NCBI RefSeq assembly: GCF_001457595.1
Contig: NZ_LN831039.1
Coordinates: forward strand, 3,090,001-3,122,000
DNA: 32,000 nt
Source: Mycolicibacterium smegmatis
GTDB lineage: Bacteria; Actinomycetota; Actinomycetes; Mycobacteriales; Mycobacteriaceae
Direction of reading: 5' to 3'
Positions 1 through 32,000 of the stretch are shown in pieces; positions within the stretch are counted from its first letter, which is position 1, and the number at the start of each line of letters is the position of its first letter. A program made the translations under genes and the position numbers. The notes beneath the pieces are model-generated. The model worked only from the letters and a program-made list of their open reading frames with translations, was not told where the DNA came from and made no database searches.

Positions 1-1
1 C

Positions 2-844
2 CAGGAACGCGTCAACGAGGGATCGTTCGACGTCGTCGACATCGCCACGGGCTCTTCGGGTCTGCTCAACCTGCCCGACGACTACGTCAGCACCGACACC
101 CCGTCGGCCGGCATCGAACAGCTCATCTTCGCGCCGCGCGGCCCGCTCGGTGCTCCTGACGCCCGTCGCGCGGTGGCGCTGTGCACACCGCGCGACGTGA
201 TCGCCCGCAACGCCGAGATGCCGATCGCCAACGCGCGGCTGAGCCCGGCCTCGGAGGATGCGTTCAGCGTGGCCGAGGGCGCCGCGGAAGGCGGCCGGTT
301 CAGCGTCGCCAACCCCGACGCCGCCCGCGACGCGCTCGACAACCGGCCGCTCACGGTCCGCATCGGCTACCAGACCCCGAACGCGCGGCTCGCCGCGATC
401 GTCGGGGCCATCGCGAAAGCCTGTGCGCCTGCGGGCATCACGGTGCAGGACGCCGGCTCGGAGACCGCGGGCCCGATCGCGCTGCGCAACAACGAGATCG
501 ACGCACTGCTCGCGAGCACGGGAGGCGCTGCGGGCGCGGGTTCGTCGGGGTCGTCGGCGATCGACGCCTACACCCTGCACGTCGGCAACGGAAACAACCT
601 GCCGAACTACAACAACGAGCGGATCGACGGCATCATCGACGCGCTCGCGGTCACCTCCGACCCCAAGGAACTGGCCCGACTGCTGGGTGAGGGCGCACCG
701 ATCCTGTGGAACGACGTGCCCACCCTGCCGTTGTACCGCCAGCAGCGCACGGTGCTCACGTCCAACAAGATGTACGCGGTGAGCGGCAACCCGACCCGGT
801 GGGGTGCGGGCTGGAACATGGACCGGTGGAAGTTGTCGAAATGA
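2..844 (+). CDS. ABC-transporter substrate-binding protein, family 5 (peptide/nickel type), C-terminal part; the 5' end lies outside the window
   Basis: The frame of track ORF 173..844 stays open back to nt 2 ([29 protein letters not shown]...). The C-terminal sequence is SBP-family-5-like (...[26 protein letters not shown]...). It lies immediately upstream of apt-relA, as I recall for the mycobacterial lipoprotein gene at this position. Confidence 0.7.
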
Positions 845-851
845 CGTTCAA

Positions 852-1394
852 ATGACCCAGCACCACGACACGGCCGAGGTGTCGCGGGTGATCGCGACGC
901 TCACCCGCGAGGTCGCCGACTTCCCCGAACCGGGCATCCAGTTCAAGGACCTCACGCCGCTTCTCGCCGATGCGCGCGGTCTGCGCGTGGTCACCGACGC
1001 GCTGGCCGACATCGCCTCGGGCGCGGATCTGGTCGCGGGTCTGGATGCGCGCGGTTTCCTGCTGGGCGCGGCGGTGGCCACCCGGCTGGGCACCGGTGTG
1101 CTGGCGGTCCGCAAGGGCGGCAAGCTGCCGCCTCCGGTCCACGGAGCGACGTACCAATTGGAGTACGGCACGGCGACCCTGGAGATCCCCGCCGAAGGAA
1201 TTGACATCGCCGGGCGCAACGTTGTGATCATCGACGATGTGCTCGCCACCGGCGGGACGCTGGCCGCGGCGGCCAGGCTGCTCGGCGACTGTGGCGCCAA
1301 CGTGACCGGCGCCGGAGTGGTTCTCGAGCTCGAAGCCCTCCGCGGACGCGAAGCGGTGGCACCATTGGGCGTACGAAGCCTGCACATCATCTGA
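852..1394 (+). CDS. apt: Adenine phosphoribosyltransferase
   Basis: Part of track ORF 804..1394. An internal ATG at 852 (MTQHHD...) follows the upstream stop by 8 nt. It has the PRPP-binding loop [13 protein letters not shown], is about 180 aa, and sits in the conserved position before relA. Confidence 0.9.
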
Positions 1395-1437
1395 GGGATA
1401 TCCTCGAATTCGGGTTGCTGGGCAGGAGGTGACAACC

Positions 1438-3831
1438 ATGGTCGACGAGCCAGGCAAGGGTCAGGCCGTGCAGTCTCCTCCCGCGGTGCCCGAAACCGTG
1501 CCCAAACCCCCGTCCGGCACGGCACCGACGACCACACCGGCGGCTCCGTCGACGTCGTCGGAGACCGCACGTATCAGCGCCTCGCGTCGCGTGCGCGCCC
1601 GGCTGGCGCGCAGGATGACCGCGCAGCGCAGTGCGATCAACCCGGTGCTCGAACCGCTGGTCGCCGTGCACCGCGAGATCTACCCGAAGGCCGATCTGCA
1701 GCTGTTGCAGCGGGCCTACGAGGTGGCCGAGAAACGCCACGCCGACCAGTTGCGCAAGTCCGGTGACCCCTACATCACGCATCCGCTGGCGGTCGCGAAC
1801 ATCCTGGCCGAGCTCGGCATGGACACCACCACGCTGGTGGCCGCGCTGCTGCACGACACCGTCGAGGACACGGGCTACAGCCTGGAGGCGCTGACCGCCG
1901 ACTTCGGCAGCGAGGTCGGGCACCTCGTCGACGGTGTGACCAAGCTGGACAAGGTCGTGCTGGGTTCGGCGGCCGAGGGCGAGACCATCCGCAAGATGAT
2001 CATCGCGATGGCCCGCGACCCACGCGTGCTGGTGATCAAGGTGGCCGACCGGCTGCACAACATGCGCACCATGCGGTTCCTGCCGCCCGAGAAGCAGGCC
2101 CGCAAGGCCCGCGAGACGCTGGAAGTCATTGCCCCACTTGCCCATCGCCTGGGTATGGCGACGGTCAAATGGGAGTTGGAGGACCTCGCGTTCGCGATCC
2201 TGCACCCCAAGAAGTACGAGGAGATCGTGCGGCTGGTCGCCGACCGGGCGCCGTCGCGTGACACCTATCTGGCGAAGGTGCGCGCCGAGATCGGCGTGGC
2301 GCTGAGCGCCATGAAGATCAACGCGGTGGTCGAGGGCAGGCCCAAGCACTACTGGTCCATCTACCAGAAGATGATCGTCAAGGGCCGCGACTTCGACGAC
2401 ATCCATGACCTGGTCGGCGTGCGGATCCTGTGCGACGAGATCCGTGACTGCTACGCCGCGGTGGGCGTCGTGCACTCGCTGTGGCAGCCCATGGCCGGGC
2501 GGTTCAAGGACTACATCGCCCAGCCGCGCTACGGCGTGTACCAGTCGCTGCACACCACCGTCGTCGGCCCGGAGGGCAAACCGCTCGAGGTGCAGATCCG
2601 CACCCGCGAGATGCACCGCACCGCCGAGTACGGCATCGCCGCGCACTGGCGTTACAAGGAGGCCAAGGGCCGCAACGGTGTTCCGCACAGCCACGCCGCG
2701 GCCGAGATCGACGACATGGCGTGGATGCGGCAACTGCTCGACTGGCAGCGGGAGGCCGCCGACCCCGGTGAGTTCCTGGAGTCGCTGCGCTACGACCTCG
2801 CCACGCAGGAGATCTTCGTGTTCACGCCGAAGGGTGACGTGATCACGCTGCCCGCCGGATCCACACCCGTCGACTTCGCCTACGCCGTGCACACCGAGGT
2901 GGGCCATCGCTGCATAGGCGCGCGGGTCAACGGCAGGCTCGTGGCGCTGGAACGCAAGCTCGAGAACGGCGAGGTGGTCGAGGTGTTCACCTCGAAGGCG
3001 CCCAACGCCGGGCCGTCGCGGGACTGGCAGGGCTTCGTGGTGTCGCCGCGGGCCAAGACCAAGATCCGGCAGTGGTTCGCCAAGGAGCGCCGCGAGGAGG
3101 CGCTCGAATCCGGCAAGGACGCCATCGCCCGCGAGGTGCGTCGCGGCGGACTTCCGTTGCAGCGCTTGATGAATGCCGAAACCATGGGCGCACTCGCCCG
3201 CGAGCTGCGCTACCAGGACGTCTCGGCGCTCTACACCGCGGTCGGCGAGGGCCATGTGTCGGCGCGGCACGTCGTGCAACGCCTGCTGGCGCAGTTCGGT
3301 GGCGACGACGCCGCCGAGGACGAACTCGCCGAGCGGTCCACCCCGGCGACCATGCCGATGCGCCAGCGCAGCAACGACGACACGGGCGTGGCGGTGCCGG
3401 GTGCCCCGGGCGTGCTGACCAAGCTGGCCAAATGCTGCACCCCGGTGCCGGGTGACACCATCATGGGCTTCGTCACCCGCGGCGGGGGAGTCAGCGTGCA
3501 CCGCACCGACTGCACCAACGCCGAGTCACTGCAACAGCAGTCCGAACGCATCATCGAGGTGAACTGGGCGCCGTCGCCGTCGTCGGTGTTCCTGGTCGCC
3601 ATCCAGGTCGAGGCGCTCGACCGGCACCGCCTGCTCTCCGACGTCACGCGCGTGCTTGCCGACGAGAAGGTGAACATCCTGTCGGCGTCGGTGACCACGT
3701 CCAACGACCGGGTGGCCATCAGCCGGTTCACGTTCGAGATGGGCGACCCGAAGCACCTCGGCCACCTGCTGAGCGTCGTGCGCAACGTCGAGGGCGTCTA
3801 CGACGTGTACCGCGTCACCAGCGCGGCCTGA
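1438..3831 (+). CDS. relA: Bifunctional (p)ppGpp synthetase/hydrolase Rel/RelA
   Basis: Track ORF 1429..3831. HD hydrolase motif LLHDTVEDT; synthetase core [36 protein letters not shown]; TGS segment [26 protein letters not shown]; C-terminal ACT-like segment. I prefer the ATG at 1438 because GGAGGT (1425-1430) lies 7 nt upstream; GTG 1429 is the alternative. Confidence 0.95.
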
Positions 3832-3843
3832 TCGAGCGGTTCG

Positions 3844-3875
3844 GCGTCGCCGCCGGCCGGGGCCGGCGGCGACGC
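3844..3875. terminator. GC-rich hairpin between convergent relA and the MFS gene; candidate bidirectional terminator
   Basis: gcgtcgccgccgg-ccgggg-ccggcggcgacgc forms a 13-bp perfect stem. It sits 13 nt after the relA stop and 11 nt after the MFS stop. There is no clear U-tract, which is common in mycobacteria. Confidence 0.55.
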
Positions 3876-3885
3876 GCCGCGATGG

Positions 3886-5307
3886 TCATGCGTCCACGGG
3901 AGCCGACCGGGTGTCCGGTGCGGTGAGACGCGTGGCGGCCGAGGTCTCCGACAACGCGCGGCCGCGCGTCTCCTCGCCGAGCACGAGCGTGACCAGCAGG
4001 CCGACGACGTTGACCCCCGCGAGCAGCCACATCACCCCGCCGAGTCCGGTGCCGCTGAGCACGAGCGGCAACACGAAGGTGCTGACCGCCGAACCGACGC
4101 GGCTGATCGCGACGACGGTCCCCGTGGCACTCGCACGCACCGACGTGGGGAAAAGCTCGTTGGGGTAGATGATCTCGATGAAATTGCAGGCTCCGGACGT
4201 GACGGCATAGAGCGCCAGCAGTGCGAACAGGATCTGCGCGGGCGCACCCGGCACCACGGCCATCGCGATGAACGCCGCGCTCATCACGGCAAAGGTCCAC
4301 AGCAGCAGGGGCTTTCGGCCGATCCTGTCGACCAGGAGCAGCCCGGGGACCCCGCCGACCAGGAACAGCAGGCTGATCACCAGTTCCGCGACGTACACGT
4401 GGTGGGAGCCGTGTGCACCGACACCCATCTCCCGCAGGATGTCCGGGCCGAACGTGTACACCGCGAACAGCGGGATCACGTGGGCGGTGAAGAACACCCC
4501 GACGAAGACCACCCTGCGCAGGTAGATCCCCCGGAACAGCGCGGTGAACGGGGTATGCGCGGGTTCGGCCGGGATCATGGCGATGTCGGCGTCGTTGCCC
4601 CACACCTTGCGGCACACGCGCTGCGCCTCCTCGGTGCGCCCCCGGCTGAGCAGCCACCTGGGCGATTCGGGAGTTCCGGCCCGCAGCATCAGGGTGACGA
4701 CACCGAACACCGCGGGACTTGCCAGCATCCACCGCCAGGCGTCCGGGCCCATCGTCGACAGCGCCCAGCCCACGCCGGCGGCAGCGGCGGCACCTCCGGC
4801 CCACACGACGAACAGTGCGCCCAGCAGCCGGCCACGGTAGCGGCTCGGGATGAACTCCGCGAGCAGCGAACTGGCGATGGGATAGTCGGCGCCGATGGCC
4901 ACGCCGAGCAGGAAACGCAGCGCGACCAGTTGCCACACCTCGGTCGCGAACGCCGATGCGATCGACACCACGACGAGCATGGTGAGGTCGGCGATGTACA
5001 TGACTTTGCGGCCGACCCGATCGGTGACATAGCCGAACACCAGACCGCCGACGAAGATCCCGATCAGCGCCGAGGCGCCCACCAGACCCACATCGACAGT
5101 GCTCATGTCCAGCGCGGGCACCATGCTGATCAGCGCGATGCCGATGATCGTGAGGGCGAAGCCGTCCAGGAACGGCCCGCCCGCCGAGAACACGGTGAGC
5201 CGCTTGTGGAACGCGGTGAGTGGTCGGTCGTCTATGGGTACGTGGCTGGGTACATGGCCGGGTACATGGCGGGGGCTGGACACGGTGTGTGGCTGGTGTG
5301 CGGACAC
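3886..5307 (-). CDS. MFS transporter, sugar-porter family
   Basis: 473-aa ORF with about 12 hydrophobic spans. It has MFS motif A (GYVTDRVGRKVM) and the sugar-porter signature PESPRWL. Its GTG start shares 1 nt with the TAG stop of the upstream flavin reductase gene (minus strand reads TAGTG). Confidence 0.85.
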   Translation of the reverse strand: MSAHQPHTVSSPRHVPGHVPSHVPIDDRPLTAFHKRLTVFSAGGPFLDGFALTIIGIALISMVPALDMSTVDVGLVGASALIGIFVGGLVFGYVTDRVGRKVMYIADLTMLVVVSIASAFATEVWQLVALRFLLGVAIGADYPIASSLLAEFIPSRYRGRLLGALFVVWAGGAAAAAGVGWALSTMGPDAWRWMLASPAVFGVVTLMLRAGTPESPRWLLSRGRTEEAQRVCRKVWGNDADIAMIPAEPAHTPFTALFRGIYLRRVVFVGVFFTAHVIPLFAVYTFGPDILREMGVGAHGSHHVYVAELVISLLFLVGGVPGLLLVDRIGRKPLLLWTFAVMSAAFIAMAVVPGAPAQILFALLALYAVTSGACNFIEIIYPNELFPTSVRASATGTVVAISRVGSAVSTFVLPLVLSGTGLGGVMWLLAGVNVVGLLVTLVLGEETRGRALSETSAATRLTAPDTRSAPVDA

Positions 5308-5918
5308 TACATCTCCTGTTGATGGGTGGTGAGTGGTTGCAGCCGGGCGAAATCGGCAGCGGTTCGGGCGACGGGATCGAGCAGGGCGGTGTTCACCCGT
5401 CCCGCGGGATCCAGCACGGACGAGTCGAGGTGGAAGGCGACGACCTCGCCGATGATCAACCGGTCACTGCCGGGCTGCACCGTGGTGTGCAGGCGGCATT
5501 CCAGGCTGATCGGGGTCTCGGCGATCCGCGGCGGTCGCACGTGCCGGCACGGCGCGGGGGTCAGGCCCGCGAGTGCGAACTCGTCGACCGCCGGATCGAC
5601 CTGCGCGCTGGTGAGATCGACCGCGGGTGCCATCGCGGCCGGAGCGATGTTGACCACGAATTCCCCTGTCGCGGCGATGTTCGCGGCGCTGTCCTTGAGC
5701 CGGCCGTCGGGTTGGTACTCGACACTCAACAGCACCATGGGCGGCTGCGAGGACACGACCGTGAAGAAACTGAACGGCGCGAGGTTGGGAATCCCGTCGG
5801 GGCTGACGGTCGATGTCCAGGCGACGGGGCGGGGTACGACAGCCGCCTTCAGCAGCCCGAATGCCTTGCGTGTGGTCAGCTCGCCGGCATCGACGACCGT
5901 GATGTCCGAGCAGTGCAT
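5307..5918 (-). CDS. Flavin reductase-like FMN-binding domain protein
   Basis: Part of track ORF 5307..6023. An internal ATG at 5918 (MHCSDITVVD...) is preceded by GAGGAG. It shows Flavin_Reduct-type motifs VVPRPVAWTST and NLAPFSFF. Confidence 0.8.
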   Translation of the reverse strand: MHCSDITVVDAGELTTRKAFGLLKAAVVPRPVAWTSTVSPDGIPNLAPFSFFTVVSSQPPMVLLSVEYQPDGRLKDSAANIAATGEFVVNIAPAAMAPAVDLTSAQVDPAVDEFALAGLTPAPCRHVRPPRIAETPISLECRLHTTVQPGSDRLIIGEVVAFHLDSSVLDPAGRVNTALLDPVARTAADFARLQPLTTHQQEM

Positions 5919-5976
5919 GGTTCTCCTCTGCGTGGTGGTGGTCGGCAACGCTAGGTGTGTTCCGGCACGCCAGGTA

Positions 5977-5990
5977 TGGAGATATCTCCA
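5977..5990. promoter_or_regulatory. Perfect 14-bp palindrome TGGAGATATCTCCA in the divergent promoter region; candidate operator or RNA hairpin
   Basis: Read directly from the sequence. It is an AT-rich centre in a GC-rich 140-bp region between the flavin reductase start (5918, minus strand) and the DUF1989 gene (about 6059, plus strand). Confidence 0.4.
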
Positions 5991-6058
5991 CTCGGTCCGG
6001 GGATGTGATGGATGTTCCGACATTGGGAGCCGGACGCGAAGTCCGTTGTATGGATGTC

Positions 6059-6679
6059 ATGGAGTTGATGAACACGACGACCGTGGTGGCCGCGGGAACG
6101 GGCCGCGCGGTCGTCCTGGACAAAGGTGACCGCGTCCGGGTGATCGATGTCGAAGGCGCTCAGGTAGGGGACGTATTCGCTTTTGCGGCAGGGGATCCCG
6201 ACGAGTACCTGAGTGCGTCGCATACCCGCACGGTCACCGGCCGGCTGTTCCCCGCGGTCGGGGAGCACTTCGTCACCAACCGGCGGCGACCGATCCTCAG
6301 ACTCGTCGCCGACACCTCACCGGGCGTGCACGACATGCTCATCGCGGCCTGCGACCGGGAGCGCTACCGGTTGCTCGGGGCCCCGGAACACCGCTCGTGC
6401 GCCGACAATCTGCGTGAGGCGCTCGCCGGGATCGGTGTCGGTGTCGGTGTCGTGCCGCAGCCGGTCAACATCTTCATGAACATCCCGGTGACAGACGGCG
6501 GGCACCTGTCCTGGCTGCCCGCGGTGAGCCGAGCCGGTGACGCGGTGACGTTCGAGGCCGACATGGACTGCGTCGTCGTGGTGTCGGCGTGCCCGATGGA
6601 TCTCAACGCCATCAACGGCGAGCGTGTCACCGACCTGGCCCTCGAACTCATCCCGACCTCGAAAGAAGTGAACGCATGA
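6059..6679 (+). CDS. DUF1989 family protein (urea-carboxylase-associated / carboxyguanidine-deiminase-like family)
   Basis: Part of track ORF 5957..6679. The sequence ...AGTGRAVVLDKGDRVRVIDVEGAQVGDVFAF...HDMLIAACD...NIFMN... is typical of DUF1989. The start is uncertain (ATG 6050, 6059 or 6068). The stop overlaps the next start (ATGA at 6676-6679). Confidence 0.75.
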   Translation: MELMNTTTVVAAGTGRAVVLDKGDRVRVIDVEGAQVGDVFAFAAGDPDEYLSASHTRTVTGRLFPAVGEHFVTNRRRPILRLVADTSPGVHDMLIAACDRERYRLLGAPEHRSCADNLREALAGIGVGVGVVPQPVNIFMNIPVTDGGHLSWLPAVSRAGDAVTFEADMDCVVVVSACPMDLNAINGERVTDLALELIPTSKEVNA

Positions 6680-7809
6680 CCAACACCCATCCCGCACTGA
6701 CCTCCGTACGCCTCGGCGGCCTCAAGCTCGACAACCGATTCGCCGTCGCGCCCATGACCAGGGTGTCCGCGACCGCCGACGGCGCCCCGACCGACGCGAT
6801 GGCCGGCTATTACGCCGAATTCGCCCGCGGCGGTTTCGGTTTGGTGATCACCGAGGGCACCTACACCGACACCACCCACAGCCAGGGCTACCTCAACCAG
6901 CCGGGACTGGCCACCGACGCCCACGCTGCCGGTTGGCGGCCCGTGACCGACGCCGTACACGCCGCAGGCGTGCCGATCGTCGCGCAACTCATGCACGCGG
7001 GCGCGTTGTCGCAGGGGAACTCCCACGGCGTGGAGACCATCGCGCCGTCGGCGGTGGCACCGCGCGGCACGATGCTCGAAGAGTACGGCGGAGCGGGCAC
7101 CTGGCCCACGCCGCGTGAGATGAGTGCCGCCGACATCGACGCCGCGATCGCGGGCTTCGTCGACGCCGCTGTCCGTGCCCGCGCCGCGGGGTTCGACGGC
7201 GTCGAGATCCACGCTGCCAACGGGTATCTGCTCGACCAGTTCCTCACCACCTACACCAACCACCGCACCGATGAGTACGGCGGCACCGTCGCCCACCGGA
7301 TCCGCCTCGCCGCGCAGATCTCCGCGGCCGTCCGCACCGCGGTGGGCGCGGATTTCCTGGTGGGTGTGCGCCTGTCTCAGACCAAGGTCAACGACTTCGA
7401 GTACCGGTGGCCCGGGGGAGCACAGGACGCCGAGGTGATCTTCACCGCGCTGGCCGCAACCGGGATCGACTACCTGCACATCGCCAGTGAGGGACGCGAT
7501 TTCATCGACGGGGCCCGCCTCGACGACGGCCGCACCATCACGGCGCTGGCACGCCAGGTCACCGGTCTGCCCGTCATCGCCAACGGCGGGATGCACGACA
7601 CGACGCAGGCGGCCGGCGTGCTCGACGGCGGTCACGCCGACGTGCTGTCGATCGGGCGCGGTGCGCTGGCCAATCCGGATCTGCCACAGCGGGTTTCCTC
7701 CGGAGCCCCACTGGAGCGGTTCGACCACGGCATGCTCTCGCCCATGGCGACCATCGTCAACGCCGCCGCGTGGACGGCCGCCCGCCACCGCGAACGGGTG
7801 CCGCGGTGA
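6676..7809 (+). CDS. NADH:flavin oxidoreductase, Old Yellow Enzyme family
   Basis: Part of track ORF 6589..7809. The internal ATG at 6676 (MTNTHPALTS...) overlaps the upstream stop. OYE motifs are present: FAVAPMTR and GVEIHAANGYLLDQFL. Confidence 0.85.
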   Translation: MTNTHPALTSVRLGGLKLDNRFAVAPMTRVSATADGAPTDAMAGYYAEFARGGFGLVITEGTYTDTTHSQGYLNQPGLATDAHAAGWRPVTDAVHAAGVPIVAQLMHAGALSQGNSHGVETIAPSAVAPRGTMLEEYGGAGTWPTPREMSAADIDAAIAGFVDAAVRARAAGFDGVEIHAANGYLLDQFLTTYTNHRTDEYGGTVAHRIRLAAQISAAVRTAVGADFLVGVRLSQTKVNDFEYRWPGGAQDAEVIFTALAATGIDYLHIASEGRDFIDGARLDDGRTITALARQVTGLPVIANGGMHDTTQAAGVLDGGHADVLSIGRGALANPDLPQRVSSGAPLERFDHGMLSPMATIVNAAAWTAARHRERVPR

Positions 7810-8672
7810 GCGCGCCGTGGCATCACGGTGCGGCCGCCGTGGCGACGCTGACGTTCGACGTCGACGCCGAGACCCCGATCCTCGCCGAGGGACGTCACCA
7901 CGCCGACAACCTGATGACGATGTCGCATCAGGCGTACGGCCCCGAGGTGGGCGTGCCCCGGATCCTGGATCTGCTCGACGATCTCGGCGTCGGAGCCACG
8001 TTCTTCATCCCGGGTTGGGTCGCCGAGCACCGGCCGCATCTGGCGGCGTCGGTCGTCGAGCGTGGCCACGAGGTCGCGCACCACTCCTACAGCCACCGGT
8101 CGCCGGCCGGTATGACCGCGGCCGAGGAACGGGCCGACTTCGAGCGCGCGCTGGCGGTTTTCGACGCGCAGGGGATCACGGTCGCGGGCCACCGCGCCGC
8201 GATGTGGGGCGCCACGTGGCAGACACCGGCGCTGGTCGCCGAGTACGGCCTGAGCTACGACTCGTCACTGATGGGCGACGACCGGCCCTACCGGATCGCC
8301 ACGCCCGCAGGGGACATCGTCGAACTTCCCGTGCACTGGTCACTCGACGACTGGGAGCAGTACGCGTACCTTCCGGAGCCGCACATCGGATCGGTGATCG
8401 AATCGCCGGTCAAGGTCGAACAGATGTGGCGCGCGGAACTCGACGGTATGCGCCACTACCGCAGCCTGTTCAACGTGTGCATGCACCCGTTTCTCTCGGG
8501 ACGGCCCGGTCGCATGCTGGCGCTGCGGCGCTTCATCGAATACGCCCTGGAATGCGGTGATGTCACGTTCGCGCGCTGCGGTGACGTCGCGGCCGCGGTG
8601 CGCCGCGATCCCGACCTCGCACCGCGCACGCTCGTGCCGCCCACCGTGGACGCCGATACCTATCCGGTGTGA
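7806..8672 (+). CDS. Polysaccharide deacetylase (NodB-fold) family hydrolase
   Basis: Part of track ORF 7770..8672. GTG 7806 overlaps the upstream TGA (GTGA). NodB motifs are present: TFDVDAE and HHSYSH. The fold is shared with PuuE-type allantoinases. Confidence 0.8.
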   Translation: MSAPWHHGAAAVATLTFDVDAETPILAEGRHHADNLMTMSHQAYGPEVGVPRILDLLDDLGVGATFFIPGWVAEHRPHLAASVVERGHEVAHHSYSHRSPAGMTAAEERADFERALAVFDAQGITVAGHRAAMWGATWQTPALVAEYGLSYDSSLMGDDRPYRIATPAGDIVELPVHWSLDDWEQYAYLPEPHIGSVIESPVKVEQMWRAELDGMRHYRSLFNVCMHPFLSGRPGRMLALRRFIEYALECGDVTFARCGDVAAAVRRDPDLAPRTLVPPTVDADTYPV

Positions 8673-8676
8673 TGCG

Positions 8677-10230
8677 CTAGCCGAGCGCGTCGGCCTCCAG
8701 TGCGAGGAACAGGTCGACGCGGTCTTCGAGCCGCGCGACGTCACGTCCGGTGAGCTCGCTGATCCGGGCGATGCGGTTGCGCAATGTGTTGACGTGGACG
8801 TACAGCTCGGTCGCGGTCTTGGCCCAGTGCCCGTCGTTGGCGAGGAAGGTGCGCAACGTCCGCACCAGCGCGGTGCCGTACTGCTCGTCGTGCTGGTCGA
8901 GCGGTCCGAGGATGTCGTCGGCGAAGCGCCGCAACACCGACCTGTCGTGCAGCCCCAGGAGCATGCGGTGGGTCCCGATGTCGGCGTACGTGCCGACCTT
9001 GGGTTCGGTGGTGCGACGCCGCAGCACGTGACACGTCTCCCTGGCCCGGATGAGGGGTTCACGCAACGCGCTCGCGTCGGCGGCGAGATCGCCGACGCCG
9101 ATCACGGCCCGGTCGGCGGGGAATCGCGCGGTCAACGTCTGCACCAGGTCCTCGGCCAGACCCACCAGTGCGGTCATGTCACGGTGCCAGCCGAACACCA
9201 CGACGGTGTCCTGGCTGCCGGGGATCACCACGGCCGGGATGCTGTGGCGGTTGAAGAAGTCCTCGATCTCGTCGGTCGACCCGGGCGGGCGCACCGCGCC
9301 GTCGCCCACCACGACCGTGTACACCGCCAGCGCGGACGATGGGTCGATGCCGAAGGCGCGCAACCTTTCTGCCACGTCACGGGCACGTGCCGCGCCTGAG
9401 AGCACCATCTCGAGCAACTCGCTGGAGAACCGGGACTCGATGGCCTGCAACGCCTGCTGCCGGGTGACCTCCAGGCTCAGATAGCGTGCCGCCTGATCCA
9501 GCGCGTCGCGTTCCAGGGGCTTGAGCGAGGGGAGTGGACGCAGGCAGAACAGACCGGCGTCGACGTCGCCCATGGCGCCCTCGACGAGGTACACCGACGC
9601 GGTGTCCCCGCTGGGCAGTGCGACTTCCAGCGGCGGCGGGTGGCGGTTGAGCGCGTCGGCCGCGACCTGGACATCCTCGTCGTCGCCGATATCGCCCGCG
9701 AGCCTGCGGCCCAGGCGGTCCACCACCAGCAGCGGAAGGTCGTGATCGCGTCGCAGGACGTCCAGAATGCCCTCGGCGCCACCGCCTCTCGCGATCGAGC
9801 TGGCCAACGCGTTGCCGCGTCGCACCAATTTCGACAACGCGGCCTGGCGCGCGTCGGACTGGATGCGCGCCGCGGCCTGGGTGATCGCGGTGAACGGCAC
9901 CGCGATCGACACCGTCGCCAGTGGGAGTTCGGCGGAACTGCAGGCCTCGACGAGATCGGCCGGCGCGGCCGGTGTCTGCTCGGTCAGTCCGAAGACCACC
10001 CCGGCCGCGCGGGCCCGCAGCAGCGCGTCGACGAACATCGTGGAATCGACTGTGCCGCGCCACAGTCCGTTGGTGAGCACCAGTTCGGTGGCCCGGATGT
10101 ACGGCGACGGATCGGGCAGCTCGGTGTTGTGCAGCCACAGCACCTCACGGTCGACAGCTCCCGGCGACCCGGGCACCAGCAGGGTCAACTCCAGCGTCGG
10201 GTCGGCAAGGAGTGCGCTGAGGCTCAACAT
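8677..10230 (-). CDS. PucR-family transcriptional regulator
   Basis: Track ORF 8677..10248 starts at a TTG. I prefer the ATG at 10230 (MLSLSALLADP...). It has a C-terminal PucR-type HTH (AKTATELYVHVNTLRNRIARISELTG) and an N-terminal purine-catabolism-regulator-like domain. Confidence 0.85.
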   Translation of the reverse strand: MLSLSALLADPTLELTLLVPGSPGAVDREVLWLHNTELPDPSPYIRATELVLTNGLWRGTVDSTMFVDALLRARAAGVVFGLTEQTPAAPADLVEACSSAELPLATVSIAVPFTAITQAAARIQSDARQAALSKLVRRGNALASSIARGGGAEGILDVLRRDHDLPLLVVDRLGRRLAGDIGDDEDVQVAADALNRHPPPLEVALPSGDTASVYLVEGAMGDVDAGLFCLRPLPSLKPLERDALDQAARYLSLEVTRQQALQAIESRFSSELLEMVLSGAARARDVAERLRAFGIDPSSALAVYTVVVGDGAVRPPGSTDEIEDFFNRHSIPAVVIPGSQDTVVVFGWHRDMTALVGLAEDLVQTLTARFPADRAVIGVGDLAADASALREPLIRARETCHVLRRRTTEPKVGTYADIGTHRMLLGLHDRSVLRRFADDILGPLDQHDEQYGTALVRTLRTFLANDGHWAKTATELYVHVNTLRNRIARISELTGRDVARLEDRVDLFLALEADALG

Positions 10231-10336
10231 GGGTGTATGTACATCCAATCAGATTGGCCGAACATGGATGTTTCTACACTCGATCGTAGATCTGTGGCGG
10301 TGTTTCGATGGGCCCAATCGACGAGAAGGAGCCACG

Positions 10337-11758
10337 ATGTCCACCCGTCCCATAGAACCCGTCGCAGCTGGTGATGATTCCCCGCCCGAACAATCGGCAG
10401 CGGTGCCGTTCGACGCGCACGGTATCGAACCCATCGCGCCGACAGACCGGGACTGTTCTCCCGCCGAACTGTTCTGGATCTGGTGCGGCGCCAACATCGC
10501 GCCCATCAACTGGGTGCTCGGCGCGCTCGGGATCACGCTGGGATTGAGCCTGGTCGAGACGTTGATCGTCGTCGCGGTCGGAAACCTGCTGGGCTGCGCG
10601 GTTTTCGGCGTCTTCAACGTGATCGGGCACCGCACCGCGGTCAACCAGATGGTGCTCGGCCGGGCCCCGTTCGGGCGCATGGGCGCACGCATCCCGGGAC
10701 TGGTGCAGTTCCTGCTCACCATGGGATGGGTCGGGGTCAACACCTGGGTGGTGCTGGACCTGGTGCTCGCGGTGTTCGCCGAGTTCGGCGTCACCGGCGG
10801 ATTGTGGCTGGAAGTGGTTGTGGCAGCGGGCATCATGGTGATCCAGCTCGCGTTGGCGCTGTACGGCTTCTACGCGATCCGCAGCTTCGAGAAGTACACG
10901 GTACCCGCCACGGCCGTGGTGATGGCCGTGATGACGGCGCTGGCCTTCGCGGCGACCGACGTGCAGTGGTCGCTGGCCGGGCACGCGATGACTGCGGGCG
11001 AGAAGTTCACCGCCGTAACCCAATTGCTGACCGCCATCGGCATCGGCTGGGGTCTGACGTGGATTCCGTACGCATCGGACTACAGCCGGTTTGTCCGCGT
11101 CGGCGCGTCGTCGCGGTCGGTGTTCTGGGCGTCGTCACTCGGCATGTACGTCCCGACGGTGTGGCTCGCCGCGGTCGGCGCCTGCCTGGCCAGCGCCGGA
11201 ACCGGCAGTGATCCGTCAGCTCTCGTGGTGAGCACCTTCGGCATCATGGCCGTTCCCGTGCTGCTCCTGCTGGTGCACGGCCCGATCGCCACCAACATCC
11301 TCAACCTCTACTCGTGCTCGCTGGCGGCGCTGTCGATCGGTGTGCGGATGACACGGTGGAAGGTCACGCTGCTGGCCGGTGCCGTCGCATCCGTGGTGCT
11401 CGCGGTGTTCGTGCAGGCCGACAGCTTTGCGCATGCGTTCGACAACTGGCTGGTGTCGATCCTGGTGTGGATCAGCCCGTGGGCGGCGATCATGCTCGTC
11501 GACTACGTCGTCCTGCGCCGCGGTGCGCTCGATGTGACCTCGCTGTACCGGGAGGATTCCGCGCGGTGGAACCACGCCGGACTGGTGAGCCTCGCGGTGG
11601 GCATCGTTGCGGGCTGGTCGTGGCAGTACGGCCTGGTGCCCGCCATGCAGGGCCCTATCGCGACGTCGTTCGGCAACACCGACTTCTCGTGGCTCTCAGG
11701 AAGTCTCGTGGCCGGCGGGCTGTACTGGGTGCTGCGCAGGCGGGCCACCGGCCGCTGA
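10337..11758 (+). CDS. NCS1-family permease (purine-cytosine / pyrimidine-type)
   Basis: In-frame part of track ORF 9767..11758. The ATG at 10337 is preceded by GAAGGAG. It encodes 473 aa with about 12 TM spans and an N-terminal ELFWIWCGANIAPINW segment typical of CodB/FCY2-like permeases. It is divergent from the PucR gene. Confidence 0.75.
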   Translation: MSTRPIEPVAAGDDSPPEQSAAVPFDAHGIEPIAPTDRDCSPAELFWIWCGANIAPINWVLGALGITLGLSLVETLIVVAVGNLLGCAVFGVFNVIGHRTAVNQMVLGRAPFGRMGARIPGLVQFLLTMGWVGVNTWVVLDLVLAVFAEFGVTGGLWLEVVVAAGIMVIQLALALYGFYAIRSFEKYTVPATAVVMAVMTALAFAATDVQWSLAGHAMTAGEKFTAVTQLLTAIGIGWGLTWIPYASDYSRFVRVGASSRSVFWASSLGMYVPTVWLAAVGACLASAGTGSDPSALVVSTFGIMAVPVLLLLVHGPIATNILNLYSCSLAALSIGVRMTRWKVTLLAGAVASVVLAVFVQADSFAHAFDNWLVSILVWISPWAAIMLVDYVVLRRGALDVTSLYREDSARWNHAGLVSLAVGIVAGWSWQYGLVPAMQGPIATSFGNTDFSWLSGSLVAGGLYWVLRRRATGR

Positions 11759-11763
11759 AGCGG

Positions 11764-12795
11764 TCAGTCGAGGCTTGCCTCGGTGATCGTCACCGGTTCG
11801 GCGGGAGGGCCGTCGTCCCCGCCATCGGCGACGCCGGCCGAGGCGATCGCGTCGAGGGTGCGCAATCCGGTGCGGTCCACCTCCCCGAACACCGTGTAGG
11901 TCGGCGGAAGCGGGGAGTCCTGGTAGACGAGGAAGAACTGGCTGCCGTTGCTGCCCGGCCCCGCGTTGGCGGTGGCCACGGTGCCGCGCGGGTACACGAC
12001 CGGTGTGCGCAGCGCGGGATCGGAGAGCCGTTACTGGTTGGTCGGGTACTCGTTGGCGAACCGGTAGCCCGGCCCGCCGGTGCCCTTGCCCGTCGGGTCA
12101 CCGCACTGCAGCACCGCCATCTGACCGGTGGAGAGCCGATGGCACGGGGTGTTGTCGTAGAAGCCCTGCTGCGCGAGGCTCGCGAAACTGTTGACGGTGC
12201 ACGGTGATCGGCCGTTGGCCAGCCGGAGACCGATGCTGCCGTGGTTGGTGCGGATGCCGGCCGACACCGTCGCGGGTTCGGTCGGCACGGTGCCGGTGCG
12301 GGGCGGCCTGGCCGGTTTCGCGGCCGGTTCGGTGGTGGGCGGGTACTGGCAGTCGAGACCCAGATTGGGTGGCGGGTCGAACGCCGGCAGCGCGTTCTGG
12401 GGCGCCGCGTCGTACGTCGGGCCGCCGGGGCGGCGATCGACGGTCTGCACCGCGGCCATCGTGAGCAGGATCGACACGATCACGGCGACCACGGTGAGCA
12501 CGGTGAACACGTAACTGATCACCAGGCCCGCGATCGCCAGGCTGCGGCCCTGCTCACCCGTGCGCTTGATCTGCGACAGCGAGAGGTGCCCGAAAACGAT
12601 GCCCGCGGGTGCGAACAGGAACGCGCACACCAGCGCCGCGATTGCCATGCCGTTGGTCCGCGGTGGCGGCGGATGTGCACCCGGATATCCGCCGGACCAC
12701 CCACCCGGATACCCGGGCACAGGGCCCGGGTGGTCCGGTTGGTAGCCGCCATAGGGCGGCGGATACGGCGTGGGCTCGTTCGGCGGAAAGGTCAC
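11764..12795 (-). pseudogene. Membrane-anchored cyclophilin-type PPIase paralogue interrupted by one in-frame TAA (12031-12033)
   Basis: Track ORFs 12031..12795 and 11764..11997 are in the same frame. Read together they give ...GYRFANEYPTNQ*RLSDPALRTPVVYPRGTVATANAGPGSNGSQFFLVY.... This aligns residue-for-residue with the intact neighbour (...GYQFANEYPTNQYQPDNPALQQPVVYPRGTVAMANAG...). The stop replaces the Tyr codon TAC. Confidence 0.8.
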
Positions 12796-12813
12796 TGATC
12801 AGGTCGGTCCGGG

Positions 12814-13677
12814 TCAGTCCAGCGCGACGGACTTGAGCTCGACGTCCAGCGCGGGCTTTCCGTCGGGTCCGCCGCCCTCGACGCCGCCCGCGGCGATCTT
12901 GTCGAGCGTCGCCAGGCCGGTCTCGTCGATCTTGCCGAACACGGTGTAGTTCGGCGGCAGCTGCGAGTCCTGGTAGACGAGGAAGAACTGGCTGCCGTTG
13001 GTCCCGGGACCGGCGTTGGCCATCGCGACCGTGCCGCGCGGGTACACCACTGGCTGCTGCAGCGCCGGGTTGTCCGGCTGGTACTGGTTTGTCGGGTACT
13101 CGTTGGCGAACTGGTAGCCGGGGCCGCCCGTGCCGGTGCCCGTCGGGTCACCGCACTGCAGCACCGACAGCCCGCCCGTGGTGAGGCGGTGGCACGGGGT
13201 GTCGTTGAAGTAGTCCTTGGCGGCCAGGCTCGCGAAGCTGTTCACCGTGCAGGGCGCCTTGGCGTTGTCGAGCTGCAGCCCGATGTTGCCCTGCGTGGTG
13301 ACCATGCTGACGCTGATGGTCGCCGGGTCCGTCGGCACCTTGCCCGAGCGCGGCGGCTCCACGGGCTTGCTGGCCTCGCCCGCGGCCGGGTACTGGCAGT
13401 TGGCGCCCAGATCGGCGGGCGCGACGAACGGGGGCAGCTGACCGTCGGCGGCCGGCTCCGCGGCCTCGCTGGAGGTCGCGGCCGAGGCGGTCGTGTCTCC
13501 GCCGCCGTCCTTGTCGGTGATCACCAACGTGGTGATGACGGCACCGATGACGAGCACTGCCACCACTGAACCCGCAATGGTCAAGATGCGCTGCTTGCGT
13601 GCCCTGGCGGCGCGACGCTCCAGCTGGCGTTCGAGCTTGCGCTTGGCCGTCGCACGCCGTTGTTCGTTGGTCGGCAC
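12814..13677 (-). CDS. ppiB: Membrane-anchored peptidyl-prolyl cis-trans isomerase B (cyclophilin type)
   Basis: In-frame part of track ORF 12814..14271. GTG 13677 (VPTNEQRRATAKRKLERQLERR...) lies 8 nt downstream of GAGGAGGA. It has a basic N-terminus, one TM span and a cyclophilin domain (GNIGLQLDN...FHRL-like CHRLTT...GDPTGTGTGGPGYQFANE...SQFFLVY). The architecture matches my memory of mycobacterial PpiB. Confidence 0.9.
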   Translation of the reverse strand: MPTNEQRRATAKRKLERQLERRAARARKQRILTIAGSVVAVLVIGAVITTLVITDKDGGGDTTASAATSSEAAEPAADGQLPPFVAPADLGANCQYPAAGEASKPVEPPRSGKVPTDPATISVSMVTTQGNIGLQLDNAKAPCTVNSFASLAAKDYFNDTPCHRLTTGGLSVLQCGDPTGTGTGGPGYQFANEYPTNQYQPDNPALQQPVVYPRGTVAMANAGPGTNGSQFFLVYQDSQLPPNYTVFGKIDETGLATLDKIAAGGVEGGGPDGKPALDVELKSVALD

Positions 13678-13845
13678 TGCGGGCGTCCTCCTCGTTCTCC
13701 GGTCTCGGTGGTGGATCGGTCGGCAACGAGTGTGCCAGGCGATGCTGAGTGCAGGGCTTTTGACCCGCGGCAACCACCGGGATGTTTGCGATGCGAAAAC
13801 CGCCCGCGCCGTCGGGGACCTCCGGCGGCATGGGAAACTGGCAGT

Positions 13846-14523
13846 GTGTTGATCACCGGTTTTCCGGCCGGGATGCTGGCGTGCAACTGTTACGTGCTGG
13901 CCGAGCGTCCCGGGTCCGACGCGATCGTGGTCGATCCCGGCCAACGCGCGATGGGCCCGTTGCGCGAGATCCTCGACGAACACCGCCTCACCCCGGCTGC
14001 GGTCCTGCTGACACACGGCCACATCGATCACATCTGGTCGGCGCAGAAGGTCGCCGACACCTACGGCTGCCCGGCCTACATCCATCCCGAGGACCGGTTC
14101 ATGCTCACCGACCCGGTCAAGGCGTTCGGGCGGGGTTTGATCGGGGGGCTGGGGCGGCTGGCGTTCGGCGCGCTGTTCAGCGAGCCAAGGCAGCTCGTCG
14201 AACTGGAGCGCGACGGTGAAACGGTCGGTTTCGGCGGCATCGCCGTCACCGTCGACCACACTCCGGGTCACACCAGGGGCTCGGTCGTGTTCCGGGTGGC
14301 CGACGGTGATCGGGATCTCGTCTTCACGGGCGATACGCTGTTCCGGTCCTCGGTGGGCCGCACCGACCTACCCGGGGGCAGCGGGCGTGACCTGCTCGGA
14401 TCGATCGTGACAAAACTGTTGGTGCTCGAGGACGACGCCGTGGTACTACCGGGCCACGGCCCGAAGACGACCATCGGGCACGAACGCCGCACCAACCCAT
14501 TCCTCGAAGGTTTGACTCTGTGA
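13846..14523 (+). CDS. MBL-fold metallo-hydrolase (hydroxyacylglutathione hydrolase / glyoxalase-II-like)
   Basis: In-frame part of track ORF 13660..14523. The GTG 13846 start gives (M)[17 protein letters not shown].... It has the HxHxDH motif THGHIDH. Its stop overlaps the hisS start (GTGA at 14520-14523). Confidence 0.85.
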
Positions 14524-15800
14524 CTGAAGGTTCTTCGCCCGTCGCGTTCCAGGCGCCCAAGGGTGTGCCCGACTATCTGCCCCCGGACTCCGCGCAGTTC
14601 GTGGCGGTCCGCGACGGCCTGTTGTCCGCGGCGCGGCGTGCCGGCTACGGCGACATCGAGCTGCCGATCTTCGAGGACACCGCGCTGTTCGCACGCGGCG
14701 TGGGGGAGTCCACCGACGTCGTCTCGAAGGAGATGTACACCTTTGCCGACCGCGGCGACCGGTCGGTGACCCTGCGTCCCGAGGGCACGGCCGGGGTGAT
14801 CCGCGCCGTCATCCAGCATCGGCTGGACCGCGGCGCGCTTCCGGTCAAGCTCTGCTACTCGGGGCCGTTCTTCCGCTACGAGCGCCCGCAGGCCGGCCGC
14901 TACCGCCAGCTGCAGCAGGTCGGCGTCGAGGCGATCGGCGTGGACGATCCCGCGCTCGACGCCGAGGTGATCGCCGTGGCCGACGCGGGCTTCCGCTCGC
15001 TGGGGCTGTCCGGGTTCCGGTTGGAGATCACGTCGCTGGGCGATGACACGTGCCGTCCCGCCTATCGTGAGCTGCTGCAGGAGTTCCTGTTCAAACTGGA
15101 CCTGGACGAGGAGACCCGGCGCCGCGCCGAGATCAACCCGCTGCGCGTGCTCGACGACAAGCGGCCCCACGTCCGCGAGATGACGGCCGACGCGCCGCTC
15201 ATGCTCGACCACCTGTCGGACTCGGCCAAAGAGCACTTCGAGACCGTGCAGACCTACCTCGACGCGCTCGGCGTGCCGTACGTCATCAACCCGCGGATGG
15301 TGCGTGGCCTGGACTACTACACCAAGACGACGTTCGAGTTCGTCCACGACGGGCTCGGCGCCCAGTCCGGTATCGGCGGCGGTGGCCGCTACGACGGGCT
15401 CATGCGTCAGCTCGGCGGGCAGGACGTCTCGGGCATCGGCTTCGGCCTCGGCGTCGACCGGACCCTGCTCGCGCTGCAGGCCGAGGGCGTGACGATCGAG
15501 GGCGCGGGCGGCGTCGAGGTGTTCGGTGTGCCCCTCGGTGCGGCCGCCAAGCTCGAGCTGGCCAAGCTCGCGGCGAAGCTGCGTGCCGGCGGTGCCCGCG
15601 TGGACCTGGCCTACGGCGACCGCGGTCTCAAAGGCGCGATGAAGGCCGCCGACCGCTCCGGCGCCAAGTACGCCCTCGTGGCAGGCGACCGCGACATCGA
15701 GGCAGGCACCGTCGGGCTCAAGGATCTGTCCACCGGCGACCAGATCGACGTCCCCGCAGATTCCGTTGTCGCCGAGGTGCTTTCCCGCCTCGGTCGGTAG
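14520..15800 (+). CDS. hisS: Histidine--tRNA ligase
   Basis: 426-aa ORF with class-II aaRS / HisRS motifs ([22 protein letters not shown]) and a C-terminal anticodon-binding domain. Confidence 0.95.
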
Positions 15801-15838
15801 CTTTTCGTTGCACTTTGGCGGCGGCGGGGGTGTTTCGT

Positions 15839-15904
15839 TGCACCGCGAGCGTGCGTGTCTGCTGCCCGCCACGCCGCAGATCAGTAGCAGTTCGCGCACG
15901 CTCG
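15839..15904 (-). repeat. Partial, inverted copy of the 3' part of the intergenic repeat unit
   Basis: 15839-15862 (tgcaccgcgagcgtgcgtgtctgc) is the reverse complement of 16230-16253 with 1 mismatch. By-eye alignment suggests similarity continues for about 65 nt at roughly three-quarters identity. Confidence 0.7.
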
Positions 15905-15957
15905 TGCATGGTGAACGTGCGCTGAGTGCCGGTGATCCGAGTGGGGCAGCGGTCTGC

Positions 15958-16054
15958 TCGCCGTTTGTGACGCCACGGCGGTGGATCGCGCTCGGGACCG
16001 CCACTGCGTTACGCGCGGCGAAGCTGATGCACGCTCACGCGCGGTGAGCGTGCG
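15958..16054 (+). repeat. Intergenic structured repeat, copy B (5' part only)
   Basis: This 97-nt segment is identical to 16101-16197 except for 3 mismatches (period 143 nt). It contains a 10-bp-stem hairpin gcacgctcac-gcgcg-gtgagcgtgc (16029-16053). Confidence 0.85.
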
Positions 16055-16100
16055 GGCGGCGGCTCGTAACTGGTTGAGGCCAGCCTCGCTTGGCTTCTGG

Positions 16101-16253
16101 TCGCCGTTCGTAACGCCACGGCGGTGGATCGCGCTCGGGACCGCCACTGTGTTACGCGCGGCGAAGCTGATGCACGCTCACGCGCGGTGAGCGTGCGCGC
16201 ACTGCTGACCGCGAGCGGCGTGTCGTGCGGCAGACATGCACGCTCGCGGTGCA
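16101..16253 (+). repeat. Intergenic structured repeat, copy C (apparently full unit, about 153 nt)
   Basis: It carries the same 97-nt 5' part as copy B, with the hairpin at 16172-16196. It also carries a 3' part that ends in the 24-nt sequence inverted at 15839-15862. Confidence 0.85.
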
Positions 16254-16315
16254 AAGCAAACAGCCGGACCCGACGCCGCGGCCGCGATCCGCGATGCGAA
16301 GCAAGCCAGTAGGGC

Positions 16316-17008
16316 TCAGATCGCCATGGCGGCGCGGACATCGGCTTCGGAGGCCGAGCCGCCGGTGCCGCTCGATGTGATGCGCCCGGCCTCGAGGATG
16401 TAGTAGCGCTGGGCGGATTCGAGCGCGAACCCGATGTGCTGCTCGACGAGCAGGACGCCGAGGTCGCCGCGTGAGGTGAGTGCGGTGATGGCGGCCTCGA
16501 TCTCGGCGACGACCGACGGCTGGATGCCCTCGGTGGGCTCGTCGAGGATCAGCGTCTTGGGGCTCGTGATGAGCGCACGCGCGATGGCCAACTGCTGGCG
16601 CTGGCCACCCGAGAGCAGGCCGGCGCGCCGGTTGAGTAGCTCCTTGAGCGCCGGGAACAGGTCGAGCTGTTCGGCGATCAGCGCCTTGCCGTTCTTGCGG
16701 CCGTCGGCCACCACCTGCAGGTTCTCGGCCGTGGTGAGCTGGCCGAACGACTGCTGCCCCTGCGGCACGTACGCCAGTCCGCGGGCCACGCGGGCACTCG
16801 GCCGCAGCTTGGTGATGTCCTCACCGTCGAAAAGCACCTTGCCCGAAGTGCATTTGAGCAGACCGACGGCCGCGCGCAGCAGCGTGGTCTTGCCCGCACC
16901 GTTGTGGCCCATCACCGCGGCGACCCCGTCCGAGGGCACCTCGATGCCGGCACCGTGGATCACCTCGGAGCGGCCGTAGCCGGTGTGGACGTCGACGAGT
17001 TCGAGCAT
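16316..17008 (-). CDS. urtE: Urea ABC transporter ATP-binding subunit UrtE
   Basis: 230-aa ABC ATPase with Walker A GHNGAGKT and signature LSGGQRQ. It has the UrtE-typical EPTEGIQPS. It is the last gene of the urt operon, and its start shares 1 nt with the urtD stop. Confidence 0.9.
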   Translation of the reverse strand: MLELVDVHTGYGRSEVIHGAGIEVPSDGVAAVMGHNGAGKTTLLRAAVGLLKCTSGKVLFDGEDITKLRPSARVARGLAYVPQGQQSFGQLTTAENLQVVADGRKNGKALIAEQLDLFPALKELLNRRAGLLSGGQRQQLAIARALITSPKTLILDEPTEGIQPSVVAEIEAAITALTSRGDLGVLLVEQHIGFALESAQRYYILEAGRITSSGTGGSASEADVRAAMAI

Positions 17009-17820
17009 CAGGCGATCCCTTCCGCACCGGCCGCGGCCGTGCCCAGATAGACCTCTTGCACCTTCGGATTGGCCTGCACCTCGGCGACCGTGCCCTCGGC
17101 GATCACCTGACCGCGGGCCAGCACGGTCACCGACGTGGCGAATGCGCGCATGAAGTCCATGTCGTGTTCGACGACGACGACGGTGCGGGCACCGCCGATG
17201 CGCCGCAGCAGATTTCCGGTCTCCTCACGCTCCTCGTGGCTCATCCCGGCGACGGGTTCGTCGAGCAGGAGCACGTCGGCGTTCTGCACCAGCAGCATGC
17301 CGATCTCCAGCCACTGTTTCTGACCGTGCGCGAGCACGCCCGCGGGCTTGTCGGCCAGATCGGCCAGGCCCGTGGTCTCCAGCGCCTCCTCGATGGACGG
17401 CAGCACCCCGCGGCGGCGCCGCAGCAGCGACCACGGTGAGCGGCCCGCACCCGCGGCGATGTCGAGATTCTGCAGCACCGTGAGTTGTTCGAAGACGCTT
17501 GCGGTCTGGAAGGTACGGCCGACGCCGAGGCGGGCGATCTGGTGCACCTTCTTGCCGAGCAGTTCCGCGCCGGACTTGTTGACCGACCCGGTGGCAGGCA
17601 CCAGACCGGTGATGGCGTCGATCACGGTGGTCTTGCCTGCGCCGTTGGGGCCGATCAGGAAGCGCAGATCGCCCTGGAACAGCGTGAGGTCGACGCCGTT
17701 GACGGCCTTGAAGCCGTCGAAATCCACGGTGAGGCCACGTACTTCGAGGTATTCGGCCCCCATGCCTGCGTTGCCGCCCGCGACGGGTTCCTTCTCGGCG
17801 GTGGGTTCGGTATCGGTCAT
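17008..17820 (-). CDS. urtD: Urea ABC transporter ATP-binding subunit UrtD
   Basis: In-frame part of track ORF 17008..18915. The ATG at 17820 (MTDTEPTAEK...) overlaps the urtC stop (ATGA). It has Walker A GPNGAGKTT and the UrtD-typical HGQKQWLEIGMLL. Confidence 0.9.
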   Translation of the reverse strand: MTDTEPTAEKEPVAGGNAGMGAEYLEVRGLTVDFDGFKAVNGVDLTLFQGDLRFLIGPNGAGKTTVIDAITGLVPATGSVNKSGAELLGKKVHQIARLGVGRTFQTASVFEQLTVLQNLDIAAGAGRSPWSLLRRRRGVLPSIEEALETTGLADLADKPAGVLAHGQKQWLEIGMLLVQNADVLLLDEPVAGMSHEEREETGNLLRRIGGARTVVVVEHDMDFMRAFATSVTVLARGQVIAEGTVAEVQANPKVQEVYLGTAAAGAEGIA

Positions 17821-18944
17821 GACGCGGCACCTACCTTCTCGGCGTCGGGATCGCTGTCGGTGGTGGGCTCGGCGTCGGGTCCCGGCGGCGTCGGATCGGG
17901 CTTGTTGCGTCGCCAACGACGCAGCGCCACACCGAGACCCGCGAGTCCGGCCGGGAAGAAGCCGACGACGACGATGAACAGCAGGCCCTGCGCATAGGTC
18001 CACTCCGACGGGAAGCGTTCGGAGAACAGGGTTTGCGCCCACGCCACGCCGATGGCTCCCAGCACGGGGCCCAGCAGTGTGGTGCGCCCACCGATGGCCA
18101 CGCCGATCAGGAACGCGATCGACGGGATGATGCCCACCTGCGACGGTGCGATGAACCCGACGATCGGCGTGAACAGCGCACCGGCGATGCTCGCGAACAA
18201 CGCTGCCAGCGTGTACGCGACCACCTTGATGTTGGCGGGGTCGTAGCCGAGGAAGCGCACGCGCTCCTCGCCGTCGCGCACCGCGACCAGCAGCTCGCCG
18301 TACCGGCTGTACATGAGTTGGCGGACGACGGCGACGACGATCAGAAGCGTTGCGGCGGCGATGAAGTACAGCATCCGCTTGTTCACCGGATCGTTGAGCG
18401 TGAACCCGAAGAACGTGCGGAAGTTGTTCAACCCGTTGCTGCCACCCAGGCTGGTCTGCCCGACGAGCAGGATCGCCAAAGCGGCCGCGAGCGCCTGCGA
18501 CAGGATCGCGAAATAGGCGCCCTTGACCCGTCGTTTGAACACGCCGAGACCCAGAAGTGCGGCGATACCGGCCGGGATGACCAGGATGGCCAACAGGGTG
18601 AAGACGGGGGAGGCGAACGGCGTCCAGTAGCCGGGCAATTCGCGCACGCCGGCGATCTGCATGAAGTCCGGCACCGCCTGGTGGCGGATCTCGGCGTCGG
18701 CGATCTTGAGGTGCATGCCCATCATGTAGCCGCCGAGGCCGAAGAACACGCCCTGGCCCAGAACCAGCATTCCGCCTCGGCCCCAGGCCAATCCGATACC
18801 CACCGCGACGATCGCAAAGCACAGGAACTTGCCCAGCAGGCTGAGCCGGAAGTCCGACAACACGGCCGGGGCCACGCCGAACAACAGCACCGCCGCGACC
18901 GCGAAGCCGGCCCACGTCTGCCAGCGACCGAGCATGGTTCTCAT
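17817..18944 (-). CDS. urtC: Urea ABC transporter permease UrtC
   Basis: In-frame part of track ORF 17817..19367. The ATG at 18944 (MRTMLGRWQTWAG...) overlaps the urtB stop (ATGA). It is a LivM-like polytopic permease. Confidence 0.9.
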   Translation of the reverse strand: MRTMLGRWQTWAGFAVAAVLLFGVAPAVLSDFRLSLLGKFLCFAIVAVGIGLAWGRGGMLVLGQGVFFGLGGYMMGMHLKIADAEIRHQAVPDFMQIAGVRELPGYWTPFASPVFTLLAILVIPAGIAALLGLGVFKRRVKGAYFAILSQALAAALAILLVGQTSLGGSNGLNNFRTFFGFTLNDPVNKRMLYFIAAATLLIVVAVVRQLMYSRYGELLVAVRDGEERVRFLGYDPANIKVVAYTLAALFASIAGALFTPIVGFIAPSQVGIIPSIAFLIGVAIGGRTTLLGPVLGAIGVAWAQTLFSERFPSEWTYAQGLLFIVVVGFFPAGLAGLGVALRRWRRNKPDPTPPGPDAEPTTDSDPDAEKVGAAS

Positions 18945-19825
18945 ACCAGACTCCTTGTCCGCACGGTGAACAGGCCCTGCGGGCGCACCTGCAGGAAGAT
19001 CACGATGATCACGAACACGATCACCTTGGCCAGCGACGCCGTGGTGTTGTACTCGATGAAGGAGTTCAAAAAGCCCAGCGTCAGCGCCGCGATGACGGTG
19101 CCCTTGATCTGGCCGAGCCCGCCCACCACGACCACCAGGAACGCGTCGATGAGGAAGCTCTGGCCGATGGTCGGGCTGGTCGAACCGATGAGTGTCAGCG
19201 CGACACCGGCGACAGCCGCGAGCCCGGATCCGATGAAGAACGTCGTGATGTCGGTCTTGCGGGACGAGATGCCGCTGGTCTCTGCGAGATCGCGGTTCTG
19301 CACCACCGCCCGGATACGACGGCCCATGGGGCTCGCCTTGAGCACGGTCGCGAGCACCGCGACACACACGACGGCCAGGACCAGGATGAAGATGCGGGTC
19401 TTGGGCACGACGGCGCCGAGGATCTCGACGCCGCCCGACAGCCAGGAGGGGGCCACGACGTTGACCGCGGGGGCACCGAAGATGTCGCGCGCGATCTGCT
19501 GAAGGATCAGCCCGACGCCGAAGGTGACGAGCAGGGTGTCCAGCGGGCGGTGGTACATGCGCTGGATCAGCGTCACCTCAAGCAGGGCACCCATCGCGCC
19601 ACCGACGAGGAATCCCACCACCAGCGAGATGAGCAGGGACGCACCGGCACTCGAGATCACCTGCTGGACCACGTACGCGGTGTAACAGCCGGCCATGATG
19701 AACTCGCCGTGCGCCATGTTGATGACGCCCATCTGGCCGAACGTCAGAGAAAGGCCGAGTGCGGCCAGCAACAGGATCGAGCCGAGGCTCAATCCTGTTG
19801 CCAGCTGGCCGATCAGGATATCCAT
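18941..19825 (-). CDS. urtB: Urea ABC transporter permease UrtB
   Basis: 294-aa LivH-like permease (MDILIGQLATGLSLGSILLLAALGLSLTFGQMGVINMAHGEF...). Confidence 0.9.
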   Translation of the reverse strand: MDILIGQLATGLSLGSILLLAALGLSLTFGQMGVINMAHGEFIMAGCYTAYVVQQVISSAGASLLISLVVGFLVGGAMGALLEVTLIQRMYHRPLDTLLVTFGVGLILQQIARDIFGAPAVNVVAPSWLSGGVEILGAVVPKTRIFILVLAVVCVAVLATVLKASPMGRRIRAVVQNRDLAETSGISSRKTDITTFFIGSGLAAVAGVALTLIGSTSPTIGQSFLIDAFLVVVVGGLGQIKGTVIAALTLGFLNSFIEYNTTASLAKVIVFVIIVIFLQVRPQGLFTVRTRSLV

Positions 19826-19860
19826 ACGGTTGTCAGATCCCCCTCGGTGTGACTATCTGA

Positions 19861-21129
19861 TCAGCTCGACAGCCCTGCGGCCCACGGGTAGGACTTCAGG
19901 TACGGATCCGGCTCGATGGGGCCCTTGGACTCCCACACCGTGTAGATCAGGCCGTCGGGGCGGATCTCACCGATGCGGGCGGTCTTGGTGATGTGGTGGT
20001 TCTCGCCGTCGATGGTGACCTTGCCCTCGGGCGCGTCGAAGCTCACGCCATCGGCGTTGTCCTGAATTGCCTTGACGTCGAAGGACTGTGCCTTCTCCAC
20101 GGTGTTCTTCCACAGGTACACCGAAACGTAGGCCGCCTCCATCGGATCCGACGTCGGCTTCTTGGGGTCCTTCACGAAGTCCTTGTAGGCCTTGACGAAG
20201 GCCTTGTTCTCCGGGGTGTCGATGGTCTCGTAGTAGTTCCACGCGGTGAGCTGCCCGTCGATGTTCTGGACACCGATACCGCCGACCTCTTCCTCGGCGA
20301 TCGACACCGAGACCACCGGCATGGTGTCCGGCGTCAGGCCGACGTTGCGGTACTCGCGGAAGAATGCGACGTTGGAATCACCGTTGAGGGTGTTGAACAC
20401 GGCGTCGGCGTTCGCGCTGCGGACCTTGTTGACGATGGTCGAGAAGTCCGTGGAGCCCAGTGGCGTGTAGTCCTCGCCCTTGATCTCGATGCCGTTGGCC
20501 TCGGCGTACGCCTTGATGATGCGGTTGGCGGTCTGCGGGAAGACGTAGTCGCTGCCCACCAGGTAGAGCGACTTGACGCCCTTCTCCTTGAGGTAGTCCA
20601 GCGCGGGCACGATCTGCTGGTTGGTGGTGGCGCCGGTGTAGAAGATGTTGGGCGACGATTCCAGGCCCTCATACTGAACGGGGTAGTACAGCAGGGCGTT
20701 GGCGCTCTCGAAGACCGGCAGCATGGCCTTGCGGCTCGACGAGGTCCATCCGCCGAACACCGCCGCGACGCAGTCGCTGCTGATCAGCTTCTCGGCCTTC
20801 TCTGCGAACACGGTGGGCTCCGACGCGCCGTCCTCGCCGATCAGTTCGATCTGCTTGCCCAGCACACCGCCGTCGGCGTTGATCTCCTCGACCGCGAGCT
20901 TGATGGCGTCGCGGACGGTGACCTCGGAGATCGCCATGGTGCCCGACAGCGAGTTCAGCGAGCCCACCTTGATGGTGGGGCCGGACGTGTCAACACATGA
21001 TTCGGCATTTGCTGCGTCGGTTTCGCTCGCCTTGCTCCCGCACCCGGCCAACAACAGGCCGGCAACGGTGATAACGCTTCCGGTGGCCAACGCCGAACGC
21101 CGGATCGTGGCACGTCCTCGAACTCGCAT
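19861..21129 (-). CDS. urtA: Urea ABC transporter substrate-binding lipoprotein UrtA
   Basis: In-frame part of track ORF 19861..21201. The ATG at 21129 has GGAAAGG 7 nt upstream. The signal peptide carries a lipobox (LLLAGC). The sequence [17 protein letters not shown] is UrtA-typical. Confidence 0.9.
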
Positions 21130-21239
21130 GAACAACCTTTCCCGATGATTGCAGCGCATTTTGGGCCGATCGCCTCGGCCGCGGTGCAGGAGGTTAAACA
21201 CACTGTGCTGGTGTCGAATCGGGACGTTAGAGCGCGCGT

Positions 21240-21277
21240 GTTACTGCCAAATGTCTGTGTGTGACGAACAAATTAAC
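21240..21277. promoter_or_regulatory. Candidate GlnR-type nitrogen-regulator site upstream of urtA (tentative)
   Basis: The sequence reads GTTAC-n6-ATGTC-n5-GTGAC-n6-ATTAAC. The roughly 11-nt periodic GTnAC-like elements resemble the actinobacterial gTnAc-n6-GaAAc box as I recall it. The b-sites are poor and one spacer is 1 nt short. Confidence 0.3.
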
Positions 21278-21366
21278 CTCGACATGACATGCCGCTGGTT
21301 TGCCGCCGGTTCTCGACGCCGTGACACCGGCGTGGCGTGTGTAACGGGGAGGTAGCCTGCGTCGAT

Positions 21367-21798
21367 ATGACGAACATGCGAAACGTGACGAAGAGGGTCG
21401 GCGCCGCGGTGTTGGCGGCGTCGGCGTCCATTGCGGTGGTGGGACAGGCGACAGCGCATGCGGAGCCCGAGGGCCACCAGGTCCGTTACACATTGACGTC
21501 TGGCGCGCCTTACGAGTTCGACCTCTACTATCTGGCGACGCAGCCCGCGGACAAGGCGGCCTACGACGCCGATCCGTACGCCTACCTGCAGAAGGCCGAG
21601 GTGAACGTCGCTCCGGACGCGCCATGGGTCTTCGAGACCACACTGGCCGATCCGCAGTGGGCGATCTTCACGGTGTCCAGCACGACGCACGGCGGACGGG
21701 GCGCGCCGAACGCGCACTGTGAGATCGCCGTCGACGGCGAGATCGCGACGCAGAACGACCACCCGTACAGCCCGCGGTGCCAGCTGGGCAACTGGTGA
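21367..21798 (+). CDS. Small secreted protein with an MmpS-like domain (hypothetical)
   Basis: Part of track ORF 21337..21798, using the ATG at 21367 or 21376. It has a Sec signal ...AVVGQATAHA/EPEG. The mature domain pattern VRYTLTSG...YY...APDAPWVFETTL...IFTVSS...HCEIAVDGEIATQ...PRCQ resembles the MmpS soluble domain with its two Cys. Confidence 0.6.
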   Translation: MTNMRNVTKRVGAAVLAASASIAVVGQATAHAEPEGHQVRYTLTSGAPYEFDLYYLATQPADKAAYDADPYAYLQKAEVNVAPDAPWVFETTLADPQWAIFTVSSTTHGGRGAPNAHCEIAVDGEIATQNDHPYSPRCQLGNW

Positions 21799-21829
21799 CC
21801 TGAGGATTCTCAACATCTGAGAGCTGCTT

Positions 21830-21865
21830 GACACCCCTATCGAACTGTTGTTCGATAGGGGTGTC
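21830..21865. terminator. Perfect 16-bp-stem / 4-nt-loop palindrome between convergent genes; candidate bidirectional terminator that also contains a perfect SOS box
   Basis: gacacccctatcgaac-tgtt-gttcgataggggtgtc has no mismatch. The core at 21840-21855 is TCGAACtgttGTTCGA. It lies 32 nt after the MmpS-like stop and 112 nt after the alpha/beta hydrolase stop. Confidence 0.6.
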
Positions 21866-21976
21866 TGCGTTTGATCGGTTCCGCTTCCGCTCCGACGCCG
21901 GCTTGACTGGGCACGCGCCCTCGGCGCGCGCCGGTGCCGTACCCGAAACCGCGGCACCGGCGCACCCAGTCCCTGC

Positions 21977-22792
21977 CTAGGTCCCTTCGGCGTGCCGGAC
22001 GGCCCTCGAGATGGCGTCAGCCAGGTCGGCGGGCGCTTCGACATGGGCCAGATGGCCCTGCCCGGGGAGTCGGGCCAACCGTGCCTGCGGCAGCGCCGCG
22101 GAGAACGGGACGAACGCCGTCCCGTACGGCGCCGCACCCTCGTTGAGTGCGCCGAGGATGAGGGTGACCGGAACCGTCAGGTGACGGTAGTCGTCGAAGG
22201 ACGGCTCGAATGCGTCGATCGCGGCGAGTTCCTCGCCCATCGGCTGCGCGAGCGGCCTCAGTACCTCCCATGCGGGGCTGCGGCGGAGGCCGGCCACATA
22301 GTCGTCGGAGAAACCGGATACATCGGTGTTGACGAGAGCGACCGCTCGGTCGAGGTCACCCGCGGCGACTGCGGCGCGGATGGGTGCGACGGTCTCGGGT
22401 GCGAAGGGGCGACTGACGGGTTCGTACGCCGTGACCGACCGGATCCGGCCGGAACCGAGCGCGGCCTCCAGTCCGATGAGCGCACCGTAACTCCAGCCGA
22501 CGAGGTGCACGGCCCCGAGCGCGCCGACGACGCGTCGCAGGTCGTCGACCTCGACGGCGACCGAGTAGTCCGCGCCCAACCCACCGCTCGACGCGCGACC
22601 GCGGCGGTTGAGGGTGACGACGGGGTTCGGCAGGTCGATGTGCGCCACCACGGGCCGCCAGGTCGCGGCGTCGGCCATGATGCCGGGCACGATCACCACC
22701 GGTGTGCCGTGGCCCGGTCGCACCTCGGCGCTCAATCGCGTGTCGGCGGTTTCCAGGCTGAGGTGAAGTGGCTCTGCGTGCGTGAGAATCAC
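21977..22792 (-). CDS. Alpha/beta-fold hydrolase
   Basis: 271-aa ORF with the nucleophile elbow GWSYG. Its GTG start overlaps the TGA of the upstream hydratase gene (GTGA at 22789-22792). Confidence 0.8.
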
Positions 22793-24426
22793 TGCGGTGC
22801 TGCTCCGATCGTGAGTAGTGGTGGACGGCGGTAGAAGTCGTTGCCCTTGTCGTCGATGACGATGAAGGCGGGGAAGTTCCGCACCCGCACCCGCAGCACG
22901 GCCTCCATGCCGAGTTCGCCGTATTCGAGGGTCTCGACCGAGGTGATGAAGTCACGGGCGAGCCGGGCCGCGGGCCCGCCGATGGAACCGAGGTAGAAGC
23001 CGCCGTGAGCCTGGCACGAACGCCGCACCGCATCCGAGCGGTTGCCTTTCGCGAGCATCACCAGTGATCCGCCTGCGGACTGGAACCGCTCGACGTAGGA
23101 GTCCATGCGTCCGGCCGTGGTGGGACCCAGCGAGCCCGATACGTGGCCGGACGGTGTCTTGGCGGGCCCGGCGTAGAAGACCGGGTACCGGCGCAGGTAA
23201 TCCGGTAGCGGTTCGCCCGCGTCGAGTCGCTCACGGATCTTGGCGTGTGCCAGGTCGCGTGCCACGACGAGGGTGCCTGTCAGCGACACCCTGGTGCCGA
23301 CGGGGTGGGCCGACAGTTGGGCCAGGGTGTGCGCCATCGACACGTCCAGGTCGATCCGGATGTCCTCATCGCGGCGGCCGGCATCGGCGTCATCGGGCAG
23401 GAACCGTGCCGGATCGGTTTCGAGTTGTTCGAGGAACACCCCGTCCCGCGTGATCCGGCCCAGGATGTGACGGTCGGCGGCGCACGACACCGCGATGGCC
23501 ACAGGCAGCGACCCGGCGTGGCGGGGCAGGCGGATCACCCGCACGTCGTGGCAGAAGTACTTACCGCCGAACTGCGCCCCGATCCCGAGCTGCTGTGTGG
23601 CCGTGAGGATTATGTGTTCGAAGTCCAGGTCGCGGAACCCGTGGCCAGTTCCCGATCCGGCGACGGGCAGCGCATCGAGGTGGTGGGCAGAGGCCAGTTT
23701 GGCGGTCTTGAGCGCGAATTCGGCGCTCGTGCCGCCGATCACGACCGCCAGGTGGTAGGGCGGGCATGCCGACGTGCCGATCTCGGCGGCCTTGGCCACG
23801 ACGAAGTCGAGCAGCGCATCGGGCGTCAGGAGGGCGGGTGTCTCCTGGAACAGGAAGCTCTTGTTGGCGCTGCCACAGCCTTTCGCGATGAACAGGAACC
23901 GGTAGTCGTCCTCGCCCTCGGCGAGGATCTCGATCTGCGCGGGCAGGTTGGTGCCGGTGTTGCGCTCGTCGAACATGGACACGGGCGCGACTTGCGAATA
24001 GCGCAGGTTCAGGGTTCGGTACGCGCGGGCGATGCCGAGCGACAGGTGCTCGGCATCGCGGCCGTCGGTGAGGACGTGCCGTCCGCGCCAGGCGTGCACG
24101 ATCGCGGTGCCGGTGTCCTGGCACATCGGGAACACGCCACCGGACGCCACATTCGCGTTGCGTAGGAGTTCGGTGGCGACGTAGCGGTCGTTGGGCGAGG
24201 CCTCCGGATCCTCGAGGATCGCCGCAACCTGGCGAAGGTGGCTGCTACGCAACAGATGTGACACGTCGCGGTATGCCTCGAACGCCAACTGCTCGACGGC
24301 CGCGGGGTCGACGTCGAGGAACTCCCGGCCCGCACCGTGTACCGTGCGGGCCCCGGCGATGTCGAGCCGGCGGTAGTCGGTGGTGTCGGCGCCGAGCGGC
24401 AGTATCGGTGTGTAGTCGACGGTCAT
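22789..24426 (-). CDS. Class-I (Fe-S) fumarate hydratase-type hydro-lyase, fused alpha+beta domains
   Basis: In-frame part of track ORF 22789..24561. The ATG at 24426 ([12 protein letters not shown]...) overlaps the amidase stop (ATGA). Motifs present: [15 protein letters not shown] and the C-terminal beta-domain [25 protein letters not shown]. At 545 aa it is similar in size to FumA-type enzymes. Confidence 0.85.
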
Positions 24427-25766
24427 CGGTGTTCGATCCGTGCGGCCAGATCGAACAGCATGCCCTCGTTGCCGGGCGCGCTGATCAGTTGCAACCCGAC
24501 GGGCAGACCCGAGACGACGCCTGCGGGCACGCTGAGCGCGGGATGCCCGGTGAGGTTCCACGGGCAGGTCAGCGACAGCAGTGCCGATCGCACCTCGACG
24601 GCGTGGCCGTCGATCTGGTGGGCGCGCTGGTCGATCTCGGTCGCGACCGTCGGCGCAGCGGGCATCGCGAGTACGTCGAACCGCGTGAGCAGGGTGTCGG
24701 CTGCCGCGCGCAACCTGTCACGTTGGCGGCAGGCACGCACGTATTGCCATGCGGGCGTGTCCCTTCCGCGCAGCAGGCGTCCGAGCACCTCGGGGTCGAT
24801 GTCGGATGCACGCTGCTCGGTCTCGGCGCTGTACTCGGTATAGGCCTCGCTGGACTGCAGGACGCTGAGCGCCTCGAACACCTCGCCCGCCGCGAACGGC
24901 AGTCCGACGGTGCCGTCGACCGTGATCTGCGCGGCGCGCAGCGTCTCGGACAACGCCGCGATGATTGCCGGGTCACACGGGCCGAGGCATGCGGGATCCA
25001 GCCAGGCGACCCGTTGCGCGCGAACCGGATCGGGGGACCGGCCGGCCATGGCCGTGTACGCCGCCGCTGCGCCGGTCGCGGTGCGGGCGAACACCCCGAC
25101 GTGATCCAGCGATGCCGCAAGGGGCCAGACGCCCCGCGCCGGGATCGCGCCGTAGGCCGGCTTGAACCCGACCACACCGCACAACGCGGCGGGTACGCGG
25201 ACCGAGCCTGCGGTGTCGGTGCCGACAGCCAGGGGAACCATGCCCGCGGCGGTCGCCACTGCACTGCCGCCGCTCGATCCGCCGCTGATCCTGCTGGGAT
25301 CCCAAGGGTTTCGTGATGCGCCGTGTGCCGATCGGTCACCGGTCGCGCCGAAGGCGAATTCGTGCAGGACATTCCTGCCGACGATCACCGCGCCCGCGGT
25401 GCGCAACCGGCGCACGCATTCGGCGTCGGCGGTCGCCGGACCGGGGTGGACCACCGAACCCCGCGTCGTGACGTGTCCGGCGACGTCGACGAGGTCCTTG
25501 ACCGCGACCGGGATGCCGTGCAGCACACCGCGGTCATGGCCACGTGCGAGTTCGGCATCGGCGTGCCGCGCGGCGTCGAGCGCGCCTTCTGCGTCCACGG
25601 CCGTGAAGGCGTTGAGGGTCGGATCGAGCCGTGTGATGGCGGCGAGGCTGTGCTCGACGAGTTCGACACTCGTGGTGTGGCCATTGCGAAGATCCGCTGC
25701 GAGGGAATGGATGTCGTGGTCGCGGAAGAATCCGGTCAACCCGGTGGTATCGGCTGTTTCGGTCAT
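24423..25766 (-). CDS. Amidase-signature family amidase
   Basis: In-frame part of track ORF 24423..26807. The ATG at 25766 ([10 protein letters not shown]...) overlaps the upstream stop (ATGA). It has the AS motif [14 protein letters not shown] and a Ser-cisSer-Lys context ([20 protein letters not shown]). Confidence 0.9.
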
Positions 25767-26896
25767 GATGTCGTGATTCCTGGGAGCAGTTGAAGGGATG
25801 GGACGATTACGGCGGTGGCGACGGCCATGGCGGCAACGTTGCCGATGAACGGATGGAAGTCGCCGGGCAGTAGTGCCGAGATCCGGTCGGCGAGTGGTGG
25901 ACCCAACAGTGCCCCGAGCAGTGCACCGGCGAGCACCGACGCCGCGGTTCCGCCGTACGTCAGCACGCAGGCCGGCGCGACCGACACCACGGGCACGAAC
26001 GTCGGGTAGAACGGGCGGCGTGCCCAGCGGGTCCGCCACACCGACACGGCCACCACGGCGGTGAGCACCTGTGCGGCGAGAATCTGTGGGAGCAGCCCTG
26101 ATCCATAGGCCACCGAGGCGGGTGCCATCGCGTAGGCGATCAGGGCGCCCGCGACGAGTCCGAGGCTCGCCCACTCGCTTCCGAAGAACGGCGCCTCGGA
26201 GAAGTCGGCGACGCAACGCCGCAGCACCCACACCGGTCCGGTCCTGACCGCAGGAGCCGGCGGTGATGCCGGGCCCCGGGGGAGCGCCGGCGCGGGCACC
26301 CACGGGAGATGTCGGCAGATCATGAACGCGATCACCGCCGCGATCGCCATCCCGCCTGTGACCCCGACGACCGACGGCACACCGAGTCGCGGGCACAGGA
26401 CGCTCGCACCGAGCACCGAGAGTGGCGGGGTCACCACGCCGCCGAGCACGCCACCGGTGAGTACGGTTTTGATATCGGCACCGAACATCAGCACGATGGT
26501 CGGTGACACCGAGACGAACGGCGCGAACAGCGGTTGCCAGATCCCTGCCGACAGGGTCCATCCCCACAGCAGGTTGCTGACTGCGACGCCCAGCATGGCG
26601 CTGGCCAGCATCGGCACCCACATGCCGGATCCGCACGCCTGCGCGAACCCCTGCAGGCGGTGCCCGCGTCTGTGCAGCCAGTGCGCCAGTGCACCGCCGG
26701 CGATCAGACCGAGACCGGACAGGGCGTTCGAGTAGAACGTGGGTTCGCTTGCCGCCGAGGCGATCTGCGCGAGCATCGGCGTGACGGCATGCAGGCTGCC
26801 ACTCCACAGCAGTGCGGCGAACAGGCAGATCGCGGCGACCAGGGGCAGCAGCGGGAGCGCGGCGTCGGGTGGACGCGTGGACGGAGCGGTCGTCAT
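25763..26896 (-). CDS. Polytopic integral membrane protein of unrecognised family (putative transporter)
   Basis: 377-aa ORF with about 10 hydrophobic spans in two halves, separated by a Pro/Arg-rich loop (LPWVPAPALPRGPASPPAPAVRTGP). I recognise no MFS, APC or ABC motif. The ATG at 26896 lies 9 nt after the nitrilase stop. Confidence 0.6.
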   Translation of the reverse strand: MTTAPSTRPPDAALPLLPLVAAICLFAALLWSGSLHAVTPMLAQIASAASEPTFYSNALSGLGLIAGGALAHWLHRRGHRLQGFAQACGSGMWVPMLASAMLGVAVSNLLWGWTLSAGIWQPLFAPFVSVSPTIVLMFGADIKTVLTGGVLGGVVTPPLSVLGASVLCPRLGVPSVVGVTGGMAIAAVIAFMICRHLPWVPAPALPRGPASPPAPAVRTGPVWVLRRCVADFSEAPFFGSEWASLGLVAGALIAYAMAPASVAYGSGLLPQILAAQVLTAVVAVSVWRTRWARRPFYPTFVPVVSVAPACVLTYGGTAASVLAGALLGALLGPPLADRISALLPGDFHPFIGNVAAMAVATAVIVPSLQLLPGITTS

Positions 26897-26905
26897 GACG
26901 CGTGC

Positions 26906-27805
26906 CTACCTGGGGAGGGCCTGGCCGCCGCGGTACCCGAGGAGCTGGTCGTAGAGATCGGTGCGCCGGTCGCGGTGCAGATCGTTGAACTGGTTCCAGA
27001 TGGGCGCACCACGCGAGGCCGTGATGTCGATGTCGGCGTAGAGGATGGTGTCCTCATCCGGGCCGGCGATGCGGTCGATGGGCCAGCCGTTGGTGCCCGC
27101 GATGAGCGAGTTGCCCATGAACCCCGAGGTGCGTTCGGTTCCGATGCGGTCGGCCGTGGCGATGAAGACGTTGTTGACGTGGGCGGCCGTCATCGTCAGG
27201 TATGCGGCCATGCACGTGCCGCTGTCGTCGTACAGCGGTGGCGGGGTCCACACCCATCCCGTCGGGATGCAGATGATGTCGGCGCCCTGCTGGGCGACGA
27301 TGCGCGCGGTCTCGGGGAACCAGATGTCCCAGCAGACCAGCAGACCGATGCGGCCGATGCGGGTGTGGAACACCGGGTAACCCAGGTCGCCGGGGGAGAA
27401 GAACAGCTTCTCCTCGTTCCACAGGTGCGTCTTGCGGTACTTGCCGATATACCCCTCCGAGCCGACGAGGACCGCGGTGTCGAACAGTTCGACGCCGTCG
27501 AGCTCGGGCAGACAGCCGACGATGTACACGTCGTGGGCCGCCGCGAACTCGGCCCAGCCGGTGACGGTCGCGCCCGAGGGCACGGGCTCGGCGTGCGCAT
27601 AGGCCTCCTCGCGGGATTCGAACGTGTACCCCGTCGTCGCGAGCTCGGGCAGCACGATGAGGTTGGCGCCCCCGGCTACCGCTTGCTGAAGACGTTCGTA
27701 GACCGCTTCGGAGTTGGCCTTCAGGTTCTCGACCCCGACCTGCGGGTTGAACTGCACGACGGCCACGCGGGCGGGGCTGAACCGATGTGAGTCTTGATCA
27801 GGCAT
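26906..27805 (-). CDS. Carbon-nitrogen hydrolase (nitrilase superfamily)
   Basis: In-frame part of track ORF 26906..28123. The ATG at 27805 (MPDQDSHRFSPARVAVVQFNP...) has AAAGGA 6 nt upstream. The Glu-Lys-Cys triad contexts are present: LPELATTGY, YRKTHLW, LLVCWDIWFPE. Confidence 0.88.
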   Translation of the reverse strand: MPDQDSHRFSPARVAVVQFNPQVGVENLKANSEAVYERLQQAVAGGANLIVLPELATTGYTFESREEAYAHAEPVPSGATVTGWAEFAAAHDVYIVGCLPELDGVELFDTAVLVGSEGYIGKYRKTHLWNEEKLFFSPGDLGYPVFHTRIGRIGLLVCWDIWFPETARIVAQQGADIICIPTGWVWTPPPLYDDSGTCMAAYLTMTAAHVNNVFIATADRIGTERTSGFMGNSLIAGTNGWPIDRIAGPDEDTILYADIDITASRGAPIWNQFNDLHRDRRTDLYDQLLGYRGGQALPR

Positions 27806-27870
27806 AACGGATCCTTTTCGGCTTGGGATGGATTTGTGAGCGGTGATGGAACACGCCCGGCCCTGGTTGC

Positions 27871-27896
27871 CCGAACGTTCGGGCCGAACGTTCGGG
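27871..27896. promoter_or_regulatory. Exact tandem duplication of CCGAACGTTCGGG, each copy carrying the perfect 12-bp palindrome CCGAACGTTCGG; candidate LacI-family operator pair
   Basis: Read directly: 27871-27883 equals 27884-27896. The repeats sit in the 178-bp divergent region between the nitrilase operon start (27805) and the LacI gene start (27984). The central ACGT/CG core is typical of LacI/PurR-type operators. Confidence 0.55.
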
Positions 27897-27983
27897 TTAT
27901 ACTGCTCCGTGGTGTGCATCACTGTCAAGGGGTGCCCGGCCGGGTGTTCCCCAGCAAACTGAGAACCAACTGAAAGGCCGTGG

Positions 27984-29018
27984 GTGGGAAAGTCGAAGCA
28001 GCCGACACTCCAGTCGATCGCCGACGATCTCGGCCTGCACGTCTCGACCGTCGCGCGCGTGCTCAACGGTATGCGCGAGGGCGAGCGTGCGGCCTCGGGT
28101 GCCACGGCCGAGCGAATCCGCAAACGTGCGGCCGAGGTGAACTACCGGCCCAATCCGCATGCCGCGAGCCTGCGGACCCGGCGCACCAACCTGGTGGGCG
28201 TTCTCGTGCCGAGGCTCACCGACGTGGTGCTGGCCACGGTGTACGAGGGCATCGAATCGGCTGCCGCGGACCGGGGCCTGACGGCGTTCGTCGCCAACAC
28301 CCAGGACGAGACCGACCGTCAGCGCAAGCGGATCGACATGATGCTGGACCGGCGGGTGGACGGGTTGATCCTCGGCGACGCGCGTTCCGACGACCACACC
28401 GTGCTCGAGGAACTGACCCGCCGCGAGGTGCCGTTCGTGTTGGTCAACCGCAGCGTCGCCGACTATCCGGCGGCCACGTGTGACAACTACCTCGGCGGTC
28501 GGCTGGCCGCCGAACACCTTCTGGCGCTTGGCCATCGCCGCGTCGGCGTCATCGCCGGGCTCGCGCATGCGAGCACCGGCATCGACCGGCCCGCGGGTTT
28601 CGTGGACCGCTTCCGCGAGGCCGGCATCGAGGTGCCCGACGAGCTCATCGTGTACTCGGGTCTGGACAGTCAGGGGGGCCATTACGCGGCCGACCGGATG
28701 CTCGACGGCGACGCACCGCCGACCGCGATGTTCGCCGTCAACGACTTCGCCGCGATCGGTGCGGCCGGTGCGATCCGCAACCGCGGTCTGCGGGTGGGGC
28801 GGGACGTCTCCCTGATCGGGTTCAACAACATCGCCCTGACCGCCGAGATGCACGTCCCCCTGACCTCGATCGAATCGCGCGCCTTCGACATGGGCCGCGA
28901 CGCCCTGGAGTTGCTCGCCGACACGCTCGCAGGTGCGGCGCCCGCGCAGCGGCGCACGAAACCTGTTCTGGTGGTGCGAGAATCGACGTGCGACGCACAC
29001 GGCTCGGCCCTGACCTGA
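27984..29018 (+). CDS. LacI-family transcriptional regulator
   Basis: 344-aa ORF with a GTG start 6 nt after GAAAGG. It has an N-terminal HTH (TLQSIADDLGLHVSTVARVLNG) and a periplasmic-binding-protein-like effector domain. Confidence 0.9.
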   Translation: MGKSKQPTLQSIADDLGLHVSTVARVLNGMREGERAASGATAERIRKRAAEVNYRPNPHAASLRTRRTNLVGVLVPRLTDVVLATVYEGIESAAADRGLTAFVANTQDETDRQRKRIDMMLDRRVDGLILGDARSDDHTVLEELTRREVPFVLVNRSVADYPAATCDNYLGGRLAAEHLLALGHRRVGVIAGLAHASTGIDRPAGFVDRFREAGIEVPDELIVYSGLDSQGGHYAADRMLDGDAPPTAMFAVNDFAAIGAAGAIRNRGLRVGRDVSLIGFNNIALTAEMHVPLTSIESRAFDMGRDALELLADTLAGAAPAQRRTKPVLVVRESTCDAHGSALT

Positions 29019-29059
29019 TCGACCGCGCCGAGCGTGCGCGCGCCTCCTTGACAACGCGG

Positions 29060-29075
29060 TCGAACGCATGTTCGA
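29060..29075. promoter_or_regulatory. Perfect mycobacterial LexA SOS box TCGAAC-gcat-GTTCGA
   Basis: Read directly from the sequence. It lies 6 nt downstream of a perfect TTGACA (29048-29053) and covers the first ATG (29068) of the radical SAM ORF. Confidence 0.7.
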
Positions 29076-30102
29076 TGGTGGTGTGCGTTGGGATGAGCAG
29101 GCCGTGCGGGTCGATGACGGGGCGTTGCCCGGTCTGGCCCGTGTCGGCTTCGTCCGCAGCGTGCGGGCCCCGGAATTCGAGGGGATCACGTTCCACGAGG
29201 TGCTGTGCAAGTCGGCACTGAACAAGGTGCCCGCTGCGTCGGCGCTGCCGTTCCGGTTCACGGTCAACGGCTACCGCGGGTGCACGCATGCCTGCCGGTA
29301 CTGCTTCGCCCGGCCGACGCACGAATATCTCGACTTCGATCCGGGCGTGGATTTCGACCGCCAGATCGTCGTCAAGACCAACGTCGTGGAGGTCCTGCGC
29401 CGCGAGTTGCGGCGTCCCTCGTGGACGCACGAGACCGTCGCGCTCGGCACCAACACCGACCCGTACCAGCGCGCCGAGGGCCGCTATGCCCTCATGCCCG
29501 GAATCATCGGGGCACTGGCGGATTCGTACACGCCGTTCTCGGTCCTGACCAAGGGCACGCTGCTGCGGCGAGACCTGGGACTGATCGCTGAGGCGGCCCG
29601 TCGCGTCGAGGTCAGCGTCGCGGTGTCGCTGGCGATCGGCGACGCAGACCTGCACCGCGACATCGAGCCCGGTACGCCGTCACCGCAGGCCCGGTTGGCG
29701 CTGATCTCCGCGATCCGCGACGCCGGCCTGTCGTGCCACGTGATGGTGGCGCCGGTGCTCCCGTACCTGACCGATTCGGCCGAGCACCTCGACGATCTCC
29801 TGGGCCGCATCGCGGAAGCGGGCGCCACGAGTGTCACGGCGTTCGGGCTGCATCTGCGGGGGAGCACCCGCGGATGGTTCATGTCGTGGCTGGCGTCGTC
29901 GCATCCGGAGCTGGTCTGGAAGTACCGCCAGCTCTACCGCAAAGGCGCGTATCTACCTGCCGAGTACCGGCACATGTTGCACGACCGCGTGCAGCCGCTG
30001 ATCGTCAAGCACGGGCTGGCCGGTCAGCCGCGGATGCCCGCGCCGGAGACGCCGACGCCGCAGGTCGCACGGCCCGAGCCGGTGCAGGCCGCGCTGTTCT
30101 GA
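29068..30102 (+). CDS. Radical SAM protein, Rv2578c / SplB-like ('DNA repair photolyase' COG) family
   Basis: 344-aa ORF with the CxxxCxxC cluster motif GCTHACRYC. It is the conserved neighbour of the hisS region in mycobacteria (recollection). The start is uncertain: GTG 29083 (giving MRWDEQAV...) is a strong alternative because the ATG at 29068 lies inside the SOS box. Confidence 0.85.
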   Translation: MFDGGVRWDEQAVRVDDGALPGLARVGFVRSVRAPEFEGITFHEVLCKSALNKVPAASALPFRFTVNGYRGCTHACRYCFARPTHEYLDFDPGVDFDRQIVVKTNVVEVLRRELRRPSWTHETVALGTNTDPYQRAEGRYALMPGIIGALADSYTPFSVLTKGTLLRRDLGLIAEAARRVEVSVAVSLAIGDADLHRDIEPGTPSPQARLALISAIRDAGLSCHVMVAPVLPYLTDSAEHLDDLLGRIAEAGATSVTAFGLHLRGSTRGWFMSWLASSHPELVWKYRQLYRKGAYLPAEYRHMLHDRVQPLIVKHGLAGQPRMPAPETPTPQVARPEPVQAALF

Positions 30103-30142
30103 CGGACCGGCAGTGGCCAACCTCACCCTCGGCCGCCTGCCA

Positions 30143-30190
30143 ATAGTTATGTTTTTATAACTATAATCTGATCGGTAATGCGCTGATCAG
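30143..30190 (+). promoter_or_regulatory. AT-rich promoter/operator island upstream of the Bcr/CflA gene
   Basis: An inverted repeat ATAGTTAT-n6-ATAACTAT spans 30143-30164 and overlaps a perfect TATAAT (30162-30167). CTGATC (30168-30173) and the palindromic CTGATCAG (30183-30190) follow. There is no good -35 element. Confidence 0.5.
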
Positions 30191-30203
30191 AAGTCGAGGG
30201 TTG

Positions 30204-31487
30204 ATGAGGATACGAACTGCCGCGCCGGGGACCACCACGCCGACACTGGCGTTGATCATTCTGCTGGCTCTGCTCAACGCCGTGACTCCCTTCTCGGTCG
30301 ACATGTACATGTCGGCCTTCCCGGCAATGGCCGTCGAGTTCGGCACCTCGGCGTCGGTCGTGCAACTCACCCTGACCACGTTCCTCATCGGACTGGCCAC
30401 CGGCCAGCTGTTCATCGGCCAGTTGTCCGACCGGCTCGGGCGCCGCGGCCCGTTGCTCGTGGGCATCGTCGCGTGCCTGGTGGCGAGCCTGCTGTGCGCG
30501 GTGAGCCCCTCCATCGAGGTTCTGATCATGCTGCGATTCGTGCAGGGCTTCGCGGGAGCCGCAGGCATCGTGATCGCGCGGGCGATCATCTCCGATCGCT
30601 CCAAGGGGTCCCAGGCCGCGAAACTGTACTCGGTGATGATGGTGATCGGAGTCCTGGCGCCGATCCTGGCACCGGTCCTGGGCGGTCAGGTGGTCGCCGG
30701 TTTCGGTTGGCGCGCGGTGTTTCTCGCGCTCGCCGGGTTGAACCTGGTGATGTTGCTGGGCGCGCTCTTCATGGCGGGCGAATCGCTGCCGCCCGAGGCG
30801 CGCCGGCCTGCCGGGTTGAAAGCCTTTGCCGGCAGCGCGGCCTCGGTTCTGACCAACCGCCGCTTCATGGGCTACACACTGACGCTGTCGTGTTCGGGCG
30901 CGGCCATGTTCTCCTACATCTCGGCCTCGCCGTTCGTGCTGCAGAACATCATCGGTCTGTCGCCGCGCGCGTTCTCGTTCACCTTCGGCGGATGCGCACT
31001 GGCCGTGGCGGTCTCGGGCGTGATCTCGGCCCGGTTGGTGGGCCGGTTCGGGCCGCGCAAGCTGCTGCTCGGCGGGGTGTCGGCCATGGTGGTCGTCGCG
31101 GCGTTGATGCTGCTGAACGTCACCGTCGGCGGCGTCGTCCCTGCGGTGACCGTGGCGCTGATGGCGTGCTTCATGGGCACCGTCGGGTTCACCTTCGCCA
31201 ACGCCACCACGCTGGCCATCGGCGAGGTGCGCCACGCGGCCGGAACCGGTTCTGCTGTCATCGGATTCCTGCAGTACGGCCTGGGTGCGGTCGCCTCGCC
31301 GCTGGTGGGCCTGGCCGGCGAGCACAGCGCGGTGCCGATGGGCGTGGCGATGTTCACGTGCGCCGCACTGGCGGCGACGGCGCTGCTGGTGCTCACGCGC
31401 GGGCACATCCCGAGCTACGACGACGAACTCGCCGACCTCGACGCAGACCTCACGGCGGTGTCAGCAGGGGAGTCCACGGCTCGGTGA
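30204..31487 (+). CDS. MFS multidrug efflux transporter, Bcr/CflA subfamily
   Basis: Track ORF 30201..31487 starts at a TTG; I prefer the ATG at 30204. It has 12 TM spans, motif A (GQLSDRLGRRGPLL), and an N-terminal LNAVTPFSVDMYMSAFPAMA segment typical of Bcr/CflA. Confidence 0.85.
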   Translation: MRIRTAAPGTTTPTLALIILLALLNAVTPFSVDMYMSAFPAMAVEFGTSASVVQLTLTTFLIGLATGQLFIGQLSDRLGRRGPLLVGIVACLVASLLCAVSPSIEVLIMLRFVQGFAGAAGIVIARAIISDRSKGSQAAKLYSVMMVIGVLAPILAPVLGGQVVAGFGWRAVFLALAGLNLVMLLGALFMAGESLPPEARRPAGLKAFAGSAASVLTNRRFMGYTLTLSCSGAAMFSYISASPFVLQNIIGLSPRAFSFTFGGCALAVAVSGVISARLVGRFGPRKLLLGGVSAMVVVAALMLLNVTVGGVVPAVTVALMACFMGTVGFTFANATTLAIGEVRHAAGTGSAVIGFLQYGLGAVASPLVGLAGEHSAVPMGVAMFTCAALAATALLVLTRGHIPSYDDELADLDADLTAVSAGESTAR

Positions 31488-31517
31488 GCGTGCGCGGAAT
31501 TTCTCTTGCGGGAGAAA

Positions 31518-32000
31518 TCAACCCTTGTTGCGCTTGACTTCCCGGAACGGCACGCCGCGGTCGGCGGCGTGCTCGCGCGGGAAGCCGAGTACACGCTCGC
31601 CGATGACGTTGCGTGCCATCTCCGAACTGCCGCCGCCCAGCGAGCCGGTCTGCCGCGACAGGTACCGCACGCCGATGTCGAGCATGCCGTCGAAGTCCCC
31701 GCCCTCGTCGACCACACCGGCGGTGCCCGCGATGGCCAGCGCGGTGTCCACCTCCAACTCGGTGGTCTCGGCGTGGAACAACCGGATCAGTGTGCCCGCC
31801 GTCGGCGGCAGGGCGCCCGCCGCGATCGCCTGCGTGACATGGTCGATCAACTGCGTCTTGACCGCCCGCCGCACCAGGGCGCGGCCGGCGAGGTCCTGGA
31901 CGAACGGATCGTCGGCGCGGCCGAGTGCCTCGGCGAGGCCGACGTGGTCGGGCGGCATCTCGTTGGCGTTCTCCGCTCCGGTGCCGCTGGCGAACTCGGA
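31518..32000 (-). CDS. Acyl-CoA dehydrogenase, C-terminal domain; the 5' end lies outside the window
   Basis: The frame of track ORF 31518..31958 stays open to nt 32000. The C-terminal helical-domain sequence ...RYLSRQTGSLGGGSSEMARNVIGERVLGFPRE is typical of FadE-type ACADs. Confidence 0.8.
   Translation of the reverse strand, partial: SEFASGTGAENANEMPPDHVGLAEALGRADDPFVQDLAGRALVRRAVKTQLIDHVTQAIAAGALPPTAGTLIRLFHAETTELEVDTALAIAGTAGVVDEGGDFDGMLDIGVRYLSRQTGSLGGGSSEMARNVIGERVLGFPREHAADRGVPFREVKRNKG

Follow-up and report, generated by a model that had tools for sequence, protein, structure and literature searches.

We found that three genes in a 32-kb stretch of Mycolicibacterium smegmatis DNA (hereafter the window), encoding a DUF1989 protein, an Old Yellow Enzyme (OYE) and a NodB-fold hydrolase, are packed closely together as a conserved operon, an adjacency that is more than chance. 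Rather probably, the locus is a catabolic regulon for nitrogen scavenging, complete in itself and horizontally mobile. More tentatively, and at slightly less than even confidence, we propose that it encodes an undescribed pathway that mineralizes an N-rich heterocycle, cyclic imide or ureide, a pathway widespread in soil Actinobacteria and with an analogous version in Alpha- and Betaproteobacteria. In such a pathway, a class IV OYE would act on a physiological substrate of its own, the 3ORU-type DUF1989 protein would be a new stand-alone Zn(Cys)3 deaminase/amidohydrolase, and the 3RXZ-type NodB protein would be a metal-dependent ring or amide hydrolase. The anatomy of the locus, its conservation, its common operator and the catalytic residues of its enzymes are documented below.

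Layout and conservation of the locus

The DUF1989 (6059..6679, 206 aa, PF09347), OYE (6676..7809, 377 aa, PF00724) and NodB (7806..8672, 288 aa, PF01522) genes lie on the forward strand, and translation gave three unbroken reading frames. The 4-nt overlaps reported in a first-pass annotation can be read in the sequence: ATGA at 6676-6679 between DUF1989 and OYE, and GTGA at 7806-7809 between OYE and NodB. The third-position G+C of the three frames is 0.81-0.86, typical of real genes; the G+C content of the window is 68%. In database copies, the DUF1989 gene is given a start at 6050, 9 nt further upstream; across species, however, it is the ATGGAG start at 6059 that is conserved.

Family searches bore out the neighbors named in the same annotation. 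Upstream and divergent from the trio are a flavin reductase gene (5307..5919, reverse strand; Flavin_Reduct domain, PF01613, E = 7e-28) and an MFS transporter gene of the aromatic-acid/sugar-porter type (3886..5307, reverse strand; PF00083/PF07690, TIGR00895-like). On the 3' side, a PucR-family regulator gene (8677..10231, reverse strand; PF07905, PF17853 and PF13556) is followed by an NCS1-family permease gene (10337..11758, forward strand, 473 aa; PF02133, E = 2.8e-40). The pucR gene is convergent with the trio, 4 nt past the NodB stop, and divergent from the permease gene, which starts at ATG 10337. The flavin reductase frame is open to 6023, but the gene probably starts at ATG 5919, which is preceded by GGAGAA; likewise, the PucR frame is open to TTG 10248 and its start is probably ATG 10231. 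The flavin reductase and MFS genes, co-transcribed with each other, are accessory members: the pair adjoins only ∼7 of 80 related loci. For the flavin reductase, the conserved portion in relatives ends ∼165-200 nt before DUF1989.

Does the trio recur elsewhere, as the first-pass annotation had suggested checking? We examined 74 species-representative genomes with a close DUF1989 relative. OYE lies directly 3' of DUF1989 in 62 of them, and OYE and NodB are both present in 50 of the 74 loci (50 of the 62 clusters). A convergent pucR gene occupies the same position in 63/74 loci and the NCS1 permease is present in 48/74. Intergenic gaps are mostly ≤100 nt, with many overlaps of 4 or 1 nt. The order DUF1989-OYE-NodB-PucR(-)-NCS1(+) recurs in Mycolicibacterium/Mycobacterium and also in Streptosporangiales (Actinomadura, Nonomuraea, Microbispora, Streptosporangium and Thermomonospora), and the cluster is found on Nocardia and Streptomyces plasmids, beside transposases. 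The enzymes are not strictly interdependent, since NodB is absent from 12/62 clusters and ∼11 of the 74 close DUF1989 genes are found by themselves among unrelated neighbors. We found no publication on a DUF1989/OYE/NodB cluster.

The absence of a carboxylase or allophanate hydrolase beside the trio was also confirmed, and neither is encoded in the window. For allophanate hydrolase this holds for the window, but an amidase-signature amidase, a member of the same superfamily, is encoded upstream of and divergent from DUF1989 in 17 related loci and is constant in Proteobacteria.

The same DUF1989 subfamily occurs in Alpha- and Betaproteobacteria (Leisingera, Aminobacter, Variovorax and a Rhodobacteraceae plasmid) at 42-53% identity. 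The NodB homologue is 31-39% identical in the three loci compared, and the amidase, in the three compared by tblastn, is 38-41% identical to the mycobacterial neighbor; the amidase of the fourth locus was assigned by Pfam (PF01425). Three of the four loci encode a Flavodoxin_2 NAD(P)H oxidoreductase that is not homologous to OYE, a flavin reductase that fills the OYE position in the alphaproteobacterial versions, and the Leisingera locus carries OYE gene fragments alongside. Polyamine-type ABC importers are found in two of the four, and the Aminobacter version has a binding protein of the BMP family, which binds nucleosides and heterocycles. Other members of the DUF1989 subfamily adjoin ureohydrolases or M20 amidohydrolases, with ABC importers. 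The proteobacterial combination of DUF1989, NodB and amidase with, in most loci, a non-homologous reductase thus points to a conserved logic, "reduce, then hydrolyze C-N bonds".

Quinone and nitro reductase activities occur in both OYE and Flavodoxin_2 enzymes, and the reductase slot is held by one or the other in different phyla. This would also suit detoxification of electrophiles or xenobiotics, with the OYE reducing quinones, nitro compounds or maleimides in the manner of NemA and the hydrolases clearing up after it, without a nutritional role. The MFS transporter and flavin reductase beside the trio would fit as well, but they are rare in related loci. We consider detoxification very unlikely, given that the enzymes are constantly accompanied by a dedicated importer (NCS1, or ABC with binding proteins) and a catabolic regulator of the PucR type and that several C-N hydrolases suggest nitrogen release.

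Active sites and family placement of the three enzymes

The DUF1989 protein matches PF09347 over its full length (E = 2.5e-50, 170.9 bits versus a cut-off of 27, profile positions 2-168 of 168) and is 49% identical to PDB 3ORU, which places it in a stand-alone 3ORU-type subfamily. Cys98, Cys114 and Cys178, with Asp38 and His111, form a predicted Zn(Cys)3-type site, and the three cysteines and the Asp are ≥97% conserved among 81 relatives. The family was presented in the first-pass annotation as known mainly from urea carboxylase-associated proteins and carboxyguanidine deiminase. Family membership stands, but the family also includes the trimethylamine N-oxide (TMAO) demethylase TDM. In that enzyme, the Zn site aligned with Cys98/Cys114/Cys178/Asp38 binds the substrate (PMC13619132).

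Is the protein a carboxyguanidine deiminase of a known-type guanidine/urea pathway, with its carboxylase encoded elsewhere? It shares a Pfam domain with CgdAB (UAAP1/UAAP2) and probably the Zn-dependent hydrolysis of a C-N bond of the amidine or ureide type; the amidase-signature amidase that often follows is, in the CgdAB pathway, allophanate hydrolase. NCBI labels relatives "urea carboxylase-associated family protein", the UAAP2 and UAAP1 models match at E = 1e-30 and 7e-20, ureohydrolases adjoin some subfamily members, and genes for a urea-type ABC transporter are found at a distance of 5 kb. However, the scores fall far below the TIGR03424 and TIGR03425 equivalog cut-offs (106.9 versus 284.7 and 71.3 versus 205.95), and plasmid UAAP2 genes are ≤37% identical to the DUF1989 protein, which belongs to the separate 3ORU-type subfamily. 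CgdAB is a heteromeric pair of paralogous subunits whose genes adjoin urea/guanidine carboxylase and allophanate hydrolase, whereas DUF1989 is here one stand-alone gene, and neither partner is encoded in the window or in the conserved cluster. Guanidine riboswitch control is frequent for CgdAB, but neither the window nor any of 7 related loci gave an Rfam match, and no guanidine riboswitch was found. The urt genes, moreover, belong to the conserved backbone outside the island. We therefore reject the assignment as carboxyguanidine deiminase and hold a guanidine/urea pathway to be highly improbable.

An assignment as TMAO demethylase was rejected as well. Cys98/Cys114/Cys178 align with TDM Cys285/Cys301/Cys365, and the Asp equivalent to TDM D220 is kept (alignment; site from PMC13619132). 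TDM, however, has a three-domain architecture with a DUF1989 core and a C-terminal GcvT/THF domain (PDB 9Q59), whereas the 206-aa single-domain protein lacks the N-terminal and GcvT/THF domains. The substrate-contact residues D367 and F327 (Paracoccus numbering; PMC13619132) map by alignment to Met180 and Met140, and the TDM model NF053776 scores 110.9 versus a cut-off of 1100, its match confined to profile positions 167-361. DUF1989 chemistry is not always hydrolytic, TDM being a demethylase, and this counts against our proposal.

The OYE matches PF00724 (Oxidored_FMN) over its full length (E = 1e-69, 235.9 bits). All 65 orthologues compared keep His179 and Asn182, which correspond to the His-x-x-Asn/His pair, and Tyr184, the proton donor. 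In its full-length TIM barrel, its substrate-binding His/Asn pair and this Tyr, the protein is like other OYE/NemA enzymes. To our knowledge, the physiological substrates of OYEs are still mostly unknown, and a dedicated operon with importer and regulator is an unusual setting for one. The closest structure, ahead of those of classes I-III and V, is 8E5H (E = 4.6e-113; next-best structure, E = 8.7e-58), a class IV OYE (PMC12046209), and from this structure rather than from phylogeny we assign the protein to class IV, as a predicted FMN ene-reductase. It differs in this from NemA, class IV being barely characterized (PMC12046209), and scores 186 versus the cut-off of 403 of the NemA model NF007899 (E = 1e-54).

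The NodB protein matches PF01522 (Polysacc_deac_1, E = 1e-14). Its closest relative, M. smegmatis 3RXZ (46% identity), is itself uncharacterized, and its gene lies in a PucR-linked arginase/Rieske/formamidase cluster; the second-closest structure is H. pylori PgdA (3QBU). The CE4-fold motifs MT1-MT5 are present (FD18VD20, H93SYSH97, R130, and H227 in C.HPF), and Asp18, Asp20, His93, His97, Arg130 and His227 are ≥97% conserved in relatives. Inspection of the metal ligands, proposed earlier, showed that the Asp-His-His triad is present and conserved, and the alignment also retains the catalytic Asp and His. Within subclass NodB1.2, in which the protein falls, only 3RXZ and 3QBU have the five active residues intact (PMC10967932); the protein resembles these two and is a predicted 3RXZ-like metal-type amidohydrolase.

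Despite the PF01522 match and the proximity of 3QBU, the annotation taken at face value, in which the protein deacetylates polysaccharide or peptidoglycan and its neighbors have nothing to do with it, has very little to recommend it. No signal sequence is apparent by eye at the N-terminus (VSAPWHHGAAAV...), the gene is translationally coupled to those of cytosolic enzymes, and NodB and DUF1989 co-occur across phyla. NodB1.2 proteins, moreover, repeatedly failed on carbohydrate substrates, and the subclass holds non-carbohydrate enzymes (PMC10967932), among them the ring-opening PuuE allantoinase and the imidase BpIH (PMC10967932; PMC11424739). These are cytosolic small-molecule C-N hydrolases of the same fold subclass, encoded in nitrogen catabolic clusters (PMC10967932; PMC11424739). 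The comparison with PuuE made in the first-pass annotation thus holds for the fold and fails for the mechanism, because the NodB protein retains the Asp-His-His triad, which is no longer present in PuuE. Neither PuuE nor BpIH depends on a metal, and both have Glu-His-Trp as their triad (PMC11424739); in the alignment, the Trp of P. aeruginosa PuuE (1Z7A) stands opposite His97. The kept triad and a score of 65.2 versus the cut-off of 424.6 of the PuuE model TIGR03212 led us to reject an assignment as PuuE allantoinase.

The OYE and NodB families together could also be read as catabolism of maleimide/succinimide-type cyclic imides: OYE would reduce the maleimide bond, NodB would be the imidase, the amidase a half-amidase and DUF1989 an auxiliary deamidating enzyme. 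OYEs are the classic maleimide reductases, and the N-ethylmaleimide reductase subfamily model gives the E = 1e-54 match noted above, well short of its cut-off. An amidase often adjoins the cluster, and a bacterial route from cyclic imide to half-amide to dicarboxylate was reportedly established in work on Blastobacter. The imidase BpIH (EC 3.5.2.16) is a NodB/PuuE-like protein (PMC11424739), but it is of the metal-independent type and distant (56 bits to 3S6O). Imide catabolism would leave DUF1989, the most conserved gene, without a necessary role, and NCS1 import of imides would be unprecedented. We regard it as distinctly unlikely.

Common candidate operator and permease

The regulator has an N-terminal PucR domain (PF07905, E = 1.2e-17) and a C-terminal HTH_30 domain (PF13556, E = 1.7e-22). 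In the divergent promoter region upstream of the trio, we found a 14-bp perfect palindrome, TGGAGATATCTCCA (5977..5990), a candidate PucR-family operator, and a degenerate second copy, TGGATGTTCCGACA (6009-6022). Operator-like sites also occur in the PucR/NCS1 intergenic region: TGGATGTACATACA (10234-10247, reverse strand) and TGGATGTTTCTACA (10265-10278). The 14-bp consensus, TGGAG-N4-CTCCA, is thus present in both promoter regions of the cluster. Searching the window with the pattern T[AG]GA[GT]N4[CA]T[CA][CT]A gave 4 matches at 3 sites versus 0.36 expected, all in these two regions. Across 62 loci, the density upstream of DUF1989 is 3.9 sites/kb versus 0.007/kb elsewhere; a PucR/NCS1 intergenic site is present in 36 of 48 related loci (6.5 sites/kb). 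Across genomes, both promoter regions are enriched >500-fold for the motif, and this links operon and permease as a single regulon. Co-occurrence and the common candidate operator thus agree that PucR and NCS1 belong with the trio.

The permease, which presumably imports the substrate, reaches only the Pfam family level. It falls below every NCBIfam equivalog cut-off (CodB, 60 versus 326; allantoin permease, 27 versus 620) and below that of the NCS1 subfamily model (150 versus 353), and it is far from characterized members (Mhp1, E = 1e-7; CodB, E = 6e-5). Its clade is separate from those of the CodB, Mhp1 and allantoin permeases, too distant from any characterized member for its ligand to be named.

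Its best sub-threshold NCBIfam matches are of the CytX (hydroxymethylpyrimidine) and CodB (cytosine) types, and a Nocardia orthologue is annotated as cytosine permease. These matches would fit a non-canonical pyrimidine or aminopyrimidine route, in which DUF1989 deaminates a cytosine-like amidine, OYE reduces C5=C6, NodB opens the dihydro ring and the amidase removes the carbamoyl group. Such an enzyme order suits the four steps of the reductive pathway, and the BMP-family protein of the Aminobacter version is compatible with it. Against it stand the distance from CodB and the polyamine-type importers of two of the four proteobacterial versions. OYEs reduce simple unsaturated amides such as uracil poorly, which weakens the most obvious pyrimidine scheme, and we know of no OYE that reduces uracil itself. 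The Zn(Cys)3 site has been likened to cytidine deaminase centers (PMC13619132), a further point in favor; on balance we consider a pyrimidine route unlikely.

A proposed route of nitrogen release

The most economical reading of the locus is a "reduce then hydrolyze" route for an imported N-compound, a reading strengthened by the non-homologous flavin reductase that fills the OYE slot in the alphaproteobacterial versions. The PucR-family regulator would bind the TGGAG-N4-CTCCA palindrome at the two promoter regions and, on sensing a compound or intermediate, turn on the genes of the NCS1 symporter and of the DUF1989-OYE-NodB trio; the divergent flavin reductase/MFS pair of this strain is probably a further target. 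The permease would take up a small N-rich molecule, such as a cyclic amidine, imide, ureide or related amide. The class IV OYE, with NAD(P)H and FMN, may then reduce an activated C=C or quinoid bond beside a carbonyl, and the metal-dependent NodB1.2 hydrolase may cut a ring or acyl C-N bond, as PuuE and BpIH do. The Zn(Cys)3 DUF1989 protein would release ammonia by hydrolytic deimination or deamidation, as in carboxyguanidine deiminase, and in many genomes the adjacent amidase would take off the last amide nitrogen. In the simplest scheme, an unsaturated cyclic imide, ureide or aminopyrimidine-like ring would be converted to a saturated ring, then to a ring-opened half-amide or ureido acid, and finally to a carboxylic acid and NH3 (possibly CO2).

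The reaction assignments are all made by family analogy, because the substrates known so far belong to enzymes outside these exact subfamilies. The first-pass annotation had proposed an undescribed route for reductive ring opening or deamidation of an N-heterocycle or ureide; a conserved, non-carboxylase operon agrees with this, while the order of the reactions and the class of substrate are what we infer. The scheme resembles PydABC, hydantoinase/carbamoylase and imidase/half-amidase systems in reducing a ring double bond, opening the ring hydrolytically and removing amide or carbamoyl nitrogen, and the reductive pyrimidine, hydantoin and imide pathways also in NCS1 uptake and a nitrogen-catabolism regulator. 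It differs from these pathways in that every enzyme comes from another protein family and in the extra DUF1989 step.

Taken together, these results provide a direct experimental handle on OYE physiology: a conserved OYE operon with its own importer, regulator and operator, so that whatever induces it should be the substrate itself or an intermediate of the pathway. They also suggest that DUF1989 has a third functional branch, apart from those of guanidine and TMAO metabolism. The locus joins three proteins whose close relatives have structures without function (3ORU, 3RXZ and 8E5H), and the proposal, if true, would give these structural-genomics orphans their first functions at once. Finding the substrate would correct the widespread labels "urea carboxylase-associated protein" and "polysaccharide deacetylase" and would add a route to the nitrogen-scavenging repertoire of microbes.

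Anatomy, conservation and position of the cluster

We translated the three central genes and compared the products with Pfam. In the window (68% G+C), the DUF1989 gene (6059-6679, plus strand; E 2.5e-50), the Oxidored_FMN or Old Yellow Enzyme (OYE) gene (6676-7809, plus strand; E 1e-69) and the Polysacc_deac_1 or NodB gene (7806-8672, plus strand; E 1e-14) each occupy a stop-free frame, and the overlaps ATGA (6676-6679) and GTGA (7806-7809) are read directly in the sequence. The overlapping trio described in the first-pass annotation is thus real, and so is its arrangement of neighbours: a flavin reductase (5307-5919, minus strand) and an MFS transporter (3886-5307, minus strand) lie divergently upstream, a convergent PucR regulator (8677-10231, minus strand) follows immediately 3', and an NCS1 permease (10337-11758, plus strand) is divergent from PucR. 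On the minus strand, a single base is common to the stop codon of the flavin reductase gene and the start codon of the MFS gene (5305-5309), so this pair also looks translationally coupled.

We searched a single genome for each GTDB species for DUF1989 relatives, obtained 80 loci at 63-75% identity, and sought homologues of every window gene in these loci by tblastn. Co-occurrence was counted in the 74 loci whose downstream sequence extended for at least 5.5 kb. OYE lay directly downstream of DUF1989 in 62 of the 74, and OYE together with NodB in 50, so the triad, whose recurrence across genomes had been set as a check, is indeed conserved. A convergent PucR gene was present in 63/74 loci and NCS1 in 48/74, while DUF1989 stood alone in 11/74. 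NodB was missing from 12 of the 62 DUF1989-OYE clusters. Estimated intergenic gaps were short (medians 11 and 27.5 nt), and overlaps of -4 or -1 were common. The cluster occurs in Mycobacteriaceae and Streptosporangiales. The flavin reductase/MFS pair was found in only about 7 of the 80 loci (tblastn), and clustering of the flanking ORFs revealed a sole further widely conserved gene: in 17 loci an amidase-signature amidase is encoded upstream of DUF1989 in divergent orientation. Seven Mycolicibacterium loci (L005 15670-16254 and six others) have, after NCS1, a glyoxalase/VOC-family gene (~194 aa) that the window lacks.

Among named relatives, Mycolicibacterium goodii has the closest DUF1989 protein (90% identity). 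Ten stand-alone DUF1989 genes form one subclade of the distance tree, from uncultured Mycobacterium genomes (L006, L009-L012, L014, L020, L025, L027, L037). This subclade is still ~70-74% identical to the window protein and has left the cluster; its neighbours are heterogeneous and mutually unrelated (dnaE2-like polymerase, TPP enzyme, CoA-transferase, PdxS, MMPL).

The block 3886-11758 is placed between apt-relA and ppiB-hisS, genes that adjoin one another in M. tuberculosis. The block occupies this position in four related species (L001-L004) as well; in M. litorale (L021) a TPP enzyme and DUF1989 alone are present between relA and ppiB/hisS, and elsewhere the block lies at other sites; Nocardia and Streptomyces plasmids carry the cluster beside transposases (L081, L082). 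The block therefore behaves as a mobile island. Beyond it, two adjacent cyclophilin-type peptidyl-prolyl isomerase genes (12031-12795 and 12814-14271, both minus strand) encode long N-terminal extensions, and one carries a DUF4190 membrane domain. The ABC transporter operon downstream of hisS (16316-21201, minus strand) encodes ATPases, a branched-chain-type permease and a Peripla_BP_5 (UrtA/AmiC-type) binding protein; it probably imports urea or amides and forms part of the conserved backbone. A class I fumarate hydratase (22789-24561, minus strand), a nitrilase-superfamily carbon-nitrogen hydrolase with a long N-terminal extension (26906-28123, minus strand) and a radical SAM protein (29068-30102, plus strand) lie further downstream; none of the three has an evident link to the cluster.

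A candidate operator in both promoter regions

TGGATGT/ACATCCA repeats are present in both promoter regions of the window, and aligned promoter regions from many loci gave a consensus 14-bp palindrome, TGGAG-N4-CTCCA. We searched with the degenerate pattern T[AG]GA[GT]N4[CA]T[CA][CT]A. The 32-kb window, where 0.36 matches were expected, has four, at three sites that all fall in the two promoter regions: 5977-5990, a perfect palindrome in the trio promoter region, and 10234-10247 and 10265-10278 in the PucR-NCS1 promoter region. A further, degenerate copy of the palindrome lies at 6009-6022 in the trio promoter region. Over 62 loci, there were 3.9 sites/kb upstream of DUF1989 and 6.5 sites/kb between PucR and NCS1, versus 0.007/kb in the remaining 1.2 Mb. 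The palindrome is kept in the same positions in Mycobacteriaceae and Streptosporangiales. Because the same element stands in both promoter regions, the enzyme operon and the permease are linked in one regulon, and the palindrome is likely the operator of the PucR-family regulator, the presumed binding protein. The window and 7 related loci showed no riboswitch or other RNA control, and inspection of the promoter region by eye gave no convincing GlnR box.

Enzymes and transporter

Solved structures match all three trio proteins (46-49% identity for two, E 5e-113 for the other). The DUF1989 protein shares 49% identity with the structural-genomics entry 3ORU/3SIY; TMAO demethylase (TDM, Tdm) and urea-amidolyase-associated proteins (UAAP) are much more distant. 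On plasmids, three DUF1989 subfamilies stand clearly apart: the 3ORU type (at least 42% identical), UAAP2 (at most 37%) and Tdm. Four of its residues, Cys98, Cys114, Cys178 and Asp38, correspond in the alignment to the Zn(Cys)3 site and D220 of Paracoccus TDM, in which zinc binds the substrate oxygen (PMC13619132). At the positions of the TDM substrate contacts D367 and F327 it has Met, and the equivalog cut-offs for the carboxyguanidine deiminase subunits CgdA/CgdB are not reached. DUF1989 chemistry is not always hydrolytic.

The OYE has intact catalytic residues (His179, Asn182 and Tyr184 are invariant). Simple unsaturated amides are poor substrates of OYEs. By far the nearest structure is 8E5H (E 4.6e-113), the only one of class IV, a class very little characterised (PMC12046209). 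Among ~50%-identical class IV OYEs, contexts in Priestia and Haloarcula were mostly unrelated, and pairing with NodB was found only on R. erythropolis pLRE138, where a class IV OYE accompanies the order asparaginase-NodB-MFS-SDR-SDR.

The closest structure to the NodB protein is M. smegmatis 3RXZ (46% identity), followed by H. pylori PgdA, PuuE and 3S6O. It belongs to the NodB1.2 subclass, whose members are suspected of acting on non-carbohydrate substrates (PMC10967932) and include PuuE allantoinase and the imidase BpIH, itself 91% identical to 3S6O (PMC11424739). The parallel with PuuE drawn in the first-pass annotation thus holds at the level of the subclass but not of the active site: PuuE and BpIH work without metal and carry a Glu-His-Trp triad, whereas the window protein keeps Asp-His-His. 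The 3RXZ gene lies in a separate, also PucR-linked cluster on the M. smegmatis chromosome (L089 6193-15982), in the order amino-acid permease, two SDRs, arginase-family protein, NodB, Rieske oxygenase and reductase, PucR, FmdB-like zinc ribbon and formamidase; there the arginase stop and the NodB start share one base.

The NCS1 permease falls under every curated equivalog cut-off. It resembles Mhp1 and CodB only remotely, and metformin and other non-nucleobase cations can be cargo of NCS1 members (PMC13390362), so the family assignment does not point to a particular ligand. Proteobacterial binding proteins were tried as a source of a ligand and matched only generic polyamine-type and BMP-type structures. 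Nor could the amidase be named, since its nearest structures, a "probable amidase" and AtzE-like enzymes, are not diagnostic. The cluster proteins belong to none of the families CgdAB, Tdm, PuuE, NemA and CodB: for each, we examined a defining feature and found it lacking in the window protein.

Contexts in other phyla and a candidate pathway

We searched plasmids with the DUF1989 protein and read the neighbouring annotations. A Streptomyces plasmid has PucR, then DUF1989-OYE-NodB-MBL hydrolase-amidase; a Nocardia plasmid has an amidase, DUF1989-OYE-NodB, PucR and a permease. Aminobacter carries a BMP-type ABC importer, a Flavodoxin_2 oxidoreductase, an amidase, DUF1989 and NodB, Variovorax an ABC importer followed by DUF1989-NodB-amidase, and a Rhodobacteraceae plasmid DUF1989-amidohydrolase-NodB-amidase-NTF2-Flavodoxin_2. 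In Leisingera, ABC importer-amidase-NodB-DUF1989 adjoins a Flavodoxin_2 oxidoreductase and OYE gene fragments. The fragments (plasmid L084, 10111-10551; unannotated, beside amidase-NodB-DUF1989) share 40-43% identity with the window OYE and look like the remains of a former OYE partner. Compared with their actinobacterial homologues, the Leisingera, Aminobacter and Variovorax proteins are 31-39% (NodB) and 38-41% (amidase) identical (tblastn). Thus, a functional set of DUF1989, NodB, amidase-signature amidase and flavin NAD(P)H reductase recurs across phyla, with the reductase coming from non-homologous families. This recurrence is the best evidence that reduction and several C-N hydrolyses are steps of a single pathway.

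Other members of the DUF1989 subfamily adjoin ureohydrolases or M20 amidohydrolases and amino-acid ABC importers. Two such operon types, amino-acid ABC importer-M20 hydrolase-DUF1989-cupin(-agmatinase) and agmatinase-ABC-arginase-DUF1989, were seen on Klebsiella (L083) and Caballeronia (L088) plasmids and in Chelatococcus (L085); many clinical IncF-type plasmids carry the Klebsiella version. These contexts, like those of 3RXZ and of R. erythropolis, are all of small-molecule nitrogen catabolism, and none is cell-wall related.

Gene layout, conservation, a common operator and intact catalytic residues are observed features of the locus. Taken together, these results make a catabolic pathway for a nitrogen-rich small molecule, on balance, the probable explanation. 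NCS1 would import the compound, OYE would reduce an activated double or quinoid bond, the NodB enzyme would hydrolyse a ring or acyl C-N bond, DUF1989 may carry out a Zn-dependent deimination or deamidation, and the amidase, where present, may free the remaining amide nitrogen. An aminopyrimidine or pyrimidine route fits some of the data, as does a cyclic-imide route. The locus as a whole shares the reduce-open-deamidate logic of reductive pyrimidine, hydantoin and cyclic-imide catabolism, yet every enzyme is from a different family and DUF1989 would add an extra step. We avoid over-reading the mechanism of the proposed catabolic pathway because NodB is at times absent, DUF1989 can stand alone, simple unsaturated amides suit OYEs poorly and DUF1989 proteins need not be hydrolases. 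The first-pass proposal of an undescribed reductive ring-opening or deamidating route is supported in part, the underlying observation itself being confirmed. No publication on the cluster was found in the open-access full-text literature. The cluster would provide a native context for the OYE, may represent a third functional branch of DUF1989, and joins three orphan structures in one operon.

Follow-up and report, generated by a model that had tools for sequence, protein, structure and literature searches.

SOS-controlled small transcripts as such are already known. The tisB/istR-2 and symE/symR loci of E. coli are LexA-controlled type I toxin-antitoxin pairs, in which a hydrophobic toxin peptide is accompanied by an antisense RNA. 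Short transcripts may also come from the ends of genes: the classical 3'-UTR-derived small RNAs are processed from, or started inside, a living gene. Mycobacterial LexA binds the sequence TCGAAC-N4-GTTCGA (the SOS box) and, to our knowledge, controls a small regulon consisting almost entirely of proteins; we know of no characterised mycobacterial small RNA that LexA represses from an operator clearly placed in its promoter. In M. tuberculosis, a LexA peak lies within the small RNA MTS1082, at a box with two mismatches (Smollett et al., 2012, PMC3381160). No box can be identified for MTS2823, and mitomycin C induces neither of the two RNAs (PMC3381160). The Rv2578c gene of the same species has a LexA ChIP-seq peak and its induction is RecA-dependent (PMC3381160).

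Like MTS1082 and MTS2823, the M. smegmatis element described here is a LexA site associated with a putative small RNA and not with a protein-coding gene; unlike them, it has a perfect box, in an operator position relative to a mapped transcription start site (TSS). We read this box, with a probability of roughly 0.7, as the LexA operator of a promoter for an RNA gene of about 110 nt, the conserved remnant of an internally deleted radical SAM gene copy. Judging from the alignments, this RNA gene is conserved in one Mycolicibacterium lineage, and the evolutionary history of the element appears unusually legible.

The inverted repeat, the promoter and the transcription start

The window (the whole 32-kb stretch of DNA that was analysed) reads gacacccctaTCGAACtgttGTTCGAtaggggtgtc at 21830-21865, with two perfectly complementary 16-nt arms around a 4-nt centre, tgtt. 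The preliminary description had called this a 36-bp perfect palindrome; the complementarity of the arms holds over all 16 nt, but the centre is not palindromic, so that "inverted repeat with a 4-nt spacer" is the more exact term. The core (21840-21855) does match the SOS box TCGAAC-N4-GTTCGA at 12 of the 12 specified positions, as had been noted. Perfect boxes occur twice in the 32-kb window according to a pattern search (at 21840 and 29060) and not once in 100 dinucleotide-preserving shuffles of it, in keeping with the earlier estimate that a chance match is very unlikely. As RNA, the 36 nt would form a hairpin of -33.7 kcal/mol on the plus strand and -31 kcal/mol on the minus strand (z-scores of -8 and -10), and its great stability had been rightly predicted. 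The repeat lies between two convergent genes, with stop codons at 21796-21798 (plus strand) and 21977-21979 (minus strand, a hydrolase gene), and these agree with the positions first given (21798 and 21977). The hairpin begins 32 nt past the stop codon of the plus-strand gene, MSMEG_2983. The label "MmpS-like" initially attached to this gene has nothing to demonstrate it; the precomputed Pfam assignment is PF27168 (Rv2576c_beta). The features discussed below are as follows.

21807..21823, plus strand: small hairpin UUCUCA-acauc-UGAGAG in the intergenic fold, just 5' of the -35 hexamer
21828..21833, plus strand: -35 hexamer TTGACA, overlapping the left arm of the repeat; TTGAC invariant in 26 of 26 aligned elements
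21830..21865, no strand: inverted repeat with 16-bp arms and a 4-nt centre; outer 10 bp of each arm specific to M. smegmatis
21840..21855, no strand: predicted LexA operator (SOS box) TCGAAC-tgtt-GTTCGA, 12 of 12 positions, conserved in every orthologue
21851..21856, plus strand: -10-like hexamer TTCGAT within the right half-site of the box, inferred from spacing
21861..21980, plus strand: remnant frame GTG...TAG of 39 codons, keeping the ancestral C-terminal frame; probably not translated
21863, plus strand: TSS (G), NC_008596:3048941, Supplementary Table S7 of Martini et al., 2019
21863..21902, plus strand: 5' hairpin with the conserved apical loop UUCCGCUU at 21879-21886, from the fold and compensatory stem changes
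21905..21971, plus strand: 3' module, an outer stem GACUGGG/CCCAGUC around hairpins of 5 bp and 13 bp, with the loop ACCCGAAACC, from the folds
29049..29083, plus strand: sister promoter of a radical SAM gene, with TTGACA, 6 nt, the SOS box TCGAACgcatGTTCGA (29060-29075) and a TSS at 29083

Two elements of the window had been overlooked in the preliminary description: the second perfect SOS box, 7.2 kb downstream of the first, and the TTGACA that overlaps the left arm of the repeat. The small hairpin at 21807-21823 has a counterpart elsewhere in TCCCA-cggac-TGGGA, its stem sequence varying between species, and it accompanies the element even where the Rv2576c-like gene is not adjacent; it may terminate the upstream gene or belong to the upstream region of the promoter.

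All 26 aligned elements have TTGAC at 6 nt from the box on its upstream side, and across them the whole pattern TTGAC(A/G)-N6-box-T is invariant; the TTGACA-N6-box arrangement recurs at 29049-29075 and in the class B promoters of other species. Spacing assigns the -10 to TTCGAT, which follows the -35 by 17 bp and whose final T precedes the mapped TSS by 7 nt; this hexamer (21851-21856) lacks the usual A at -11. The T that follows GTTCGA is invariant in the class A elements, and in distant class B promoters reading GTTCGAAT, which have AT in place of T after the box, the start codon is shifted by 1 nt downstream, a shift that fits the assignment of TTCGAT as the -10.

A high-confidence start site on the plus strand, 3048941, is listed in Supplementary Table S7 of a study based on 5'-triphosphate-discriminating libraries, where it is classed among the promoters without ANNNT (Martini et al., 2019, PMC6448022). 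It corresponds to position 21863 of the window, 8 nt past the SOS box, and thus comes within 3 nt of position 21866, near which a plus-strand 5' end had been predicted. Exact protein matches assign the window to strain mc2 155 (CP000480 / CP001663). Near the box, window position x corresponds to x + 3027078 in NC_008596, as checked against the published coordinates of MSMEG_2983; within 25766-26896 lies a 1-nt indel, after which the correspondence is to x + 3027077, as checked against the published coordinates of MSMEG_2991. The box had been considered to lie downstream of both flanking genes and hence not where an operator is expected, a premise that dissolves once the unannotated RNA gene is recognised. 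The box falls between the -35 and the published TSS. A LexA-controlled promoter for an unannotated small RNA, antisense RNA or small ORF was among the possibilities first listed; the TSS, the promoter geometry and the conservation all support it, with LexA binding as a prediction.

Since the cells in which this TSS was mapped were in log phase and unstressed (Martini et al., 2019, PMC6448022), repression would be incomplete at best, with some transcription escaping. A consensus promoter scan reported nothing at 21830-21880, and it likewise missed the sister promoter, which has a published TSS, because it requires an A at the second position of the -10; its negative result is thus uninformative for the promoter, yet informative on the absent U-tract. 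A mirror-image promoter on the minus strand was considered and discarded: there is no minus-strand -35, and the available entries of the published TSS tables hold no minus-strand start at this site. Li et al. (2017) list only a start site for MSMEG_2983. A literature search found no LexA ChIP, EMSA or damage-induction data for the site at 21840 and no description of the RNA; no paper found there mentions MSMEG_2983 or MSMEG_2984, and nothing it gave on MSMEG_2990 bears on the site.

The second perfect box belongs to the promoter of this last gene, MSMEG_2990 (29083-30102, plus strand), which encodes a 339-aa radical SAM enzyme of the Rv2578c family. Its protein scores 519.7 bits against NF038135, above the cut-off of 430 bits, and its best 120 homologues are all from Mycolicibacterium. 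Among the entries of Table S7, the start site 3056160 (plus strand) corresponds to window position 29083, a G located 8 nt past the box (Martini et al., 2019, PMC6448022). The two perfect boxes of the window, each with its start in that table, thus share one geometry, with TTGACA 6 nt upstream and the TSS 8 nt after. The TSS at 29083 falls on the G of the GTG that opens the radical SAM frame, which makes the gene leaderless; the ATG given by the ORF finder and the annotation, at 29068, sits inside the operator, and the leaderless GTG 15 nt downstream is the real start.

Conservation, structure and origin of the transcribed element

Conservation was assessed at loci fetched from 53 species genomes via relatives of the upstream protein, with no selection for the box. 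In 25 of these loci, TTGAC and, 6 nt on, a perfect SOS box are followed by a near-invariant 67-nt segment, GACTGGGCAAGCGCCCACGGCGCGCGCCGATGCCGTACCCGAAACCGCGGCATCGGCGCACCCAGTC. Three metagenome contigs retrieved with a 21-nt piece of this segment all proved to have a perfect box and a -35 upstream, and in the 25 loci and the three contigs alike the 3' module follows the box in the same orientation, at a distance of 90-171 nt. M. wolinskyi shares the whole gene order of M. smegmatis, with the element in the equivalent place and a perfect box. Altogether, about 29 other sequences preserve the box and the -35 together with the RNA downstream of them, and every box is perfect. The mean pairwise identities of the parts of the element, of its surroundings and of a neighbouring gene are given below.

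SOS box: 0.96
-35 hexamer: 0.94
3' module: 0.92
5' hairpin loop: 0.90
Four-fold degenerate sites of the neighbouring gene: 0.67
Spacer from box to start: 0.58
Spacer from -35 to box: 0.47
3' flank: 0.36

The identities of the box, the -35 and the RNA structure far exceed those of the spacers, the flank and the four-fold degenerate sites, which points to purifying selection on the promoter, the operator and the transcribed structure; by the same comparison, the bases between them appear to be under none.

From the mapped start, the M. smegmatis RNA folds with a predicted energy of -64.5 kcal/mol (z-score of -5.6). The consensus fold of 20 sequences agrees with this fold; it has 35 pairs, with 97% of cells paired, compared with 29-50% in slid controls in which the partners were moved by 1-3 columns. 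Six pairs are changed on both sides, against 2.3 in shuffles, none of 500 shuffles reaching six. The covariation is modest because the 3' module hardly varies, and much of the RNA structure is inherited from the coding end of the parent gene. Compensatory changes are found in the stem of the 5' hairpin, where one pair, for example, is GC in 13 sequences and AU in 6, and as AU/GC exchanges in the long stem of the 3' module. The latter module, whose end is 6 nt short of the convergent hydrolase gene's stop codon, is presumed to be the terminator or the 3'-end structure of the RNA; it has no U-tract, so the 3' end is placed from structure. The modelled product would thus be a non-coding RNA of about 105-115 nt, running from 21863 to about 21971. 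Within the window, no Rfam covariance model matched at its gathering threshold, and a permissive Rfam scan of 21780-22000 gave only sub-threshold, chance-level miRNA and snoRNA matches on the hairpin.

The element contains no intact radical SAM domain or ORF, and only about 110-190 nt of the gene are left. The 3' module is homologous to the last 30-35 or so codons of intact Rv2578c-family genes in several of the fetched species (L011, L014, L019 and L024), which have equivalent hairpins inside their coding sequence, just 5' of the stop codon, and the remnant peptide ending in LTGHAPSARAGAVPETAAPAHPV aligns to the LTGRAPVARAGAVRETAAPAHPVLF* with which the intact gene ends. A long form of the element is present in five species, including M. 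wolinskyi and M. brisbanense. In local alignments of long and short forms to the ends of the L014 gene, the 5' part of the long form aligns to the radical SAM promoter and the first 25 or so codons (MRLDGQGVRVDD...); the final ~150 nt of the gene match its 3' part, and the final ~100 nt the short forms. In the long forms, the two parts meet at a short microhomology. Homology to the promoter and first codons at one end and to the last codons at the other identifies the element as an internally deleted gene copy. The simplest reading of the alignments is that a copy of a LexA-regulated gene lost its interior, that its promoter, operator and start were thereby joined to its structured 3' end, and that the resulting mini-gene was kept. 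The steps of this origin can be read in the sequence, since the intact parent, long remnants with ~25 N-terminal codons and short remnants coexist in related species.

The gene order around the element takes four forms. The remnant may stand directly upstream of the intact gene, with the two boxes about 190-350 bp apart, or a convergent hydrolase gene may be placed between the two (about 1.1 kb). In M. smegmatis and M. wolinskyi, the separation is about 7.2 kb and includes five more genes. More distant species have the Rv2576c-like gene followed by the intact gene, with no remnant.

Alternative readings of the element

The element could be an inert relic, in which the promoter, the operator and the 3' structure of a dead radical SAM copy still fire and yield a useless RNA. 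Its origin by internal deletion is clear, its reading frames are broken and the +1 start codon has been lost in M. smegmatis. The 5' loop is missing from one species (L007) and the loop of the long hairpin is inverted in another (L029), so that these parts are not indispensable everywhere. A search of the 32-kb window for complements of the loops UUCCGCUU and ACCCGAAACC gave no meaningful match and hence no target, and M. hassiacum and M. elephantis have the radical SAM promoter only, with no remnant element. A neutral relic at such divergence should, however, have lost its boxes, and 29 of 29 are perfect; in about 29 sequences, conservation of the box and the -35, and likewise of the 5' loop and 3' module, far exceeds that of the flanks, the spacers and the four-fold sites of the neighbouring gene, and the element has outlasted differing rearrangements of its neighbourhood. 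On balance, this explanation is unlikely.

It is still less probable that the element encodes a LexA-regulated leaderless micro-protein of about 40-75 aa, translated from an [A/G]TG at +1 in the old C-terminal frame. Mycobacteria are generally known to translate leaderless RNAs beginning with ATG or GTG (see also Martini et al., 2019), and GTG or ATG is found exactly at the expected +1 in 18 of the 19 aligned orthologues. The ancestral frame (...RFRFR.DARLTGQAPTARADAVPETAASAHPV...) is kept in 11 of these, and in M. smegmatis the GTG at 21861 is in frame with the 39-codon ORF. The TSS mapped in the published table nevertheless lies 2 nt inside this GTG, so that the M. smegmatis RNA starts with GUC; the +1 codon is GAG in two metagenome copies, and eight of the 19 orthologues have a frameshift (1-nt indels are present) or a stop after 10-14 codons. 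The stop is not conserved among the 19, whose peptides would be anywhere between 10 and 133 residues long. Substitutions in the stems (GAT/GGT with TCG/CCG) keep the RNA pairing and alter the amino acids (D/G, S/P), and the 39-aa frame has no match in protein family libraries. Protein coding was rejected as a reading of the element on the basis of the broken frames, the early stops, the lost start codons and the lack of family matches.

A promoter directed at the end of a convergent gene could also act through damage-induced antisense transcription into the 3' end of the hydrolase-fumarase-amidase operon, lowering expression of this operon during the SOS response. The promoter does face the hydrolase gene in M. 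smegmatis, M. wolinskyi and at least 10 other species, and a 3' module with no U-tract leaves room for read-through. Against this, at least eight species have the radical SAM promoter directly after the element, with no convergent gene and with equal conservation, and the strongly conserved part is the structured RNA, which ends before the stop codon of the hydrolase gene is reached. We give such a role only a slight chance.

The outer arms of the inverted repeat have a different history from the box. Contiguous complementarity beyond the box extends over 10 bp in M. smegmatis and over 0 bp in 25 of the 25 other class A elements, in which 1-5 of the 10 extension positions match, as chance predicts. 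The right arm of M. smegmatis reads taggggtgtc in place of the usual ta.....GTG, and the +1 codon is now GTC. Extensions of 7-9 bp are present at two unrelated radical SAM promoters of other species, and their presence there suggests to us that a box-seeded inverted repeat is occasionally "perfected" by a mutational process. The extended palindrome was rejected as a repeat family or conserved element, the arms being complementary in no orthologue. Because transcription starts downstream of the left arm, the small RNA does not contain the 36-nt hairpin, which would arise only in transcripts reading through from MSMEG_2983 and might there aid termination. A terminator scan of 21830-21880 on both strands found no terminator-like site, and the tail of the hairpin, UGCGUUUGAU, contains no U-tract. 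A bidirectional intrinsic terminator whose likeness to an SOS box is coincidental, or a roadblock by LexA where MSMEG_2983 ends, both raised at the outset, would profit from the stability of the hairpin on both strands and from its position 32 nt past the stop codon, but is scarcely credible as the main explanation, given the missing U-tract, the invariably perfect box next to extensions absent from 25 of 25 orthologues, a published TSS at the edge of the hairpin and a hydrolase transcript that would meet the 3' module long before the 36-nt hairpin; a roadblock is not needed to explain the site.

A probable LexA-controlled RNA gene and its known relatives

The LexA-controlled RNA gene that we favour would work as follows. 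A sigma-A-type promoter on the plus strand, composed of a consensus -35 (TTGACA), a 17-bp spacer and a weak -10 (TTCGAT) inside the right half of the box, would start transcription at G21863. In undamaged cells, a LexA dimer bound to 21840-21855 would cover the spacer and the -10 and so hold transcription down, as the promoter geometry and the known behaviour of mycobacterial LexA lead us to infer; repression classically works through such an arrangement. DNA damage would free the promoter through RecA-stimulated self-cleavage of LexA. The resulting transcript would consist of the 5' hairpin with its UUCCGCUU loop and the very stable multi-stem 3' module, which would set the 3' end. The RNA gene would derive from a copy of the adjacent LexA-regulated Rv2578c-family gene from which the interior was removed, and would have been retained by selection in the lineage of M. 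smegmatis, M. wolinskyi and the M. fortuitum group. The 10-bp arm extension lies outside the conserved design and would serve at most as a bonus terminator hairpin for read-through from MSMEG_2983.

Retention under selection suggests a small RNA that is SOS-induced and functional in its own right, most likely as a trans-acting or protein-binding regulator. A more specific proposal, that it is a functional SOS-induced riboregulator which, through binding of its near-invariant loops (UUCCGCUU and ACCCGAAACC) to an mRNA or a protein, adds a post-transcriptional arm to the SOS response, is tentative and we would not bet on it. If true, it would be a clean case, open to dating, of a gene remnant that became a regulatory RNA. 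Its presence in mc2 155, the standard laboratory model, its mapped start site and its conservation in opportunistic pathogens of the M. fortuitum group make the element directly testable. For genome annotation, SOS boxes that seem to stand "after" genes should prompt a look for unannotated transcripts.

The closest relative of the element is the promoter of the Rv2578c-family gene MSMEG_2990, which has the same TTGACA, 6 nt, perfect box and TSS 8 nt later, and to which the element is homologous from about 25 nt 5' of the -35 into the first transcribed bases. Unlike that promoter, the element drives a remnant of ~110 nt that appears to be non-coding, and not a 339-aa enzyme, and its RNA begins with GUC in place of a leaderless GUG. 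The tisB/istR-2 and symE/symR loci of E. coli resemble it in having a LexA operator on a short transcript and no classical repair enzyme; unlike these pairs, the M. smegmatis element has no conserved ORF, hydrophobic peptide or antisense partner. With small RNAs that come from gene remnants or from the 3' ends of mRNAs, the element shares an RNA that is the structured 3' end of a former mRNA, with a structure common to the intact paralogues. It differs from the 3'-UTR-derived small RNAs in that an internal deletion would have placed the damage-responsive promoter of the parent gene directly before the 3' end of that same gene.

Promoter and translation start of the radical SAM gene

A second perfect SOS box (LexA operator) lies at the promoter of the Rv2578c-family radical SAM gene, in the same architecture as that at the first box (21840-21855), which belongs to the small RNA gene.

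Features at the second SOS box (window positions)
29049-29083, promoter, TTGACA-N6 architecture as at the first box
29060-29075, second perfect SOS box
29083-30102, Rv2578c-family radical SAM gene (MSMEG_2990)

The published transcription start site of MSMEG_2990 falls on the GTG at 29083, and the gene is therefore leaderless. The ATG at 29068, given by both the ORF finder and the annotation, falls within the SOS operator; this start is probably mis-annotated.

The similarity between the two promoters continues upstream. The small-RNA-gene promoters (class A) and radical SAM gene promoters (class B) were compared in the window (21800-21827 vs 29020-29048) and in the related-species loci L007-L032, and about 25 nt 5' of the -35 were found to be alike in both (cacgg.ctgg.at..ccTTGAC). 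The class B version, cgacacgggtggaattaccTTGACA, is strongly conserved within its class, and this stretch could be a UP-like element or the site of a second regulator. Past the box itself, most class B promoters have no inverted-repeat extension; the repeat continues for 9 bp at L032:4609-4644 and for 7 bp at L051:3491-3526, both radical SAM promoters of species other than M. smegmatis. Such extensions recur sporadically, in a lineage-specific manner, and may reflect the template-switch 'perfection' of quasi-palindromes.

The Rv2576c-like and radical SAM genes of M. hassiacum and M. elephantis are separated by a UvrD-like helicase gene, which points away from the radical SAM gene; the one SOS box there may be shared by these two divergent genes.

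Regions with the UvrD-like helicase gene (locus positions)
L065:3614-6001
L066:3462-6001

Deletion junction and 3' hairpins

Where the deletion joined the two parts of the long-form remnant in locus L010 (4680-4700), a short microhomology, GCGCGGTGC, is common to the 5' and 3' alignments of the remnant to the parent gene, which suggests that the long form arose by microhomology-mediated deletion.

The strong double hairpin of the small RNA 3' module is also found within the coding sequence of the intact radical SAM gene in several species, over its last ~30 codons, with compensatory changes; the end of the M. smegmatis gene (window 30040-30102) has no double hairpin.

Coding-end double hairpins, intact radical SAM genes (locus positions)
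L011:4850-4983
L014:5600-5734
L024:5520-5654
L019:4510-4639

In one M. peregrinum strain (L029:5950-5985), the long 3' hairpin has an intact stem and a 12-nt apical loop that is the exact reverse complement of the usual one, reading CGGTTTCGGGTA in place of TACCCGAAACCG; the loop is inverted between the hairpin arms.

Other features of the window

The reference sequences CP000480 and CP001663 have a 1-nt deletion within 25766-26896, relative to the window and other M. smegmatis assemblies, that cuts the called product of the gene at these positions from 377 to 362 aa; either the strains differ here or a sequencing error is responsible. The otherwise GC-rich spacer that follows the radical SAM stop codon and precedes the MFS permease gene MSMEG_2991 (published transcription start site 3057252, about window 30175) contains an AT-rich inverted repeat, TAGTTATgtttttATAACTA (30140-30170), which looks like a regulator binding site.

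Follow-up and report, generated by a model that had tools for sequence, protein, structure and literature searches.

The genes MSMEG_2984-2988 of Mycolicibacterium smegmatis form, at about even odds (a probability of roughly 0.5), a catabolic operon induced by its substrate and centred on a module of a nitrilase-superfamily C-N hydrolase and a putative channel with a urea-transporter (UT) fold, a two-gene core that recurs in hundreds of soil bacteria. The operon and its regulator gene (together MSMEG_2984-2989) lie in the window, that is, the 32,000-nucleotide stretch of M. smegmatis DNA that was analysed. Locus tags were checked against published deletion primers and TSS tables, identifying MSMEG_2985 as the fumarase (backed by the deletion primers) and MSMEG_2989 as the LacI-family regulator. 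On the minus strand, the genes are ordered as follows:

26906..27805, minus strand: nitrilase-superfamily C-N hydrolase MSMEG_2988, 299 aa (Pfam CN_hydrolase, 160 bits)
25763..26896, minus strand: integral membrane protein MSMEG_2987, 377 aa, UT fold (AF2 model, Foldseek)
24423..25766, minus strand: amidase-signature (AS) amidohydrolase MSMEG_2986, 447 aa (Pfam Amidase, 318 bits)
22789..24426, minus strand: fused class I [4Fe-4S] fumarate hydratase FH1, MSMEG_2985, 545 aa (Fumerase, 252 bits; Fumerase_C, 253 bits)
21977..22792, minus strand: alpha/beta-fold serine hydrolase MSMEG_2984, 271 aa, the last gene of the operon (Abhydrolase_6, 57 bits; Abhydrolase_1)

A check of open reading frames and junctions bore out the original prediction of these five genes and their arrangement: the TAG stop codon of the C-N hydrolase gene is followed by 9 nt and the ATG of the membrane-protein gene, and the remaining junctions are the overlaps ATGA (25763-25766), ATGA (24423-24426) and GTGA (22789-22792). 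Profile-HMM classification of the operon proteins recovered each of the families named beforehand, except for the 377-aa protein, and all four enzymes retain their catalytic residues. The operon was also rightly described as uncharacterised: its proteins reached none of the NCBIfam equivalog cut-offs, the literature search returned only the fumarase by name, and no characterised homologue was found.

MSMEG_2988, preceded by an AAAGGA Shine-Dalgarno sequence 8 nt ahead of its ATG, has Glu54, Lys125, Glu132 and Cys158 all in place. Its nearest solved structures are the P. abyssi nitrilase (3ivz) and the P. horikoshii amidase (1j31/6ypa/7ovg), both at about 180 bits. Its closest characterised relatives are these small archaeal enzymes: a structure of one was obtained with glutaramide and acetamide, and the other is reported to be a nitrilase acting on short aliphatic dinitriles. 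Among the NCBIfam equivalogs, none was reached (nitrile_Arch, 198 versus 500 bits; AguB, 159 versus 410 bits). Orthologues with 62-94% identity are found across phyla in 81 loci with the channel gene adjacent, and relatives with 77-84% identity occur in Variovorax, Aquabacter and Polaromonas; on these comparisons, the C-N hydrolase is the invariant catalytic core of the module.

Neither MSMEG_2987 nor 10 distant relatives matched any Pfam or NCBIfam model, and a PDB sequence search with MSMEG_2987 returned no match. When its AF2 model (pLDDT 77, pTM 0.81) was searched against the PDB with Foldseek, the top five matches were all urea transporters (TM 0.54-0.63, probability 0.99-1.0); the other matches mostly fell below TM 0.3, the best being Rh ammonium-channel proteins (0.31-0.37). 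A second, independent model of the Pseudomonas homologue (pLDDT 82, pTM 0.84) matched only UT-A and zebrafish UT. Moreover, MSMEG_2987 is internally duplicated (half versus half in hhalign, P 99.7%, E 3e-26). The likeness to urea transporters is at the level of the fold only (TM 0.46-0.63, 12-15% identity, with neither a sequence nor a Pfam link). A highly conserved charged motif of this protein family, RRxxADFSEAxFFGxEWAS, has no recognised UT equivalent. The models point to a new, previously unrecognised family with a UT fold, in which MSMEG_2987 may act as a channel that passes a small, uncharged solute of the amide type, although the protein could instead be a sensor or an enzyme.

The membrane protein is encoded directly downstream of the C-N hydrolase in 81 of the 85 loci (Actinobacteria and Pseudomonas), and its relatives are encoded in 429 species genomes. 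All five genes plus LacI are present in 10 of 11 Mycolicibacterium-type loci, the eleventh being without a detectable alpha/beta hydrolase, and Rhodococcus jostii and Nocardia beijingensis share four of the genes together with LacI, showing that the gene order is not specific to one strain. The five-gene composition as a conserved unit, in turn, did not hold up: the core is hydrolase plus channel, and the parts that vary across loci are amidase or asparaginase, fumarase or tautomerase, and LacI, HxlR or AraC. Variovorax and Aquabacter have the hydrolase without the channel, which is hence not obligatory.

MSMEG_2986 carries the motifs of the Lys90, Ser164 and Ser188 triad, scores best against the NCBIfam AtzE family (345 bits, under the 461-bit cut-off) and is structurally nearest to AtzE (6c62) and a T. 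thermophilus protein (2dc0). Its orthologues (50-74% identity) follow the channel gene in actinobacterial loci, and an asparaginase-family gene fills this position in Pseudomonas. That a second amidohydrolase is almost always present, drawn from two unrelated families, speaks for a second deamidation step being needed, on a small amide acid resembling Asn or succinamate. Together with the UT fold, this strengthens the predicted import and stepwise deamidation, with the substrate itself still inferred.

Three further features account for the proposed regulation:

27984..29018, plus strand: LacI-family repressor gene MSMEG_2989, divergent from the operon (Pfam, published TSS table)
27870..27896, no strand assigned: predicted tandem operator, two 12-bp perfect palindromes CCGAACGTTCGG with centres 13 bp apart
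27899..27928, minus strand: promoter-like element of the operon (-35 TTGACA at 27928-27923, 18-nt spacer, -10-like CAGTAT at 27904-27899), abutting the operators

Both the divergent LacI gene and the duplicated perfect palindrome between it and the operon are present as originally predicted. The start coordinate of MSMEG_2989 matches the published TSS table. Peripla_BP_3, Peripla_BP_1 and Peripla_BP_4 were clear in this protein, the LacI HTH reached 26.7 bits against a 27-bit cut-off, and the best NCBIfam models (RbsR, PurR, CytR and UriR) all stayed far under their cut-offs. Orthologues (55-89% identity) stand divergent to the hydrolase operon in the 15 type-A loci as well as in four Streptosporangiales, Actinoallomurus and Prauserella loci. 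In the window, CCGAACGTTCGG occurs exactly twice (27871-27882 and 27884-27895), the full block 27870-27896 reading CCCGAACGTTCGGGCCGAACGTTCGGG, and relaxed matches elsewhere are at chance level. Two copies of CGAACGTTCG with identical spacing lie in the LacI-hydrolase intergenic region of 15/15 LacI-plus-fumarase loci from three genera, and a variant, CCCAAACGTTTGG, is found in 2-3 copies at the same position in more distant LacI-type loci; judged from sequence, the operator co-varies with the LacI clade, including in a second order. A central CG and a AANCGNTT core are typical features of LacI-family operators. The spacing between TTGACA and the first operator is fixed at 26-27 nt in M. smegmatis, M. 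brisbanense, R. jostii, N. beijingensis, Actinomadura, Actinoallomurus, Prauserella and a Streptosporangiaceae MAG. An E. coli-style promoter scan gave no match, and the candidate promoter at 27899..27928 derives from this phylogenetic footprint. With the operator abutting a conserved TTGACA-type promoter, the view of the operon as a single, translationally coupled and LacI-linked unit is supported.

In the reading we prefer, LacI (MSMEG_2989) would bind the tandem operators, which would overlap the transcription start, and keep the operon off until an effector appears. A small uncharged amide-type solute, most likely a short-chain diamide, cyano-amide or dinitrile, would diffuse in through the channel; the C-N hydrolase would cut its first C-N group and the AS enzyme the second, trapping the compound as an acid and releasing ammonia. 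Where the operon includes the class I fumarase, as in Mycobacteriales, that enzyme would take the resulting C4 acid (either fumarate or mesaconate itself, or fumarate derived from succinate) towards malate or oxaloacetate, and the alpha/beta hydrolase may take off an additional acyl or ester substituent or handle a related substrate. The amiE/amiS and UT-urease clusters are analogues of such channel entry and stepwise deamidation. The usual ligands of LacI-family regulators are sugars or nucleosides, not amides, which counts against an amide substrate.

Other versions of the locus raise the rather unlikely alternative that the module serves detoxification instead of nutrition, destroying a reactive, thiol-alkylating small amide or nitrile. 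Candidates would be diamides or dinitriles with an alpha,beta-unsaturated or acetylenic backbone, for example fumaramide, fumaronitrile and cellocidin (acetylenedicarboxamide), an antibiotic of Streptomyces. The class I fumarase or a tautomerase-superfamily protein would then hydrate or tautomerise the unsaturated acid formed. In about 32 actinobacterial loci, as well as in Variovorax and Aquabacter, the hydrolase gene is divergent from that of an HxlR/DUF24-type regulator with an invariant N-terminal Cys-Pro motif, and known members of this family are sensors of electrophiles and aldehydes. A 130-aa Pro-1 tautomerase-family protein sits at the fumarase position in these HxlR-type loci; for both class I fumarases and tautomerase-superfamily enzymes, hydration of acetylenic acids and tautomerisation of enol acids have been reported, a chemistry that the proteins encoded here may share. 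The operon's lack of nitrogen regulation would also fit. However, the M. smegmatis version is under LacI rather than HxlR, such compounds may not reach relevant levels in soil, and the amino-acid oxidase and asparaginase of the Pseudomonas version point to catabolism. The oxidase-like flavoenzyme added in this version, which resembles Trp-2-monooxygenase and L-amino-acid oxidase, counts against our preferred reading too, except if it generates the amide from an amino acid.

FH1 aligns with the Leishmania major fumarate hydratase over residues 29-534 (647 bits, E 2e-193) and conserves CQDTG, CPPYH, SCxADR, GPTTAGR and KGNRS, with Cys102, Cys221 and Cys315 in place. A published deletion strain, delta-fh1, is viable, and acidification of vesicles driven by fumarate needs FH2, indicating that FH1 is dispensable for housekeeping fumarase activity. 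The fumarase is found in 16 of the 85 loci, all from one Mycobacteriales LacI-type lineage, and lies about 90-160 nt away from the amidase gene in R. jostii and Nocardia; it may therefore say little about the substrate. This weakens the originally proposed C4-dicarboxylate substrate, a plausible link that may reflect just one evolutionary association, in one lineage. MSMEG_2984, with a GWSYG nucleophile elbow (Ser101) and His247, resembles the NCBIfam models PcaD and RutD only weakly and generically. Its gene family is present in 12/85 loci, following the fumarase in 10 Mycolicibacterium loci and the channel directly in Actinomadura and Actinoallomurus. These sparse distributions, the intergenic gap and the closeness of FH1 to bona fide fumarate hydratases would suit a mosaic operon, in which hydrolase, channel and amidase alone share a substrate and the other two, the fumarase as an oxygen-sensitive isoenzyme of the TCA cycle and the alpha/beta hydrolase as an unrelated passenger, are co-transcribed by chance in Mycobacteriales. 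We consider this unlikely, as in M. smegmatis start-stop overlaps (ATGA and GTGA) couple the two genes to the amidase gene, the arrangement is retained in 10 Mycolicibacterium species and, as far as the fumarase is concerned, in three genera, and the alpha/beta hydrolase orthologue joined the channel independently, in another gene order, in Actinomadura and Actinoallomurus.

The neighbouring operon, urtABCDE, encodes a urea ABC transporter (UrtA, 589 bits versus a 493-bit cut-off). This adjacency is real but weakened as evidence: the synteny is confined to Mycolicibacterium and comes without co-regulation, with urt up about 5-fold in published nitrogen-limitation data and MSMEG_2984-2989 missing from the same lists. 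The latter pattern fits induction by a specific substrate. Degradation of ureides or N-carbamoyl compounds, with the C-N hydrolase as an N-carbamoyl amidase, the AtzE/allophanate-hydrolase-like amidase acting on a carboxylated or acylated urea and the channel importing or venting urea or a close analogue, would account for this neighbour, for the hydrolase's second-best family (N-carbamoylputrescine amidase, 159 bits), for D-carbamoylases and beta-ureidopropionases among its PDB matches, for the amidase being nearest to AtzE and allophanate hydrolase models, and for a membrane protein whose sole structural relatives carry urea. It is nevertheless improbable: equivalog cut-offs were all missed by a wide margin, the cluster is without urease, allophanate or biuret genes, the urt neighbour is shared within one genus only, the operon, unlike urea-scavenging genes, is not induced by nitrogen limitation, and such a pathway does not account for the fumarase, tautomerase, asparaginase and amino-acid oxidase as partners.

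Even less probable is a role in asparagine metabolism, with the hydrolase as a beta-cyanoalanine nitrilase/hydratase or as an omega-amidase for 2-oxosuccinamate (omega-amidases and NIT4 are nitrilase-superfamily enzymes), the amidase or asparaginase turning an Asn-type by-product into aspartate, and the fumarase acting after aspartase or as an oxaloacetate tautomerase: the asparaginase-family gene of Pseudomonas (which scores 203 bits with the type II asparaginase model, under its cut-off) and the L-amino-acid-oxidase/2-monooxygenase-like gene beside the hydrolase and the fumarase's connection to C4 acids speak for it, but the match of the hydrolase to omega-amidase/Nit1-type models (41-60 bits) and to true nitrilases is poor, the substrates in question are charged and would suit a UT-type channel badly, and aspartase or transaminase occurs in no cluster variant examined.

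Downstream of MSMEG_2984, a hairpin was found:

21831..21864, no strand assigned: likely bidirectional terminator, a perfect 15-bp stem with a 4-nt loop

Folding gave a dG of -32.1 kcal/mol (z -9.8 versus shuffles). Located 113 nt past the MSMEG_2984 stop codon and 33 nt past a convergent 153-aa open reading frame, it likely closes the operon in both directions.

The original prediction had proposed a translationally coupled five-gene operon divergent from a LacI gene. We found its five minus-strand open reading frames and their junctions in place, and Pfam and NCBIfam upheld its domain calls of a C-N hydrolase, an amidase-signature enzyme, a fused class I fumarate hydratase, an alpha/beta hydrolase and a divergent LacI-family regulator; the membrane protein it called unknown indeed lacks a family in both databases. 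Published deletion primers for "FH1, MSMEG_2985" bridge the amidase-fumarase junction, and the MSMEG_2989 start in the published transcription start site (TSS) table is the LacI start codon, identifying the genes as MSMEG_2984-2989. The membrane protein shares 99% identity with a hypothetical protein of M. smegmatis. Scanning the operon revealed no internal terminator-like or promoter-like signals better than chance.

Features of the operon region
27984-29018, plus strand: MSMEG_2989, LacI-family regulator
27928-27923, minus strand: -35 hexamer TTGACA of the predicted operon promoter, followed by an 18-nt spacer
27904-27899, minus strand: -10-like hexamer CAGTAT of the predicted operon promoter
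27884-27895 and 27871-27882: tandem palindromes CCGAACGTTCGG, exactly two copies in the window
Minus strand: MSMEG_2988, C-N hydrolase; junction to the next gene TAG-9 nt-ATG
Minus strand: MSMEG_2987, 377-aa membrane protein and putative channel; junction ATGA, 25763-25766
Minus strand: MSMEG_2986, amidase; junction ATGA, 24423-24426
Minus strand: MSMEG_2985, class I fumarase FH1; junction GTGA, 22789-22792
Minus strand: MSMEG_2984, alpha/beta hydrolase
21831-21864: perfect 15-bp hairpin at the end of the operon (dG -32 kcal/mol, z -9.8)
21337-21798, plus strand: MSMEG_2983 (orf153), 153 aa, convergent on the operon

Comparing 85 loci by tblastn with the window proteins showed the C-N hydrolase gene directly upstream of the putative channel gene in 81 cases, the exceptions being two Actinoplanes loci, one metagenome-assembled genome (MAG) and one truncated contig. 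Identity over these loci was 62-94% for the hydrolase and 45-77% for the channel protein, and the accessory genes fell into four variants.

Gene order in the four variants of the module
Variant A, 15-16 loci, Mycobacteriales: LacI divergent from hydrolase-channel-amidase-signature (AS) amidase-class I fumarase
Variant B, about 32 loci (Kribbella, Amycolatopsis, Nonomuraea, Streptomyces, others): HxlR divergent from hydrolase-channel-AS amidase-130-aa protein
Variant C, about 27 Pseudomonas loci: AraC(GATase1-like)-flavin amine oxidase-hydrolase-channel-asparaginase-family protein
Variant D, Actinomadura, Actinoallomurus, Prauserella: LacI divergent from amidase-hydrolase-channel, with or without alpha/beta hydrolase

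Nearly all loci have also recruited a second amidohydrolase, and the final enzyme differs from lineage to lineage. The 130-aa protein of variant B starts with Met-Pro and is labelled as tautomerase family by several sources, with PF01361 detected in some members; a search of the window for a tautomerase homologue found none. Ten Mycolicibacterium loci of variant A add the alpha/beta hydrolase, so the proposed five-gene unit does recur beyond the strain, but what is conserved is the hydrolase, usually with the channel, while the other genes vary by lineage. The hydrolase also occurs without the channel in Variovorax (HxlR divergent from hydrolase-tautomerase) and Aquabacter (HxlR divergent from the hydrolase alone), where it remains 79-84% identical to MSMEG_2988, indicating that the hydrolase is the core and the channel its usual companion.

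Individual loci depart from these types. At the Nocardia beijingensis locus (record L016, 4425-5543), HxlR and a 130-aa tautomerase form a divergent pair directly upstream of a LacI-type hydrolase-channel-amidase-fumarase operon, placing both accessory solutions side by side in one genome. Actinoplanes auranticolor (record L086, 8001-10228) carries a channel gene without C-N hydrolase or amidase, preceded by response regulators and followed by a different alpha/beta hydrolase, which indicates that the channel can pair with other hydrolase types.

Catalytic residues are intact in all four operon enzymes. MSMEG_2988 matches PF00795 (CN_hydrolase) over residues 13-262 at 159.6 bits (cut-off 23.2), which places it in the nitrilase superfamily, and its catalytic set of Glu54 (PELAT), Lys125 (YRKTH), Glu132 and Cys158 (LVCWD) aligns with archaeal enzymes. 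Its scores lie far below the NCBIfam equivalog cut-offs for nitrile_Arch (198 versus 500 bits), AguB (159 versus 410), aliphatic amidase (59 versus 427), formamidase (57 versus 406) and deaminated-glutathione amidase (60 versus 355). The best relatives with structures are the Pyrococcus abyssi nitrilase 3IVZ and P. horikoshii PH0642 (1J31/6YPA/7OVG), which score 178-187 bits and share the Glu-Lys-Glu-Cys set, followed by N-carbamoylputrescine amidase and D-carbamoylases. Short aliphatic amides, diamides and dinitriles have been used in work on the archaeal enzymes. Compared with them, MSMEG_2988 is about 37 residues longer and its group forms a tight bacterial clade of its own with a fixed genomic partner. 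PH0642 has been crystallised with glutaramide and acetamide.

MSMEG_2986 belongs to the amidase-signature family (PF01425, 318 bits), with a Ser-cisSer-Lys triad of Lys90, Ser164 (GGSSGGSA) and Ser188 (TDTAGSVR) and the canonical Ser-Ser spacing of 24 residues. It is nearest to AtzE and a Thermus amidase, the best curated-family and PDB matches being AtzE/allophanate-hydrolase amidases of s-triazine and urea-carboxylate catabolism (345 bits; 6C62, 220 bits). Both AtzE (1-carboxybiuret hydrolase) cut-offs were missed, however (345 versus 461 and 340 versus 426), neither an AtzG-like small subunit nor cyanuric-acid pathway neighbours occur in the window or the related loci, no biuret genes lie nearby, and, unlike AtzE, the orthologues belong to the channel-hydrolase module. 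FH1 matches both PF05681 and PF05683, as expected of a class I fumarate hydratase, and scores 647 bits against the structurally characterised Leishmania enzyme, with CQDTG, CPPYH, SCxADR, GPTTAGR and KGNRS conserved and the [4Fe-4S] cluster ligands Cys102, Cys221 and Cys315 present; it falls short of the enterobacterial FumA equivalogs (696 versus 1,094), as an enzyme of a distant lineage should. Deletion of fh1 leaves a viable strain, and the vesicle-associated fumarase activity stems from FH2, which would leave FH1, the literature name of MSMEG_2985, free for a specialised role. MSMEG_2984 has the alpha/beta-hydrolase fold (PF12697, 57 bits; PF00561, 44 bits), with a nucleophile elbow G99-W-S101-Y-G103 and His247, and lies below every specific subfamily (PcaD, 39 versus 256; RutD, 30 versus 239). 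Filing the three hydrolases and the fumarase under AguB, archaeal nitrilase, AtzE, allophanate hydrolase, IaaH, PcaD, RutD or FumA was thus rejected, as the NCBIfam equivalog cut-offs were not reached.

The membrane protein matched no NCBIfam model, and Pfam scans returned no family for three members (E <= 1; the window protein at the default threshold) or for 10 distant relatives (E <= 1), the urea transporter (UT) family PF03253 included. A profile search of PDB sequences at E <= 10 came back empty, and the JGI label "ENTS family enterobactin exporter" was discarded, as no model backs it. An AlphaFold (AF2) model of MSMEG_2987 built from 16 homologues (pLDDT 77, pTM 0.81) gave bovine UT-B, Desulfovibrio UT (dvUT, twice), zebrafish UT and human UT-A2 as its top five Foldseek matches in the PDB, with TM scores of 0.54-0.63 and probabilities of about 1; other matches mostly scored below 0.3, Rh ammonium-channel proteins alone reaching 0.31-0.37. 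An independent AF2 model of a Pseudomonas homologue from 40 sequences (pLDDT 82, pTM 0.84) had human UT-A and zebrafish UT as its only credible matches, so that across both models UT-B, dvUT, UT-A and zebrafish UT were the sole matches at a probability of about 1 (TM 0.46-0.63). The two halves of MSMEG_2987 are homologous (hhalign P 99.7%, E 3e-26, 27% identity), matching the two-repeat build of UT channels, whose roughly 10 transmembrane helices fall into two inverted, homologous halves. Fold and repeats are thus shared with UT/SLC14 proteins (PF03253, including urease-linked bacterial UTs), but the family has no detectable UT sequence similarity, pairs with a nitrilase-superfamily enzyme rather than urease and carries its own invariant motifs (WGWT, WQPxF, RRxxADFSEAxFFGxEWAS, YPTFVPVVSVAPA and HPFIGNV). 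It is small and tight, with 226 representative clusters at E <= 1e-3 among 1.84 billion and relatives encoded by 429 species-level genomes. We conclude from the models that MSMEG_2987 represents a new family with a predicted UT fold, and a channel function is its probable role.

In amidase operons with AmiS/UreI, a dedicated channel admits small uncharged amides by facilitated diffusion, and hydrolysis then traps them. The aliphatic amidase operons of Pseudomonas aeruginosa (amiEBCRS) and M. smegmatis (acetamidase operon with amiS) resemble the present operon in placing a cytosolic amidohydrolase gene beside a putative channel gene under a specific regulator, and P. aeruginosa AmiE is likewise a nitrilase-superfamily enzyme. 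In UT-urease clusters, too, a channel gene is paired with an enzyme hydrolysing the transported amide, as is proposed here. There are also differences: AmiS/UreI channels have six helices, whereas MSMEG_2987 has about 10-12, internally duplicated and modelled in a UT fold; MSMEG_2988 lies in another branch than aliphatic amidase; the module's loci add another amidohydrolase as well as either a fumarase or a tautomerase; and AmiC/AmiR are replaced by LacI, HxlR or AraC regulators. The best-supported model is by analogy with the AmiS/UreI amidase operons and urease-linked UT genes: a small uncharged solute would enter through the channel by facilitated diffusion and would then be trapped via hydrolysis.

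As to the substrate, the original prediction had suggested stepwise deamidation of a nitrile, amide or diamide of a C4 dicarboxylate. Stepwise deamidation is favoured by the near-constant second amidohydrolase: that this position is filled by enzymes of two unrelated families suggests that a small amide acid has to be deamidated a second time. The substrate would then carry two C-N groups open to hydrolysis, as in a diamide, cyano-amide or dinitrile. The C4 link, in turn, carries limited weight. In Mycobacteriales, the presence of the fumarase suggests C4 products (fumarate or mesaconate formed directly, or succinate passed on to fumarate), but its association may have arisen once. After the fumarase gene, the Rhodococcus jostii record L003 (14476-15081) has a short, apparently truncated HpcH/HpaI-family reading frame of 201 aa with weak likeness to the citramalyl-CoA lyase RipC of itaconate degradation (62 bits versus a 375-bit cut-off), which hints that the class I enzyme there might act as a mesaconase.

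The Pseudomonas variant offers a further parallel. Its flavoenzyme, closest to tryptophan 2-monooxygenase and L-amino-acid oxidase/monooxygenase, precedes the module as in davBA/iaaMH pairs of amino-acid 2-monooxygenase and amidase, and DavA is a nitrilase-superfamily amidase. This order fits a pattern in which the oxidase makes an amide that the C-N hydrolase cleaves. Such an oxidase is, however, absent from the M. smegmatis operon and all actinobacterial variants, and neither davBA nor iaaMH has an equivalent of the channel, the second amidohydrolase or the fumarase. A periplasmic oxidase feeding the channel was rejected, as neither a Tat nor a Sec signal was seen at its N-terminus.

The main alternative to nutrient trapping by channel and hydrolase is detoxification of an electrophilic unsaturated amide or nitrile, for which the HxlR regulators and the tautomerase of variant B speak; members of the HxlR family sense electrophiles. 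Ureide degradation, an asparagine/beta-cyanoalanine branch and a mosaic operon are all held with lower confidence. The nicotinate/maleamate pathway (NicD/NicF/NicE), considered for the alpha/beta hydrolase and amidase, was dismissed because no variant contains a dioxygenase, an isochorismatase-type amidase or a maleate isomerase. There is also a more specific reading that we think unlikely: MSMEG_2987 would be a new UT-superfamily branch that conducts, in place of urea, the diamide or dinitrile of a short-chain dicarboxylic acid (for example succinamide, malonamide, fumaramide or an analogue with an acetylenic bond), the module would be the long-unassigned genetic basis of diamide use, and the class I fumarase or tautomerase would finish or detoxify an unsaturated C4 product. 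We know of no genes assigned to the succinamidase and malonamidase activities of rapidly growing mycobacteria, so the operon is a candidate, albeit a speculative one, for their source. Both activities belong to the classical ten-amide panel of mycobacterial taxonomy.

The searchable literature yielded no characterisation of the module or a homologue, the fumarase alone being named there. Pairing a channel with an amidohydrolase under the control of a specific repressor is already known; what is new is the family of the channel, the clade of the hydrolase and their combination with a fumarase or tautomerase, and no established concept is overturned. If the channel assignment holds, the family is an unrecognised bacterial UT-fold family absent from Pfam, whose fixed enzymatic partner would show that amide channels are paired with cytosolic amidohydrolases in more than the UreI/AmiS and UT-urease systems. 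Soil Actinobacteria and rhizosphere Pseudomonas commonly carry the module, which probably marks a nitrogen-containing metabolite or toxin whose turnover current pathway maps omit. For mycobacteria, it offers a role that can be tested for FH1, the dispensable Fe-S fumarase, candidates for the genes behind classical amidase phenotypes and a possible genetic tool in the form of a LacI promoter-operator pair predicted to be tightly repressed.

The duplicated perfect palindrome of the original prediction is real, and the tandem CCGAACGTTCGG pair is kept between the LacI and hydrolase genes at all 15 loci with LacI and fumarase (11 Mycolicibacterium-type, three Rhodococcus jostii records and Nocardia beijingensis). 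Remoter LacI-type loci (Actinomadura, Actinoallomurus, Prauserella and a Streptosporangiaceae MAG), whose repressors are 55-60% identical, instead have two or three copies of CCCAAACGTTTGG; the operator thus changes with the repressor clade, indicating that the two co-vary. MSMEG_2989 itself matches Peripla_BP_3 (112 bits) and Peripla_BP_1 (101 bits), with a helix-turn-helix match at 26.7 bits, slightly below the 27-bit cut-off; together with conserved palindromic predicted operators with a central CG, this domain pair is that of a LacI/GalR-family regulator. TTGACA stands 26-27 nt upstream of the first operator in every LacI-type case compared. An E. coli-type promoter scan returned nothing, and the promoter proposal is built on cross-species conservation instead; with the promoter so placed, the operators would overlap the transcription start. 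No primary TSS for the operon appears in the accessible part of the TSS supplement. Within the channel gene, a ratio-ranked supplementary list (Martini et al. 2019), whose columns suggest antisense TSSs with at least 10-fold downstream coverage, places antisense TSSs at genome positions 3053551+ and 3053582+ (window about 26473 and 26504, plus strand; ratios 18.4 and 15.8). A TANNNT-type -10 (TACGGT, 26461-26466) lies ahead of the first; these TSSs could dampen the repressed operon or be noise.

The neighbouring urea-uptake operon urtABCDE was confirmed (UrtA, 589 bits versus a 493-bit cut-off), but its adjacency proved to be genus-level synteny without co-regulation. The urt genes rise about 5-fold in nitrogen-limited chemostats, and MSMEG_2984-2989 are missing from the same differential-expression lists and from the GlnR regulon supplements, where urt genes are present; control by nitrogen limitation or co-regulation with urea uptake was therefore rejected. 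The urt, orf153 and radical-SAM flanks are syntenic within Mycolicibacterium only, and the surroundings of the operon in Rhodococcus and Nocardia are unrelated. Taken with the absence from the nitrogen-limitation lists, this restricted synteny argues against a functional linkage to urt.

In the stretch 14520-30102, the core genes hisS (14520-15800) and an Rv2578c-family radical SAM gene (29068-30102; 517 bits versus a 430-bit cut-off) flank urt, orf153, the five operon genes and LacI. If these two core genes are close neighbours in M. tuberculosis, the stretch behaves as a variable island. MSMEG_2983 matches no family, has a hydrophobic, signal-like stretch at its N-terminus, and is kept beside the operon in Mycolicibacterium at 54-76% identity. 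Two plus-strand TSSs lie in it or just past it, one close to its 5' end (genome 3048454) and the other after its stop codon (genome 3048941), both assigned in the TSS table to the distant MSMEG_2989. No riboswitch or other RNA and no tRNA was found in the window. A separate uncharacterised cluster occupies 5307-11758.

Genes of the cluster at 5307-11758
Minus strand: flavin reductase
Plus strand: DUF1989/urea-amidolyase-associated-like protein
Plus strand: Old Yellow Enzyme-type flavin oxidoreductase
Plus strand: polysaccharide-deacetylase/PuuE-like protein
Minus strand: PucR-type regulator
Plus strand: NCS1 nucleobase-type permease with an N-terminal extension of about 200 aa

This set looks like a catabolic one for an N-heterocycle or ureide.
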